Of a DNA stretch of 64,000 nucleotides, positions 1-64,000 are shown piece by piece (position 1 is the stretch's first letter; each line of letters opens with the position of its first letter). The position numbers were made by a program, and so were the translations under genes. Under the pieces are notes generated by a model that saw only the letters and a list, made by a program, of their open reading frames with translations, ran no database searches and was not told the DNA's origin. Where the stretch lies: positions 248,001 through 312,000 of the IMG/VR virus record IMGVR_UViG_3300017963_000188. The stretch is one strand, 5' to 3'.

Positions 1-1
1 T

Positions 2-55
2 TCAGATATTGTAGAGGGTTTTGAGGTAGAGACCCCGAACATAGGGAGAAAATAA
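2..55 (+). CDS. 3' end of an upstream ORF (partial; by position possibly a tail assembly chaperone)
   Basis: Open frame from base 2 (SDIVEGFEVETPNIGRK*) ends at TAA 53-55, which overlaps the ATG of the next gene (TAATG coupling). The function guess rests on position only. Confidence 0.45.
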   Translation, partial: SDIVEGFEVETPNIGRK

Positions 56-3000
56 TGCCTGCGGTTGAAAAAGAGATTTATGAACAGATATATAAGCTGT
101 CTACTGAAGGTCATGATAAGGTTCTCAATAATCTTGGTGATATTCATAAGGCAGTTTTGGGTATTGCTGAAGATGTAGCTTTTAAACCATTAGGTTTCAA
201 AACTCTCATATCAGAAGCAAAGAAAGCTAAAGCTAGTGTTGATGGCATTTCCAAGTCATTGCAACAGATTCCGAAAAATATTGCAGGTACTATCAAGAAA
301 GATTTCGCTGAAGGTTTTCGTGGGTTACGTAAGGATATAGCAAAAGAAGCTAAAGCAGCAAGTTCGTTTTGGGGTGAAGCTTTTTCAGGAAAATCAGTGG
401 GGAAAATAAGCCCTGCTGTTCAAGCTGCTATTCAAGATGCTACAGAAAAAGGTTTAAAAGAAGGTGTTGATGATAGTGCTGCTTCTATAAGTAAGGCTCT
501 TGAGACTCTCTTAAAACATGCTCCTACTATAAAGCCTGAGTTTGACCCTAAAGCTATGGGTCTTCCTTCTATTGAAGTGCAACCAGATATAGAGACTGCT
601 ACGATGATTGAGCAGTTTGAAGTTTTTAAGGATATGGCAGCTACTGGAGGAAAGGAATTCCAAGAAAATTTAGAGGATGCTTTTCAAAGAGGTGAAGACC
701 TTATCGAAGATATGAAGAATGCAACTGTTAATGATAAGAACCTAGTTGGCTTACAGAGATCTTTTAGGGATACTGTAAAAGGCATTCAAAAATCATTCGA
801 AAAGGGTTCTGAAGGAACCACTAAGGATTTGAAAGATGAAGTGCCTAAGATTATGAAGGGTGGTTCTGATTTCATATATGATGCCTTCCATGCCTTAGAA
901 AGTCCAGAAGCTTTTTTCCAAGGTATTGGTAAAGCTGGTGAATTTTTACAGAAGAAAGTTCCTGCTGGACTTGAAAAATGGTCTCGTTCTCTTGACAAGA
1001 AAGGTGGTTTGTTAGGTAAAGGAGCAAAAAAAGCTGCTGGTAAGGGTGCAGGAGCCGCAGCAGGTGGTGGTGGTGCTGGAGGTGCAGCTTTATCTGGTCT
1101 TGGTAAAGTAGCCATGGTTGCAGGTGCTGCATTAGCAGCAGTGGCAGCTATTGGAGCCCTAGTGAAGCTCTTGTTAGAAGCTGATTCTGCTATCAAAGAT
1201 TTTAACAAGTCTATGTTAAGTAATGTTGGTGCTGGTAATTTGATGGCAGCTACATTTTTGGAGGGTAAAGATGCAGCCAGTGCTTTTCACGATGGGTTAG
1301 ATACTCTTTATAAAGCAGGTAACGATTTTGGTTTCTTTTTAAGAACTGGGATTAAGCATGAAGAATTTGCAGCAGCTTTAGGTGCTATGTCAAAAGCTGG
1401 TTGGACATTTGCAGATGTTACAGGCCAGGCTGGAGATGATGCTAAAAACTTACAAGATGCTGTGAATTTAGCTAATGTGGCAAGTAAGAATTTTGGTATT
1501 GGTCTTACTGAAGGAGCTGAGACAATCGGTGATTGGAGAAAAAATCTTGGGATGTCTACTGAAGCAATTGCTATGACATTTGCTCAGATACAACAGGATG
1601 CTCTTGAAGCTAATATGGATGTTGGTAAATTTTTCAATACCGTGAAAAATGTGTCTTCTGATTTTGTTTTGTTTGGTGTTCGAGCCCATGAAGTTTCTGG
1701 TATGCTGGAACTTCTCGGTAAATCTGTTGGCCCAAAAAAAGCTGCTGAGATGATAGGTGGGCTCGTTGGTCAGATGAAAAATATGGGTGAGCAAGACCGT
1801 ATCCGTATTGTTGCTCTAGCTGGTCATAAGAAAACGTTAGATGCTTTACGTGGATCTCAAATGAGAGGTTTGAAGTCATTAAAGGATCAAAATGGTGCTT
1901 TCTTTGCCAGTGCTGGTAACCAAGACTTATATAATAAGGCTTTGCAAGGGAATGTTGGTGCTATAGAAGAACTTCAAAAGAAAGCTGCTGGCACAAAAGG
2001 TATGGATGAGGTAGCCAGAAGATTGTCAACCTTTGCAGAAGTTGCTAGAGAGGCCAAGGCAGGTCTTGTGGGGGCTGCTACAGGTATTGCTAGTGCTGAC
2101 CTTCAGGCACAGGTAGAAGTCCAATTCTCGGCTATTGAGCGTTTTACAGGGCCTATTGCTCAGGCATCTGGTATTCAAGCTATGGTTGCTCGTCAACAAT
2201 TAGGTCTTTCATTGGAACAGTGGAAGGCAATTAAGGGACTTGATGCTGGTATGCGTAGTGCTATGGAAAAACAAACAAAAGAAGCAGTTAAATATGGTGG
2301 TTCTTTAGCACAACTTCAAAAAGAGACAGGTATTAGGAATGAATATCTGAAAATAGGTAACACCCTTTATAAGCAAACTGCTGATGGGACTTGGAGGCAA
2401 GCTAAGAAGACTGATTTCATGTCTGATAAACTAAAAAAACAAGTCGCTAATATGGATACTCAGCAGACTGTGGCTGAAAAAGCTGCACAAGCTACTATTA
2501 GCATGTCGGAGGTAATGAAAGAAGGTTTCAAAAATGTCCTAAGGTCTTTAGGACATATGATCTCAATTATTTTGAGAGACCTTTTACCTCCGATTTTGGA
2601 TCTTGCTGGTGTGACTACACCTTACATGAAAGCTCAACAGAAGATCAAAGATGTGGGTAAGATTTTTGATGAAAAAATGGGAGGTTTTGCAGATCAAGGT
2701 GTGGTTAAAGATCTCAAAAAGGGTCTAATGACATCTGGAGCAGATGCTACCGATTCTGATATGATCACCAAAGGTGTCTCAGAGGCTTTAAAAGGTGCGG
2801 AGTTCTCCCCTCAAAAATTAGTTGATGTACTTACAGCTAGAGGTTGGGATGAAGAAGATATAGATGTAGGAGCATTTGATCGGTTGTTTGAAACTATGAA
2901 GAAAGGTGGAATTGAAGCTGAAAAAGCCAAAGATGAGTTTGCTAAATCTTTAGGTGATATGACCGAATCTGATTTGAAAGATTTCACATTTGCATTAAGT

Positions 3001-3852
3001 GCAGCCAGAAAAGAATCTAAGCTTCTAAAGAGTATGAAAGAAGAACCTGAGCGCAGTAAAAAAGAAGCTAAAAAGATGCAGGATAAATACAAAGCTCAGT
3101 TTGAAGCAACTCATGGTAAAATTTATATGGGTAGAGGGGATACTGGTATACAAAGAGCACCAAAAGTAGTTATGCCAAAAGTTAAAGAGGAAACAAAGCC
3201 TTCAAAAAAATTGACACCAGCTCCTATTGAAAAGAAAGAACCTGTTGTAACAAAATCACCTGCTCAAGATCCTGTAACTGTAGCAAAGAATACATATAGG
3301 AATGCTCAGACACAATCAAAGACATTGAAAAAGATGGCTACTGATGGGATCAAATTAGTTTCTAAAGATAAGAAATCGTTTGCAGATGCAGTGTTTGATG
3401 GTTCTTTCAGGGCTTTGATGGCTTATGGTCTTTTGAAACAATTAGGTGCTGGTTTTGATGATGTCACTAACCTGAAAGAACGTTTAGGTTCTACTGAAAA
3501 GATGTTGAAGTGGACTATGAAAGGTCCAGCTTCGGCAATGTCTGGGGAACCTGCTACTCATGACATGTTGGTTTCAAAAACAGGGTATGTCAAGTTATCT
3601 GCTGGTGATATAGCATTCAATCCTTCAGAAGCTGCTCGTGGTATGAGAGCACCAGCAGGAGCTTTGGCAGGTAAAGCCATGGCTAGATTAGCTACTGCTG
3701 GGGGTGGTGTTGGGGGTGGTAAGCCAGTAAGTATCACTAGGAATCAAAGTAACACTTTCAATATACAAGGAGATCCTGCAAAGGTGAAGAAGGTAGTAAT
3801 GGATGCTTTGGCTGAAGATAAACGTCGAGAAGCTGAGTTGGGAAGAGGTTGA
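55..3852 (+). CDS. Tail tape measure protein
   Basis: 1265 aa, Ala/Gly/Lys-rich and helical in character, with a Gly/Ala linker and a hydrophobic stretch (AMVAGAALAAVAAIGALVKLLL). C-terminal HDMLVSKTGYVKLSAGD-type motif. Lies directly upstream of tube-initiator, hub and spike genes. SD GGGAG. Confidence 0.8.
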   Translation: MPAVEKEIYEQIYKLSTEGHDKVLNNLGDIHKAVLGIAEDVAFKPLGFKTLISEAKKAKASVDGISKSLQQIPKNIAGTIKKDFAEGFRGLRKDIAKEAKAASSFWGEAFSGKSVGKISPAVQAAIQDATEKGLKEGVDDSAASISKALETLLKHAPTIKPEFDPKAMGLPSIEVQPDIETATMIEQFEVFKDMAATGGKEFQENLEDAFQRGEDLIEDMKNATVNDKNLVGLQRSFRDTVKGIQKSFEKGSEGTTKDLKDEVPKIMKGGSDFIYDAFHALESPEAFFQGIGKAGEFLQKKVPAGLEKWSRSLDKKGGLLGKGAKKAAGKGAGAAAGGGGAGGAALSGLGKVAMVAGAALAAVAAIGALVKLLLEADSAIKDFNKSMLSNVGAGNLMAATFLEGKDAASAFHDGLDTLYKAGNDFGFFLRTGIKHEEFAAALGAMSKAGWTFADVTGQAGDDAKNLQDAVNLANVASKNFGIGLTEGAETIGDWRKNLGMSTEAIAMTFAQIQQDALEANMDVGKFFNTVKNVSSDFVLFGVRAHEVSGMLELLGKSVGPKKAAEMIGGLVGQMKNMGEQDRIRIVALAGHKKTLDALRGSQMRGLKSLKDQNGAFFASAGNQDLYNKALQGNVGAIEELQKKAAGTKGMDEVARRLSTFAEVAREAKAGLVGAATGIASADLQAQVEVQFSAIERFTGPIAQASGIQAMVARQQLGLSLEQWKAIKGLDAGMRSAMEKQTKEAVKYGGSLAQLQKETGIRNEYLKIGNTLYKQTADGTWRQAKKTDFMSDKLKKQVANMDTQQTVAEKAAQATISMSEVMKEGFKNVLRSLGHMISIILRDLLPPILDLAGVTTPYMKAQQKIKDVGKIFDEKMGGFADQGVVKDLKKGLMTSGADATDSDMITKGVSEALKGAEFSPQKLVDVLTARGWDEEDIDVGAFDRLFETMKKGGIEAEKAKDEFAKSLGDMTESDLKDFTFALSAARKESKLLKSMKEEPERSKKEAKKMQDKYKAQFEATHGKIYMGRGDTGIQRAPKVVMPKVKEETKPSKKLTPAPIEKKEPVVTKSPAQDPVTVAKNTYRNAQTQSKTLKKMATDGIKLVSKDKKSFADAVFDGSFRALMAYGLLKQLGAGFDDVTNLKERLGSTEKMLKWTMKGPASAMSGEPATHDMLVSKTGYVKLSAGDIAFNPSEAARGMRAPAGALAGKAMARLATAGGGVGGGKPVSITRNQSNTFNIQGDPAKVKKVVMDALAEDKRREAELGRG

Positions 3853-3855
3853 TAG

Positions 3856-4419
3856 ATGACAAATATCCCAGGAGCTTTTACAAAAAATGAACGACGTATT
3901 GACAGGATACCTGTGATCTTTGGGATTATGTTACCTACCGGTGATCCTTTGACGAGTTTCTTTTTGATTTCTCATGTTAATCCAACTACTCTTGAAGAGA
4001 GGATGGTCCAAAAAATTGAAAGGATACAGACAAAAGGGGGTTGGGTAGAACAGCATTGGGGTCGTGAGATGGATGAAATATCAGCATCTCAAAGTACAGG
4101 AGCTTTCATGGATGTCAATTATGGATTGACAGGTGAAAGTCTTTATCGACGTAATGCTATAGCTTATGATAAATTTAAAGATTTGCTTGAATTATATAGA
4201 AATAATGGTAGTTTTTATGATGCTAATGGGCAAATCCTTTTTCAAGGACGTGTCATTATTAATTACTCTAGTGCTGAAAGGGCTGAGAAAAGATTTGAAG
4301 GGTATTTCATTAACTTCAATGTGAGTGAAGATGCTACTAAACCATGGGCATTTGAACTTTCATGGTCTTTCAAAGTGGAAAAAAGTGAAAGAAGTGTTGG
4401 TTATCAGGAGTTGAAATAG
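3856..4419 (+). CDS. Tail tube initiator-like / baseplate-tube junction protein (gp48/gp54-like), paralog 1
   Basis: 187 aa. Pattern VNPTTLEE...GGWVEQHWG...FEGYFINFNVSEDATKPWAFELSWSFKV is typical of tube-fold proteins after a TMP. Homologous to the next ORF. Confidence 0.6.
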   Translation: MTNIPGAFTKNERRIDRIPVIFGIMLPTGDPLTSFFLISHVNPTTLEERMVQKIERIQTKGGWVEQHWGREMDEISASQSTGAFMDVNYGLTGESLYRRNAIAYDKFKDLLELYRNNGSFYDANGQILFQGRVIINYSSAERAEKRFEGYFINFNVSEDATKPWAFELSWSFKVEKSERSVGYQELK

Positions 4420-5249
4420 TGGCTAATAAACGAGACTTTAATCCATCTATACTTAAAAGTCTTGAGGAGTTGCTCCCCAAGCCTATGAACAACTATGGTA
4501 ATTTCATTGTTGTAGAGGATGAGTCTATATATCCACTTAAAGGTAGTGTTCCATCTATAGCTCCTATGGTTTTTGCTTTGGTCCCACCAGATATACCTTC
4601 AACTAAACCACCATCAAATATTGAAAACTGGGTGAAAGATAGCAAAGCAGATCAGGATAAAAGACGTACACAGTTTGAGATAGATGAAGTGAAAAGTAAT
4701 GCTGAAGAGTCATTGAAAAATTTGAGATCAAGTAGAGATAATATTGATAAGATCACAAAAAAAATGAGTGAAGTACCTCCTCTTGTATTGTTGATAAACC
4801 CATCTACTTTTAGTCATGATATGTCTAAGTTGATTATAGATGGGTCTTTTACACGGTCAGGGTATGTTCGTGAGCATTGGGGGGAGAATCTTGATACTGT
4901 GAGTTGTGATGGTACAATAGGTGGTTTTTATGGTATTCAAATGCAAGGGGGGAACCTTAAGCATCAAGTAATGATTACTCGTTCACATAAGAAAGCATCA
5001 CTTTCATTTCAGAATTTAATGTCTCTAATTATGATATACGAGAATAATGGTCGAGTGTATTCTGACCTTTACGACCGTAGGAGGGTTGTTTTGGTTGGTT
5101 CTGTTATGATGTTTTGGGATGGGAATGTGTATATTGGGAATTTCAATAATTTTACTGTTTCTGATCGTGAAGAAAATCCATATAATACTCCATACTCGTT
5201 TGAATTTGCTGTGAGTTCAATAATTGACGCTTATGGGCGAGGTAACTAA
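4419..5249 (+). CDS. Tail tube initiator-like protein, paralog 2
   Basis: 276 aa, GTG start overlapping the previous TAG. INPSTFS...SGYVREHWG...YIGNFNNFTVSDREENPYNTPYSFEFAV aligns by eye with the previous ORF. Confidence 0.6.
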   Translation: MANKRDFNPSILKSLEELLPKPMNNYGNFIVVEDESIYPLKGSVPSIAPMVFALVPPDIPSTKPPSNIENWVKDSKADQDKRRTQFEIDEVKSNAEESLKNLRSSRDNIDKITKKMSEVPPLVLLINPSTFSHDMSKLIIDGSFTRSGYVREHWGENLDTVSCDGTIGGFYGIQMQGGNLKHQVMITRSHKKASLSFQNLMSLIMIYENNGRVYSDLYDRRRVVLVGSVMMFWDGNVYIGNFNNFTVSDREENPYNTPYSFEFAVSSIIDAYGRGN

Positions 5250-7858
5250 TGGGTGTAGGATGGGAAAGACCCCCTTTATTTAAGGGGACATATAGATCAA
5301 AGAAGATAGTTAGGGTAGCTCCAGATGCTTTTGTACGCATCAATGGTAAAATAGATCTTGCTCAATGTGTCAAATGTGAACGTAGCTTTGATATAAATCC
5401 ATATGTGAATAGTATTTCTATTGATCTCAATATTGATTCAGTTCCAGGTAGTGCTTCGATATCCCTTTCTATACCAAGGCATGACATTAATAATTTCTAC
5501 GGTGATGGTCATTTCTTGATTACAGAAATGATGGAAGTTGAAATTTTTATGAAAGGATACTTCAACGTATATGGGGTGCCTCAATACTACCCTGTTTTTT
5601 GGGGTCTTATCACTCAGGTATCTGAAAGTTACAGTTCTGGTGAACATTCTATTAGTTTGTCTTGTGCAGATATTTTGAAATGGTGGGAAAAGACAAGGTT
5701 GAATGTGACTCCTCATCTTTTTGAAGCTGGTATGACTAGAGCAGGGTACATACCATTGCTTGGTAATATCTTTGCTGGTGCTAATCCATATGATATCATT
5801 TTTTCATTGTCTCGAAATGTGACTGGGGATTTGTTTTTAGGTCAAAGGTCATTGCAATCTGGTCCTATTGATGCTTTCTCTCAGAAAGGTCAAATGGCAG
5901 TAGCTTCTATTATGAAGTATTGGAGAGAAAGGTTTGCTCGGTTTAAGAAATCTCTTGTTTTATATGGTATTAATGGTGCTAATTTGAGACCTTCAGCTTT
6001 ATATGAAGCTGCTGACAAGTTAGAACAAAAGATGGCTACGACTAAGAATAAAAGGTTGAGATCAAAACTCAGTAAAGAATATCGTAGATTAGCTAGTGAT
6101 GCATTACATAAGTTGAAAAACGAAGATACCAACAAAAATTTCTTGGACCCTACTAGTCCTGAAATAGTTGGTTGGAAAAATATGTTCACACAGGCTGGGC
6201 AAGTGAACCTGTGGGAATCTGAATATATGAGTAAGTTAGAAATAGCAAATCATATCAAAGATGTGATAAACTATGAATTCTTTATGGATACTACTGGAGA
6301 TATCGTATTCAAGCCACCTTTTTGGAATCTTGATGTTCGAGGAAATTACCCTATAAGTTGGATTCAAGATATTGACGTGATTGATTGGGATTTTACTTCG
6401 TCTGAATCTGAAGTATATACAATGCTAACTATGAAAGGGTCTTATAGTTCCAGATCAGAATATGGTATTGCTTCAGAGATTTGTCCTTCGTGTACTGTGA
6501 CTGATTATAAGTTACTATCCAAATATGGTTTAAGGGCACATGATTACACTTCAGAATGGATCACAAGTCCAAAAGCATTATTCTTTCATGGCTTAGATGT
6601 TTTAGATCATGCCAATGCAAGAAGGTGTACTGGTTCTGTTACAATCCCACTTAGACCTGAGCTGCGAATGGGGTTCCCTATCTATATTGAGTCACGAGAT
6701 GAGTTTTGGTACGTATCTGGTATTTCTCACACCATATCATTTGGTGGTAGAGCTACAACTACATTGTCTCTTATGCAAAAAAGAGGTAAATTCATAGCTC
6801 CAAAAGATTTTGCTACTAGTGTTCCAGAACTTGAGAAAGCAAAGACCACTACTTATCAAAATAGAAGTTCTGATACTCCTAGAGATTCAAAGACTGGTCG
6901 TATTGAAGGGCATAAAAACATTGTGATGGTATATCATAAAGGTGCTCATGAAATTCCAGATAAAGAATTTGAGGCTATGCTAGGAGGCCAGACTAAAACA
7001 AAAAAAGGAAAGAAAGTATCATCATCGGTATTTGCTAAGCATGCAAAAGCAATATACAACCTTAGCTTAGAAGATATGTCTAAAGAAGATGCTATGGAGT
7101 TTTTGCATTCCTGGGGTAATCCAGGTTTAGGACAATATGTTTATGCTCAGGTAAAGTCTGATTTAGCAAAACAAGCTGGTACTGTGAATATTGATTTGGC
7201 TCTTGATGGTCGTGAAACAGATGGGAAGCCACGTAAAAATGTGAAAGCTAAGAATGAACTTCCGGCAAGAAAGAAAGCTGTTCGACTTGTATTTCCTGTG
7301 TCAGATAATTATGGGTATGAACATATTGGTAATTACTCCTATGGAAGAGGATTGACTTTGAGTGGTGGTGGGATACGAGAGCCTTCTGGAGGTATTTCTT
7401 TGGGGCAAACAGAAACACCAGATCTGTCAAGATTTTCTGATGTCATCAATTCAAGGGGGCTTGAGAATTTTCTCACTATGTCCCCTAGTAGTGATACTGA
7501 TTTGGAAAGTAAACAAGCTTCAAGGAGAGATGTTGGGACTCAGGGTGTGTCTACTTATACTATTGATGATCCACTCACTGTTGAAGTGGATTCTGTGTCT
7601 AAGGGTGTGGCATATACCAATTTGAATCCAATACAAGAAAAAGAAACTCTTTGTGATTGCACCTTAAGTAGAATGGAACTTGATTTCATATCTCTTCTAT
7701 CAAATCGTGAAGGAGAGGGGGATTGGCAAAAAGTACGTGGAAGAGCTTCTACTAAAAGAGGTATGTCCGAATTATTAAGAGACATTTTTGCAGAAGATGA
7801 TGCTCATTGGGATGAGCATGCTAAGTACGAAAAAGATATACGGAGTAGTGATAAATGA
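5249..7858 (+). CDS. Baseplate hub protein (gp27/GpD-like) with long C-terminal extension
   Basis: 869 aa. Hub-like segments (SISIDLNIDSVPGSASISLS, FWGLITQVSESYS, YEFFMDTTGDIVFKPPFWN, IPLRPELRMGFPIYI, WYVSGISHTISFGGRATTTLSL). Lies between the tube initiators and the spike. Confidence 0.7.
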   Translation: MGVGWERPPLFKGTYRSKKIVRVAPDAFVRINGKIDLAQCVKCERSFDINPYVNSISIDLNIDSVPGSASISLSIPRHDINNFYGDGHFLITEMMEVEIFMKGYFNVYGVPQYYPVFWGLITQVSESYSSGEHSISLSCADILKWWEKTRLNVTPHLFEAGMTRAGYIPLLGNIFAGANPYDIIFSLSRNVTGDLFLGQRSLQSGPIDAFSQKGQMAVASIMKYWRERFARFKKSLVLYGINGANLRPSALYEAADKLEQKMATTKNKRLRSKLSKEYRRLASDALHKLKNEDTNKNFLDPTSPEIVGWKNMFTQAGQVNLWESEYMSKLEIANHIKDVINYEFFMDTTGDIVFKPPFWNLDVRGNYPISWIQDIDVIDWDFTSSESEVYTMLTMKGSYSSRSEYGIASEICPSCTVTDYKLLSKYGLRAHDYTSEWITSPKALFFHGLDVLDHANARRCTGSVTIPLRPELRMGFPIYIESRDEFWYVSGISHTISFGGRATTTLSLMQKRGKFIAPKDFATSVPELEKAKTTTYQNRSSDTPRDSKTGRIEGHKNIVMVYHKGAHEIPDKEFEAMLGGQTKTKKGKKVSSSVFAKHAKAIYNLSLEDMSKEDAMEFLHSWGNPGLGQYVYAQVKSDLAKQAGTVNIDLALDGRETDGKPRKNVKAKNELPARKKAVRLVFPVSDNYGYEHIGNYSYGRGLTLSGGGIREPSGGISLGQTETPDLSRFSDVINSRGLENFLTMSPSSDTDLESKQASRRDVGTQGVSTYTIDDPLTVEVDSVSKGVAYTNLNPIQEKETLCDCTLSRMELDFISLLSNREGEGDWQKVRGRASTKRGMSELLRDIFAEDDAHWDEHAKYEKDIRSSDK

Positions 7859-9924
7859 GTGTTCAGCCACGATCTTCTAAATTTCTTACCGATGCAAGAT
7901 CCAAATATGAGTTCTTACGTATTGGTCAGATCGTTAGAGTAGATTATGAGACATTACTGGCTGACATTGAATTTGTAGATGCCTCTGGTACTCGTTCTGA
8001 AGTGCCATTGTCTCAACCTATGGCTGGAGCCCGTTCTTTCTTGGGTGGTATCCCCGAAGTAGGGAGTATTGTAGTAGTTGGATTTAAACGATTCGTAAGT
8101 GGTCATGGTACTCCTATGATACTTGGGTATTTACCTAAGGGGTACTTGTCACAATTGAATTATGATCCTGTGGCTGTAGCCAATCCTAACGAAGCTCCCC
8201 TAGAAGACTTTCCAGCATTGTTTGGTACTACTAGATATAAACTCAGGAAAATATATCCTGGAAACATACTAGCTAGTTCCAGTCAAGGATCTGACCTTGT
8301 GCTAGATCGGAATGTGAGGCTTTATTCTGCTGCTGGTGATGAGGTATTTCTTCGAGCTGATGATCACACATTCCATGTTAATACTCTTAATTTCAATGAA
8401 GCTTTAGCATCAGGTAGAAGATATAGTGGGCTTATTTCTCGTAGTAAGTTATTACTTCCTGCTGATATATTTGATGAAGATGGTATGGTAAATACATCAC
8501 ATCCTGCATTTGATATACTAGATGATTGGGATTGGTTTGATGATGATTACAATCTTCTTCCAGAGGTGAATTTCAAAGAATTCCCCACCTGTGTTCTTCC
8601 AAATGGTAAACGGTACTATGTGGTTCCAGCGTCTACAGACTACAATTCACCTTATGACAAACAGACTTTTTCTTATGTGGAAGATCGTCTTGAAATAAAT
8701 CATACTTCTGACGGAATACTCCAAGTTTCAGAAGGGGTAGATGGTATAGAAGTTGACTACGATTATCCTCTCATCGAAAGAGTATATGGTACATATGTAG
8801 GGAACAGTATCTATACAGATAAAGATCGAGTCAATTATGGAAAGGTCCTAAGACCAATTCTGTTTGGTGGTAAAGATTCTGTTCCTGGTGATATCACTCC
8901 TTCTCTTGTGCCATGTGCAAGAGGTACAGATAATGAAGATGAGAGACTAGCAGCAGCATTCGTATATCGTCTTATTCGTCCTGACCAAAGAGGTGAAATC
9001 TTTATTGCTCATGATAAGGGTGGGCATGCCTTCTATCACTATCCTGCAACCACAAGTGCTCATCCATTAGGTGAGGGAAAGTCTGTTTCTTTTAACACTC
9101 ATGGTAATGTGAAGGCTGTCATAGGCAAGGATGGTGAGGGTGCAAAGAGCCTTGATATAACTACAGGTGGGTCAATTGACCTGAATCTTGGTAAAGATGC
9201 TGCTGGGTATAGTTTCAATCAAACCCTGACTGGATCAGCAAATATTGAGATTCGAGGTAAGGACAATGATGGTAACGGGTACCGATTTGTCTGTGAAGGT
9301 ACCTGCGTTGAAAGTTTGAGAGGTGGGAAGTTTTCCACTGTGTTTGGGAACTTCAAGGAAGAAGTCAGTGGTACGAAAGATGAGCGTTACAATAAAATAA
9401 CCCAAAAAGTGATAGGTGAGCATTCAACTTTTGTGGGTGAAAAGAAAAGTGTTACTGTTAAAGGTAATGTGGAAGCTACATATGCTGAAGGCATAAAGGA
9501 AACTATAATAGAAGGAGATTTTGAACGAGAAAATCTGATTGGGAATTCAAAATTAACCCTAGTCGCTGGAGACCAAATAGCACTCCTCACCTTAGGGAAC
9601 CTTAAAGAGACTTTGACTGCTGGGGATCGAGTCACAGAAATTGTAGCTGGTAATTGGAAAGTAAGTGTCACAACAGGAAGTGTTGCTATTAATGTCACTT
9701 CAGGTAATATAGATATCAAGACATTAGCTGGTAATGTGACATTGGATGGTTTACAAGTGAATGTGGTAGGAAAAGTAAAAGTAGTGATAGATGCCCCACT
9801 GGTCGATATTGGTAAGGTATTAGCAGGTGGTGTGGTTTCTGGTACAGGCCCACCCAACCCAGGAGGTCATCTTGATTATATGACGGGTATGCCACTTATG
9901 GGCTCCCCAACTGTAAAGGTGTGA
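7855..9924 (+). CDS. Baseplate central spike (gp5/gpV/VgrG-like)
   Basis: 689 aa. N-terminal OB-fold-like segment (RIGQIVRVDYETLLADIEF...GGIPEVGSIVVVGF) and C-terminal Gly/Val/Thr-rich beta-repeat region (about aa 400-660) typical of trimeric beta-helix spikes. Confidence 0.7.
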   Translation: MSVQPRSSKFLTDARSKYEFLRIGQIVRVDYETLLADIEFVDASGTRSEVPLSQPMAGARSFLGGIPEVGSIVVVGFKRFVSGHGTPMILGYLPKGYLSQLNYDPVAVANPNEAPLEDFPALFGTTRYKLRKIYPGNILASSSQGSDLVLDRNVRLYSAAGDEVFLRADDHTFHVNTLNFNEALASGRRYSGLISRSKLLLPADIFDEDGMVNTSHPAFDILDDWDWFDDDYNLLPEVNFKEFPTCVLPNGKRYYVVPASTDYNSPYDKQTFSYVEDRLEINHTSDGILQVSEGVDGIEVDYDYPLIERVYGTYVGNSIYTDKDRVNYGKVLRPILFGGKDSVPGDITPSLVPCARGTDNEDERLAAAFVYRLIRPDQRGEIFIAHDKGGHAFYHYPATTSAHPLGEGKSVSFNTHGNVKAVIGKDGEGAKSLDITTGGSIDLNLGKDAAGYSFNQTLTGSANIEIRGKDNDGNGYRFVCEGTCVESLRGGKFSTVFGNFKEEVSGTKDERYNKITQKVIGEHSTFVGEKKSVTVKGNVEATYAEGIKETIIEGDFERENLIGNSKLTLVAGDQIALLTLGNLKETLTAGDRVTEIVAGNWKVSVTTGSVAINVTSGNIDIKTLAGNVTLDGLQVNVVGKVKVVIDAPLVDIGKVLAGGVVSGTGPPNPGGHLDYMTGMPLMGSPTVKV

Positions 9925-9925
9925 T

Positions 9926-10519
9926 ATGCCCCTGACTCCTCCAGGACTTATGGGGCTATTGTCCCCTCTTATGAGTGGTGCTGGGTTTGCTGGCACAATG
10001 GCTCAACCTATGGCATTGGCTATTTCCAATGCTGTCACAACTTATCTTCTATCTCTTCAAGTGAAAACAACTGATGTTGGTACTTTTGGGACTGGTGTTG
10101 GTACAGGGAAAGTGATAATCACTCCACCTCAACTTGTGGGTCCCCTTCTTGGTGCTGCTACAGCAAACAATTTGAAGGGTACATCAACTCCTGGGCTCAT
10201 GACAGCTATCGGGAATGCTGTGGCTTCTTTCATAGCTTCAATGGCTATTGTGCAGACACAACATCCTACTGTAGCTGTGGGGTCAGGGATAGGGCAGTTA
10301 TTGATTATAGGAGGACCAGCCCCTTTACAGGGGCAGCTAATGGGTATGCTTTCAGCAGGGGGTTTTGCGGGACAATCTACACCCTCTTTTGCAACTGCCG
10401 TGGCTCAAGGATTGACACAAGGGTTAGCTACTGCTCAGATAATTCAGGTGATTGCTGGATCTCCAGTTGTACCTCCACCAGTACCATCATCTGGAGTTGG
10501 AATTGGGAAAATGTTATGA
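9926..10519 (+). CDS. Small virion protein made of three ~63 aa internal repeats
   Basis: 197 aa, rich in Pro/Gly/Ala/Thr. Repeats at aa 1-63, 64-125 and 126-197 (TPPxLxG...GFAG...AIxNAV...GxGxGK). Confidence 0.75.
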   Translation: MPLTPPGLMGLLSPLMSGAGFAGTMAQPMALAISNAVTTYLLSLQVKTTDVGTFGTGVGTGKVIITPPQLVGPLLGAATANNLKGTSTPGLMTAIGNAVASFIASMAIVQTQHPTVAVGSGIGQLLIIGGPAPLQGQLMGMLSAGGFAGQSTPSFATAVAQGLTQGLATAQIIQVIAGSPVVPPPVPSSGVGIGKML

Positions 10520-13500
10520 GTGCTATTGAATTAAATCTTTCAGGATGGGTGCTAAGAAAACCCAAGGTGGCAGAATCGAATTCTCCAAATACCTCTGCAC
10601 CTGATACACAGGAACTTTCAGGGTTCAGTCCTACGGAACGAGCTGATTATATGGTAGCAGCTCTTAACAATGGCTGGATGCATGAAATAGAGTTTGCTTG
10701 GGTAGCAAACAAGGACCGTGGTCAGTTTGGTTTTTCTGATGCAGATCAGAGATGGACACCTTTACCTGGACGTTCCCCTCTTTCGTTGGGATCATTGTCA
10801 AATACTGAAAGGTTGGTTGCAGCTCCTATCCCTACTGATACTTATCCGTATCGATTTTACATTTCAGATCCTAGCAGTTCAGATTTGACTACTTTCAATG
10901 TAGTTTCCTCTTTCACATCTCCAGCTTCTCTTGCAGCAGGGACTGTTGAGATCCATGATACTTCAGGTGAGTTGAATTTTTCTCAGGATGATGTAGATGA
11001 TTTTGAAGGGGATGCAGTTTATTATCAGACTGAAGGATTTGTGAACTATGGGGATGAGAGTAAATACCGTTTAGGGGCTTTAGAAGACCCTCTAGACGCT
11101 TATCGTCTTGCTCTTAATCCCATTCCTTCCCCTACACAGTTTCCAATCATTAGAATTGGAAATAGACTTCCTCTTACCCCTGTAGCTGTGAACACAGAGG
11201 CTAATTTTACTAGTCCTAGTGCTGGTACTGTGCAATGGGCAAAAGACAAGGGAACTTTGAATTTTAGTTCTACAGATATCACTAATTACGAAGGTGATAT
11301 GGTGTATTACTGGGGGGCTTATGATTCTTTTGATAGTCCTGGATCACCTGGATTGAGTGCTAAAACGTATAGTCTTGGTACTATTGACATTTCAAATCCC
11401 GCTAATCCTACTACTACTGGTTCTATGCCTCCTAGTGCTGTGCCTTCCAGTGGTGGAGATGTCATAATTTATTTCACTTTTGCCACAGCTTATCGTCGAG
11501 TCACAGAGACTAATATTGTGTCAAGTTTTTCTACTACGGTGAAATATGGAGAAGTAGAACTCAAAACTGATGGTACTATCAAGTTCAATTATGCTGAGGC
11601 AAGACGATATAAGATTCCTTTATCCTGGAATGTTTATGCTGTGGTCTGTGATTATGATTTGAGTAGTGAAGATGTTGGGGTGCGGTATTTCCGTAGTTTA
11701 GTCAATAAGGATGGTTCTGATTCTGATGTTACAGATCTTAATTGTCTAGTCACTGTAGAAGATCAGACTCTGATTTCAGGTCTTATTGCATCTCCTATTC
11801 AAGCATTGCCAGTATCCCCTATAGAACCACCTCTTTCAGCTCCATACAAAAACCCTTCATTTAGAATTGAGGGAAAGGGGATCACAACATTACAGGACCT
11901 CAAAACTAGTTCTAGTGCTGGTGTGGGTTTTTTGCTTGATTATGAGACAAAAGAATTGACTCTTGCTTACAGGAGGAAGTTTGATATCAGTCTTGACACA
12001 GATGCTTCATTTTACAACTTTGAGGATGTTGGGATTGTTCAGTACGGTTTTGTGTTAAGAGATGGTCCTGAGGCTGGTCCAAATACGGACATGTCAGAAG
12101 GAGATGATTATCTCTTAGAATCTAATGGTGGAGCAATATTCTTTATCAATCGATTTGGTAAGACTCTTGACACTGGAACAAAGGGTCAAGTCACATCGGC
12201 AACAACATTTAGAGATACTACGGCTGATTTCACAGGGTTTGCTGGGAAACAATTAGTGATCTTATCAGGTCCAAATAAGGCTTCCTACCTTATTGATTCA
12301 ATTACTAGTAGTGTTGAATTAGAAATCGAAAGTAGTATTCCATTTCCTTCTACAGGTACTCGTATCGCTTATGAGATATGGGATGAACCAGAGATATTGG
12401 GAGATAGAGTCTGGGAAGAGCTTCAATTGCCTGAAGATTATTTCAAGTTGAAGAAACTTTTTCCTATTGGCACAATATCAAATAGTCCTAGAAGAACAAT
12501 TCCTATTGTAGACATTTCAGCTCGTGTTGAATTTCAGCTAGATGCTGATACTATTGATATTTCCTGGGTTGAAACAAATGGTGATTTTGGAACTCCCAGT
12601 GCTGGTACTGCTGAAGTCTCAAAAGAAACTGGGGATGTAAATTTCTCAGCAGCAGACCTCACTACTTATAGTGGTCAGACAGTATGGATCTCATGGTGGT
12701 TATATCCTTCAGATTACATGGTAAATTCTGGTAATGGAGGTATATATCTCAACACACCTCTATTGAATTGGGAAAGACTGAAGGCTTTTTACTACACAGA
12801 AGAGGGTGGCGATTTACAAGAGGAACACCTTGTAGTTCGTATTTGGGATGAGATTTGTGTGATCACCCCTGGTTCTGTGGATGTGCCATTTAATCCTGAT
12901 GATCGAGAAACAGATTCCAGTTTTGGCATTTTGGTGTACCGAGGTGATGTTACCAGTGGTGTTGGGAGATTCTACAAGTTATCTGATACTGAAACCAGTG
13001 AAAAAGTATCTGTTGATTGGGATACGAATACCCTAACATTCATAGATCCTTTGGCAGGAGATGATGAAGTCACTGTAGAATACTATATCATTGATCCTGT
13101 TGGGGGTGAAAAGTCATTCACTTTATCTACCTACCCAATATTTTTCCCAAGCTATGATTTCGAGGTAGGTACAAATGAATTCATAGCCTGGGGAGATGTG
13201 TCTTCAGTTTTTGTAGCAGATCAGTTTGTGTTTCTGGGTGGGAACGACATTTATAGAGTTTCAAGCTCATCATATGCATCAGGTAAGACCACAGTGACTT
13301 TGGCTTCTTATCTTCGTAAAACATACAAAGTACCAACATTTTTGGTATCAAGCCAACCCCTGGATTCAAATTACTTTGAGCCTGTAACTGAGCGTTTTGA
13401 GAAAACTCAGAAAGGAAGCTATGCTCTAAATTTCAAAACTATTGTGACTGGTATCAGTGTTGGTACTATCCTGACTCTGGGTGGCGATGACTATTTGGTT

Positions 13501-16500
13501 TTGGGTGTAGCTATTGAAGATAACCGTACTGTAGTTCAAGTTGGTTCCAAGTTCCCTTCAGAATATTACTACACACCAGGAGCTTTGGAGCGATCTATCC
13601 GACCTGTGTTTCCAGATCAGACAACAGAATTTGTGACAAGTCTCCCATTGGTTACCACAGAGCCATTTACTCTTCGTCTCAGGAATAAAAATGCCGGTAC
13701 TGTTGAGGAACTAGTTTTGGATACTGATTTGAGTGTATCTGAATCAGGTGCCCTTTTACTACTAACCAAGGCATTAGGTTCCAATGATATTCTTGAATTC
13801 AATTACGCTGGTAGAGAAACGTATGATGAAGACCATGAATTCTCAGGAGAGTATATTTACAGATATGTGCCTGATGATTCAAATCAGTTCTTGGGGGCTT
13901 CTATTATTGCCTCTTATACCGTCTATAACCCAGATACACTGTATTTCAGGGTAGAGCCTTTCAATACCATTGCTCTTGAAGTTTCATCTGCCCTGGGGGA
14001 AGCTGCGGCTTCTCAAGCACCTTCTTCAGGTCCTCCTGGCCCACCACCCCCACCACCAGCTCTAAATGAGAAAGGGAAGAGCACTTTCTACTGGGATTAT
14101 GGTGATACTGTAGACAGTGATGCCGTGGCAAGAAGGTATTTGTTATATTACAATGATGTCTGCAATTTGATAGAAGACCTTTTGGCATATTTTGATGGTA
14201 GAGTTGTGGGGGATATTCACGGGAAGTTCCTTTTTACAGACAGTCTTTACACAACTCCTGTTGAACCAAGTGCTGCTGTGAATCATATCGATAGCATTAT
14301 CTATATTTCACCAGCTTGGCCTGCATTCCCATCCCCTCCTTTCCCACCTGGATTCCCACCACGTCGTTCACAGGCAATGTGGAAGGGTTCAAGATATAGT
14401 CGTCTATATCCTGAATATGGTAAATTCTTTGGTGCTAGCTCTCCTACAGAAGGGGCTGGTCCTGGTTATTCATTCCCTGATGAATTTTTGAAAGAGATTT
14501 ATGAAATTGGTCGTGAGAATTTAGCAAGTATTTCAGGTGTGAAAGACCGTCCAGCTCGAACCAAACTTCTCAATTCAATAGCTTCAGGAGAAAGTTCAGC
14601 TACATTAGAAGTAGAGAGTGCTTCTGAAGATGGTGAGGAATTCATGGTTCCTGGGTTTGCTGTTGATGATGAGGTGATGATAGGACGTACCTCAAATCCA
14701 TATCTTGTGGCTGGGATAGTTACAGCAGTAGATACAGGGTCCACTCCGAATACAATCACTGTTGATTTCGTTTCATATAGCCTTACCCCCACATTACCAC
14801 CCCCCAGTGGTACTACATGCCCTGCTCTTTTACCTAATGACACGGTATATCATAATCCATTTTGGTGGGAAGATGATGGTGGCGGGAACCCAATTGGTCA
14901 TTTCCAAACATATAAGACAGGGCTTGATTTTGCAGTGGATATGAAAGCTGGGAATCTTATCAATATGGGGTTCCCATTCCCACTTCCAGGTCAGACTCCA
15001 ATTCAACCATTGTCTTACCTAGAAGGTAAGATTAGTTACGGCAATGCCCTTACAGAACCATACCGATTCCCAGCTTTGGATGGGCAAGTATACAATGATT
15101 GGAATGACAGAGAAATTCCATTCAAGATCAATGCAACAGCAAACTTTGATTTTGTATTTGAGGGTGAAGAAGATCTTATAGATGCTATTACGGCAAATAC
15201 TCTTGAGGGTGTTCGAGATACTGATGGTGATATTTTGTCAGATCGTCAGACTTTTGAGGGAGATATTGCTGGATACAATCTTGAAGTTAATGATGAGCTG
15301 ATTCTTCTTACAGGTTCAAATACAGGTCGTTATCTTATCACATCTTTTCCAACTTCTGTGCAAGCTAAGGTAGCAGCATTTAAACATCGTCAAGATGGTA
15401 CTGTTGATTATGAGATCTGGGATTCTACTGAAACAACTCTTAGGACCAGTGGGACTACAGCTAATATCCAAACTGACCTTCTGACACTTCAAGACACGGG
15501 TAAAAATTTCCCCGTAGCTGGAGTTATTGTTGGGGATAAACTTATCGTTAATTCAACTTCTGGGTACTACAATAACGGGACATATTGGATACAGACGGTT
15601 GCTACTACCACAGTTTCGGTGCGAGCCTTTAGTACCTCAGAGACTGGTGTTTCATTCGATATCAAACGAGGTACAAGCACTACTGGTCGGGCTTCTGGTG
15701 ATACAGGGTATTTTGACACCACTACGGTTTTCATTGATCCTAATGCTACATGGGAAACAGATGAATTGGTGAAGGGAGATACTCTGGTAATCCCTGAAGG
15801 GAAGAATCGGGGGAACTGGAGAATCAATAGTATTGATAGTGAAACTCAAATGACTCTTCAGGATGCTGTCCGAGTTGCTGAGGATGGGACAGGTGGTAGT
15901 CTAACTGACACAGGGGCAAATGATCGTCTTGATGTTTCTGGCACAGTATTTCAAAGTAGTGATGTGGGTCGTAAAATAACCATCACAGGTACTTCTAACG
16001 GAAATGATGGGACATATACTATTCTATCTTTTATTGATAGCAACAGTATCACAATTAGTGGAAGTTTCCCAGGGACCCTCCCTGATACAGGGAATTGGGC
16101 TCTATGCGTTGATTACAAAGTTGATGATGTGAGACGTGAATCTCAATATATAGCAGATTGGAGAACAAAACTTCTAGAAGAACAGTCTGAACTTCAAGAT
16201 GTTACTTTCCAAGGTATTTTGGATGACCTTTTTGATACTCTATATGATACATCAGCCTTTGTTTCTGGGACTTCCGGTGCGGTGACTGGGGCTCAAACTT
16301 TCCAAGACACTTCAAAAGATTTTGAAGTTCTAGGTGTAGTGAAGGGAGATATTCTAGAAATATCTTCAGGTGTAAATGCTGGTATGTGGTGGGTAGAAGA
16401 AGTCAGTGGAGATACCATTACTATTCCAAGTACAGATGCTTTTCCAAGTACAGATACTGGTCTATCGTATGATGTCTGGCAAGGAAATACTCGATTTTCA

Positions 16501-16863
16501 GAGGATATGCGTAGAACTCTTATGGACTTTTTGAACCTTATCAATGGGGCTCTTAATGACATCACTGCTACTCTGCCATACTCTCAAATCGATACCAACC
16601 CTGATTATGGAGATCCCACAGACACGTTTTTAGGTAATCGTCAGGATGATGTCCAAGATTTCAGAACAGAACTTGCTGAATTCCCAGAGAGATTTGAGAC
16701 AGCTTTACAATATATAGATAAATTGTATGACAAGAGATTTTCTTGGATTGATTATAGAGTAAATCTAGAACAAGGGACTTTACCCACCAAAGAACGGTTA
16801 TTGAATGAAAAAGAGAAGAATGAACGGGATTTAATTAAGAAATTATTAATGGTCCAGGGGTAG
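10516..16863 (+). CDS. Very large baseplate-associated virion protein with two classes of internal repeats
   Basis: 2115 aa, acidic and beta-rich. Repeat A: FxSPxAGTV...GxLNFS. Repeat B: F...GD.L.I..G.N.G.Y.I. Also Pro-rich linkers and a helical C-terminus. Function inferred from position in the baseplate module. Confidence 0.6.
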   Translation: MSAIELNLSGWVLRKPKVAESNSPNTSAPDTQELSGFSPTERADYMVAALNNGWMHEIEFAWVANKDRGQFGFSDADQRWTPLPGRSPLSLGSLSNTERLVAAPIPTDTYPYRFYISDPSSSDLTTFNVVSSFTSPASLAAGTVEIHDTSGELNFSQDDVDDFEGDAVYYQTEGFVNYGDESKYRLGALEDPLDAYRLALNPIPSPTQFPIIRIGNRLPLTPVAVNTEANFTSPSAGTVQWAKDKGTLNFSSTDITNYEGDMVYYWGAYDSFDSPGSPGLSAKTYSLGTIDISNPANPTTTGSMPPSAVPSSGGDVIIYFTFATAYRRVTETNIVSSFSTTVKYGEVELKTDGTIKFNYAEARRYKIPLSWNVYAVVCDYDLSSEDVGVRYFRSLVNKDGSDSDVTDLNCLVTVEDQTLISGLIASPIQALPVSPIEPPLSAPYKNPSFRIEGKGITTLQDLKTSSSAGVGFLLDYETKELTLAYRRKFDISLDTDASFYNFEDVGIVQYGFVLRDGPEAGPNTDMSEGDDYLLESNGGAIFFINRFGKTLDTGTKGQVTSATTFRDTTADFTGFAGKQLVILSGPNKASYLIDSITSSVELEIESSIPFPSTGTRIAYEIWDEPEILGDRVWEELQLPEDYFKLKKLFPIGTISNSPRRTIPIVDISARVEFQLDADTIDISWVETNGDFGTPSAGTAEVSKETGDVNFSAADLTTYSGQTVWISWWLYPSDYMVNSGNGGIYLNTPLLNWERLKAFYYTEEGGDLQEEHLVVRIWDEICVITPGSVDVPFNPDDRETDSSFGILVYRGDVTSGVGRFYKLSDTETSEKVSVDWDTNTLTFIDPLAGDDEVTVEYYIIDPVGGEKSFTLSTYPIFFPSYDFEVGTNEFIAWGDVSSVFVADQFVFLGGNDIYRVSSSSYASGKTTVTLASYLRKTYKVPTFLVSSQPLDSNYFEPVTERFEKTQKGSYALNFKTIVTGISVGTILTLGGDDYLVLGVAIEDNRTVVQVGSKFPSEYYYTPGALERSIRPVFPDQTTEFVTSLPLVTTEPFTLRLRNKNAGTVEELVLDTDLSVSESGALLLLTKALGSNDILEFNYAGRETYDEDHEFSGEYIYRYVPDDSNQFLGASIIASYTVYNPDTLYFRVEPFNTIALEVSSALGEAAASQAPSSGPPGPPPPPPALNEKGKSTFYWDYGDTVDSDAVARRYLLYYNDVCNLIEDLLAYFDGRVVGDIHGKFLFTDSLYTTPVEPSAAVNHIDSIIYISPAWPAFPSPPFPPGFPPRRSQAMWKGSRYSRLYPEYGKFFGASSPTEGAGPGYSFPDEFLKEIYEIGRENLASISGVKDRPARTKLLNSIASGESSATLEVESASEDGEEFMVPGFAVDDEVMIGRTSNPYLVAGIVTAVDTGSTPNTITVDFVSYSLTPTLPPPSGTTCPALLPNDTVYHNPFWWEDDGGGNPIGHFQTYKTGLDFAVDMKAGNLINMGFPFPLPGQTPIQPLSYLEGKISYGNALTEPYRFPALDGQVYNDWNDREIPFKINATANFDFVFEGEEDLIDAITANTLEGVRDTDGDILSDRQTFEGDIAGYNLEVNDELILLTGSNTGRYLITSFPTSVQAKVAAFKHRQDGTVDYEIWDSTETTLRTSGTTANIQTDLLTLQDTGKNFPVAGVIVGDKLIVNSTSGYYNNGTYWIQTVATTTVSVRAFSTSETGVSFDIKRGTSTTGRASGDTGYFDTTTVFIDPNATWETDELVKGDTLVIPEGKNRGNWRINSIDSETQMTLQDAVRVAEDGTGGSLTDTGANDRLDVSGTVFQSSDVGRKITITGTSNGNDGTYTILSFIDSNSITISGSFPGTLPDTGNWALCVDYKVDDVRRESQYIADWRTKLLEEQSELQDVTFQGILDDLFDTLYDTSAFVSGTSGAVTGAQTFQDTSKDFEVLGVVKGDILEISSGVNAGMWWVEEVSGDTITIPSTDAFPSTDTGLSYDVWQGNTRFSEDMRRTLMDFLNLINGALNDITATLPYSQIDTNPDYGDPTDTFLGNRQDDVQDFRTELAEFPERFETALQYIDKLYDKRFSWIDYRVNLEQGTLPTKERLLNEKEKNERDLIKKLLMVQG

Positions 16864-16875
16864 TAGAGGTGATTC

Positions 16876-17082
16876 ATGAATGAACAGGAAGAGAACATTG
16901 CTGAAGAGGTAGAAGAACCAAAGAAGGAGCCTTTCAAGTGGAAGCATAACAATGACATTATGCAGAATATGGCTAGTAAGTTCATAGGTCCTTTGGGAAT
17001 GCTCAAAGATGCTTTGGTAGAGGAAAGAAACAAGCTAGTAAAGAATCGTAACGAATGCAGGAAGCGTAATTTAAATGGCTGA
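16876..17082 (+). CDS. Small hypothetical protein
   Basis: 68 aa, SD GAGGTG upstream, overlaps the next start. Confidence 0.6.
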   Translation: MNEQEENIAEEVEEPKKEPFKWKHNNDIMQNMASKFIGPLGMLKDALVEERNKLVKNRNECRKRNLNG

Positions 17083-18934
17083 GTGGAAAAGCACATTAAA
17101 CTTGATGCCCGAGGTTGTGCTCGAATCGGCAGATCAAGTATCAAAGGTTCTGAAGAAATTTAGAACCGTGCTCAATATCATTCTGACAATATTAGAGACT
17201 GCCAAGATGTTCCTTATTGACCTTGGAAATCCTTTAAAGGTCATTCTGGAAGGTATTGTGGAGTTTATTGTTGGTATTTTGAATGATTTGAATCAGAGTG
17301 TTGGTATCTATATATTGTTGGTAGGACCTGTTATTCAAGGTCAAAAATTTCTTGATATCAAAGGTGGTATAGCCAATTTCAATCAGAAGTTTGCAGCAGC
17401 TCTTTATGATTCAGCAGATGGTAACCGACCACAATTCACAGATACCTCTGAGGTGCATTCTTTCGTTATAGTTCTAGATTCTGGTAATCTTGCTGGTATT
17501 GTTGAGCAGTTTGTTAAGTTGATAATAGCGATTGGGGAGAGTATCACTCAAAACCTCCCACCCCCAGACAATGTTCGAGCTACCCCTATTGACAAGGATG
17601 ATGGGTTATTAGTGAGTAACCTATCAGTAATGAAACGAGAGGCTGTTGGAGTCCAGATTGATTGGACTCTTGGTGGTGCTGGGGGTACAAATATAGCTGA
17701 TTCGTTTGTACCTTCAAAATGGAGGATTGAACGGTCTAAGACTAGGGCTGGAGAACCTTTTCTGATTGATGAGGAGGTTTACAATGCGGCTGGAGAGAAG
17801 ACCACTATAAAGAAACATGTCTTTGATACCTTTGGTCGTCCCGTATATATTTGGGAGCATGTAGAAGATATCACAGCTAGTGATGCTACGTTCTGGGGTG
17901 GTGTATTTGCTGGGTCTTATACCTACAAAGACAAAACAGTAAATCCAGGGGAAACTTGGTTTTATCGTATCAGGTCAATGATTGGGGACCCTCCCACTAC
18001 GGTTAGTGAAAGTGATGTTAAGGATGGTGTTCTGACTACAAAGGGTCTTCTTGGGACTCCTTGTTCCCCTGTTGAGGTTTACGTGCCAAAGAAAGCAGAT
18101 GGTATGGGAGCTACTGATGATCCAGTAGCTGCTTTAAGTGATACCATTTATGCTGCTCTTATATTGGGATTCCATGTCCCATATAAAGGGACTCCAGCAT
18201 TTCCTGGTCATGGTAGTTTGTATAAGTCCTATCCATGGGTATATCAATATCTGTCAGCACCTGTTGGTATGTACTTTTATGAACTTCGTCTACTCTATGC
18301 TATAAAGTTGGCTGATGTGATTGCAATGTCAATCACCAGATCAAAAGAAATGTTTCAGAGTTTTTGGGATACATACCAAGATAAAAAAGGTTCTGTGAAG
18401 ACAGTCCTAAATTATCAGGGTTCCACTGTTTCTCATCCTTATTTATCTGAAGCTTCTTCATTAGATACATTACAGAATGATGTCTATGCTATAATCATTT
18501 CATTCATGGGAGCCCTAGCTACCAGAGGAGACCCACCCAACTGGATAGCATTCAGAGTGTCCAATCTGATTCCTGCCCCTGTATTTGGTGTAATTCGTAA
18601 GATAGAGGCTGAGATTCGAGGTCTTCTCGAAGCTTATGAAGGTATTGTGAAGGATATCATTTCTTTCATAGAACTGTTAGAGGCTAGGATTGTAGCATTG
18701 AATGACCTTATAGGCTTTGTTGAAGAGATAATTGAAGTTCTGAAGAACTTAACATTCCCTTCTGCGAGTACAGTTTTGGTTCATGGTTCAGGTCTTGGTG
18801 GTATGTTAAATGAGTATCTTGCAGCAACGGGTGGGCCAGAACCTAACGATGATAATTATACCGTAGGTGCTGTGCTGTTGTTTGCAATTCCAGGTCTTGC
18901 ACCTCTTTTTGAATTATTGCAAGGAGGGGATTGA
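17075..18934 (+). CDS. Virion-associated protein with a central fibronectin type III-like domain
   Basis: 619 aa. Amphipathic helical N- and C-termini. Central PPPDNVRATP...VQIDWT...YTYKDKTVNPGETWFYRIRS matches the FN3 pattern. Confidence 0.55.
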   Translation: MAEWKSTLNLMPEVVLESADQVSKVLKKFRTVLNIILTILETAKMFLIDLGNPLKVILEGIVEFIVGILNDLNQSVGIYILLVGPVIQGQKFLDIKGGIANFNQKFAAALYDSADGNRPQFTDTSEVHSFVIVLDSGNLAGIVEQFVKLIIAIGESITQNLPPPDNVRATPIDKDDGLLVSNLSVMKREAVGVQIDWTLGGAGGTNIADSFVPSKWRIERSKTRAGEPFLIDEEVYNAAGEKTTIKKHVFDTFGRPVYIWEHVEDITASDATFWGGVFAGSYTYKDKTVNPGETWFYRIRSMIGDPPTTVSESDVKDGVLTTKGLLGTPCSPVEVYVPKKADGMGATDDPVAALSDTIYAALILGFHVPYKGTPAFPGHGSLYKSYPWVYQYLSAPVGMYFYELRLLYAIKLADVIAMSITRSKEMFQSFWDTYQDKKGSVKTVLNYQGSTVSHPYLSEASSLDTLQNDVYAIIISFMGALATRGDPPNWIAFRVSNLIPAPVFGVIRKIEAEIRGLLEAYEGIVKDIISFIELLEARIVALNDLIGFVEEIIEVLKNLTFPSASTVLVHGSGLGGMLNEYLAATGGPEPNDDNYTVGAVLLFAIPGLAPLFELLQGGD

Positions 18935-18935
18935 T

Positions 18936-19760
18936 ATGGCTTTTGATTTTCTAGGTACATTTACATCTGGTCAATATATGCGACTAGAGGAATTCCTTGA
19001 ACTTCAACAAGGAGACATACAAGGTCGCATAAATTATCTTCAAGGTGAAATTCGTCGCACAGGTGTCTTAGTGGTTACTTTTGATATCAACACTGGATAT
19101 ATAGAATCTATAGAAGCTAGTCCTGACAAGAGTCTCATAGGGAAATTGTTTTCAGCTTACATTCTTCAGGGAGGTGAGCCTGAAAAAGAACTACCAATAC
19201 GATCTTTTAATGATCCTATATATTTACCACAGGGATCTGCTCAGGCAATGCCAACAGAATTCAGTAATAAGAGACAGATTCGAGAATCATATAGATATGA
19301 TTCTTATATGTCTTTAATTATTCATTCTTTAAAGGAATGGGTATTGGAGAGCATAAAGTTCAAAAGAGAAGATTTAGAGTTCAAAATGAAGAAGTTAATG
19401 GATTGGTCAGATCAGTGTGCATTTGAAGCGATCACATTAGGTGTTGTTGGAGATATCAAGGTAGAAGAGCAGAGTGAGGAAGAAATAGATAAGAAGGTTC
19501 CAGATGGAGCCCAGGATTATTATATGGAGAAATATGCTCAGATAGCTCAGGCTGAATCAGAAGATCCAATGAAGAAAATGGTGGTTCTGTCATCCTTGAC
19601 TGCAATGATAGAAGAGGCCAATACAGAAGTTTATTCTGGAGACCATGGTAGTGTAACGATAGAAGATGGTGATGTATTTGGGTTGACGGCTGGTAAGATT
19701 AGGAAGACCATGGAATCTGATAAGGATGTAGAGGATGATATCCCAATAGTAGGTGCATAA
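18936..19760 (+). CDS. Hypothetical baseplate-region protein
   Basis: Track ORF starts at 18867, but ATG 18936 (MAFDFLG) follows SD GGAGGGG and the previous stop, so it is the likely start. Confidence 0.6.
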   Translation: MAFDFLGTFTSGQYMRLEEFLELQQGDIQGRINYLQGEIRRTGVLVVTFDINTGYIESIEASPDKSLIGKLFSAYILQGGEPEKELPIRSFNDPIYLPQGSAQAMPTEFSNKRQIRESYRYDSYMSLIIHSLKEWVLESIKFKREDLEFKMKKLMDWSDQCAFEAITLGVVGDIKVEEQSEEEIDKKVPDGAQDYYMEKYAQIAQAESEDPMKKMVVLSSLTAMIEEANTEVYSGDHGSVTIEDGDVFGLTAGKIRKTMESDKDVEDDIPIVGA

Positions 19761-20833
19761 TGAGTTATGATTTCAGATTAGATGCTATTTGCCCACACCA
19801 GGTTGTGTTTGAGGAACTTGGTCTTGTGGACTATCAGTATCTTCATCCTATTAGTCCTATATCTACATCGAAAGTAAAGGTGTTTGTAAATGAAATGGAA
19901 GTGCCTAAAGAAGGTCTCCATTCTAGGGCACATTCATTTTTCACCCATACCGGATTTTCATCTATTGTGTCTGGCACTAATGATGTAATCAAATTGGCTG
20001 TAGATTCTGGGTCTGAGCAAACAATTATTCTTGAATCTGGGGTGTTGACAATAGAACAAATAGCTCAAGATTTGAAAAACAAAGTTAGTAATGTAGATAT
20101 AGAGGTGAGTAAAGGTTATTTGAGTATTACTTCAAAAACATATGGTTCAGGGTCAAAACTTATATGGGGGGATGGAACAGCACATTCAACTTTGGGTGTG
20201 CCTGTTGATAGAATTTATACAGGTAAAGAATTGTATCCTGGATGGGACTTAGTTGTTGATGAGAACTCTGTAGGGTTACGAATGGTGTCATTCAATAGTC
20301 CTTTCATGAGTTCAGATAATATCATTGAGATGACATATTTCACTTCATCTCAATATTGTCGTCGATGCCAGGGTTTGAAAATTGAAAATGACTTCAGGTT
20401 TGATACTCTGGGAAGAAAAATTAAGGTCAGAGATGAGAATCTACTACAACAAGAAATAAACAAGATTCTTCTTACCATCAAAAAATCAAATCTTTTCCAT
20501 CCTTGGTACGGAACAAGATTGAGTTCTTTGCCTGGATCTAAGTATATTGATTTTATAAAATCTGAGATTCTATCTGAAGTAAAAAGTGCTTTGGATAATA
20601 TGCGAGATATAAAGTTGCAGCAGGCTCGGTTGCAAGAAGTGACTCCTGGGGAATTTCCAGAATCGTTATCTGTGACAAAGTTTTCACAGCCTGATAATGA
20701 CCCTACAATACTAGATCTAGAAATAGATGTTTTGAGTAGGCAGGGAAGGAAAGTAACAATCAATCAGTTGATACGACTACCCAAACCTGAAGTGATTAAT
20801 CAATTACCTCAAGGTTTTTCTAGAAGAGGTTAG
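19760..20833 (+). CDS. Baseplate wedge / sheath initiator, gp25 (GPW)-like, with N-terminal extension
   Basis: 357 aa. C-terminal LLQQEINKILLTIKKSNLFHPWYGTRL...ILDLEIDVLS is gp25-like. Precedes the baseplate J-like gene. Confidence 0.7.
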   Translation: MSYDFRLDAICPHQVVFEELGLVDYQYLHPISPISTSKVKVFVNEMEVPKEGLHSRAHSFFTHTGFSSIVSGTNDVIKLAVDSGSEQTIILESGVLTIEQIAQDLKNKVSNVDIEVSKGYLSITSKTYGSGSKLIWGDGTAHSTLGVPVDRIYTGKELYPGWDLVVDENSVGLRMVSFNSPFMSSDNIIEMTYFTSSQYCRRCQGLKIENDFRFDTLGRKIKVRDENLLQQEINKILLTIKKSNLFHPWYGTRLSSLPGSKYIDFIKSEILSEVKSALDNMRDIKLQQARLQEVTPGEFPESLSVTKFSQPDNDPTILDLEIDVLSRQGRKVTINQLIRLPKPEVINQLPQGFSRRG

Positions 20834-20835
20834 AT

Positions 20836-23800
20836 ATGGCTATAAGTGCTCCAGAGATATATTTACCAGATGGGTCAGAAACCTCGACCTATATTGTATT
20901 TTCTTCTAATGTGAGAGAGCATTTTTTTGAAGGTTTTGTTGATCCCAACACAATTGATGTTCAGGTGCAGATAAGAGGTGGTGGTTTTGTTTCTGATCCT
21001 ACTTTAGTCTATTTGGATCTTCCTAATTTTACAATCCCAAATCCTGCTAGTTATCCAGATGGTCTTTCTTTACTACCTGGTGAAAATCGTATTGATATTC
21101 GAGCTATTGATGTTGGTGGTAATACTAGTTCTGTGTCTTCAATTCTTGTCACGTATGTTACTGATAAAGAACTTTCTCTTCAAGTCACAGCTCCTACGGG
21201 TATCACTGTATTCCGACACAAAGATAAGGTCACATTAGCTACTACTCAGAACCCAGAATCAGAAGTGGTAGGGTATAACTTTTATGCTTCTAGGGAGAGT
21301 GGTGGTACTGTTACAGGTTATTTCAAACTTAATGATGAGTTAGTCACAGATAGTTATCTTGAGACTGAGGATGTAGATACTCATGATGAGGAAATTTCCT
21401 TCACACATGAAAATAATTTCCTCAGGATAACGGTGCAAGAAGAAGATGAAGATGGTGTCTTGGTACGAGAAATTTCAGATTCTGTTGTTGATATGGCAGA
21501 TGCTATTCCAGACCAGATTCTTTCTCTTGACCTCACTGGTAAGAAATCTGCCCAGCATTTCTATTTTGACCATGACCGGTTGGCTGAAGAAGCAGATGGC
21601 ACAATAAATAATGATCAGTTCCTCGATATCCCTGATGATCAACCTCTGTATTATGTTATTACGGCAGTTGGTTATGATTCGAGATATCGTGAGTATGTAG
21701 AGAGTAAGTATAGTTCTGAATTGGTAGGGTTACCTCTGATCATTGACACTACTATCAAGGATATGACCCCCAGGACAAGTCAGGACATTATCCTTTCTGA
21801 GATAGAGCAAATCCAGAAGCATGATCCTTCTGTTAGCTTGATACCTGGTTCATCTACTAGAGATATACACTTAGATCCACCTGCTACTGAGATAGAACGT
21901 GTGAGTTTCATAGCAGACTTCATTCATAGGTCACAGAGCTTCTTAACATTGATGGCTCTTGATGATGCTGATGGGGATGGTATCAGTGATGATGTGAGTG
22001 TCTCACCATATAAGAGAGCTTTGAAGAGTGCTCTTCTTTTGGATCGTGATGAGGATGTTCAGATCATCATTGATGATGCATTTGATAAAAAAGCTGGTGA
22101 CTATTACGTCACTAGACAAGGGGCTATTAGATCTATAGGACAGGCTGTTTTTTACCTTACCACTAAACCCACTAGAGACCTGGTGGTTGAACGTGGTGCT
22201 ATTATAGCAACTACTCCTGATGAGGAATTAGGTATCCCAGCTTTCTCATATGAAGTGACAAGTCAAGTCACTATGGCTATTGATAATGTAGATTCCTATT
22301 ATAATGCTTCAAGAAGACGCTGGGAAATTGTTGCTAATATCAGGGCTCTAGATTCAGGTTCAGATGGCAACCGTCCCGCTAACCAGATCAACAAGGTAGT
22401 ATCAGGAGCTTCTGGCTTCTCTGTGATCAACCTTGAGCCGACCCAATGGGGTTCTGATATTGAGAGTAATAGTTCTCTTGCAGAACGATCTATGTTAGCT
22501 CTTGTGTCTGTGGACTCTGGTACAACAGGTGGTTATTTGGCTACTGCTAACAAAACTCCTGGTGTGCAAGAGGCTTTGATAATCGAAGCTGACAATGATC
22601 TGATGATGCGTGATTGGGATGATGTTAGAGACAAGCATATTGGTGGCAAGGTTGATATTTGGATCAAAGGTCTAAATGAACAGGAAGTTACAGATACATT
22701 TGCATTCCTGTTTGATATAAAAGAGAATCAGGCTTTTGATATTATTGATGCTGTGAACCTTGTTTTCAGATCTACTGATAGCAATTTGTCTGAAGATAAT
22801 CCAATATCTGAAATGCTTGATGACCCTTCAAAAGGATGGGGTTTCAGAAATATCACTAAAGGGACTGACTTTGATTTGGCTGGAGTAACCATCCAGGATT
22901 ATAGAACCATCCAATTGGATAATGGTATCAGCCAACCAACATTCGATGTAGATGATGTGATTGTTGGTGATTATCGATTCCAGTCTACAAATACCTTCAC
23001 ACCGACTCGACAACCTGTGAGAAGAATTGTGAGTGTTGTGGGTGAGGTATCAGGGACTTTGGATGCTACAAATGGGTATGAATTGTATAAGTTAGATGAC
23101 CCTCTTCTTTATGGTGAGAGTACCAAGGCAAATGATTATGTTAAGGTTATCCCATATGGTGGACTTCCATCAGGTGCTGTTATTTCAGTGAATGATGAAT
23201 CTCATATCTTGGTTGGTACTAGACATGAGCCGTTAGATTCAATTGGTGTGGACATCACATCTATTCGGGTATTCAACGTAGCCAGAACTATTGAGTATGA
23301 TGGTCCTGAATCTTCGAGTCCAGATTATTTGATTTCACCAGGGTCTTCAACTGAGCCAACAACTATTGTGAGGGTGTCTTCTGGAACTATTGCTAATGGT
23401 CAGGAAGTAAGTGTTGACTATCAACATGACGAGAATTTTGAGGTTCGTTATGTAGTGAATGACCTGATTCGTCAGGTGCAAGAAAACATATCTGTGAAGA
23501 AACATACTACAGCAGATGCTTTGGTAAAACAGGCTATAGAGAATTCCATCAATATTGAAAACACAGTTATTCTTGAGTACGGTGTGGATCGACCACAAAC
23601 AGATTCAAAGATAAGAACCAGGGTTGCTCAAGAAATTAATAGTCGTCCAATTGGTGGTGGTATCAGGCAAAGTGATGTGATCCATGTTGAGGAGGCTGTT
23701 TCAGGAGTTGATTATGTGATCGTTCCATTTTCTCAAATGGTTTGGGCTGACGGTTCTCAGATTCTCAGGAATCCATTGCTGAGTAACTATGTAGAACTTT

Positions 23801-24264
23801 CTTCCCTGCATGCTGGTACAAATAAAGCTTATATTCTTATCACAGCTCTGAATGCATCAACAACAGATGGTGGTGGAGCAACTTCACGGCATAGAGGTGT
23901 TTTCCAAGATGATCAGCCAATGGAGTTGGTGACTACTTTAGCTAATGTGACAACTTCTCCCGATCAATCCTTTATAATTGGTAAGGATGGGGCTTCAATC
24001 ACAGGGTATTCAGACGATGCCACTCTTATCAGTGAAGGGTATACTGATGCAGATGAGATTGAGGAAGAAAGAAAGAACCGAACAGGTAATAGAGTGGTTG
24101 TTTCTTTGACCTCCATACCTGAAGATGACTTACCAACAGACCATACATACACTTGCTCATATGTTGTGAGTGGTGACTCTGGAGCAAGAGATTTGACAGC
24201 CAATAAGCTGGAATCTATTACGGTAGGTAACTTCAATATTATCTACAGTGAGGAATCATTATAA
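20836..24264 (+). CDS. Baseplate J-like (gp6-like) wedge protein with N-terminal Ig/FN3-like domains
   Basis: 1142 aa. J-like motifs SLIPGSSTRDIHLDP, ANIRALDSGSDGN, GSDIESNSSLAER, GGYLATANKTPGVQEALI. N-terminal LSLLPGENRIDIRAIDVGGNTS (Ig-like) and APTG...VVGYNFY...YYVITAV (FN3-like). Confidence 0.75.
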   Translation: MAISAPEIYLPDGSETSTYIVFSSNVREHFFEGFVDPNTIDVQVQIRGGGFVSDPTLVYLDLPNFTIPNPASYPDGLSLLPGENRIDIRAIDVGGNTSSVSSILVTYVTDKELSLQVTAPTGITVFRHKDKVTLATTQNPESEVVGYNFYASRESGGTVTGYFKLNDELVTDSYLETEDVDTHDEEISFTHENNFLRITVQEEDEDGVLVREISDSVVDMADAIPDQILSLDLTGKKSAQHFYFDHDRLAEEADGTINNDQFLDIPDDQPLYYVITAVGYDSRYREYVESKYSSELVGLPLIIDTTIKDMTPRTSQDIILSEIEQIQKHDPSVSLIPGSSTRDIHLDPPATEIERVSFIADFIHRSQSFLTLMALDDADGDGISDDVSVSPYKRALKSALLLDRDEDVQIIIDDAFDKKAGDYYVTRQGAIRSIGQAVFYLTTKPTRDLVVERGAIIATTPDEELGIPAFSYEVTSQVTMAIDNVDSYYNASRRRWEIVANIRALDSGSDGNRPANQINKVVSGASGFSVINLEPTQWGSDIESNSSLAERSMLALVSVDSGTTGGYLATANKTPGVQEALIIEADNDLMMRDWDDVRDKHIGGKVDIWIKGLNEQEVTDTFAFLFDIKENQAFDIIDAVNLVFRSTDSNLSEDNPISEMLDDPSKGWGFRNITKGTDFDLAGVTIQDYRTIQLDNGISQPTFDVDDVIVGDYRFQSTNTFTPTRQPVRRIVSVVGEVSGTLDATNGYELYKLDDPLLYGESTKANDYVKVIPYGGLPSGAVISVNDESHILVGTRHEPLDSIGVDITSIRVFNVARTIEYDGPESSSPDYLISPGSSTEPTTIVRVSSGTIANGQEVSVDYQHDENFEVRYVVNDLIRQVQENISVKKHTTADALVKQAIENSINIENTVILEYGVDRPQTDSKIRTRVAQEINSRPIGGGIRQSDVIHVEEAVSGVDYVIVPFSQMVWADGSQILRNPLLSNYVELSSLHAGTNKAYILITALNASTTDGGGATSRHRGVFQDDQPMELVTTLANVTTSPDQSFIIGKDGASITGYSDDATLISEGYTDADEIEEERKNRTGNRVVVSLTSIPEDDLPTDHTYTCSYVVSGDSGARDLTANKLESITVGNFNIIYSEESL

Positions 24265-25064
24265 TGACAAATATGCTCCAAAGTCCATATCCATTGGTAG
24301 ATGATGGGAAGCAGTATCGTACCAGATTGAAAGCTGAGGCAGACCAGATTTTATCAAATCTGTTAGCTATGCTTCCTTCATATTACATGTCGGAGACTCC
24401 ATCTACAAATTATGCTTTGGAACTTCGAGCTTTTGCAATAGAGCTAGCGAAAATCAAAATTACATTGGATGACATTTCAACAGATGGTAATTTTATAAAT
24501 ACACGTTCAGAGTTTCTATATCAAATCATTGGGTACTTGATTTTCTTGAATGGTCAACTTCCCACTACTGAATTTAATGACCATGAATTCAAAGAGTTTC
24601 TATTAGCTATCATCAAGATCTATTTTCAAGGTTCTACCACTCAATCTATTCAAGATGGTATCCAGTTATTTACTGATCGTGTTGTGACTATTGTGGAGAA
24701 TTACTTAGAAGTGGAAGCTGGTGCTGAAGGATATGATATCAGTGACCAGTTCACGTTTGGTGTGAATTTTGAAATAGAGGGTGAAGAGATCCCTCAAGAC
24801 TTTGTGACTCTTGATGCAAATATTAACTTGATACTTAGGATCATAAAACCTGCACACACACTGTTTCGGATCAGATATATATTTTCTGATGATTTTGACA
24901 CTACAGATCCCGTTGATGGGGTCTCTGATGAGTATCGGTTTGAATTGAGCGATTATCATTATGATGATGTAAGGAAGAACTGGTTTGGTCTCAAAGATAA
25001 AGACCGACTAGGAGCAAAGGAAGAAGAGAGTGTGATTGGGGAAGATGTTTCGTACCAATTTTAA
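24264..25064 (+). CDS. Baseplate wedge protein, gpI/DUF2313-like
   Basis: 266 aa. LRIIKPAHTLF (KPAH motif). Directly follows the J-like gene with TAATG coupling. Confidence 0.65.
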   Translation: MTNMLQSPYPLVDDGKQYRTRLKAEADQILSNLLAMLPSYYMSETPSTNYALELRAFAIELAKIKITLDDISTDGNFINTRSEFLYQIIGYLIFLNGQLPTTEFNDHEFKEFLLAIIKIYFQGSTTQSIQDGIQLFTDRVVTIVENYLEVEAGAEGYDISDQFTFGVNFEIEGEEIPQDFVTLDANINLILRIIKPAHTLFRIRYIFSDDFDTTDPVDGVSDEYRFELSDYHYDDVRKNWFGLKDKDRLGAKEEESVIGEDVSYQF

Positions 25065-25074
25065 TGAGTGAGAT

Positions 25075-28000
25075 ATGACTACTTATGACACAACTGGGAA
25101 CCCTATTTTACCTGCTGGGGTAGAAGAATTTTTAGATGGGAACCCCTCTACTTTCATAGACCGATTCATTCGCACTAGGTTTGGACCTATTGTTAAGGGT
25201 GATGGCGAGGGGAAGATTGCAGATGATCCTTCAGATGTGACTGTCCTGGTGAATAGTACCCCAGCTACTGTAAAGGCTGTACTAGGTCTTATCGGTATTG
25301 TGGTTTTGGAGGATGCACCATTACCAACTGATACAGTAAAGATTTGGTATGATCATTTAAGTCGTCCACGAGTTGAGTTTAGGCGTTTGAATTCAGTTGA
25401 GTTTGTCTTAAATGCAGATGGTAATAGAGCTTGGGGTTATCAGCGATATCTTTATGAGAATGTGTTGATAGATCCTTCTATTGACAATCCTCTTGGTTTC
25501 CAAGGAGGTGCTGTAGGTACTGATCCAGAGCTTTTTGGATACTTCTATCGAGCCTATGAAAGAGCATATTCCATAGCTCTGAATGACCCAAATCTGTTGT
25601 TGTTGAATTCACCACACCATCGTATCGCATATCCTCCATTTTCGAGAGGTCTTTACGAGACTTTGGTGAGCTATGATGGTAATGTTCTTCCAGAGAATCA
25701 TGTCACTTATCCATGGGATTCTGCTGGTTCAGGGATATCTTCTGTAGATGGTCGTTTGACCATTGAAGATAACAGTAGTGGAGCTTTTCCCACAGGGAAA
25801 GGTTACTATTACTATCGTCCAGAAGACCTTTCATTTCAGTATACAATGTCGTTTTCATATCGTTCAAAAGTGACATCTTATACTTTGACAGGTTGTTTTT
25901 CAGGGGTGGCTTCTGGGTTCATTGATGGTAGGAATCTTTGTCTCATAGCATGTATAGAAGATTCTGGTACAAAATATATTGGCATACTGAAAAAAGGTGG
26001 CGATGAAACAATATTTTCATCTTATGAAAGTTATGAGTTGGATTGGAGTGAGTATCATATCTTCAGACTATATCGTACCATTGATCAGGTGCGTCTTTAT
26101 GTAGATGGTGGTGCTGCACCAATACTTACTGTTTCCACTTCTGACTTAGCTGATCCCAATGAATTAGAACTCCAGATTGACTTTATAACGGGAACATTTT
26201 TTGGGAGTATGAGCCGGAATTCAGTCAATGTTTCTGAATGGGATTATCTAAGATATCTGATTACTCCTATCTCTCCAAGTGAGTCGGCTCATTATGTTAA
26301 TGTCTTGTATGAGGCAAATTCTCTTCCTACTGAGGCAGGTTCACCTTGGTTTAAGATAGGGGCATTTGGAACTGAGAGATTACTTGGTATCGAAACTCTT
26401 TTGTTGAACAAGATATCAGCTTCTGAAGAGCCATATTCTTCTGAGGGAGGTTTAATTTCGGGGGAAGTGTTTGGGTATCATCGACCCGAACCATTCCTCT
26501 CATCTCAATCTGTGCTCGCTTTAGACTGGAAAGTGAGAGGGTATAGTTGGACTCATGGTGTTTCTGAGAGATCTCTAGGTGTATTTGCAAATGATTATGA
26601 TAGGCTATTAGCTATATCATTCTTCTCAGATGTTGAATTACCATTGTTATCATATAATGGGCAAGTTACTCCTGATACTGATCCAGAAACTCCTTGGACA
26701 CCAACTGGAACAGCTACAATTGAGGTGGTAGATAATATCCTCAATATAGATGATAGTTCTGATACTGGAGGTATCTTATATGGCAGAGAAGATGTAGCTA
26801 ATAATATTCTGGGGCATGATCAGAATTATATCTATGAATTCAGAGCAAAGGTAAATTCATATTCAGCAGATCCTTCTGGGTTTATAGGTGTCTTGACTGA
26901 AATTTTTGATGGTGTGCCTGGTACTGACTCTGGTCCTTTGATTGCTAGTCTCACAGATCTTCCTGTATCAGATAGTTTGACAGTTACAGGGCTGTTTAGT
27001 CCTGATGATGTAGATAAATATGTTACAGTCACCAATTCGACTCAAGGTAATAATGGTACTTATCAAATTGTAAGTTATATTTCAGCAGATCAGGTTCAGG
27101 TATCACCTTCATTCCCAGGTACAATTCCTGAGACAGGAACTGGTGTTCGAGCAAATATGTTAGGGGGGTATCCTGGTCGTAACATACAAGTGATGTTGAG
27201 AGAAGAAGGTGGTGGGACCAAGGTAATTTCATTCGCTTCTGAAGGCACTGTTTTATCTTCTATAGCTTTTACTTGGAACGATAGTGAATTTCATACCTAT
27301 CGAGTCATTGTCAATCAAGATAGTGACCTAGTAATGCTTATGGTTGACGGTCTTTCAAAGGGAACATTGGCCTATACTTCTTTCACTGAGAGTGCTGGTG
27401 ATACTGCTTATTTTGAGTTTGGATCTTCTGGTCCTTCATCTGATGAGTCCATTTCTAATGTTGATTGGGATTATTTCAATTCATATCCCATAAGAAGTTC
27501 GAGTAATGAATATGTTGGTATTTACAAGGGTGGTGATGTCACCGATATAGATAATTATGAGAAAGTATCTGTAGATTTCTCTTCTTATCATGAATATAGA
27601 GTAGTCAGAGATCCTAATGGCTCAGTTAGTCTTTTCATTGATGGGGCTTTAGCTATTTCATTTTCTTATCTGGATTTGCCGGATGCTTATGGCACATTCT
27701 TTGATATTGAAGGTGGGGCTGGATCTGGGGTGTATTGGGGTTCTTTTGACGAGTCAGCTCTTGTTTTAAGTGAGTGGGATTATCTCAGATTCACTATTGC
27801 TGGTGCTAAGGGATTTGATGTCATAGCACCTCACCATGAAATCTTGAATCAACAGAATGTCATTGCAAGTCCAGATCATATTTATGGTGATGTGGCAGAT
27901 CATAGCCATACCAATTTCTTGTCTTCTTCTACTGGTATCCCCACTCCTATAGAAGATTATTATGATAAAAAAGAAGTGATTGATGCTTACACTCAGTTGA

Positions 28001-30051
28001 ATCAAGACACACCTCCTGTGCCATTGACAGAAGAGGCGTTTCTTACAAAAGTTGAGTCTTTTATTGTAGTTCTTAATGACCCATTGTTTGTACTTAATGA
28101 CTTTAAGTTCTTAATCAATGATGCTTCTAAATCAGTTGAACTGCAAGTCAACGAACGAGGGCTTTACAATGCTCTTGATCTTAGGTCAAAGACTACAGGA
28201 AATATTGACGACCATATCTACCCAGCTTTTGACAAGGGTTTGGGAGAGATGGAAATTGATTTCACTGGCACTCTTTGTTTTGAGTATGATGGTACTGTTG
28301 TACCTGAAGATACAGTTTATCCAAGTGGAGTTCCAGATTGGGGGTTAGAAGGGACTAGTGACTACCAATCATATGCTTCTGATGGTAAATTGACATTTTC
28401 AAGTTGGGGTTCTGGAACAAAGAGTTACGTAAATTACAACCCTATATTTGGAGCTAGGTTCCCAGTTGACCTTGAATTTTCATTAAAGGTTACACAAGAT
28501 ATTTCTTCTGGAGCTGGGGACACTCTGATTAGATTTGAGCTGCGAAACGATGTGTTTCCGATTCGATTTGGTTTGGCAACATCTCCATTAGGAGAGAAAC
28601 TTGTAAAACTGTTTAGTGTGTCTCTTCCAAGTGAAGAGGAATCTATCATCGGTAATATTAGTTTCAATTGGGATGATGGTAGTGCTCATATCTTCAAACT
28701 TCACATTAATCCTTATTATGAAATGATAAAGATCTTTATTGATAATGGTGAAAGATCTTATATGGACATACCATTTTCAAGGCTAGAAGAGTTCCCATCA
28801 AGCATTACAGACACTACTTCTTTGAGATTTACACCAAAAGTAGATGTTGCAAATCTGAATCTTTCAGAAATTGAGATTGACTATATCAATTTCTGTGTGG
28901 CTAGAAATGATAGTTATGAAATACCAGTTCCTATAGATCCACGATTCTTTTATCTCAATGCCTATGATGATTTCACATATTCAGGTGGTTCTGGATATAC
29001 TGTCTTGGCTAAGAGTCTCATGAATTCTACTGATTCAATTATGTACCCAGGTTCTAAATTCAGTGAGGCTTTTCCATCGACTAGTATTGATGGTCAGATA
29101 GAAGAGATTTATGATGCTATTGATGACTTTGTGGTTCAAGATGAAGTCGTTTTGACATATCCCTTTGGTGGCAACCGTATGAATGACCCAGATAGCACTA
29201 TGGAATTAGATATGGTTACTGGGTTCTTGTTGAATGATGCTACACCAGGGTATTCTGAATATCCTCTTGTTTTAAATCCTTTGATTGATGATGTTTGGTT
29301 TGATTCTATAACAATTGATGGATCTGGTTTGATATATGGTTCTCCCAATGGTGATCATGGGACTCATAGTGTAATCATCACTGGAGATGGGGCTCGGACC
29401 TTGACTGGCCCAGATATCATATCTGGTGGTGGTACATGGACAGACACTCAGATTTACATACCAAATTCATTGGTTCCAGGGATTAATATTGGATCTACTG
29501 ATGTGAAAGTTATCATTGGTAGTTATGAGAGTAATGTTGAAGTATTGAAATCAAGGATTGTTCCCGCTGCTGATCCAACTTCAGATGTCTCCAGTGGATC
29601 GTATGACTCAGCTCAAAGTGTCACCTTATCAACTACAACTCCTGGAGTAGATATTTGGTACACTCTTGATGGTAGTGATCCTGTTCCTACTACCAATGGT
29701 ATTCAATACACAACACCTATTGATTTGCCTGGTGACTATAACCCAGGTGAAAGTTACGTCTTAAAGGCTATCACAGCGGGTGATGGTGTTGATTATTCTG
29801 ATAGTAATATCGTTACTTGGAATATTGATATCCTTCTCCCTGAATATGTGGAATTCAGTGCTTCATATAATGACACTGGAGGTGAGCTAGAATCCTTTGA
29901 AGAAACAGCAGATGATACTGGTGATGCTTGGTATTGTCCTTATCTACGGATTCCTGGACTATATACCAGCGATGACCCGCCTGGAGCTTGGGATTTTGCT
30001 ACAGTGACTCAGGGTGATGTTGAAGACTTTGAGACTGGTTGGAGTTTGTAA
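25075..30051 (+). CDS. Large appendage protein with tandem concanavalin A-like domains, IPT/TIG-like and chitobiase/FN3-associated C-terminal domains
   Basis: 1658 aa. Four repeats of W/F..H.YR......V.L.VDG. WTDTQI (IPT/TIG-like). SGSYDSAQSVTLSTTTPGVDIWYTLDGSDP (CHB_HEX_C_1/Fn3-associated pattern). Confidence 0.6.
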   Translation: MTTYDTTGNPILPAGVEEFLDGNPSTFIDRFIRTRFGPIVKGDGEGKIADDPSDVTVLVNSTPATVKAVLGLIGIVVLEDAPLPTDTVKIWYDHLSRPRVEFRRLNSVEFVLNADGNRAWGYQRYLYENVLIDPSIDNPLGFQGGAVGTDPELFGYFYRAYERAYSIALNDPNLLLLNSPHHRIAYPPFSRGLYETLVSYDGNVLPENHVTYPWDSAGSGISSVDGRLTIEDNSSGAFPTGKGYYYYRPEDLSFQYTMSFSYRSKVTSYTLTGCFSGVASGFIDGRNLCLIACIEDSGTKYIGILKKGGDETIFSSYESYELDWSEYHIFRLYRTIDQVRLYVDGGAAPILTVSTSDLADPNELELQIDFITGTFFGSMSRNSVNVSEWDYLRYLITPISPSESAHYVNVLYEANSLPTEAGSPWFKIGAFGTERLLGIETLLLNKISASEEPYSSEGGLISGEVFGYHRPEPFLSSQSVLALDWKVRGYSWTHGVSERSLGVFANDYDRLLAISFFSDVELPLLSYNGQVTPDTDPETPWTPTGTATIEVVDNILNIDDSSDTGGILYGREDVANNILGHDQNYIYEFRAKVNSYSADPSGFIGVLTEIFDGVPGTDSGPLIASLTDLPVSDSLTVTGLFSPDDVDKYVTVTNSTQGNNGTYQIVSYISADQVQVSPSFPGTIPETGTGVRANMLGGYPGRNIQVMLREEGGGTKVISFASEGTVLSSIAFTWNDSEFHTYRVIVNQDSDLVMLMVDGLSKGTLAYTSFTESAGDTAYFEFGSSGPSSDESISNVDWDYFNSYPIRSSSNEYVGIYKGGDVTDIDNYEKVSVDFSSYHEYRVVRDPNGSVSLFIDGALAISFSYLDLPDAYGTFFDIEGGAGSGVYWGSFDESALVLSEWDYLRFTIAGAKGFDVIAPHHEILNQQNVIASPDHIYGDVADHSHTNFLSSSTGIPTPIEDYYDKKEVIDAYTQLNQDTPPVPLTEEAFLTKVESFIVVLNDPLFVLNDFKFLINDASKSVELQVNERGLYNALDLRSKTTGNIDDHIYPAFDKGLGEMEIDFTGTLCFEYDGTVVPEDTVYPSGVPDWGLEGTSDYQSYASDGKLTFSSWGSGTKSYVNYNPIFGARFPVDLEFSLKVTQDISSGAGDTLIRFELRNDVFPIRFGLATSPLGEKLVKLFSVSLPSEEESIIGNISFNWDDGSAHIFKLHINPYYEMIKIFIDNGERSYMDIPFSRLEEFPSSITDTTSLRFTPKVDVANLNLSEIEIDYINFCVARNDSYEIPVPIDPRFFYLNAYDDFTYSGGSGYTVLAKSLMNSTDSIMYPGSKFSEAFPSTSIDGQIEEIYDAIDDFVVQDEVVLTYPFGGNRMNDPDSTMELDMVTGFLLNDATPGYSEYPLVLNPLIDDVWFDSITIDGSGLIYGSPNGDHGTHSVIITGDGARTLTGPDIISGGGTWTDTQIYIPNSLVPGINIGSTDVKVIIGSYESNVEVLKSRIVPAADPTSDVSSGSYDSAQSVTLSTTTPGVDIWYTLDGSDPVPTTNGIQYTTPIDLPGDYNPGESYVLKAITAGDGVDYSDSNIVTWNIDILLPEYVEFSASYNDTGGELESFEETADDTGDAWYCPYLRIPGLYTSDDPPGAWDFATVTQGDVEDFETGWSL

Positions 30052-30052
30052 T

Positions 30053-30820
30053 ATGGCAAAGGCAGATTGGTCTCATTTTTGGACCCCCGGATTTATAGGT
30101 ACTGGTTCTCAAAACTATACTTTTGCAGGTAGAACCAATCTTATAGCACCTGGAGCAGGGTCTTCTAATATAGCTTTTTCAACTGGTAAAGGAGCCTCCC
30201 CAGCAATAGCTGGTTTTCTATATGATGGACCTACAATATCAAAATTCCCAGTTCAGGATGGTATTATCAGTTTTGCTGTCCGTAATGGTGAAAGTGACTA
30301 TATAGTAGGTACAAGCATTATTGGTGGATTGTGTAGATTCCAAGGTCTTTATTCTGGGCAATACTCTGGGACAGATCAAGTGTTGGGGTATATTGTTGGA
30401 ACCAAAATGGCTCAGACTGTCTTCCGTAGCACAACAGCAACAGCAATTTACAAGCTAGTTGGTAGCTCGTCGGCAACACTTGTTGCCGATGCTTTAGCTG
30501 TTTCTACCATTGATGATGGTACTACATATTACATCCAAACAGAGTTTGCATTGAAAAATAATGGGGGTAATGTTGAATTTTACCAACGAAATAATAATAC
30601 AAATACAGGTGTTTTAGGTCCAGAGGATGCTGGATGGTCGTCTTGGAATTTGGTTGCTACTGACACTTCTCCAGGAGCGTTGATAAATCCTGGTTATTGG
30701 GGTTTTGGAGTGTATATGCATACTGGATCAATGACTAGTAGCTCTCGGAATTTTGATAATATCAGGTTTGATGATGTTAGAATAAAGATTGATAATTTAG
30801 GTGATATTGGTGGAGATTAA
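30053..30820 (+). CDS. Beta-rich hypothetical virion protein (remote paralog of next ORF)
   Basis: Likely start ATG 30053 (MAKADWSHF) right after the previous TAA. Aromatic/Gly-rich. Ends FDDVRIKID. Confidence 0.55.
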   Translation: MAKADWSHFWTPGFIGTGSQNYTFAGRTNLIAPGAGSSNIAFSTGKGASPAIAGFLYDGPTISKFPVQDGIISFAVRNGESDYIVGTSIIGGLCRFQGLYSGQYSGTDQVLGYIVGTKMAQTVFRSTTATAIYKLVGSSSATLVADALAVSTIDDGTTYYIQTEFALKNNGGNVEFYQRNNNTNTGVLGPEDAGWSSWNLVATDTSPGALINPGYWGFGVYMHTGSMTSSSRNFDNIRFDDVRIKIDNLGDIGGD

Positions 30821-30825
30821 TAGCA

Positions 30826-31602
30826 ATGTCTCAAAGTGATTGGATATGGGTAGCTTGTGAACCAAGCGGTACTTTTGAGCAAAGTATTGTTGCAAGTAGT
30901 CCTCCTAACTATAGTGGTGGGACAGATTATGGTGCTAATACATTAAGATTCCATGCTGACTTGGCTTCTGCAAGTGCTAATCAATTTTATGGTTATCGTT
31001 ATAATGGGTCTGAAAGTGGTAGACATCATATAGCTCTTTGTGATTTTGCTGTCCGAAAAGAAGGTTTGATGGGTCAGCATGTGTTTCCTGGGTTTTTAAT
31101 CACATATGAGGCTCTATCTGGTAGTGTGGCTCGTGCTGATGTAAAAGGTATTTGGGCAGGTTTGGGGTATTCAGGTAGTGATAATAGATGGATGATGGAT
31201 ATCATTGACAATTGTTATCCATCATCTACATCAATAGCTTGGACAGAACGGTGGGCTTACAATTCAACTGATAATGGTTGGTTTCAAGGGCAGTTTTTGT
31301 TCAGTGCCCATCCAAATGCTTATGGTAAGGTTGGTGGAATACAAGTATTGTTTCGGTATAATGATGCTGCTGGTGGCCCAATCACAGAGCCTGGTAGTGC
31401 AGGTTGGGAAGTGTGGAGAAGATTTGGGTATATTGATTTCTCTCTTTCTAATTTCAGTTCGTTCTATGATTCAGTAGCAAATCTATTGAATAGTGGGTTT
31501 TATGTGTATTTTGGTGCAATTCGTTATGGCTCATATAGCAATACTGGGAGTCATTACATCCAATTTGATCGAGTTCGTATACAATTCCCTTCATTCTCTT
31601 AA
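30826..31602 (+). CDS. Beta-rich hypothetical virion protein
   Basis: 258 aa. Shares MxxxDW start, PxxAGW motif and FDxVRI end with the previous ORF. Confidence 0.55.
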   Translation: MSQSDWIWVACEPSGTFEQSIVASSPPNYSGGTDYGANTLRFHADLASASANQFYGYRYNGSESGRHHIALCDFAVRKEGLMGQHVFPGFLITYEALSGSVARADVKGIWAGLGYSGSDNRWMMDIIDNCYPSSTSIAWTERWAYNSTDNGWFQGQFLFSAHPNAYGKVGGIQVLFRYNDAAGGPITEPGSAGWEVWRRFGYIDFSLSNFSSFYDSVANLLNSGFYVYFGAIRYGSYSNTGSHYIQFDRVRIQFPSFS

Positions 31603-31611
31603 AGGTACGTC

Positions 31612-32169
31612 ATGGAAGCAAAGCAGTTATATAATGGTGAGTGGATTAATTTGGTGAGTTGGAACAACTATGAGTTTGTCGATGAAGCTTCAATCGTGTT
31701 AGTTGTTCTGATCCGTAAGGATTCAGAAGAAGTTTTATATGGGATTCGAGAAGAGTATTGCCCACCATATTTCTATGATTCAGAATCTCCTGACAGTGCA
31801 ACAGAAGAACTTTACTATACCCTCATCACTGGAGGTATCGAAGAAGGAGAGGATGCAGAGGATGCTCTTTATAGAGAAATTGAAGAAGAGGCTGGTATCC
31901 AAATTGTACCTGGACAATCTCAGATAATTGCTCTGAGTGGTTCTATTCCAATGGTGAAATTTGCTTCCACACAAGTCTATCCTTTTGTAGTAAATCTAGA
32001 ACCAGGATCTTTCAAGGTTGTAGAAGCTATTGGTGATGGTACAGAAAATGAAAAGAAGAGCAAAACTTCATGGGTCACTGCTGAGGAAGTAAATCACATC
32101 ATAGAAGAAGGTAGAAATTTTGATTTTTTCTTTCTTTTTTTGAAATATCTTATAGAATATCCAAGATGA
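31612..32169 (+). CDS. Nudix hydrolase
   Basis: Complete Nudix box GX5EX7REUXEEXGU = GGIEEGEDAEDALYREIEEEAGI. Confidence 0.9.
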   Translation: MEAKQLYNGEWINLVSWNNYEFVDEASIVLVVLIRKDSEEVLYGIREEYCPPYFYDSESPDSATEELYYTLITGGIEEGEDAEDALYREIEEEAGIQIVPGQSQIIALSGSIPMVKFASTQVYPFVVNLEPGSFKVVEAIGDGTENEKKSKTSWVTAEEVNHIIEEGRNFDFFFLFLKYLIEYPR

Positions 32170-32206
32170 TGCTTCATTGATCTTTTTGTATATAGGGGAT
32201 ACTGAT

Positions 32207-32866
32207 ATGATCGTAAGAGAATTTTATAGAGGACCAATCGAGGGTGCAAAAATGAGACTTCAAACCAATGACCAGACTAATGGCCCCACAGGAGATTTCT
32301 GGGGGTTTATGGGTCCTGATTTAGGAGCTGATGCTTCTTTAAAGAATTTTCTAGAAAGTCCTGACCATAAGTTGGTATACGAGAAGAGGAATCTTATTGT
32401 CAAAGACATGTCAATTCTTTTGGCTCGTTTGGTGAAGGACAATCAGGAACCACCTCAGGGAGCCTATGTCCTTGCTGTAGGGACTGGAGATACTGGTTGG
32501 GACCCTATGAACCCCCCAGCAGCTACAGATGAGCAAAGGGCTCTAGAAAATGAGATTGAACGTAAGACATTTGCTGACACTCAATTCATTGATTCTGGTG
32601 GTTCTCCAGTAGCGTATCCAACAAAAATTGTAGACTTTATCACTACATTTTCAGAATCAGAAGCTGTAGGACCTCTGGTAGAAATGGGTCTTCTTGGTGG
32701 GAACATTTCGACTAACTTGTCTATCAAGAATCCTGTTCCTGCTGGAGCTTATGATGATACTGTTGACCTGACTAGCTACGAAACCATGTTAAATTATTTA
32801 ACATTTCCGGTAATAAACAAACCTGCGACAGCTACGTTGACTTGGGTTTGGAGGCTTACTTTTTAA
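32207..32866 (+). CDS. Tail fibre attachment / collar-like protein
   Basis: Likely start ATG 32207 (SD AGGGG) rather than TTG 32177. Motifs LAVGTGDTGW, LENEIERK, EMGLLGG and FPVINKPATATLTWVWRLTF resemble the N-terminal baseplate-binding domains of myophage fibres. Confidence 0.6.
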   Translation: MIVREFYRGPIEGAKMRLQTNDQTNGPTGDFWGFMGPDLGADASLKNFLESPDHKLVYEKRNLIVKDMSILLARLVKDNQEPPQGAYVLAVGTGDTGWDPMNPPAATDEQRALENEIERKTFADTQFIDSGGSPVAYPTKIVDFITTFSESEAVGPLVEMGLLGGNISTNLSIKNPVPAGAYDDTVDLTSYETMLNYLTFPVINKPATATLTWVWRLTF

Positions 32867-32878
32867 TAAGGATGCGTC

Positions 32879-35455
32879 ATGGATAAGAATTTTGATGGTT
32901 CTGTTTCGGGTTATCTAGATCCTGAAGAAAGAGCCTGGGAAACAATAGTTTACCAAAGCTCAAAGCCAATCTTGGATGTGGAGCAAAACTTACTTCAAGA
33001 TGCAAATTTTGAAGCTGCTCTTCGTAGGGTATCAGTTCCCAGTGGTTGGTTAAAGGGTGATTTCCTTGGTGGGAATATTGATTTTGAATACAGTAGCTCT
33101 ACAGCTAATGAATTCAAGTTGGTCAATAAACCAGTAGCTTTGGTGAATGGTTGGAAAGTAGTTGTCGAGTATACTGGCACTGATACAGCAAAAGAAAATA
33201 TACTTTCATTGTCAGCACCTCCAGCTACAGGTTGGAGAACAGACTTCGTGTTTTTAGAGGTCTGGAGGGCTTTGTTGAGTGCTAGTCCAGACACAACCAA
33301 TAAATCTGCTGGTGGTCGTGTCTATAGACATGGTAATGTAGGTATTGATCCAGCTCATGACGCTACTTTGAACTTTACAGATGATATTTTGCAGACTCCT
33401 CCTGGAGCTGAAACTTCTAAGAGAGTTCAGATTCAATATCGAATCAGAGTTGTAGATGGGATCAATATTAGTAGTTTCCCAATGGGTATGAACGATCCAA
33501 ATGTTGAGGCTCAGGGCACACAAGGATCTCCTGTAGGCACCTATACTTTTACTAACATGGGAGCTACTGCTGGTGATTATGGTCTATGGAGAGCCGGTGC
33601 TGGTGATACAGCGTCTCAGACAGCTCTTGGGACTGTGGATGGGTATAGTTATGCTATCCCCATTGCTGCTGTGTTTAGACGGAATACAACTGCTTTCTCA
33701 CAGTCTACTAATCATAATGGTGGTGTCCTGATAAGTGCTGGTACAAGTGACCGTCCAGATGATTTGTTTTCTGATGAGATTTCAAATGGTGATGTCCTTG
33801 ATATGAGACAGGGTACATCTCTTGTGGGTTGGGACCTTGATGAAATCTTGGAAACAAGCTTTTCAGCTTTGCTTGATAATACTTTATCTCAGGTAGAACA
33901 GAACACTAATAGTGTTCCTGGTTACACCTATGGGATGGTAGGGACTACTGTTCTACATGCTGATGAGATTGGTCCTGCTGGTACAGGTGGTTTGGGAGGT
34001 ATGAATATAGGGGAGCAGGATGCTGTCAGAAGGCGTTTCTCTGATAGAGCTATAGTAGAGCATCCCATAGTCATAAAAACCCCTACAGGAGCAACCTGGG
34101 TGAGTGACGAGGTTGTTACAATCAATCTTGGTAACTTCAATCCATATCCATTTGATGAGGGTTCAGGGTTTGACCTTGCATCAATGAGCCCTGCAAATAC
34201 GGTCATTACCGATATTCGATCTGCCTATTTTGATCATCCAAATACAACTACTGGTAAGGTCAAGGCATTTTTCAGTGAGATAAAGGGTATTGGTTCAAAT
34301 ATTGTCACATTGACTCTTGCGGATGGGGTGTGGACAGGTAATAGTCCTGATCTATGGCTCGAAGTTGAAATATCCTACCCACCTGGGAATGGTTTGACTG
34401 CAACTCCATCCAATGATTTTGGAGATACTTGGAATTCTGGTGCAGGTGGACCATTTACTTTGGAAGATGACCCCGCTGGTAGTCGTCCCGCTGACTTCAA
34501 TGACTTTGTAAATCTTGAAGTGGTGAAAAATAACCGTGAAGTTCAGGTTTTGTATGAGACAACAGATAAGACACTAGATGTATATGCTAAGGATGTGAAC
34601 ACTATAGTCCTTCCAGATCGTGTTGGTTCTGTGACAAGTGTAACAGAAGATCCATTGGGCACACCTGTTGGTCATTCATTTACTTTTACAGCAAATGATC
34701 CAGATAGGGAGATTTCAACATCTGTTGATCCACTTTCAGATCCAGATGCTTTAGTCAGAGTGGTCTATAAAGCTCTTAGACCTATTCCAAATACAGTAGG
34801 GTACTATCAAACAGTTTTTTATCAATCCAGAGCATTACAGCCTGTGAAAGATAGTATGCTGCCGAATAGTTTATTGTATCGTACCTTGTATGTGAGCCCA
34901 TATATATACGCTTTGACTGGTGGGACGGGATCATTTGGAGCTACTTATCCATATGAAGTTCCTCATGTCCACATCCCTGTATATATCAATGGAGCAGCTC
35001 CATATGTATTCAATGGGGAACATGAATTAGACTCTCCTCTTGACACCTTTACTGATGACTTTGATGCTGCTTCGGGATTTTTAAGAGTTTCTCAGAATAT
35101 ACCTCTTGTTCCGATGGCTTCAGCAGAATTACAACGGACTGCTGTGACTGATGTTGATCCTGAACAACGGGCTTTTTACCCAGAAGTACCAACATCAGAA
35201 TATCGACCCGCAGCATTTGGTAAGAACCTTTCTTTCCCACAGCGGCATAAAGTGTTCTTTCCAATTATAGCAGAACTTTTAGATGACTATGATTTCGGTA
35301 ACAAAGGCACATTGGTAATGATTGTCTTTATCCGATGGGCTGAAAATGACAATGAGAACAATGTCAGATTCGTAGATACTCCTGCTGATGATACTAGTTG
35401 TGCTGCTGTTTACCGACTCAAGGGGAATCTGTTACTGAATAGACGGAGTGTCTAA
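32879..35455 (+). CDS. Tail fibre/baseplate appendage protein, family A paralog 1 (DUF4815/DUF6519-like N-terminus)
   Basis: 858 aa. IVYQSSKPILDVEQN, DFVFLEVWRA, ETSKRVQIQYRIRV and GLWRAG...DGYSYAIPIAAVFRRN are shared with ORF 55380-59384. Confidence 0.6.
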   Translation: MDKNFDGSVSGYLDPEERAWETIVYQSSKPILDVEQNLLQDANFEAALRRVSVPSGWLKGDFLGGNIDFEYSSSTANEFKLVNKPVALVNGWKVVVEYTGTDTAKENILSLSAPPATGWRTDFVFLEVWRALLSASPDTTNKSAGGRVYRHGNVGIDPAHDATLNFTDDILQTPPGAETSKRVQIQYRIRVVDGINISSFPMGMNDPNVEAQGTQGSPVGTYTFTNMGATAGDYGLWRAGAGDTASQTALGTVDGYSYAIPIAAVFRRNTTAFSQSTNHNGGVLISAGTSDRPDDLFSDEISNGDVLDMRQGTSLVGWDLDEILETSFSALLDNTLSQVEQNTNSVPGYTYGMVGTTVLHADEIGPAGTGGLGGMNIGEQDAVRRRFSDRAIVEHPIVIKTPTGATWVSDEVVTINLGNFNPYPFDEGSGFDLASMSPANTVITDIRSAYFDHPNTTTGKVKAFFSEIKGIGSNIVTLTLADGVWTGNSPDLWLEVEISYPPGNGLTATPSNDFGDTWNSGAGGPFTLEDDPAGSRPADFNDFVNLEVVKNNREVQVLYETTDKTLDVYAKDVNTIVLPDRVGSVTSVTEDPLGTPVGHSFTFTANDPDREISTSVDPLSDPDALVRVVYKALRPIPNTVGYYQTVFYQSRALQPVKDSMLPNSLLYRTLYVSPYIYALTGGTGSFGATYPYEVPHVHIPVYINGAAPYVFNGEHELDSPLDTFTDDFDAASGFLRVSQNIPLVPMASAELQRTAVTDVDPEQRAFYPEVPTSEYRPAAFGKNLSFPQRHKVFFPIIAELLDDYDFGNKGTLVMIVFIRWAENDNENNVRFVDTPADDTSCAAVYRLKGNLLLNRRSV

Positions 35456-38400
35456 TGCCGACTAAAGTAGACCCAGGCACATTAGCCATTGGGAATGGTA
35501 AAGCAGCACAGGATTCTGTGTCTGTATCTTCCCTTGACTTTGCTCATGTAGTGGATTTCCAGGCTGCTCTATCAGGGCATCTCAATGATCCAATAGGTGC
35601 TCATCCAGCCACAGCTATTTCAACTCAGGATACCTATGGTAAATTCGATTGGACCCATGTCGAAGGGTCTTTGAATGAATTATCAGATCTCATGCCAGAT
35701 CTGATCAATACTTTGGGACAAGAGCAAGAGGGAGTCCCAAATAGTGGTGTGCCTTATTGGGGTACATTGGAAGATACTTACGATAGAATTGGAACCACTC
35801 AATCAGGTGGTTTTACTTGTACTACAGCAAATCATGCTCATGCTTCATGGAGTGGTGGGAATCAGGGGGGTACTCCTGGTAATTGGTTAGTAGAGACTCA
35901 TTGTTTACTTCAAAGTTCTATCACTACCTTTGATCTTTCTGGTATTTTGTACCCTGCTGACAGAGGGTATTTAGTATTGCTATATGCAAAGAATGGTGTC
36001 TTTGATAATACTGTGAATACAATTGAAGTTGGGGAACTTGATCTAGAAGCTAATTTCAGTGAGTCTTATAGACGTGTTCCCAATTATCAACAACCTAATT
36101 ATGTGGGTGTAGATACACATGATTCTGGGCCTGATATTTTCACACTAACATATCGACTCCCAGCTCTTAAGGAGTACAGTGCAGGAACACCTTATGAGCC
36201 ATATGATTTCAATTATCTGCAATTTCAGTTGGCTTATTTCAGTGTATCTATTGATCTCACATTATCACCATTCAATATTGGGGTTGATGTAGATTTTGGT
36301 TCTTTGAAACTGTTTCATTTCAAGACCTACAGTAATGTTGCTACAGCAGACTATAGTGCTTCAAATCTGTATGGGTCTCATGGTAAGTATGATATCTATA
36401 GTGAAGTCGATCCTGGACTGCCTGTTATTGGGACTCCTGGGACTGATTATATAGTTGAACCTACTTTTCCAGTTGGTACTGAAACACCTCCTGGTGGTAG
36501 TTATAACTGCGATTTGGCATCTCCAAATGATTTCACAAGTGCTTCAGCAGTCTTTGCAGGAGATGCTACTGATAGAGGGAAGATACTTACAGTCACAGGA
36601 TCAGTGAATGGTAACAATGGGGACTACCAAATATTAGTCGAAGATACGACTACTCATGTCAAGGTATATCCTGATTTTCCGGGGTCTCTTCCAGAAACCA
36701 CATTGAATTTTAGTATTTCTGCTCCAAATATTTTCAGATTGTCTGGTATATATCACTATGGTTCTGATAATGGATTTTGGTTGAAGTCAAGTATTGCAGG
36801 AGCAGTTTCTGGACTATGGAATCTCTCATATCTTACTGGGGTAGAATCAGATAGTAAGGTTTCTTCTGGATATCTTAGTGATAAATCTCCTTTGAAATAT
36901 GACCTTACAGATTTTGGTGCTGGGACTAGAGAAATCCCATATCATTTGTTAGATAATAATGATGCTATCAATCCTACTGATGGGTGGGATTTGAGTAAGG
37001 GAAATGGTCCAGGGCAGAGTGATGATGCAGAATACATAGGGGTTCTCATCAGCGGATCATCAGGTGGTGGTGTGAGTGACGATGCAAAAGTAAAAAATAC
37101 AATACGCACACCTTTTGCTTTGACAGAACTCGATGCAATCACTCAAACTGGTAATAAAATTCTGACAAATGCTTATGAACAGATTATAACTGGTAGATCA
37201 CAGATCGAAGATTTCACTACAGAGTTATTCAGGTATCATTTTGATGTGGCTCAAGATGAAAACACAGATTTGTTTGAACATGAGAGATACCCTTTAGTTC
37301 CTTATACTAGAGCTACTCCCAATATTGGTAATGATGGGGTGGTTTCTTCTACCAACACACTTACTTCTGCTACTGCAAATTTCACCAGTGGTGATACTGG
37401 GCGCACAATATTGATTTCTAGTGTGAAACTTTATTGGTCTGATAGTACAGCAAACAAAATACAAAGGTCCAACATTGATGGTTCGAGTGTTGAGGATGTT
37501 GTCACTGGTATTGGAGATGCTGCTGGTTTAGCACTCGATATTAATGGTGGGAAAATATATTGGGCCAATGCAACGGATCAGAAAGTACAACGAGCTAATT
37601 TTGATGGTTCAAGCATTGAAGATTTGGTGACTGGTCTTGGCACTAAGGTGTTTGCTGTTGCTTTAGATTTAGCTGTTGGGAAAATGTACTGGGCAGATTC
37701 GGATGCTGATAAAATACAACGATCTAATTTAGATGGGTCTGATGTTGAAGATGTTGTTTTAACGGGGGTAGGTAATCTTCAAAGCCTCGCTTTAAATCAC
37801 AATCTCCAAAAAGTATACTGGTCTGATCAAGGGACTTCAAAAATACAACGAGCCAATTTTGATGGTTCTGATGTTGAAGATGTTATCACAGGTGCTTCAG
37901 GTCCTAATAATATTGCTTTTGATTATACTGAAGGGAAGATGTACTGGACTGAGACAGCAGGTAACTCTATACGGAAAGCGAATTTTGATGGTTCAAGTGC
38001 AGTAAATGTCCTTACAGGATTGTCATGGCCAAGAGGTATGGCAATAAATGTTGAAGAAAGGAAGATTTATTGGTTTGACGGGAGCACCAACAATTTAAGG
38101 CAAACAGATTTCGATGGTAGCTACCTTTTGACTTTGAATTCAGGGATTTCGAATATGCCTCATATAGCATATTATGATAATCCTGTGTACGATGGTAGTT
38201 ACAAAGCTACATATGTTAGTTCTACTCAAATTACAGTGGAACCTGATTGGCCTACTCATATAGAAACTTCTGTGTCTTGGTACTTCCCAACAGTCTGGGA
38301 TTCTGATCTTGCTTTAGGATCACATATCCAGAACGAGCTTCAAGTTTTGGATGGTAAACTTGTTTACCCACAGACTAATTTCACTGCTGGGTATTACCCT

Positions 38401-39597
38401 AGTAATGGTCAGCAAAATTACGCTACGTTGTTTGCTGCTGATGTTGCTAATACAATTCGATGGTATACTCGACTTATTGACACACAATCTCCAGCAAATA
38501 GTGGTAAAATTCGTATCAAAGGTATTTCTGATTCTGCTTTTGCTGCTGGTGTTTACACAGGGGATTTGGTAGCAGACCATTCAGGTGGGGCTGTGGTTTT
38601 GATGAAAGTTCCTGGTGTGACAGGGTGGCTTGATTTGGGTCGTTATGATGGAGATCCAAATTCTGATAAGACTCAAGATTACTATGGTTGTTTAACATTT
38701 GCTTTTTACACTCAGGATATACAAACAGGGGTAGGTACCACATATGGTATAGCTCTTGATACTGATTCTGAAAAGATATATTGGGCTGATAGTAGTAGTG
38801 GGGATATTAAACGATCTGATTTTGATGGTAGTAACATTGAAACCATTCATACAGGACTTGGATCTCTTCGAGGTATTGCCATTGATGCAAATGGTGGAAA
38901 ACTCTATTGGGTTGATTTCACTGGTTTCATCTATCGTTCAAATATAGATGGATCAAATATTGAGACAATAATCTCAGGGTTGTCTTTTCCCAGATGTCTT
39001 GCTCTAGATATAGATGCAGGTAAGTTGTATTATGGGGGTAATGGTGGGATAAAACGATCCAATCTGGATGGCTCTGATATTGAAGATATTATCATTATAG
39101 GGACTGTAGGTGGGTTGTCTCTAGATACAAATGCCGAGAAAGTGTATTGGTTTGATATTCTTGGCACAAAGAAAATCCTACGAGCCAATCTTGATGGTAG
39201 TTCGGTGGAGGTTCTTGTAGATTATGGGATTGACCCTACTGGTATTGCTGTTGATGCTGCTGGAGGGAAAATATATTGGGTTGATACTACAGGCACAGAT
39301 TATGTTAAACGTGCTAACCTAGATGGTTCTGATATTGAAGATGTTATAGGTCTAGGGAGTCAGAACCCTACTGCTATAGTTTTAGATGTTTCTGATAATA
39401 TTATGTATTGGGCAGAGGATTCCAGTAGTAAGATCCGAAGAGCCAACATGGATGGTTCAGGTATTTATAGTTATAACACTGAATTCTACACTCAAGATAA
39501 TGGTGATGGGGGATGCCCTATTGCTATTAGGATAGGTTTCATCAAAGATGGTACGGGTGAAAACCATGAGGTTGAATCCATTGAATGGTTACCATAA
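35455..39597 (+). CDS. Virion appendage protein, family B paralog 1, with two six-bladed LDLR class B (YWTD) beta-propellers
   Basis: 1380 aa. HLNDPIGAHPATAIS fibre-type motif. Twelve KxYWxD...IxRxNxDGS repeats (about 37423-38175 and 38718-39462). KVPGVTGWLDLG C-terminal scaffold. Confidence 0.8.
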   Translation: MPTKVDPGTLAIGNGKAAQDSVSVSSLDFAHVVDFQAALSGHLNDPIGAHPATAISTQDTYGKFDWTHVEGSLNELSDLMPDLINTLGQEQEGVPNSGVPYWGTLEDTYDRIGTTQSGGFTCTTANHAHASWSGGNQGGTPGNWLVETHCLLQSSITTFDLSGILYPADRGYLVLLYAKNGVFDNTVNTIEVGELDLEANFSESYRRVPNYQQPNYVGVDTHDSGPDIFTLTYRLPALKEYSAGTPYEPYDFNYLQFQLAYFSVSIDLTLSPFNIGVDVDFGSLKLFHFKTYSNVATADYSASNLYGSHGKYDIYSEVDPGLPVIGTPGTDYIVEPTFPVGTETPPGGSYNCDLASPNDFTSASAVFAGDATDRGKILTVTGSVNGNNGDYQILVEDTTTHVKVYPDFPGSLPETTLNFSISAPNIFRLSGIYHYGSDNGFWLKSSIAGAVSGLWNLSYLTGVESDSKVSSGYLSDKSPLKYDLTDFGAGTREIPYHLLDNNDAINPTDGWDLSKGNGPGQSDDAEYIGVLISGSSGGGVSDDAKVKNTIRTPFALTELDAITQTGNKILTNAYEQIITGRSQIEDFTTELFRYHFDVAQDENTDLFEHERYPLVPYTRATPNIGNDGVVSSTNTLTSATANFTSGDTGRTILISSVKLYWSDSTANKIQRSNIDGSSVEDVVTGIGDAAGLALDINGGKIYWANATDQKVQRANFDGSSIEDLVTGLGTKVFAVALDLAVGKMYWADSDADKIQRSNLDGSDVEDVVLTGVGNLQSLALNHNLQKVYWSDQGTSKIQRANFDGSDVEDVITGASGPNNIAFDYTEGKMYWTETAGNSIRKANFDGSSAVNVLTGLSWPRGMAINVEERKIYWFDGSTNNLRQTDFDGSYLLTLNSGISNMPHIAYYDNPVYDGSYKATYVSSTQITVEPDWPTHIETSVSWYFPTVWDSDLALGSHIQNELQVLDGKLVYPQTNFTAGYYPSNGQQNYATLFAADVANTIRWYTRLIDTQSPANSGKIRIKGISDSAFAAGVYTGDLVADHSGGAVVLMKVPGVTGWLDLGRYDGDPNSDKTQDYYGCLTFAFYTQDIQTGVGTTYGIALDTDSEKIYWADSSSGDIKRSDFDGSNIETIHTGLGSLRGIAIDANGGKLYWVDFTGFIYRSNIDGSNIETIISGLSFPRCLALDIDAGKLYYGGNGGIKRSNLDGSDIEDIIIIGTVGGLSLDTNAEKVYWFDILGTKKILRANLDGSSVEVLVDYGIDPTGIAVDAAGGKIYWVDTTGTDYVKRANLDGSDIEDVIGLGSQNPTAIVLDVSDNIMYWAEDSSSKIRRANMDGSGIYSYNTEFYTQDNGDGGCPIAIRIGFIKDGTGENHEVESIEWLP

Positions 39598-39609
39598 TGA
39601 GGTATTTCG

Positions 39610-42600
39610 ATGCCAACTAAAGTAGATCCAGGTACTCTTGCCATAGGTAGTGGTAAGGCTGCTCAAGATAGTATTTCAGTATCTTCTCTTGATTTTGCTC
39701 ATTTGATTGATTTTCAAGCAGCTTTGTCAGCTCACGTCAATGACCCTGATGGGGCTCATCCAGCTTCTGCTATTTCGGTGCAGGATGTTTACGCAAAATA
39801 TGATGGTGTGAATGCTGAAATCGTGTTTGATGAAATTTCTGATCTTGTTCCAGATTACCCTAATGCTATTGGTGAAAGTCGATCAGTTCCAAATTCGGGA
39901 GTGCCTGATTGGGGTGTTTTGGATACATACTCTAAGACAGGTGGTTTCACTTGTGATACAGCAAATCATGGTCATACATCGTGGGGTGGTGGGAATCAAG
40001 GAGGCACCCCAGGGGATTGGATAGCAGAGACTCATTGTTTGATTCCTGATACAGTCACAGGCTGTGTAATTACAGGTACACTGTACCCTGCTGATAGAGG
40101 ATACCTTGTGCTATTGTATGCTACAAAGGGTGTGTTTGATAATAGTGGGGATACAATAGAAGTTGGAAAGCTGAATCTAGCTTCTAATTTTGATGAGCTT
40201 CGTAGACGAAACCCTGCTGTGGGATACCAACAACTTGATTACACAGCTTCTGAAAATCATTGGGACCCTGGCACAGATATATTTTCACTAACGTATCGTC
40301 TTCCAATGCTAAAGGAATATGATGCTGGAGTACCTTATACTACATATGATTTCAATTATCTTCAGTTCCAATTAGCTCGATACACAGCCACATTGGATTT
40401 GACGGCTACTCCATTTGATATTGGTACTGATGTAGATTTTGGATCTCTTAAATTGTTCCATTTCAAGTCATATACAAATGTGGCTGGAGCTAATTACAGT
40501 GCTTCAAATCTGTATGGGTCACATGGGAAATTGGATATTTATTCTGACACTTCACCAGCAGCTCCAACTTTAAATGAAGCTGGTGGTGAGGTATTAATCA
40601 ATGCTGCATATCCTTTGGGTACAGAAACAACGTCAGTAGTAGCAAATGCTGACCTCACAACTCCGAACAATCTGGCTGCTGGTACAGCAATCTTTGCTGG
40701 AGATTCTACAGACCGTGGCAAGATACTTACCATTACAGGTTCTAGTCAGGGGAACAATGGTACTTACCAAGTTTTGAATGAGGTAGACGCCTCGAATGTC
40801 AAGGTATACCCTAATTTCCCTGGCACATTGCCTGATACAGTGACACCACAAGTGCAGATAGAAGGTGCTAATGTAGTACGTCTTTCAGGAATAGCACATT
40901 ATGGTCCTGATAATGGTTTTTATGTAGACCAGACTTTTATCACCACTCCAGATTTTTGGAATAATTCATACCTAACCAGTGATGTGGCTGATCCAAAAGT
41001 GTCTTCGGAGTATTTAAGTGATAAGTCACCTCTGAGTTATGACTTTAGTGATTTCGGAGTTGTTGTAAAAGACATACCTTACCATTTGGATCTTTCTTCT
41101 GTTAGTTTGAGTAAAGGAGATGGACCAGCAATAGATACTTCTGCTAGTCATCGAGCTACATTCATAAGTCAAGAATCTTTAGTAGTAAGAAAGGGTGGTA
41201 GTTCCTATTTGTCTAGAGTATCACATATAGTACGTTCTCCTTTCACCACAATGCAAGATTACAGCTCAAATCCAGTTGGTATCCTTTTGGTAGACGTTTA
41301 TGGGCAAGAAATATCTAGTAAAATGAAAGAAGAATTTTACACAGAGCAGTATAGATATGATCTTGGTACAGATCTCTTAGAGTTCATCAAGTATCCAATA
41401 ATTCCTTATGATCGTAGTGCTCCAAATTTTGGGGATGATGGTGTTGTTTCAGGGTCAAATACCTTTACTTCAGCTACAGCTAGTTTTACTTCAGCAGATA
41501 CTGGTAGAATAATAAATATTGCTAAAAGGCCAAAATTATATTGGACTGACCGTCAGGATGACCAAATTCAAAGATCTAATCTTGATGGAGCATTTGTCGA
41601 GACCGTGTATTCATGGGGACAGAATCCAAATGGTATAGCTTTAGATACTGTTAATGGTAAAATTTACTGGGCTGATTTTAATTACCAAGAAGTAAAGAGA
41701 ATGAATTTTGATGGTAGTGGTTTTGAGACAGTATGGTCGGGACAGCAAGTATATAAAATAGCACTTGATGTAGATGCTGGTAAAATTTATTACTCAGACA
41801 GAGGAGACCATTGGATAAAACGAGCAAATATGTCAGATGGTTCTAGTAAAGAAAGTCTTATTAATTATGATGATGTCGATTGTGTGTTTCTTGATATCGA
41901 TGCAGGTAAAATATACTATACTACAGGAAGCCCAGGATTAAATACCATCTCTAGAGCTAATATGTCTGATGGTTCTAGTATTGAAGTTTTGTATACTGTA
42001 ACCAGTCCTGAATGGATACCTGATTTTGCTTTTGACTTAATACATGGATATATTTATTTTACAGTTATTGGTCCTTCAGGTAGAATTATGCGGTGTGATT
42101 TGGATGGTTCAAATGATGTCACAATAACACCATCAGTAATGGCTTACAATATTGAAATTGATGTTGATGGTGGTAAGTTATATTGGAGTGATGTGACTTC
42201 CAATGTCATTAAATGGAGTGACTTGGATGGTTCTAATATTGAAAGTATTATTTCAGTGACATCAGGGTCCGAATCTGTGAGGGATATGGCTCTGATGTTG
42301 GAATCTTCTTTTGAGAGTTATACTGCTACTTATGTCAATGGTACTGAAATAAGTGTGAGTCCCGATTGGCCTTCAGTAGATGGTGTTATGCGGGAATGGA
42401 GATTTCCAGTGCAATTTGATTCAGATGCAGATCTTTCAACATTCACACAAAAAGAACTTCAAGTTGCATCTGGGCAATTAGTAGTGCCAGAAAATGATTA
42501 CACCGCAGGTTGGGCTTTACCAAGTGCTGGTCAGTTTGATTATAGTGGTTTAGCAGGTGGGGACCCTGCTGATACAATTCGATGGTATACAAGACTTTTT

Positions 42601-43773
42601 GACACTGGAGGACCTACTAATGTAGGTAGATTCCGAATTAAAGGTATACATCAAAAAGATTTTGGAGTGACTGGGCCTTTCACTGGTGATTTACCTACAG
42701 ATCATGAAGGTGACACTATATCTGGTGAGGGTGGATCAGTAGGGGGTGGTGTAGTTGTTTTGGTGAAAATACCTGGTGTGACAGGTTGGTTGGATCTAGG
42801 TCGTAGTAATGGTGATCCTAACATTGATAAGACAAAAGATTACTATGGATGTCTGGTTCAGTCTAACCAAATTGAGAATCTGGTAGATGGTCTTACAGAT
42901 TCAAATGCCATAGCTCTTGATATAAATGCTAGTAAGATGTATTGGACTGACACAGTAACTTCAAAAATACAACGATCTGACCTTGATGGATCGAATGTTG
43001 AAGATATTTACACAGCATCAGATGCTTGGGGTATTGCTCTGGATACTAATGCTGATAAAATGTACTTCACTAGTCCAGGCGCAAATAAGATTAGAAAAGC
43101 AGACCTAGATGGTAGTAATGTAGAAGATTTAGTAGATACTGGGTCAGGATTGCCTACAAGTATTGCTTTGGATATCAATGCTGGTAAAATGTATTGGATC
43201 AGTTTTGGACCTCCAAATCATATCTATCGAGCAAATTTAGATGGCTCAATGGTAGAAACTCTTGTATCAAATATTGGTGCTAATCCTTATGGTATAGCAT
43301 TAGATGTGGATGCTGGATATATGTATTGGTCTGATACAGCAGAGAGTTATATTAGACGAGCTGATTTGGATGGTTCTTTTGTAGATATCGTGGTGGAAGA
43401 TGCTTTGAGTCCAAATGGAATAGCTCTTGATCTAGAAGAAGGGAAGATTTATTGGCAAGGTCTGAGTCAAATCAATAGATGTGACCTTGATGGTTCTAAT
43501 AGGGAAGATTCTATAACACCCAGAGGATTGACTAAAGGGAAAGGTTTGGCTTTGGATACGGATTCTCGTAAGATATACTGGACCAATTATAATCACCATA
43601 AGATACAAAAGACAAGTATGGATGGTATGAGCATATATACTTACACTACAGATTATTACACTCAAGATAACGGTTTGGGAGAGTATCCCATTGCTATTAG
43701 GATAGGTTTAATAAAAGATGGTTATGGTTACTGGAATGACGTGGTAACTATCGAATGGCTACCGTATACATAA
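39610..43773 (+). CDS. Virion appendage protein, family B paralog 2, with two YWTD beta-propellers
   Basis: 1387 aa. Collinear full-length paralog of the previous gene (MPTKVDPGTLAIG start, EWLP end). Twelve YWTD-type repeats (about 41530-42300 and 42871-43626). Confidence 0.8.
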   Translation: MPTKVDPGTLAIGSGKAAQDSISVSSLDFAHLIDFQAALSAHVNDPDGAHPASAISVQDVYAKYDGVNAEIVFDEISDLVPDYPNAIGESRSVPNSGVPDWGVLDTYSKTGGFTCDTANHGHTSWGGGNQGGTPGDWIAETHCLIPDTVTGCVITGTLYPADRGYLVLLYATKGVFDNSGDTIEVGKLNLASNFDELRRRNPAVGYQQLDYTASENHWDPGTDIFSLTYRLPMLKEYDAGVPYTTYDFNYLQFQLARYTATLDLTATPFDIGTDVDFGSLKLFHFKSYTNVAGANYSASNLYGSHGKLDIYSDTSPAAPTLNEAGGEVLINAAYPLGTETTSVVANADLTTPNNLAAGTAIFAGDSTDRGKILTITGSSQGNNGTYQVLNEVDASNVKVYPNFPGTLPDTVTPQVQIEGANVVRLSGIAHYGPDNGFYVDQTFITTPDFWNNSYLTSDVADPKVSSEYLSDKSPLSYDFSDFGVVVKDIPYHLDLSSVSLSKGDGPAIDTSASHRATFISQESLVVRKGGSSYLSRVSHIVRSPFTTMQDYSSNPVGILLVDVYGQEISSKMKEEFYTEQYRYDLGTDLLEFIKYPIIPYDRSAPNFGDDGVVSGSNTFTSATASFTSADTGRIINIAKRPKLYWTDRQDDQIQRSNLDGAFVETVYSWGQNPNGIALDTVNGKIYWADFNYQEVKRMNFDGSGFETVWSGQQVYKIALDVDAGKIYYSDRGDHWIKRANMSDGSSKESLINYDDVDCVFLDIDAGKIYYTTGSPGLNTISRANMSDGSSIEVLYTVTSPEWIPDFAFDLIHGYIYFTVIGPSGRIMRCDLDGSNDVTITPSVMAYNIEIDVDGGKLYWSDVTSNVIKWSDLDGSNIESIISVTSGSESVRDMALMLESSFESYTATYVNGTEISVSPDWPSVDGVMREWRFPVQFDSDADLSTFTQKELQVASGQLVVPENDYTAGWALPSAGQFDYSGLAGGDPADTIRWYTRLFDTGGPTNVGRFRIKGIHQKDFGVTGPFTGDLPTDHEGDTISGEGGSVGGGVVVLVKIPGVTGWLDLGRSNGDPNIDKTKDYYGCLVQSNQIENLVDGLTDSNAIALDINASKMYWTDTVTSKIQRSDLDGSNVEDIYTASDAWGIALDTNADKMYFTSPGANKIRKADLDGSNVEDLVDTGSGLPTSIALDINAGKMYWISFGPPNHIYRANLDGSMVETLVSNIGANPYGIALDVDAGYMYWSDTAESYIRRADLDGSFVDIVVEDALSPNGIALDLEEGKIYWQGLSQINRCDLDGSNREDSITPRGLTKGKGLALDTDSRKIYWTNYNHHKIQKTSMDGMSIYTYTTDYYTQDNGLGEYPIAIRIGLIKDGYGYWNDVVTIEWLPYT

Positions 43774-43785
43774 GGATGTTTAGGC

Positions 43786-46700
43786 ATGGCAACATTCAAC
43801 GACCATTTCAAAGATCTCTTAAATCTTGTTGCCAAGAGAGTTTTGGGTCGGGAGCACACTTCTGATATTCCTATTGACTTGGAAGGAGCCTATCGTCCCT
43901 ACAATCAAATAACTCCATTTGATAAGATTGAAGATACAGGTCTTAGTGAATTTAAGTATACTTCTGGTATCAGGAAGTCAAACGCTACTCAGCCAGAAGT
44001 TAATCTTTTCAGTTTTTCTGATAATATTTCTGATAATGCTCAAGGACGTATTGCTACTATTTACGGTATTAAAGAAGTAAGCTATTCAGATACTGATGGT
44101 AGTGACGTTGGGTATGTAGCTGATAACTACAGATTCATTCACAGGACGTTTGATTTCCCTGACCAGGGGGTCAGTGCTGGGGATGTTATGTTTGTGCCTC
44201 TGACAGGTAGATTCTACGTCTCAGATGCAGTTATTACAGGAGATCCACCTAATACTGGACTTCAATTTCCTGTAGATACTTTTTCAGAGCCTACATTCAC
44301 ATTTGGTTCAGATATTGATGTTCTGATTCTTCAGAGAAATGCTGTTCAACTTTTCACTGTATCTGGACCCAATGTAGAAGTAGGTCGAGAACAAACCTTT
44401 TTTATGGTTACTCCTGATGTGGTTCAAAACCCAAGTCCTTATCTTGCTGACTTAAATTTGCTATCTCCAAAACGTCTACGTCCCTTGATGCCTCATAGGA
44501 AGAGTACCAAGATTGATTCAATCTTCACAAAAGGAGTGTTGGGTCTCAAATCAGATTGGGATTTTATGCTGGTTCTTTATCCAGATGATGGTGCTGGAAA
44601 TCCAGATTACACAAAACCAATCATAGGACCGAGACCTATAATCGATAGCTCTATCTCTGATGAACAGGAAATGATTATTGACCATATGAATGGTTCTGTT
44701 CATTTTACAGTGCCTCCACGTCCAGGAGATGAAATCAATCCAAATGCTGTGACCGGAGCACCCCTGAAACTGTGGGCTATCTTTGCTACCATAACAATGG
44801 GCACTAGTGTATCTCAGACAAATTCAAATAGTCTTGTTCGAGGTGTCAGTGATTTCAACCCAGTATTGGTTGATGATAAAACAAGCACCCCTTCATATTT
44901 CAGATATGACCAGAATAGAAAGATTTGGTCGTTATTTTCAGGAGAAAAATATCTAGAAACAGATCCAGCAAATCAACCAGCTCAAGGGTTTGAGGTTGGT
45001 GAGCTAGGAGTAGAGAAAACCAACAGAGCAGGTTTCAGATTAAATCCAGAGAATGAAACTTGGGAAGTGTGTTCTATCCCTTCTGATTCTGATTTCATAC
45101 CGTTACGACTCACTTCAGGAGAAGTTGGGGGTACTCATCCTGGTATCAGTGTGGACGCTCCAGGATATACAGGTGGTTTCTTTTATAACAGTGGTGAAGA
45201 TAGATGGGGTTTGGATAAAGACCTATACATGGTTACTGCTGTTGAGGAATTAGGTTCTGATTCTTTACCTAATAGTTCGAATGTGAAAGTGGCTGTGTCT
45301 GGTAATTTTGCATATATTATCAGGAATGTGTCTGGTGATGGGTTCCTTTATGTATATGATATATCAGATCCTAATGCTATTGTTATGAGAGATTCTGAAG
45401 TTGTTGCAGGTCGTGAATTTCTAGACATAGATATATCTGGAACCAATGTTTTTGTCCTTATAACAAATGAAATTCAAGTCTACAATGTTTCAAATCCAGA
45501 TAGTATCTCATTGACAGATGGGTACCCTGCTGGTTCAGATGTGTATTTCCAAAGATTAAAAGTAATTGGTGATTATGTTTATGTTGTTGTACTATCATAC
45601 TTTACAGAATTATTCAATTGGGGATCTAGTCTATGGGTTCTTGATTTTAATGTGACAACGGCAGATGAACTCACTTATAGAGATGATGCTAATGTTCTTG
45701 GTCCACATGATCCACCTGGTCCTGGTTATGTGTCAGTGACAACAACTGATGTTTCTATAATAGCTACTATGATGTATAAAGAAGTTTTGTATACAATTGA
45801 TGTCACAGATCCAGATTCTGTATCTGTTCTTGATAGCGTTGTTGTTACAGATGGAACAGAAGTTGATGTTGAAAGAGACATAGTTGCAGTGTTATGTCCT
45901 GATGAATCTATAGATACTTTGAGGTTGTTTGATATTTCCAATCCGTCTTCCATACAAGTTAGAGATACTACAACATCTGGTTTGGATTCACCTGTTGATG
46001 TGATTGTTTCTCGTGGATATGTTTGGGTAGCTAATAGTGGTGATATGACACTTCTCAAATTTAGTGCTGTGAATCCTCTTAATATTGTGTTAGATAATTC
46101 ATATATCCAAACAGGTAATGGATTACTAGATCTAGATCTTAATAATAGTAAATTAGCTGTGTTAACAAGTAGTCCAACTACTGATATTCTGAAAATTTAT
46201 AATGAAATAAATACACAAGTACAGTTCCATCAAATAATATCTTCTTCAATTGATACTGATTATCTTGATTCTGAAACGGCAGTCATTGAAGATTTGACTG
46301 CAACAATAGTCAGGACAAATACTATTGATGGTGGCAGTTCTTTATTGTCTGTAGATGCTAATACTGAAATAACAGGTTCACTAATAACTAATGGTGTGAC
46401 CAATTCTGGTATTGTGCGGAGTTCTGATTCTAATATACCAATCCAAGGAAGTGCTACTGGGTCATATTCATCTAGTCAGATAGTAGGTTCTCAGCTCGCT
46501 CCTTGGGGTGTTGATATCGATTACACTACTGGTAAAGTCTATTGGGCCAGTTATGGTAGATCTTCTGGGCAAGATATCATTCAAAGAGCTAATCTAGATG
46601 GGACGAATGTTGAAACAATAATTGGTGGCTTGCAGCAACCATATGCTTTAGAGTTAGATGTTCCTGGAGGAAAAGTCTATTGGTCTGATATGTTTACCAA

Positions 46701-47415
46701 TGGTATTCATAGAGCTGATCTTGATGGGTCAAATACTGAACAAATAATAACAGGACAAGATGAACCTCGTGATATAGCTCTTGATTTAGTTGGGGGAAAG
46801 GTGTATTGGACAGAATCTGCTGGGAATGTAGTGAGAAGAGCTAATCTTAATGGTTCTTCTGTTGAAACTCTTGTCTCAGGTCTTTCGCAACCACAAGGGA
46901 TAGCGGTAGATCCAGCAAATGGTAAGATGTATTATTCTGATGAAACTCTTGCAAAGATAGTGCAGGCCAATTTGGATGGTTCTTCACCTGTAGATATTTT
47001 AACAACTATAGATGCTCGTAATCTTGTTGTTAGGCATAATAAATTATTTATTTCGGAGTATGTTTCTGATCGTATTAGAATGTCTAATTTAGATGGTTCT
47101 AATCTTGTATATATTAAATCAGGTGTGAATCTGACTCCATGTGGTATTGGTGTGAGAGACCATTTATTGGTTTGGACATCAACATATAATGATAATGTAA
47201 GTAAAATACCATTAGTTGTGTCAGGTATTTTAGGTGAGGCAGAAGATGGTTATGGTGGATACTTTTTTGGGACAAGTACCAGAGCACCTATCCATGTTGA
47301 AGGTATGAGTGCTTTACCATCAAGTGCAATGCAAGGTGATATTGCAGTTAGAGATAGTGATAACACCGTACATATATACCTGAATAGTGCTTGGAGACAG
47401 TTCACTGTCACATAG
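43786..47415 (+). CDS. Tail fibre-like protein, family C paralog 1, with LVIVD-like and YWTD propellers
   Basis: 1209 aa. N-terminal ~480 aa shared with the next two ORFs. LVIVD-like repeats (VAVSGNFAYI, LYVYDISDP, LRLFDISNP) at about 45230-46205. Six YWTD-type repeats at about 46480-47215. Confidence 0.75.
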   Translation: MATFNDHFKDLLNLVAKRVLGREHTSDIPIDLEGAYRPYNQITPFDKIEDTGLSEFKYTSGIRKSNATQPEVNLFSFSDNISDNAQGRIATIYGIKEVSYSDTDGSDVGYVADNYRFIHRTFDFPDQGVSAGDVMFVPLTGRFYVSDAVITGDPPNTGLQFPVDTFSEPTFTFGSDIDVLILQRNAVQLFTVSGPNVEVGREQTFFMVTPDVVQNPSPYLADLNLLSPKRLRPLMPHRKSTKIDSIFTKGVLGLKSDWDFMLVLYPDDGAGNPDYTKPIIGPRPIIDSSISDEQEMIIDHMNGSVHFTVPPRPGDEINPNAVTGAPLKLWAIFATITMGTSVSQTNSNSLVRGVSDFNPVLVDDKTSTPSYFRYDQNRKIWSLFSGEKYLETDPANQPAQGFEVGELGVEKTNRAGFRLNPENETWEVCSIPSDSDFIPLRLTSGEVGGTHPGISVDAPGYTGGFFYNSGEDRWGLDKDLYMVTAVEELGSDSLPNSSNVKVAVSGNFAYIIRNVSGDGFLYVYDISDPNAIVMRDSEVVAGREFLDIDISGTNVFVLITNEIQVYNVSNPDSISLTDGYPAGSDVYFQRLKVIGDYVYVVVLSYFTELFNWGSSLWVLDFNVTTADELTYRDDANVLGPHDPPGPGYVSVTTTDVSIIATMMYKEVLYTIDVTDPDSVSVLDSVVVTDGTEVDVERDIVAVLCPDESIDTLRLFDISNPSSIQVRDTTTSGLDSPVDVIVSRGYVWVANSGDMTLLKFSAVNPLNIVLDNSYIQTGNGLLDLDLNNSKLAVLTSSPTTDILKIYNEINTQVQFHQIISSSIDTDYLDSETAVIEDLTATIVRTNTIDGGSSLLSVDANTEITGSLITNGVTNSGIVRSSDSNIPIQGSATGSYSSSQIVGSQLAPWGVDIDYTTGKVYWASYGRSSGQDIIQRANLDGTNVETIIGGLQQPYALELDVPGGKVYWSDMFTNGIHRADLDGSNTEQIITGQDEPRDIALDLVGGKVYWTESAGNVVRRANLNGSSVETLVSGLSQPQGIAVDPANGKMYYSDETLAKIVQANLDGSSPVDILTTIDARNLVVRHNKLFISEYVSDRIRMSNLDGSNLVYIKSGVNLTPCGIGVRDHLLVWTSTYNDNVSKIPLVVSGILGEAEDGYGGYFFGTSTRAPIHVEGMSALPSSAMQGDIAVRDSDNTVHIYLNSAWRQFTVT

Positions 47416-47425
47416 GAATAGATTT

Positions 47426-50400
47426 ATGGTAGATTTCAATGAACATCTTAAAGATCTGTTAGACCTAACCTCAAAGAAGGTTTTGGGTCGTGAGCATACT
47501 TCAGGAGATCTTTCTCCTGAACTTGAACAGATCCGTCGCCCATATAATCAAATCACACCATATGATTATGTTAAAAATACAGGTCTTGAGAACCTTAGCT
47601 ACACAAGAGGTATTAGGAAACCATCTGGTCAAAATCCACAAAAGAATTTGTTTAACTTTTTGAAAAACTCCGGTTCAGATGCCATTGGTCGAATTGCTAC
47701 CATAGTTGGGATAGAAGAACTAGGTTCTTCAGATGTGGATGGAGCTAGCAAAGCTCAATTCTTGAGTGGTCCTGATAGATTGGTGCATGACACTGCAAGT
47801 TATTTCTCAAACCAAGGAGTGACGGCAGGAGACTATTGTTACTTCCCATGGAATAGGAAGTTTTATCGTATCTTCAGTGTGGCTGCCGATACAATTCAGT
47901 TTGATGGTACTCCTCTTAGTGATAGTGGGTTTGTTGCTTCTACATATTATGATGCCCTGATCCTTACATTACAGCCTGAAAAATTATATACGGTTCCTGG
48001 CATCCTTGGACAAGAACAGACATACTTCATGATGAGACCTGATAGTCCTCCAATCATTAATTCAGGAGATTATGCTTCAGATCCTCACGAGTTGGAAGAA
48101 TATCGGTTACGACCATTGATGCCATATCGAAAGCCTGTTCGAATTGATGCTATCTTCAATGAGGCTTTAGGAAGTGAAGATTTAAAAGAGAATTGGGATT
48201 TCCAGATTGTACTATTTCCCGATGATGGATCAGGTTCTCCTGATCTTACAAAGCCTATTGTAGAGGGTCCTGTTGTTATAGACAGTGAGAAATCACTAGA
48301 TGAACAGGCTATGATTGTGGATCATGCTAATGGTTCTGTTCGGTTTACAGTACCCCCTCAACCTGGAGATGCTATAAATCCAACTTCTATCACTGGTCAA
48401 TCTTTGAAGCTTTGGGCTGTATATGCTGTTATCACACCAGATCCAACTCATTTTTCAAATGGTGATGTGTCTGGATATAGTAATATAGCAAGAGGTCTGA
48501 CAGATTATCCTGCAATTGATGTTGAGTCAGGTCTATATGATTACCCTTCATATTTTCAATATGATCGTAATCGTAAAATCTGGTCACTATTTTCTGGATC
48601 TAAATATCTAGACCCAAATTCTGAGGACCAACCAGTCCAAGGTTTTGAGATTGGTGAAATGGGTAGGGGAAAAGATAATAGTCCTGGATTCAAGTTAGAC
48701 CATGTGAATGGTAGGTGGGAAGTTAGATCAAAAGCATTAGATGCTTCTGAGGACATTACTCTATTTCTAAGTTCTGGTGAAGATGGTGTATCACAACTTG
48801 GGATTGGTGCTCTTCAAAATGGATCAAAGTTAAGTGACTTTGGATATGATGAGTCTGATGATAGATGGTCTTTAACAAGTAATTTGAGATTGAAAAAATC
48901 TCTTGATGCATTCACTCTACAGACATTGGGATCAGATAATTTGGATACATTTGCTGATCCTGATATGATTCGTATTTATAACAGTAATTGCATTTTAGCA
49001 TTGAGAAACAAAGGTACTTATACAGCAGAAATTGGTTTGTTTCATGCCGCAGACCTTGATACAAATTCAGTGACTCTTAAGGATACCATTACAGTTCCGA
49101 ATGCAGTGAGTTTTGTATTTGCGAATTGGAATGGTTATAGACTGTATGTTGCTTTAAGCAATGGTGATATTGCTAGATATAATATTCTTCCAACTATATA
49201 TGATGCTGGAGCTACGTTTAGTTATGTTACCACATATACAACAATACCTTATGGATATACAGTTGTTGAGGTGAAAGATATTCAGTATGAAGGGACACCT
49301 AGACCTCCAAGTGATCCAGATCCTTTTGGAGAATCATTTCATAGAGTATTGGTTTCTGTTATTATAGATGATGCAGGGGATCATAAACTTACTTTTGGTG
49401 GTGTTGAGCTTCAAGTTGGTGGTGGTGATTACATACCAACCACTGTTTTCCGTACCTTTGGTGCTGTCCTAACTTCAGATACTGATCCAGTTGGACAATA
49501 TATATTTGTAGATGGGCTTTCAAATGATTATTCACATGAAGACAATGACCATATCTATGCTATAACAAATAATGGTGTTGATTGGTATACATCCACAGAT
49601 TTCCCTGATTCTACAGATTTTATTGTTGGGTATCGTGATTTTGAATCTATATCAAATGTAATAGCTCAATGCTATTATGACCGAGTTTTGTATGTAGTTT
49701 CATCTACAGCATTACGTGTCGTTGATGTTCCTGATGATGAGACATACACTTTTATAACCAGGGGATCAACTACAGATGGTATTGAGACTCCAATAGATAT
49801 TACTATTGATGGGCCAAATTCTATTGTTTACATTTTGAATTCAGATTCAACAGTGTCTATCTATGATGTGTCAGATCCTGATACACCTACATTCCTTAGG
49901 ACTCGTCCAGTTAATTTCTCCTCAACTCCACGTCAGATAGAGTTCTTTGATTACACTGGTAATGCTTTAGCATTAGAGCAAGGTGATGATAATGGTGGTG
50001 TGGTTTCTTTGATTGGTGATGAGACGTATCTATCAACTATCGATAATTTACGTTCCAGCTCTATAAATACAGATGTTATAAGTACAGACTTATTAGAGTC
50101 AAATGACCCTACTGATATTTTGAAATTGAATGTAGCAAAAATTATGTCAGGGGAGTTTGTAACTATCGGAGATGGTACCAATACATTTGGGCATTACAAT
50201 GGTACTGATGAAACTCCATTTTCAGATGCTGTGACAAAACTCCCAAATGGTGGGACTATATTTGTTTTTCCTGGGACATATACTTTTGGTAGTAATGTCA
50301 ATTTACCCAATGGTGTAAATTTGATTGGATCTGATCCAAACAATTGTGTTATAGAAATTGGTTATAATGGTTCTTGTTTCACAGGGCTAGGTGACCAATC

Positions 50401-52294
50401 ATTTAAAAATCTAACCTTCGATTTGAATTATGCATTGACTTCTATAGTTTCAATTTTACAATGTTCTGGAGACACTATAATAGAAAACTGTGTTTTCAAA
50501 ACAACTGTAACTTCCATCACTGGGGCTTGTCGTCATGTGGAATTTTCTAGTGTTTGGAACATAGTTATTCGAGATTGTAAGTTTATTGATTCTTCAAGTT
50601 ATGTCAGAGATATTTATGTGTATTATTGCAATAATGTCATGATTGATAATTGCACTTTTGCATATAGTACAGGTAATCCAAGTCAACAGGGGATTTATTT
50701 AGAAAACTCTAATAATGTTGATGTTCGTAATTGTTACATTGATGCAGAGTATGCTAGTGGTGGTGACTGGATATTCATTTATAATTGTACTATGGTTAAT
50801 GTGCTGCACAACCATGCTCATACAGATTTCAGTGACTGTTTTGTTGAATTAGCTGGTACTTGTAGTGATGTGAATATAATTGGTAATAGATGTCAATATA
50901 CAGCATCTTCTACGGCTATCAATACATTGTTCTCACAGGCTAATTTGACCAGAGTAAACATTAGTGACAATTCTTTTGTGACTATTACATTCTGGGGTGG
51001 TACTCTTTCTAAAGTACACATTAAAAGTAATGATTTAAGAGGTTTGTATGACACCTCCAATATTTATGTCAGTGCTTCTGTAACTTCAGCACAAGAGGTT
51101 TTTATTCTAGATAATGACATATATAGTGCTCAGGATGGGAGTTTTGGTGCTCTCTCTCTTCGTGGTACAGGGGTCAGAGACAAGTTCTTCATAGTAGGTA
51201 ACCGTGTGCAGACTACACATTATTATGCTCATGGTATAGAAATAGGGTATGATTTTGATAATACTGTGATTCGAGGAAATGATATACGATTTGTTATTTC
51301 AAATACGAGTTCTTTTGGTGGTTCCGGTATTTATATTAAACCTGAGAGTTCATCAGCTACTACAACTATGATTATTGAAAACAATGTAGTTGCTGGTAAT
51401 TATCGATACGGTATGTTTTTGAGTAGTCTTAGATATGGTTCTGTTAAAGATAATGAGGTGTCTGGTTGGAAAGAGAAAGGTATATACTGGGAAAATTCTA
51501 GTGCTGAGGGTTTTGTGATCGGTAACAATGTGCATAGTAATGTGGGTTCAGTAACATCCGGTGACTTAGTGGCAGGATTAGATATTTTGTATCAAGAAAG
51601 AATGATAGTTTCTGATAACCAAGTACATAATTTATCTCATATTGGTGGTGGTGGAAGTCTATATGGTATTCGAGCATATTTTACAGAATTTACATGTGAA
51701 GTGAAAAGGAACCGTCTTTATGATTTTACTATGAGTGGTACTGGTGAAACTAGATGTATTGATGTTGATAGTGGGGTGGTAAGTTCTAATCATGTTTCAA
51801 AAATAACATCCACGGGTGGGGGGTCTGTTTATGGGTTGAATGTTTTTCCCACAGGGGATACTACACATATTACTGATAATTTCATATCCCAATTATCTAC
51901 AGCAAGTGATGGGTATGGTATCACTATTGGTATCAGTTTTGGTTCTGTAGGTATGATTGTTTCTGGTAATAAGGTGCAAATTACAGAAACAGGGAGTGGT
52001 ACAGCTCGTGGTATAGCTATATCATTTTTAGCTTCTACTACACTTTTAGCTATAACCAATAATGTATGTAGTGCTGGTCCTACTGGAAGAGCATTGGAAT
52101 TTTTTGGCACTTTAACCAATATTTCAGATTCTATTTGCAATAGTAACATTTTCAATGGTTCTACTTCAGTGTATAAAGGCACAGGAGTTGTAGATATGTT
52201 GTTTATTGGTAATTGGGCTCAAACTATATCTGGTGGTGGATCATTTGCAGACTTTGCCGCTGGTGATGGTGGTCACTACCATAGGGAATCATAG
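47426..52294 (+). CDS. Tail fibre/tailspike-like protein, family C paralog 2, with propeller and pectin-lyase-like right-handed beta-helix
   Basis: Likely start ATG 47426 (MVDFNEHLKDLL, matching the paralog's MATFNDHFKDLL). Propeller-like region at about 48910-50020 (VSIYDVSDPDTPTF). GGTIFVFPGTYTF...LPNGVNLIGS followed by Asn-ladder repeats (I.NN.I, VSDNQVHN) at about 50200-52200. Confidence 0.75.
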   Translation: MVDFNEHLKDLLDLTSKKVLGREHTSGDLSPELEQIRRPYNQITPYDYVKNTGLENLSYTRGIRKPSGQNPQKNLFNFLKNSGSDAIGRIATIVGIEELGSSDVDGASKAQFLSGPDRLVHDTASYFSNQGVTAGDYCYFPWNRKFYRIFSVAADTIQFDGTPLSDSGFVASTYYDALILTLQPEKLYTVPGILGQEQTYFMMRPDSPPIINSGDYASDPHELEEYRLRPLMPYRKPVRIDAIFNEALGSEDLKENWDFQIVLFPDDGSGSPDLTKPIVEGPVVIDSEKSLDEQAMIVDHANGSVRFTVPPQPGDAINPTSITGQSLKLWAVYAVITPDPTHFSNGDVSGYSNIARGLTDYPAIDVESGLYDYPSYFQYDRNRKIWSLFSGSKYLDPNSEDQPVQGFEIGEMGRGKDNSPGFKLDHVNGRWEVRSKALDASEDITLFLSSGEDGVSQLGIGALQNGSKLSDFGYDESDDRWSLTSNLRLKKSLDAFTLQTLGSDNLDTFADPDMIRIYNSNCILALRNKGTYTAEIGLFHAADLDTNSVTLKDTITVPNAVSFVFANWNGYRLYVALSNGDIARYNILPTIYDAGATFSYVTTYTTIPYGYTVVEVKDIQYEGTPRPPSDPDPFGESFHRVLVSVIIDDAGDHKLTFGGVELQVGGGDYIPTTVFRTFGAVLTSDTDPVGQYIFVDGLSNDYSHEDNDHIYAITNNGVDWYTSTDFPDSTDFIVGYRDFESISNVIAQCYYDRVLYVVSSTALRVVDVPDDETYTFITRGSTTDGIETPIDITIDGPNSIVYILNSDSTVSIYDVSDPDTPTFLRTRPVNFSSTPRQIEFFDYTGNALALEQGDDNGGVVSLIGDETYLSTIDNLRSSSINTDVISTDLLESNDPTDILKLNVAKIMSGEFVTIGDGTNTFGHYNGTDETPFSDAVTKLPNGGTIFVFPGTYTFGSNVNLPNGVNLIGSDPNNCVIEIGYNGSCFTGLGDQSFKNLTFDLNYALTSIVSILQCSGDTIIENCVFKTTVTSITGACRHVEFSSVWNIVIRDCKFIDSSSYVRDIYVYYCNNVMIDNCTFAYSTGNPSQQGIYLENSNNVDVRNCYIDAEYASGGDWIFIYNCTMVNVLHNHAHTDFSDCFVELAGTCSDVNIIGNRCQYTASSTAINTLFSQANLTRVNISDNSFVTITFWGGTLSKVHIKSNDLRGLYDTSNIYVSASVTSAQEVFILDNDIYSAQDGSFGALSLRGTGVRDKFFIVGNRVQTTHYYAHGIEIGYDFDNTVIRGNDIRFVISNTSSFGGSGIYIKPESSSATTTMIIENNVVAGNYRYGMFLSSLRYGSVKDNEVSGWKEKGIYWENSSAEGFVIGNNVHSNVGSVTSGDLVAGLDILYQERMIVSDNQVHNLSHIGGGGSLYGIRAYFTEFTCEVKRNRLYDFTMSGTGETRCIDVDSGVVSSNHVSKITSTGGGSVYGLNVFPTGDTTHITDNFISQLSTASDGYGITIGISFGSVGMIVSGNKVQITETGSGTARGIAISFLASTTLLAITNNVCSAGPTGRALEFFGTLTNISDSICNSNIFNGSTSVYKGTGVVDMLFIGNWAQTISGGGSFADFAAGDGGHYHRES

Positions 52295-52303
52295 AGGATT
52301 GTC

Positions 52304-54400
52304 ATGGAATCATATTATCAGAATTTACTCTTGAAGGCTCTTAAAGCTACTCAGGGAAAGATTCAAATATCTAGTGGAGCTTTGATAGGTCAAGAAGGTC
52401 TTACGATTCCTGTGAGCCAATCTGTGCCTTTTGGGAATGAGTTTGGACATGCCTTAACGGATCTCGAAGTTCAAGCTACGTTCAGAAAACCATGTAGTAC
52501 ACAAGCTCTCAAAAATCTGTTTACTACCTTTGAGGGAGAGTCTTCATATGGTTATAAAGGTCGGTTAGGAACTTACTATGGTATCCAGGAATTGTCTTAT
52601 TCAGATCGTGATACAGCCGATTATGCTACGATTACAGCTACCAATCAGTTGACTCATCAGACCTTTAGTTGGGGTGATGATGTTACTGCTGGTGATATGC
52701 TTATTGTTTCTGATCTCAATCCCGTATCAGGTACAAAAACTGGTGTGAGACGTATTTCTGGAGGTGCTGCAACTGTTATCAGCACATATTCAGGACTTGG
52801 AGTCTCCACTAATCAAGTAGATGCTTCTGTACTTAGACTTAAGCCAGTGCAACTTTTCACAGTACCTAGTCCAAATGGAGCAGGCACTGAACAGTTGTTT
52901 TTGACTGTTGATCCTAATAGTGATGCTGTGTCCAACCCTGAATATTTATCCAATTTGGGGCTGGTCAATGAACATCGTGTCTATCCTTTAATACCACCTA
53001 GAACTGGGGAAGAACGGGCTGATGGTATTTTCTATAGGATTTCGGATTTAAAAGGTATGGGGGAGAATGACCTCAGGGCTGATGAGTGGGGTTTTAGGAT
53101 AATTCTGTATCCTTCCAATAGTGGTGGGACCAGTCCAGATCTCACAAAACCAATTGCTTCTCTTAATCCTGTTATAGATAGCACTAAACCATCTGATGAG
53201 CAAGATATGCTCATTGATTATGCTACTGGTTCGGTGTATTTCACTACCCCACCTCGACCTGGAGATGCTATCAACCCAAATAGCTATACAGATGGTCCTA
53301 TCAAGTTATGGGCTGTATTTGCTGCATTTAGTCTTGAATCAGAAACAGGGGATTCTACGGTTCATAATACAGCTCGTATGATTATGGATCTACCATCTGG
53401 TGCTGATGCTGTATATGACCATCCTTCGTTCTTGAAATATAACAAGACCAAAAAGTTGTGGGGATTCTATTCAGGAAAAGGGGCTTTGAAAACAGCAGCA
53501 GGAGACCAACCTGTCCAGGGGTTCGAGTTTGGGGATGATGTTGCTACTGAAGAAACAGTTCGTATGATATTGGACCAAGTAAATGGTAGGTGGGAAATTT
53601 GTTCAGTTCCTACAACATCAGCAAATTATCAAGGTCTGTTCCTTTATTCAGGTGTTAATGGTGGTCAAAACCCTGGTTTAGGTTTCAATATTGGTGGTAC
53701 AGAATATGGCCTACGGATTGATAATTCTACTTTGGGTTGGACTTTTGATGGGGCAAGTTTTGTCTTCAATCAAGGTGCTTCTGGTAACATTGCCATTTCA
53801 ATAAAGGGTGATGGTATAGCTCATGGTATGACTGGGCATGTGCCAACTGATGTGTTTGGGATCATTACTCGACAGCATTCAACAGAAGGTGGGTTGATGG
53901 TAGCAGCATGGTCCAGTGGCACACGATCATTGGAGTTAACTGGTTCTTCTACCACTGCTGATACATCAACATCAATTTCAGCAGCAGCTCCAATCCAACT
54001 TTCAGGCCAAAAAAGAGACACTACTACTATCCAAGCATTAGCAGACACTGAAAATGTAGTGGTAATGCAGAATTTCTTCTCTTCCAAATGGATTCTAAAA
54101 GGCAATGGAGATCAATATATTACTGGGGCTTATGCTAATTACGATTCTGAATCAGATGCTTTAGCCTGTCAAGATCTTGCTTATGAATTGTCTGGCTTGA
54201 CAGATAAGGTGATTCAATATAATCGTAAGAAGTTGGAGAAAATCGGTGTGATGAAAAATGGTTTCATTCACCTTAACAATATGCTAGGATTGCAACTTGG
54301 AGCTATTGGTGAAGTATTCCAGATAGTTGAGATTTTATGTGACAAAATGGGTCTAAGTTATGAAGAACTACGACAAATGATTCGTGGTCAGGAGATGTGA
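52304..54400 (+). CDS. Tail fibre-like protein, family C paralog 3 (no propeller insert)
   Basis: 698 aa. PDLTKPI...DEQDMLIDYATGSVYFTTPPRPGDAINP...KLWAVFA and QPVQGFE are shared with the two preceding ORFs. Helical C-terminus, possibly chaperone-like. Confidence 0.7.
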   Translation: MESYYQNLLLKALKATQGKIQISSGALIGQEGLTIPVSQSVPFGNEFGHALTDLEVQATFRKPCSTQALKNLFTTFEGESSYGYKGRLGTYYGIQELSYSDRDTADYATITATNQLTHQTFSWGDDVTAGDMLIVSDLNPVSGTKTGVRRISGGAATVISTYSGLGVSTNQVDASVLRLKPVQLFTVPSPNGAGTEQLFLTVDPNSDAVSNPEYLSNLGLVNEHRVYPLIPPRTGEERADGIFYRISDLKGMGENDLRADEWGFRIILYPSNSGGTSPDLTKPIASLNPVIDSTKPSDEQDMLIDYATGSVYFTTPPRPGDAINPNSYTDGPIKLWAVFAAFSLESETGDSTVHNTARMIMDLPSGADAVYDHPSFLKYNKTKKLWGFYSGKGALKTAAGDQPVQGFEFGDDVATEETVRMILDQVNGRWEICSVPTTSANYQGLFLYSGVNGGQNPGLGFNIGGTEYGLRIDNSTLGWTFDGASFVFNQGASGNIAISIKGDGIAHGMTGHVPTDVFGIITRQHSTEGGLMVAAWSSGTRSLELTGSSTTADTSTSISAAAPIQLSGQKRDTTTIQALADTENVVVMQNFFSSKWILKGNGDQYITGAYANYDSESDALACQDLAYELSGLTDKVIQYNRKKLEKIGVMKNGFIHLNNMLGLQLGAIGEVFQIVEILCDKMGLSYEELRQMIRGQEM

Positions 54401-54693
54401 TGGGAATTTCTAGAGTTCTAGATTTTACTAGTCAGGAAGCAGGAGAATTTTTAGAGAATTTACTTGAAGGACCTGCACCGGATAATTTTTCAGAGGTAGA
54501 AATTGATGCTCTAAACAGCATCAAACAGGTTCGAGTCAAGTCTGACAAGATAAAACAGAGTATATTACAACACAAAAAAGAGATTGGAAATCTAGAAAAA
54601 GAGATCCAATTTCTCGAAGGTCAGTTCAATGCCTACTTTAATCTATTAGTATCTGCTGAGAATAGGCGTAGAAATGAAATAACGGAGAGCTAA
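54397..54693 (+). CDS. Small coiled-coil protein (possible fibre assembly chaperone)
   Basis: 98 aa heptad-like sequence, coupled to the preceding fibre gene by a 4-nt overlap. Function inferred from position. Confidence 0.5.
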   Translation: MMGISRVLDFTSQEAGEFLENLLEGPAPDNFSEVEIDALNSIKQVRVKSDKIKQSILQHKKEIGNLEKEIQFLEGQFNAYFNLLVSAENRRRNEITES

Positions 54694-54694
54694 G

Positions 54695-55366
54695 ATGCGA
54701 TTTGTTGTGGATAGATTTGATAAGAGAATAAAGGGAGCATATCCTGAGGTGGATTTCCCTATCAATGGGAATTTCATCGTCAAGATACCTTCTACAGTAA
54801 GTGTTGACATTGAGCCAGATATGGACCTCGATGATCTTCAAGATAAGAAATCAATCGGAATCTTAGCTTACTACCCCAGTTTTTCTGATATCATTTTTGA
54901 GGATTTCCTTAACAGTTCTGGTGTTGAAGTACCTGGAAGTCCAGACCCAACTGTGTTATTTGCTGGTATAGGAGACACCTCTCCTGTAGGTTTTTCCCCT
55001 CATTCCAATATTCTACTACCTTATGATGGGACCAATTATGGTCTCCTCACTTCTACTGGTGTAGATATGGGTGGTATGCCAGCCAATAATGATGTGATTG
55101 TGATTTGGGAATGCTTTGAAATCACCAGTGCTGAATCAGATGTTGATGGGGTGTCTACAATATTTTTCAATGAGTTAGATCCTGATGTTGTGAAATGTGA
55201 ACTCTCATTTGATGATAACGTAACTCCTAGTTGGGAACAGGTATATCATAATTCTTTTCATCAGATGACTCCTACAGGTCAGTGGGCTCGTATTAGGTTC
55301 ACAAATAATCTTACATACTCAGACAAAAAAGTATGGCTAGGATCATACTCTATTTTGCATAATTAA
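54695..55366 (+). CDS. Hypothetical virion protein
   Basis: 223 aa, acidic and beta-rich, within the structural operon. Confidence 0.55.
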   Translation: MRFVVDRFDKRIKGAYPEVDFPINGNFIVKIPSTVSVDIEPDMDLDDLQDKKSIGILAYYPSFSDIIFEDFLNSSGVEVPGSPDPTVLFAGIGDTSPVGFSPHSNILLPYDGTNYGLLTSTGVDMGGMPANNDVIVIWECFEITSAESDVDGVSTIFFNELDPDVVKCELSFDDNVTPSWEQVYHNSFHQMTPTGQWARIRFTNNLTYSDKKVWLGSYSILHN

Positions 55367-55379
55367 GAGGTGAATAGCT

Positions 55380-58300
55380 ATGTCAGAAAATTTTGGAAGT
55401 GGTGTTTCTAGGACCCTTGAAGCTAAAGATCGTCAGTATAGTACCGTTGTGTGGCAGAAAGGAAAGCCACCTCTCGATAGTGAGTTGAATCTGATTAGCC
55501 AGATCATCCAAGAGACATATGATAAGCTCTCTGAGGCTTCAACTCCATCTGGATGGGTTGGAGATCCTATTCGTATCACAGAAGACTTTATCACTAATTC
55601 TTCATGGTCAAACCGATTCAGATTTGGTACTCAGAGAAACAGTGAAAAGAGAGGTTTTCCAATCGCTGTGGTGAATGGTTGGGTAGTCCCTGTTGTAGCT
55701 ACCAGGGTAGGTGACCCACCGACTTCTCCAAATGATACTGATTTCTTCAATCAAATTGATCTTGATCCACCTCCCAGTGGTGTAGGTGACTTCAGAACTG
55801 ATTTTGTTTTCTTGGAGGTTTGGAGAGCACAGTTGAGTCCTGGAGGGACAACTTCCAAACCTACAGCAACTGAAATATACAAGTTTGGTAACACTGAACA
55901 TGGTGGGACAAACCTATCAGATGACATTCAAGACCCAGCAATTGGTTTTGAGACCACAGAACGAGTCCAGGTTCAATATCGTATACGAGTTGTTTCTGGT
56001 GTGAGTCTTTCAGGTCATAATGATGGGTTTGATGATTCTGCTGTGTTTGCTCGTGGGGCATCTAGCACCAACACAGCTTTCACTTTTGAAAATATGCGTG
56101 AAGAACTTGGTGATCCAGGTTTGTGGAGAGCAGGGGATGGTGATTACACCAACTCATTAGGTGCTGTAGATGGATATAGTTTTGCTATTCCTATTTGCAG
56201 TGTTTTCAGACGTAACTCTCAAGCATATGCTGCTGATTCAAATCAGAATGGTGGGGTTAATAGAAATCTTGCTGCTACAACAAGGGATGATGCTACTGAA
56301 TTCATCAACACACCTACTCTAGATACAGCAATTGATGATGATGATGTGAGTTTGGATCTTGTGACTATCACCAGCACTGGTTTGCCAAATGTGCAAAGTG
56401 TGATTCGTATTGATGATGAAATCCTTACCTATGCTGGTATCACAAGTAATACCCTGACTGGTCTTGTGAGAGAGGCTTACAACTCTGCACCGCAGGAACA
56501 TAAAGCAGGGGCTACAGTCACATTGCTCCCAATGCGTCCTGATGGTTTGTTTTCAGATCAGGTGGCCAATAAGGACATTTTTGATCTGAGACATGTTGTG
56601 TCTCTTGAGTCAATGGACTTTCAACGTTTGTTATCTCACAATTTCACCAAGCTGTTAAGAGGTGAGTTGAAATCTACTTGGAAGAGATCCGGTGCTTCTG
56701 GTATTCGAGGTCCTGAGATTCTTTTCGTAGATAGATTAACTTCTACCTCCCCACCAGCAGGTGTCTCTGAACTAGATGATACAGATAATCATCGTATTAT
56801 CTTTTCTGATGCAGCTTTGATGCAACCTGGGAATATTTGCATGGTAGCACCCCCTGCCACAGATGGTAGTGAGCAATCAGCTACTTTAGCAGGTTTTGGT
56901 CTAGAGGTTACAGCTACTGCTCAGGTTGCTACAGCTAGTACCTGGACTGCGGGAGATTGGATCAGAATCCCTATATCTCAGTTCAAAAATGGGTTCCAGG
57001 GTGGGCATGATGACAGTGTTCGATTCCTTGCTGATTCTGAATTAGAGACTACTGTTAGAATCTACATTGATGGGGCAGAGACTGAATACACAGCAAATGG
57101 TGGTGGTAATGATTACTTCACTGCTGAAGCTTACACTGGTGGTGGTGTGCCTGATCCTGATGATGATTTAAAGATTACCTTTGGGGGTGATTGGCCTACT
57201 ACCGCAGATACTAATCTGATCATTTCATTTGTGCTTCAATATGGTCCAGGAAGAGGGTTGAGTAGGACTCCTAATTTCATGCACGAGATTAACTTCTCAA
57301 CCTCTACTACTGATATTCTGACTAGATACTTCAACAAATTGCATATGGAACCTATCCATCTTTGGGGTCGTATCAATCCTGAGGGGTATAGAGAAGAGCC
57401 AGTTAAGAACAGTGAAGCCTATATTGACCTTGGTTCTAAGACAGCAATCATTAGTCCTTGGCGTAGGTTGGGAGTACCTGACATCAAGGTTATTGACGGT
57501 TCTGGTTTCAACGGTGGTAGTGGTCTTATGCCTGTAGGGGCAGCTCCTAAGGATGAGGTAGATCCATTGGATCTGTTCAAGGGTAGTGATAATGGTGCTA
57601 CTCAGCATTGTGTGAGTTTCCCTCATGATTGGATCTGTTTCCCTCGGACAGGAGATGTGTATGTACCCATTCTTCATGAGACAGTAGGCAACTTCTATCG
57701 AGGTATCAACTTCTTCATGTCATGTTCTGAAGGTGCTCATGCTACGTTAGACGACAGTGAAAAGAATTATGTCAACACCTCATATGCTGACTCACAGCAG
57801 TTCTTCAGCACCTCAACTGATGGTTCTACCCCAGCAGCTTACAACCGTAAGATCACAACAGGTACTGGTGAAATTGCTGCCCATAGTGTAGCTGGGATGA
57901 GAAAATATAGTAGTGGAGATAGAGAAGGTTTAGAACTTCCACCATTCTATGGTGTAGCTCGTCTATTTGCTGTGTATGAAGGGGTTGATTTTGAAGCTAA
58001 TGGTTCTGCATTTGATACCACGACAAGAGCACCTCTTGCTGGTGGTGCTGTAAATCTTCTCCGACCAGAGTTTGATGGACCACCTATTTTCATCATAGAA
58101 GATGATGATGGGGATTGCACCTTTGTATTGAATGCAGAAGCCATTGACTTGAATCAGCTTGCTTCACCACCAGCATCTTTTGCTGATGGTGAGTATGTAC
58201 TTGAAGCTTCTGTGTTTGGTTTTGACCGTGGGTTCTTGACCGACAATTGTCGGTTGGTGCTCAGTCGAAGTGTGGCTCATGTGGTAGGGGACGATATTGA

Positions 58301-59384
58301 TTCTCCAAATTACATTCTTCAATCACCAGTATCGTCAACAGTAGATATTGACATTGCCTACTCAAGGACTCCATACCAAGGAGACCCATTTGGTAGTCAA
58401 GAAAATCATCTAGATCGTCTTTATAGACCTGGGTGCATGTCTAGTGCTGATGTTCGGAATATTCTGGATAACCCACTGGATTATGATACTTTGACTCTTG
58501 ACAATCAAAAGTCGTTTGAGGTGTTAGAAGGTCTTTCGTTTGCCACCACTTTGGGATCTGGTACCCTTTCATTCCCAAAGACATTCTATAGCAATAGTGA
58601 TGTTTTGGTGGGGTACGAGGAACCAACATCTTGGCCTCCTACATTACCCACTGATCCAAGACCTTTGGTTCAAATCAATGCTACAACCACTGGTTTTGAG
58701 ATTTCAAAACCATCTGATACAAACATCATTGAACGGTTGCCATTAGGGTCTCTGTTTAGAGACAAAGATTTCCTTGGTATGCTGATGGAATCTCTCAATG
58801 GTTCTATATCTAGTAACTTCCGTCTCTGGCATTTCATGCCTGAACATAGAGTTTTGGTGGAACTTCCTCGTTCAAGTCAGTTTTTGAATGATGGAGAGAA
58901 TGTTACTGGTCATGAGTATAACAATTTTGATGGTGTTGGTTCTTATCTCACCTTGGTTGATGGGATCATTGATGACCTATCAAGCACCACAAAATTCAAG
59001 ACAGAACGAGGTGGTTCTGCTTATGTTTCCTCTCGACCAATTCCAGGTGGGCCTATTGAGAATTATCTGGGTATTTTGGATCTCACAGCGGCAAAAAGTA
59101 GTGTCATGATAGGTCATGCCTTGTTGGTGAGGTCTTATCCTGAAGAGGTATCTGGGAATGAAGTAACTGCTGGAGATGAGCTTCAGATGGTGGTAATGAC
59201 ACATTGCTACAAGCCTTCACAGATCTCTTCTTCAGCAGAAGTTTCTATTATGAACTCTCCTACAGGTACTGGTGAAGGATACTCAGCAGTGGACAGGTTC
59301 CGATTGGAAGGACACCCATTGATTCTGAATAGGACTCGTTACGAGCCTGATACCAGTGCCGTGACATTAGCTAAGAAGGTGTGA
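55380..59384 (+). CDS. Tail fibre/baseplate appendage protein, family A paralog 2
   Basis: 1334 aa. VVWQKGKPPLDSELN, DFVFLEVWRA, ETTERVQVQYRIRV, RPDGLFSD and C-terminal RFRLEGHPLILNR parallel ORF 32879-35455. Extra IRIDDEILTY...EHKAGATV domain. SD GAGGTG. Confidence 0.65.
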   Translation: MSENFGSGVSRTLEAKDRQYSTVVWQKGKPPLDSELNLISQIIQETYDKLSEASTPSGWVGDPIRITEDFITNSSWSNRFRFGTQRNSEKRGFPIAVVNGWVVPVVATRVGDPPTSPNDTDFFNQIDLDPPPSGVGDFRTDFVFLEVWRAQLSPGGTTSKPTATEIYKFGNTEHGGTNLSDDIQDPAIGFETTERVQVQYRIRVVSGVSLSGHNDGFDDSAVFARGASSTNTAFTFENMREELGDPGLWRAGDGDYTNSLGAVDGYSFAIPICSVFRRNSQAYAADSNQNGGVNRNLAATTRDDATEFINTPTLDTAIDDDDVSLDLVTITSTGLPNVQSVIRIDDEILTYAGITSNTLTGLVREAYNSAPQEHKAGATVTLLPMRPDGLFSDQVANKDIFDLRHVVSLESMDFQRLLSHNFTKLLRGELKSTWKRSGASGIRGPEILFVDRLTSTSPPAGVSELDDTDNHRIIFSDAALMQPGNICMVAPPATDGSEQSATLAGFGLEVTATAQVATASTWTAGDWIRIPISQFKNGFQGGHDDSVRFLADSELETTVRIYIDGAETEYTANGGGNDYFTAEAYTGGGVPDPDDDLKITFGGDWPTTADTNLIISFVLQYGPGRGLSRTPNFMHEINFSTSTTDILTRYFNKLHMEPIHLWGRINPEGYREEPVKNSEAYIDLGSKTAIISPWRRLGVPDIKVIDGSGFNGGSGLMPVGAAPKDEVDPLDLFKGSDNGATQHCVSFPHDWICFPRTGDVYVPILHETVGNFYRGINFFMSCSEGAHATLDDSEKNYVNTSYADSQQFFSTSTDGSTPAAYNRKITTGTGEIAAHSVAGMRKYSSGDREGLELPPFYGVARLFAVYEGVDFEANGSAFDTTTRAPLAGGAVNLLRPEFDGPPIFIIEDDDGDCTFVLNAEAIDLNQLASPPASFADGEYVLEASVFGFDRGFLTDNCRLVLSRSVAHVVGDDIDSPNYILQSPVSSTVDIDIAYSRTPYQGDPFGSQENHLDRLYRPGCMSSADVRNILDNPLDYDTLTLDNQKSFEVLEGLSFATTLGSGTLSFPKTFYSNSDVLVGYEEPTSWPPTLPTDPRPLVQINATTTGFEISKPSDTNIIERLPLGSLFRDKDFLGMLMESLNGSISSNFRLWHFMPEHRVLVELPRSSQFLNDGENVTGHEYNNFDGVGSYLTLVDGIIDDLSSTTKFKTERGGSAYVSSRPIPGGPIENYLGILDLTAAKSSVMIGHALLVRSYPEEVSGNEVTAGDELQMVVMTHCYKPSQISSSAEVSIMNSPTGTGEGYSAVDRFRLEGHPLILNRTRYEPDTSAVTLAKKV

Positions 59385-59385
59385 T

Positions 59386-59571
59386 ATGGGACAAAGAACT
59401 CTTTCTAAAACAGCTCTGCCAAAAGAGGCTCGTCTTAGTGGTCTGAGCATTGAAGTAAATCGAATCAAGAATCTTCTCTTGAATCCAGCCTTAGGTTCTA
59501 CTGAACGAGATAGTCTTCAGACCAAGCTGGAATCGTTGCTTCAAGAAAAACGTGATGTTGAACAGGAGTAG
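59386..59571 (+). CDS. Small hypothetical protein
   Basis: 61 aa, helical, fills the gap between two coupled genes. Confidence 0.55.
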   Translation: MGQRTLSKTALPKEARLSGLSIEVNRIKNLLLNPALGSTERDSLQTKLESLLQEKRDVEQE

Positions 59572-59577
59572 ATCCTT

Positions 59578-60000
59578 GTGCTACAGATCAGAAAAATAGC
59601 CTACTCTGTAGCGTCACGTATCCCTATATATGAAGACCTCCAACCAATCAAATTAGACAAGTCGTATACTGAAGAAGAATTGATCCGTATGGATACTGAA
59701 GACCTCGATATGATGGCTTTTGGGTTCCATTCAGGTGATTTGCTTGAGGTACATCCAGAAAGTCTTACTGTAATCTATGATGATGACCTTGAAAACGCTA
59801 GGGACCAAGCTGAAAGGGAAGGATGGGAATTATGGGCTAAAAAAGTTGACCTTTCAGATCCAATTGAAGTAAAGTTGAAGCACGGAAGATTGCAAATAGA
59901 GGATGGTCATCATAGGTATTTGGCAGCCAAGATTTTGGGATCTTCACTCTTAGCTATCGTAGAGATATGGGATAATCCCATAGAGAAAATACTTATGTAG
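59578..60000 (+). CDS. ParB/sulfiredoxin N-terminal-like domain protein
   Basis: 140 aa, GTG start. PIEVKLKHGRLQIEDGHHRYLAAKILG carries the DGHHR motif. Confidence 0.7.
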   Translation: MLQIRKIAYSVASRIPIYEDLQPIKLDKSYTEEELIRMDTEDLDMMAFGFHSGDLLEVHPESLTVIYDDDLENARDQAEREGWELWAKKVDLSDPIEVKLKHGRLQIEDGHHRYLAAKILGSSLLAIVEIWDNPIEKILM

Positions 60001-60009
60001 GAGACTATT

Positions 60010-60432
60010 ATGTGGTGGGACAAAGTAAAGACGTTCTTCTGGGCTTTTGTAGCCGGTGTTGGGGCTGTGTTGGTGTTTCTTTTCATTCGTCATACCCAAA
60101 AAGAAACAAAGGTTGTGAATGACATTCCAGATGATCGAGTAGATGATAATGGTAACCCAATTCCTATTGGTGAAGAAGATGATAAAGGTTTCACCCAATG
60201 GGAAGTGAAAGAGTTTGATGTTGGTATCACTAAAGGTCAGGCTTCTTCTGTTACCGTTAAAGGAGATGATGGTAAAAAAGAACGTATTAACCTTCCAAAG
60301 GGTGTGAAGGCAAAGGATGTGAAACATGTGATTCAAGTAGAACCAAACACTCTTGTTGTATCCGTAAAGGATAAAACAGGTGTGGATGCTGGTTCAATCC
60401 TTGATGTGTTGGAAGGTAAAAAAGATGCTTAA
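60010..60432 (+). CDS. Membrane-anchored protein (N-terminal signal-anchor)
   Basis: 140 aa. Hydrophobic FFWAFVAGVGAVLVFLFI followed by a hydrophilic domain. SD GGAG. Confidence 0.65.
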   Translation: MWWDKVKTFFWAFVAGVGAVLVFLFIRHTQKETKVVNDIPDDRVDDNGNPIPIGEEDDKGFTQWEVKEFDVGITKGQASSVTVKGDDGKKERINLPKGVKAKDVKHVIQVEPNTLVVSVKDKTGVDAGSILDVLEGKKDA

Positions 60433-60991
60433 TATCATATTGATTTCAATGCTTCTTACCGTAGATGGTAATACGGATCAAAAGTGCATCCCAAAAAAGA
60501 CTTTTGATGAAATAGTTACGGTAGTGAAGAACTATAAATGTCTGCAAGAGAACAAACCCAGTATCAAGATAGATGAATGGGTGGTACTTGTAGATGAAGA
60601 GGGTCGTATCTTCAGCGGTCCAAGTGATGGGAGCACAGACATTGGTGGGAAGATAACCTGGTGCCCATTCGAAGTGGACTTCAAATTCAAGCCTAAACTC
60701 CAAATGCACACCAAAAAGAAACCAAAAGGTGGGTTTCGGTTCCGATTCAAAGCTTATGTATACGGAAAATTTATCTATATAAAAACCCCCAAAGAAATTC
60801 TAGATGCTGGGATAGGTATAGATTTTCTGTATTACAAGAGATTCAATGTCCAAGTTATTACGGGTATCTTGTCTGTGGGTATTGCTATAGGCTGGGATAT
60901 CACTAAGAACTTTGGGGCAGTTGTGGGGATGACAAATCCTTGGTGGGAATTCCGACTATCTCCGATGGCTGGTCTATATTTTGGTTTCTGA
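60425..60991 (+). CDS. Secreted protein with C-terminal amphipathic beta-strands (outer-membrane-like)
   Basis: Likely start ATG 60425 (MLNIILISMLLTVDG), overlapping the previous stop. Alternating hydrophobic strands ending AGLYFGF. Confidence 0.55.
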   Translation: MLNIILISMLLTVDGNTDQKCIPKKTFDEIVTVVKNYKCLQENKPSIKIDEWVVLVDEEGRIFSGPSDGSTDIGGKITWCPFEVDFKFKPKLQMHTKKKPKGGFRFRFKAYVYGKFIYIKTPKEILDAGIGIDFLYYKRFNVQVITGILSVGIAIGWDITKNFGAVVGMTNPWWEFRLSPMAGLYFGF

Positions 60992-60994
60992 TCT

Positions 60995-61022
60995 TTGTAA
61001 CAAAAATAAATCATGGTAAAGT
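60995..61022 (+). promoter_or_regulatory. Possible sigma70-type promoter for the replication module
   Basis: TTGTAA (60995-61000), 16 nt spacer, TAAAGT (61017-61022) preceded by TG-n (extended -10). Lies in the longest intergenic gap of the window. Confidence 0.3.
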
Positions 61023-61037
61023 ATCGTTACTTACTTC

Positions 61038-61076
61038 GGAGGGGGTATTAGTCTACTGATCTGATTAAAACCCTCC
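61038..61076 (+). other. Imperfect inverted repeat / RNA hairpin upstream of the SNF2 gene
   Basis: GGAGGG (61038-43) pairs with CCCTCC (61071-76). Inner ATTAG-TC-[TACT]-GA-T-CTGAT pairs with one G-U and a bulge. No U-tract. Confidence 0.4.
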
Positions 61077-61090
61077 AGACAGGATTGGAT

Positions 61091-62710
61091 ATGGCTTTGC
61101 AAATACCTAAGGTTTACAATCATTTAAAGGATATTAGAGGTAGATCCAAAGTTGAGTTGAAGCCAACTTCATTACTAAAAAGTGAAATTGTAAATGAATC
61201 TGGGGACACTGTAGAATTTAAACTCCGTAATTACCAATCAATTGGAGTTTACAACCTTTTGACCATGAAAAGGTTTATCCTTGGTGATGATACTGGCTTG
61301 GGGAAAACTATTGAGACATTGACGACTCTTTCATATCTCTGGGAAAAGGAAAAGGGTTTCAAGACCATTATCGTCGCACCTAAAAGTGCATTGATGCAAT
61401 GGCAAAAAGAGATGTCTCGTTTCTTGGTGGGCCTCAAAGGTATAGTAGTGAAAGGTTCTGCAAAGAACCGCTACAAGATATATGAATCTTTCTTTTTGAA
61501 ACAAGATCATTTCGCTCTCATAATGAATTACCACATCTTAGCTAGAGACTGGGATGCAATTCGATATTGGATCGTTGATGAAGAAGAAATAAAAGAAAAA
61601 GGAAAGAAAAAGAAGGTCTATAAAGTCAAGATGCGTATGGCTACTATCTTTGATGAAGCTACGGCTTTCAAAAATACTCGCACCAAGACTCATGATGTGT
61701 GCTACCAATTATCAAAGCTCTCAGATCGAGTCTATGGTTTAACTGCTACATTGCTCAAGAACAATCTTATGGAAGGTTTTGGGATATTCCGAGTCATTGT
61801 TCCAGGGCTCTTCAGGACCAAGACAGGGTTCATGAAAGAGTTTTGCCATACCCAGTTACAACATGTGGGGAGAGGTAGAAAAATACCTATTGTGGTGGGA
61901 TACAAGAACTTGAAGAAATTTAGATCTGACATAGACCCATATTTCCTGGGACGACCAAAGACAGAAGTTTCAGAAGAGTTACCTGAAGTCATTACAAAGA
62001 AGGTGCATCTAGAGTTCACGAAGATCCAGAGGGACAAGTATGCAGAGGCATTATCTGGATTACTCCTTCTGGAAGATGACGAGAAAGAAACCACCAAGCT
62101 CACATCTATGATTTATTGTCAACAGATCGTAGACAGCCCACATCTTATAGAAATACCTGGTCCATCTAACAAAGAAGAGGAACTGTTCCGTATCTTAGAG
62201 GATGAGCTGGACAAAGAAAAAGTGATTATTTACTCCAACTTTAGGAAAATGGTGGATCGTCTGGGGGTACTTCTAGAGGAAAAAGGTATCCCTTATACAA
62301 GAATCACAGGTGCTGAGAATAAAGATGTGGTGAGGGAGCAGAACCGAAGTCGATTCCAAGATCCAGAAAGTGGTGTAAATATAATGCTGATCACGAATGC
62401 AGGATCAGCAGCCATTAATCTTCAGGCAGCTTCAGCTCTGATTTTCTATGATTCTCCCTGGAGCTATGGTGATTATAAGCAATTATTGGGTCGTATGGTA
62501 CGTATAGGGTCCAAGCATACAACGGTCTTGGCTCTTCATTTGGTAGTTGAGGGGTCGATTGATATGCACGTTTTAAAGACGTTGAAGAAAAAGAAAGGGC
62601 TGATTGATCCTATCTTGGGTGGCTCAGAAGAGACCTTGAGTTTTGACAGTGAGTCCGAGATCGATGATGTGTTTAGAGCACTAAAAGAAGATGCTAGGAG
62701 AAGACGGTAG
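61091..62710 (+). CDS. SNF2/SWI2-family (superfamily 2) helicase
   Basis: Motif I LGDDTGLGKT, Ia IIVAPKS, II IFDEAT, III LTAT, IV KVIIYSNF, V AINLQAA...FYDSPW, VI QLLGRMVRIG. Likely start ATG 61091. Confidence 0.9.
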   Translation: MALQIPKVYNHLKDIRGRSKVELKPTSLLKSEIVNESGDTVEFKLRNYQSIGVYNLLTMKRFILGDDTGLGKTIETLTTLSYLWEKEKGFKTIIVAPKSALMQWQKEMSRFLVGLKGIVVKGSAKNRYKIYESFFLKQDHFALIMNYHILARDWDAIRYWIVDEEEIKEKGKKKKVYKVKMRMATIFDEATAFKNTRTKTHDVCYQLSKLSDRVYGLTATLLKNNLMEGFGIFRVIVPGLFRTKTGFMKEFCHTQLQHVGRGRKIPIVVGYKNLKKFRSDIDPYFLGRPKTEVSEELPEVITKKVHLEFTKIQRDKYAEALSGLLLLEDDEKETTKLTSMIYCQQIVDSPHLIEIPGPSNKEEELFRILEDELDKEKVIIYSNFRKMVDRLGVLLEEKGIPYTRITGAENKDVVREQNRSRFQDPESGVNIMLITNAGSAAINLQAASALIFYDSPWSYGDYKQLLGRMVRIGSKHTTVLALHLVVEGSIDMHVLKTLKKKKGLIDPILGGSEETLSFDSESEIDDVFRALKEDARRRR

Positions 62711-63454
62711 ATGGAGAGAAACAGACATGCTAACCCAAATTGTCCAAAATGTAAGGGCAAAGGAAGCATTTATCAGTATGACGCTGATACGAATACTGAA
62801 GAATTCAAAGAGTGTGTCTGTGTGTATCGTAGTATGATAGTGTCCAAACTGAAACGTATACATCCAGATCTATTATCATGTGGCTCTGATATTGATAGAA
62901 CCTCTCTTTTTGATATGCGGGACGATGACGGTAATATAAAAAATTTGGTGGTGATGGGAGATTACAATCAAGTTCTTAGACACATCAGGAAATTCTTGAT
63001 CCAAACGTATACTAACATAGACATAGAGTTTAATTGCAGATTTATAGATGATTTGGATGTTACAAATAAACGATTTTCTCATAATCGTGCAGAAGGTGAG
63101 GATGAGTTTCTAGACTCTCTAAAAATACCAGACCTATTAGTTATTCTTGCTGACCGAGTACACCATAAAAACTCATTGCTTCCAGATTATTTTTTGGAGG
63201 CACTCAAAAAAAGACCACGAATGCATGGTACTTGGGTTTATTTGCCACGACCTCTTAGTAACAGAAATCATTTTTTCAGTACAGAATTAAGAGAGCATCT
63301 ATACAAATATTTTGAAGAATATAAGATTACTTCCACTATGGCTGTAGTAAAAAATGAAGAAACTGGTGAAGTTATGGAAACTAACAGTGGAAGTGCTAAT
63401 GTGAAGAAGGTTATATCTAAATCTAGTATTCTGGATGGATGTCCAGATGTTTGA
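62711..63454 (+). CDS. Zn-finger protein resembling a DnaC/IstB-type helicase loader with degenerate ATPase
   Basis: CPKC-x~20-CVC N-terminus and later DLLVIL strand. No recognisable Walker A. Directly upstream of the probable DnaB-like gene. Confidence 0.5.
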   Translation: MERNRHANPNCPKCKGKGSIYQYDADTNTEEFKECVCVYRSMIVSKLKRIHPDLLSCGSDIDRTSLFDMRDDDGNIKNLVVMGDYNQVLRHIRKFLIQTYTNIDIEFNCRFIDDLDVTNKRFSHNRAEGEDEFLDSLKIPDLLVILADRVHHKNSLLPDYFLEALKKRPRMHGTWVYLPRPLSNRNHFFSTELREHLYKYFEEYKITSTMAVVKNEETGEVMETNSGSANVKKVISKSSILDGCPDV

Positions 63455-63464
63455 CGGTTAGTAT

Positions 63465-64000
63465 ATGAAACGTATTGTAAGATCCATAATTAACGTACCC
63501 GATAAGAATGGGTATGCTTCAATTCCTGAAGAGGAATTAATACGTAACTATGCTGTGTTACGTGATTCAGGTTTTGAGTTCAATACTGAAGAAGATCAGA
63601 AAATTTTAGAGTGGGTTACTTCATACTTTTATCGATACACCGAGATACCAAATCTTAATAGCACATTAGATTTTTTCGAGGCAAATCAAGAACAAGCAGT
63701 TGTAGATCGTGTTGAAGATGTAAAACATACTAATCCTTATATGAAGGCTGACTTTGAGAATCTTCTCAGAGATTTGGTATCTAAACAGAAAGATCTCAAG
63801 TGTAGGGACATATTACATACCGCTGCTGAAATTCTACACCAGGGAGTGACAATATCAGCAGGGAAAAGCAAGACATTCAAGAAAGGTATGCGAGATGCTC
63901 TTACCTTTGTGATGAGCGAATCTGATAAACTACTCAGCCCAGAATTGGGTAATACTAGGTTGAGGGGTGATGTCAGGGATGATAGGCAAGAGCTAGAGCA
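63465..64000 (+). CDS. N-terminal part of a probable DnaB-like replicative helicase (truncated by the window end)
   Basis: Not in the ORF track. I translated it by hand from ATG 63465: MKRIVRSIINVPDKNGY...QKILEWVTSYFYRYTEIP...RLRGDVRDDRQELE, open to the window end. The helicase call rests on a helical N-domain and synteny. The ATPase motifs would lie beyond the window. Confidence 0.5.
   Translation, partial: MKRIVRSIINVPDKNGYASIPEEELIRNYAVLRDSGFEFNTEEDQKILEWVTSYFYRYTEIPNLNSTLDFFEANQEQAVVDRVEDVKHTNPYMKADFENLLRDLVSKQKDLKCRDILHTAAEILHQGVTISAGKSKTFKKGMRDALTFVMSESDKLLSPELGNTRLRGDVRDDRQELE

What the first reader, a model, noticed from the sequence alone, without database searches (positions are those of the whole stretch)
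43786..54400. Three tandem fibre paralogs share one ~480 aa base and carry different heads
Seen: ORFs 43786, 47426 and 52304 share a long N-terminal scaffold (GRI/LxTxxGIxE; PDxTKPI...DEQxMxxDxxxGSVxFTxPPxPGDxINP...KLWA; QPxQGFE; RWE/TWE). After it, ORF 43786 carries an LVIVD-like propeller plus a YWTD propeller. ORF 47426 carries a divergent propeller at the same junction (after DRWG/DRWS) plus a long beta-helix. ORF 52304 has neither and ends in a helical tail. Inference: a combinatorial fibre set with a common attachment base and three binding or degradative specificities, possibly for host-range breadth.
Basis: partly seen in the sequence, partly recalled or inferred. Interest (0 to 1): 0.68.

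Follow-up and report, generated by a model that had tools for sequence, protein, structure and literature searches.

The report
Three tail-fibre paralogs, different heads
A 358-kb uncultured marine phage has three adjacent genes at the end of its tail and baseplate gene block that share a ~470-residue front part and carry unrelated end parts, which is most likely a set of receptor-binding tail proteins of a familiar modular kind built on an unnamed anchor domain.

Summary
ORFs 43786-47415 (1209 aa), 47426-52294 (1622 aa) and 52304-54400 (698 aa) share an N-terminal base of about 470 residues (35-42% identity, E 1e-64 to 1e-120). The window is part of a 358,038-bp virus record, and these are the only three copies in it.

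- Gene 1 has seven LVIVD-like repeats plus a YWTD propeller.
- Gene 2 has a divergent LVIVD-like region plus a right-handed beta-helix.
- Gene 3 does not simply lack a head. Its last ~210 residues are a separate module. That module also ends unrelated proteins in at least 19 other viral contigs, including a collagen-repeat tail fibre and a tail-spike-like protein.

The genes lie at the far end of a ~60-kb contractile-tail and baseplate block. Related phages keep the gene order but carry one, two or three family members with different heads. The ~700-aa member is the constant one. The base has no Pfam, PHROG or NCBIfam match and no convincing solved-structure match, apart from a small beta-barrel that is common in phage tail proteins.

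My reading is baseplate-attached receptor-binding proteins with a shared anchor. Virion location, trimer state, specificities and any effect on host range are not shown. Mechanistically this is a new member of a known kind.

The parts
43786..47415 (+). Family A paralog 1 (1209 aa): base, LVIVD-like propeller, YWTD propeller, and a 50-aa C-terminal motif
   Evidence: ORF. Paralogy. Domains.
43786..45210 (+). Shared base of paralog 1 (residues 1 to about 475)
   Evidence: Alignment A1. Against the ortholog P0004, identity is 60-85% up to residue ~340 and 40-60% up to ~455, then drops to 15-30% after ~475.
45280..46218 (+). Seven LVIVD-like repeats (residues 499-811), a presumed beta-propeller
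   Evidence: Pfam PF08309 at E 5e-5, 23 bits against a cut-off of 20.2. Repeat alignment.
46486..47208 (+). YWTD (LDL-receptor class B) six-bladed propeller (residues about 901-1141)
   Evidence: PF00058 at E 5e-18. PDB sequence hits to LDLR and LRP at E 1e-21 to 1e-115. 126-nt blade periodicity in the DNA (repeat D2).
47257..47409 (+). C-terminal ~50-residue motif (AP..L...GDI.....VHIYL...W..FT), shared only with ortholog P0004
   Evidence: BLASTP 35% identity over 51 columns, E 3e-7. Found in only 2 of the 131 stored proteins.
47426..52294 (+). Family A paralog 2 (1622 aa): base, divergent LVIVD-like region, right-handed beta-helix
47426..48871 (+). Shared base of paralog 2 (residues 1-482)
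   Evidence: Alignment A1. Coordinate mapping.
48968..50035 (+). Divergent LVIVD-like repeat region (residues about 515-870); boundaries approximate
   Evidence: A profile of paralog 1's repeats scores it at 16.1 bits, against a maximum of 3.6 bits in shuffles. No Pfam hit.
50456..51547 (+). Right-handed parallel beta-helix. This is the stretch with profile support; the domain probably extends further on both sides.
   Evidence: PF13229 at E 1e-20 with 5 stretches, PF05048, TIGR03804.
52304..54400 (+). Family A paralog 3 (698 aa): base plus a conserved C-terminal fibre-end module. This is the member kept full-length in the close relatives that have more than one copy.
   Evidence: 39-61% full-length identity to the 669-701-aa orthologs.
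52586..52837 (+). Small beta-barrel inside the base (residues 95-178), of the E1-FCCH / phage-tail-protein type
   Evidence: AF2 model with pLDDT 84-92 in this stretch. VIA Z 6-7.9 over about 70 residues, to a tailspike depolymerase C-terminal part, lambda and Chi tail-tip proteins and the UBA1 FCCH domain.
53756..54385 (+). C-terminal module (residues 485-694): a beta-rich part followed by helices, with motifs KGNGD, DALACQD and LGAIGE
   Evidence: Alignment A6. Found at the C-terminus of unrelated proteins in at least 19 other viral contigs.
54397..54693 (+). 98-aa companion gene, overlapping the stop of paralog 3 by 4 nt; conserved in position in relatives
   Evidence: 37% identity to the 95-aa proteins of L005 and L015.
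54695..55366 (+). 223-aa companion gene, conserved next to the family across the whole clade (218-229 aa)
35455..43773 (+). Family B tandem pair (1380 and 1387 aa). They are 48% identical over their full length and carry two YWTD propellers each. This is a second paralog expansion directly upstream.
   Evidence: Relatives carry one copy with 0 or 1 propeller.
32879..35455 (+). Family C member (858 aa). It shares its first ~300 residues with the 1334-aa gene at 55380.
55380..59384 (+). Family C member (1334 aa), tail-fibre-like
   Evidence: PHROG tail and tail-fibre hits. tblastn hit to Tunturiibacter phage Tunturi_5 'tail fiber protein' gp247 and to Bacillus phage G gp420.

Best explanation
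The three genes are old tandem paralogs of a structural protein family (called family A here). The family belongs to a clade of uncultured huge contractile-tailed phages.

Each protein has two parts. The first is a conserved N-terminal base of about 470 residues: a lineage-specific N-terminal ~90 residues, a small beta-barrel, and a loop-rich core with invariant motifs. The second is a different distal module set.

I infer that the base docks each protein onto the periphery of the baseplate, or onto a neighbouring tail protein. I infer that the distal parts contact the host surface:
- LVIVD plus YWTD propellers (paralog 1), probably binding;
- an LVIVD-like region plus a beta-helix (paralog 2), tailspike-like and possibly a glycan depolymerase;
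- a fibre-end module (paralog 3) that is also used by collagen-like tail fibres elsewhere.

The short member is the constant component in the close relatives. The long members are the variable slot, filled by duplication and by replacement of the head at a junction near residue 460-475.

Shown: paralogy, domain content, position in the tail gene block, variation in copy number and heads among relatives, and the mobility of the modules. Inferred: virion location, the docking role of the base, trimeric state, receptor binding or degradation, and any effect on host range.
For: Paralogy and copy number:
- BLASTP between the three genes gives E 1e-64 to 1e-120. The alignment is A1.
- There are only three copies in the 358-kb genome.

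Position in a tail and baseplate block:
- The same strand carries a hub/lysozyme-like gene (7855), a gp25-like sheath initiator (19760) and a Baseplate_J gene (20836).
- Tail-fibre-like family C genes flank the set.
- The gaps between the genes are 9-12 nt, each with an AGGA-type site.

Comparison with relatives, which keep the gene order:
- L005/L015 have 876 aa + 679/669 aa.
- L007 has 1687 aa + 701 aa.
- L006, L017 and L018 have a single member of 1174-2460 aa.
- The heads of the long members show no, or only marginal, similarity between phages.
- The ~700-aa member is conserved over its full length (39-61% identity).
- L013 has a 691-aa short member preceded by a gene, cut at its 5' end by the contig, that ends like paralog 2's beta-helix head (24% identity over 793 columns).

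Junction:
- Paralog 1 is 60-85% identical to its ortholog P0004 up to residue ~340. Identity is 40-60% up to ~455 and 15-30% after ~475.

Tree:
- The long members form a clade with 100/100 support.
- P0001 groups with P0004 (100/99) to the exclusion of P0005. The paralog 1 / paralog 2 duplication is therefore older than the split from the L005 phage.

Family breadth:
- The profile search found 126 cluster representatives. Most carry the ~230-residue core at the N-terminus of proteins of 1100-2900 aa, on contigs of up to 620 kb.
- Their C-terminal parts mostly have no Pfam match.

Fibre context of paralog 3's end module:
- It is at or near the C-terminus of proteins that lack the base in at least 19 other IMG/VR contigs.
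- One carrier has 243 residues of collagen Gly-X-Y repeats and tail-fibre PHROG hits. Another hits a tail-spike PHROG.
- A collagen triple helix implies a trimeric fibre. That last point rests on established knowledge, not on a test here.
Against: - There is no direct evidence that any of the three proteins is in the virion. The phage is known only from metagenomes.
- The base has no match in Pfam, PHROGs or NCBIfam.
- The base has no PDB sequence match and no convincing structural match beyond the small barrel. The core at residues 176-480 reaches at best Z 4.7.
- Profile comparison with T4 gp7, gp9, gp10 and gp12 found nothing. The attachment role therefore rests on position and on analogy.
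- Globular propellers are unusual as the distal part of a trimeric fibre.
- The beta-helix head has no close homolog and no identified catalytic residues.
Confidence: 0.65

Rival explanations
1. The proteins are peripheral baseplate building blocks, comparable in role to the outer wedge proteins of T4, not receptor-binding fibres. The base is then a structural wedge domain. The distal modules would serve in envelope penetration or particle stability rather than host recognition.
For: - The genes lie directly downstream of baseplate genes.
- The small barrel of the base recurs three times in the 2115-aa protein at 10516. It also recurs in the 1446- and 1521-aa family C-like proteins and in an upstream 723-aa ORF of relatives. 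This suggests a general structural module.
- The homotrimer job gave no support, which is not evidence either way.
- The language-model feature search listed 'baseplate wedge initiator' clusters, but at a score of 0.81, which is chance level.
Against: - Core baseplate parts are normally conserved. Here copy number (1 to 3) and distal content change between close relatives, as is usual for host-recognition proteins.
- Paralog 3's end module is shared with collagen-type tail fibres and a tail-spike-like protein.
- There is no profile similarity to T4 gp7, gp9 or gp10.
Confidence: 0.2
2. The three paralogs co-assemble through their homologous bases into one hetero-oligomer, so that a single appendage carries three different heads. 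The alternative is three separate homo-oligomers.
For: - The bases are homologous over about 470 residues.
- The genes are adjacent and tightly spaced.
- No test here excludes it.
Against: - Relatives work with one or two family members, so a fixed three-part assembly cannot be the ancestral state.
- The bases are only 35-42% identical.
- Paralog 3's end module also follows collagen repeats in a single-gene fibre, which points to homotrimers.
- No complex test of the hetero-assembly was run.
Confidence: 0.08
3. The proteins are not part of the particle. They would be made during infection and act on the host surface or on neighbouring cells, for example as secreted binding proteins or polysaccharide-degrading enzymes, and merely lie inside the late gene block.
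For: - Propellers and beta-helices are also common in secreted bacterial proteins (the Pfam families).
- A NUDIX hydrolase gene at 31612 shows that non-structural genes can sit inside this block.
Against: - The family has a conserved syntenic position between tail-fibre-like genes across a whole phage clade.
- The N-terminal base is conserved and shows no obvious signal peptide in the printed sequences (read by eye, not tested with a predictor).
- One end module is shared with tail fibres.
Confidence: 0.05

Closest known systems
Branched multi-tailspike complex of Ackermannviridae phages (CBA120 TSP1-4; PMC8825819, PMC11414711)
   Same: Several adjacent genes for baseplate-attached host-recognition proteins. 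N-terminal parts serve assembly and anchoring. C-terminal heads are exchangeable, each with its own specificity, and beta-helix heads are among them.
   Different: The CBA120 anchors are T4 gp10-like XD domains plus a triple beta-helix. The base here has no profile similarity to T4 gp10, and no such structure appeared among the fold-search rows shown. In CBA120 only some of the TSPs share N-terminal domains and the complex is branched. Here all three share one long base, and nothing shows branching. The heads here include LVIVD and YWTD propellers.
Multivalent phages with many tail fibres or spikes: E. coli phage phi92, Klebsiella jumbo phage phiK64-1 (from my own knowledge, not checked here), and large vibrio Schizotequatroviruses with at least seven predicted fibres and recombination hotspots in the fibre genes (PMC12028318)
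   Same: Large-genome phages with several host-recognition proteins. Duplication and recombination in these genes are linked to host range.
   Different: In those phages the fibres were shown in particles, or receptors were identified. Here everything is inferred from sequence. The shared base is an unnamed family restricted, as far as these searches saw, to uncultured huge phages.
Podovirus tail fibres and spikes with a conserved N-terminal adaptor and swapped C-terminal parts (T7 gp17 type, SP6/K1-5 type; from my own knowledge)
   Same: A conserved N-terminal docking part joined at a sharp junction to replaceable distal parts. Orthologs show high identity before the junction and little or none after it.
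   Different: The anchor here is much larger (about 470 residues against about 150), the tail is contractile, and there are three tandem copies. The only link to Phage_T7_tail was a feature-search row at chance level (score 0.81).
Jumbo phage Tunturiibacter phage Tunturi_5 tail region (PP885688.1)
   Same: A cultured 309-kb phage whose annotated tail fibre gp247 matches the N-terminus of the window's family C genes. It is followed by two giant proteins annotated as RCC1-like ('regulator of chromosome condensation', a beta-propeller family by my own knowledge), next to baseplate genes. So propeller-bearing giant proteins near fibre genes are not unique to this window.
   Different: The profile scan of that 41-kb stretch found no family A base, and the propellers are of a different type.

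Membership tests
Modular phage receptor-binding protein set (shared N-terminal anchor, variable distal modules) | Genes lie in the tail or baseplate gene block | tested here: met
   Hub/lysozyme-like, gp25-like and Baseplate_J genes lie upstream on the same strand. Tail-fibre-like genes flank the set.
Modular phage receptor-binding protein set (shared N-terminal anchor, variable distal modules) | N-terminal part conserved, distal part unrelated, between paralogs and between orthologs | tested here: met
Modular phage receptor-binding protein set (shared N-terminal anchor, variable distal modules) | Homotrimeric assembly | tested here: inconclusive
   The complex job on residues 60-350 of paralog 3, in three copies, gave no verdict. 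There is only an indirect hint: the end module also follows a collagen triple-helix region in another phage.
Modular phage receptor-binding protein set (shared N-terminal anchor, variable distal modules) | Presence in the virion and binding to or degradation of a host surface structure | not testable with these tools
   The phage is uncultured and the host is unknown. The only runs found are DNA metagenomes.
T4 gp10 / Ackermannviridae XD-domain anchors | Sequence or fold similarity of the base to gp10 XD domains | tested here: not met
   hhalign of A2 against T4 gp10 gave probability 0.1%. No gp10 or TSP4-N chain appears among the rows shown for the fold searches. A weak relation cannot be excluded.
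LVIVD repeat beta-propeller (Pfam PF08309) | Profile match above the gathering score, with repeated units | tested here: met
   Paralog 1: 23 bits against a cut-off of 20.2, with seven repeats at residues 499-811. Paralog 2: no Pfam hit, only the custom repeat profile (16.1 bits against 3.6 or less in shuffles). For paralog 2 the label is 'LVIVD-like'. No structure was predicted for either region.
YWTD / LDL-receptor class B propeller (Pfam PF00058) | Profile match above the gathering score and similarity to solved propellers | tested here: met
   65.7 bits against a cut-off of 21. LDLR and LRP chains at E 1e-21 to 1e-115.
Tailspike-type polysaccharide depolymerase (right-handed beta-helix) | Right-handed parallel beta-helix | tested here: met
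   PF13229 at E 1e-20, PF05048, TIGR03804.
Tailspike-type polysaccharide depolymerase (right-handed beta-helix) | Catalytic residues, or similarity to a characterised enzyme | tested here: not met
   No PDB sequence match and no homolog in the large protein search. Activity remains open.
Peptidase S74 intramolecular chaperone (endosialidase / T5 pb1 type C-terminal domain) | Pfam PF13884 match and a conserved Ser-Lys dyad | tested here: not met
   No Pfam hit for residues 470-698 at E up to 1. The invariant columns of A6 contain no Ser or Lys.

The most novel reading that the evidence does not exclude
Family A's base is a previously undescribed anchor fold, specific to a clade of uncultured huge phages. 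It works as a universal socket for exchangeable heads. Beta-propellers of the LVIVD and YWTD types, otherwise known from cellular surface and receptor proteins, would then serve here as phage receptor-binding modules. With the duplicated family B pair upstream (four more YWTD propellers), this phage would carry an unusually propeller-rich, multivalent adsorption apparatus.
Probability: 0.35. Interest if true: 0.55.

Novelty: new member of a known kind. Interest (0 to 1): 0.42.

Why it matters
Huge phages from sediments and water are known almost only as sequences, and their host-recognition genes are mostly unannotated. This locus gives a recognisable handle: a conserved ~230-470-residue N-terminal signature found in 126 cluster representatives. 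The signature marks the variable, probably host-contacting tail proteins of one such clade.

The locus also shows duplication and head replacement at a defined junction. It identifies a second mobile element, the DALACQD/LGAIGE C-terminal module, which is shared among fibre-like proteins of many uncultured phages. Both could improve the annotation of receptor-binding proteins in metagenomic phages. They also suggest constructs for expression and binding studies. The general principle, modular receptor-binding proteins, is well established.

Tried and rejected
- **Homotrimer prediction.** Paralog 3 residues 60-350, three copies, with alignment A2: score 0.00, no verdict. This is not evidence either way.
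- **Fold searches, whole paralog 3 model.** PDB Foldseek found nothing at E <= 0.001. BFVD returned low-TM rows to assorted tail fibres. The ESM Atlas gave TM below 0.3 by the query. The wide VIA search matched only the small barrel at residues 95-178, and weakly residues 516-608 to trimeric spike beta-helices at Z about 5.8.
- **Fold searches, re-folded core (residues 176-480).** Best Z was 4.7.
- **Profile comparison with T4 gp7, gp9, gp10 and gp12.** Nothing.
- **Profile comparison between the three base families A, B and C.** Nothing.
- **GenBank phage collection.** No DNA or protein match for the base or for the C-terminal module.
- **Metagenome-contig scan.** It returned only the genome itself.
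- **Large protein search with the beta-helix head.** No relatives.
- **Large protein search with the C-terminal 139 residues of paralog 3.** Only P0003 itself and its ortholog P0007.
- **Profile of the C-terminal module against PDB sequences.** Only a non-significant hit to phage hyaluronidase HylP, E 0.76.
- **Reads.** Only Logan contigs of two metagenome runs, identical to the window apart from C>T at 44888. The second IMG/VR contig is identical apart from 2 mismatches in 21.5 kb. Contigs cannot show rare variants, so population-level head swaps remain untested.
- **Promoter and terminator scan.** At chance level.
- **Literature.** Searches for LVIVD or beta-propeller heads in phage fibres found nothing relevant.

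Full report
**Where the window lies**

The window is bases 248001-312000 of a 358,038-bp linear IMG/VR virus record, rated complete by CheckV. The record is metagenome contig Ga0180437_10000024. Near-identical DNA occurs in a second IMG/VR contig, with 2 mismatches in 21.5 kb. It also occurs in assembled contigs of one sediment and one seawater metagenome run.

Almost all long ORFs are on the + strand. The few family hits place the region in a contractile-tail and baseplate block:
- a hub/tail-lysozyme-like protein at 7855-9924;
- a gp25-like sheath initiator at 19760-20833;
- a Baseplate_J protein at 20836-24264.

A run of very large ORFs follows. The block ends before an SNF2 helicase at 61085.

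**The observation**

The three ORFs are real and the claim of a shared N-terminal scaffold is correct. BLASTP gives:

| Pair | Identity | Columns | E-value |
|---|---|---|---|
| gene 1 (43786) vs gene 2 (47426) | 42% | 597 | 1.8e-120 |
| gene 1 vs gene 3 (52304) | 35% | 496 | 2e-75 |
| gene 2 vs gene 3 | 36% | 477 | 4.5e-64 |

The genome holds exactly these three copies.

ATG 47426 is the likely start of the second gene. It has an AGGA-type site upstream and matches the public gene call of 1622 aa.

At the DNA level the copies are 63-72% identical in the best-conserved 138 nt. The longest exact shared stretch seen is 28 nt. These are old paralogs, not recent copies.

**The heads**

Gene 1:
- An LVIVD repeat hit above Pfam's cut-off. 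Seven such repeats can be read between residues 499 and 811.
- A YWTD propeller at residues about 901-1141.
- A 50-residue end motif shared only with its ortholog P0004.

Gene 2:
- No Pfam hit in residues 510-930.
- A profile made from gene 1's repeats scores that region at 16.1 bits. It scores the head of ortholog P0004 at 14.7 bits. The maximum in 120 shuffled controls is 3.6 bits. I did not fold either region.
- A right-handed beta-helix follows.

Gene 3:
The AF2 model does end in helices at residues 616-694. However, residues 485-694 form a module of their own.
- This module is the best-conserved part of the protein between orthologs: 57-72% identity against 30-58% in the base.
- The same module, with invariant motifs KG(N/D)GD, DALACQD and LGA(I/V)GE, closes proteins that lack the base in at least 19 other viral contigs. 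In most of them it sits at the very C-terminus.
- One carrier is a 776-aa protein with 243 residues of collagen repeats and many tail-fibre PHROG hits. Another is a 1498-aa protein that hits a tail-spike PHROG.
- The module is not an S74-type chaperone by Pfam or by conserved residues.

All three genes are therefore base-plus-module chimeras.

**Relatives**

The block is syntenic in several other metagenomic phages. In the table, A, B and C are the three base families of the block, defined under 'More than one expanding family' below.

| Source | Gene order (aa) |
|---|---|
| Window | C 858, B 1380, B 1387, A 1209, A 1622, A 698, then 98, 223, C 1334 |
| L005/L015 | C 860, B 1109, A 876, A 679/669, then 95, 223, C 1349 |
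| L007 | C 850, B 879, A 1687, A 701, then 80, 222, C 1343 |
| L006, L017, L018 (contigs of 244-620 kb) | one B, one A (1174-2460 aa), a ~220-aa gene, then one C |

Points that follow from this:
- The ~700-aa member is conserved over its full length (39-61% identity) and always comes last among the A genes.
- The long members' heads show no, or only marginal, similarity between phages.
- In a fifth relative (L013), the gene upstream of the short member is cut by the contig end. It ends like gene 2's beta-helix head (24% identity over 793 columns).
- Between gene 1 and its ortholog P0004, identity is 60-85% up to residue ~340 and 40-60% up to ~455. It drops to 15-30% beyond ~475.
- In a maximum-likelihood tree of the bases, the long members form a clade (100/100).
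- Gene 1 groups with P0004 to the exclusion of gene 2 (100/99). The gene 1 / gene 2 duplication therefore predates the split from the L005 phage, which then lacks a gene-2-type copy. The root is a midpoint root only.

**How wide the family is**

A profile search of 1.8 billion cluster representatives found 126 proteins. Seven besides the query proteins cover the whole base or nearly all of it. The others share a core of about 230 residues (profile positions about 110-350). In most of them the core sits at the N-terminus of proteins of 1100-2900 aa.

The ten I looked up are unnamed or 'hypothetical protein', on contigs of up to 620 kb. Of 27 members scanned, only two had any Pfam hit in the distal part: one BNR/sortilin propeller and one pectinesterase-like hit.

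No record in the GenBank phage collection has the base.

**What the base looks like**

The AF2 model of gene 3 is confident for residues 90-345 (pLDDT 80-93), moderate for 375-480, and poor for the first 90 residues.

Residues 95-178 form a small beta-barrel. It aligns at Z 6-7.9, over about 70 residues, with barrels in a phage tailspike depolymerase, lambda and Chi tail-tip proteins, T5 Dit and the FCCH domain of ubiquitin E1. The same barrel recurs three times in the 2115-aa protein at 10516. It also recurs in large proteins of relatives.

The rest of the core carries the invariant motifs. Re-folded alone (pLDDT 74.6), it has no match above Z 4.7. There is no profile similarity to T4 gp7, gp9, gp10 or gp12.

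I therefore cannot assign the base to any known anchor family. A weak or missing match does not prove that the fold is new.

**More than one expanding family**

The module contains three unrelated base families (hhalign probabilities below 1%):
- **Family A**, the subject of this finding.
- **Family B**, at 35455 and 39610. The two are 48% identical over their full length, and each carries two YWTD propellers. Relatives have one B gene with no propeller or one.
- **Family C**, at 32879 and 55380. They share the first ~300 residues. That part matches the annotated tail fibre gp247 of the cultured jumbo phage Tunturi_5 and gp420 of Bacillus phage G.

Gene 1's YWTD propeller is 35-41% identical to those of family B. 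So the same head type is used on two different bases within one genome.

**Interpretation**

The best-supported reading is that family A proteins are baseplate-attached host-recognition proteins. The conserved base is the docking part and the distal modules are the host-contacting parts. This phage lineage has widened its repertoire by duplication and head replacement.

This rests on five observations: position, synteny, the pattern of conservation, the nature of the heads, and the fibre context of gene 3's end module.

It matches the known principle of modular receptor-binding proteins. Examples are the branched tailspike complex of CBA120 (PMC8825819, PMC11414711) and the recombining fibre genes of large vibrio phages (PMC12028318).

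Not shown:
- presence in the virion;
- oligomeric state (the homotrimer job gave no verdict);
- the binding partner of the base;
- any binding or enzymatic activity;
- any effect on host range;
- any present-day swapping in the population.

The main rival is a structural peripheral-baseplate role without receptor function. A hetero-oligomer of the three paralogs and a non-virion role are less likely.

**Verdict**

Mechanistically this is a new member of a known kind. It is built on an unnamed anchor family of uncultured huge phages, with unusual propeller heads. Interest is moderate.

Noticed in passing
window 35455-43773: A second tandem paralog pair (1380 and 1387 aa, 48% identical over the full length), each with two YWTD propellers on its own ~640-residue base. 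Relatives have a single copy with no propeller or one. The same expansion process acts directly upstream of the finding.
   Followed up: partly
window 32879-35455 and 55380-59384: These two genes bracket the paralog sets and share their first ~300 residues (39% identity). That part matches the annotated tail fibre gp247 of Tunturiibacter phage Tunturi_5 and gp420 of Bacillus phage G.
   Followed up: partly
window 53756-54385; also L024, L025, L026 and L029-L047: A ~210-residue C-terminal module with invariant motifs KGNGD, DALACQD and LGAIGE ends unrelated fibre-like or spike-like proteins in at least 19 other IMG/VR contigs. It has no Pfam or PHROG name and no match in GenBank phages. Its role (trimerisation, folding aid or receptor tip) is unknown.
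   Followed up: partly
window 10516-16863 (protein residues 1644-1972): The small beta-barrel of the family A base recurs three times in this 2115-aa protein. A related ~45-77-residue segment is shared by the proteins at 25075, 35455 and 39610.
   Followed up: partly
window 31612-32169: A NUDIX hydrolase gene (Pfam E 3.6e-9) sits inside the tail and baseplate gene block, between structural-looking genes.
   Followed up: no
window 54397-55366: The 98-aa and 223-aa genes follow the last family A gene in the close relatives, and the ~220-aa one across the whole clade. They could be assembly factors or connectors for the neighbouring fibres. Neither has a family hit.
   Followed up: no
window 48356-48383 and about 53252-53279: A 28-nt exact identity between paralogs 2 and 3 at the PGDAINP motif. 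It is the longest exact stretch seen between the copies and is short for homologous recombination.
   Followed up: no
window 44888: The contigs of both public runs read T where the window has C. This is the only difference in the 6 kb examined.
   Followed up: no
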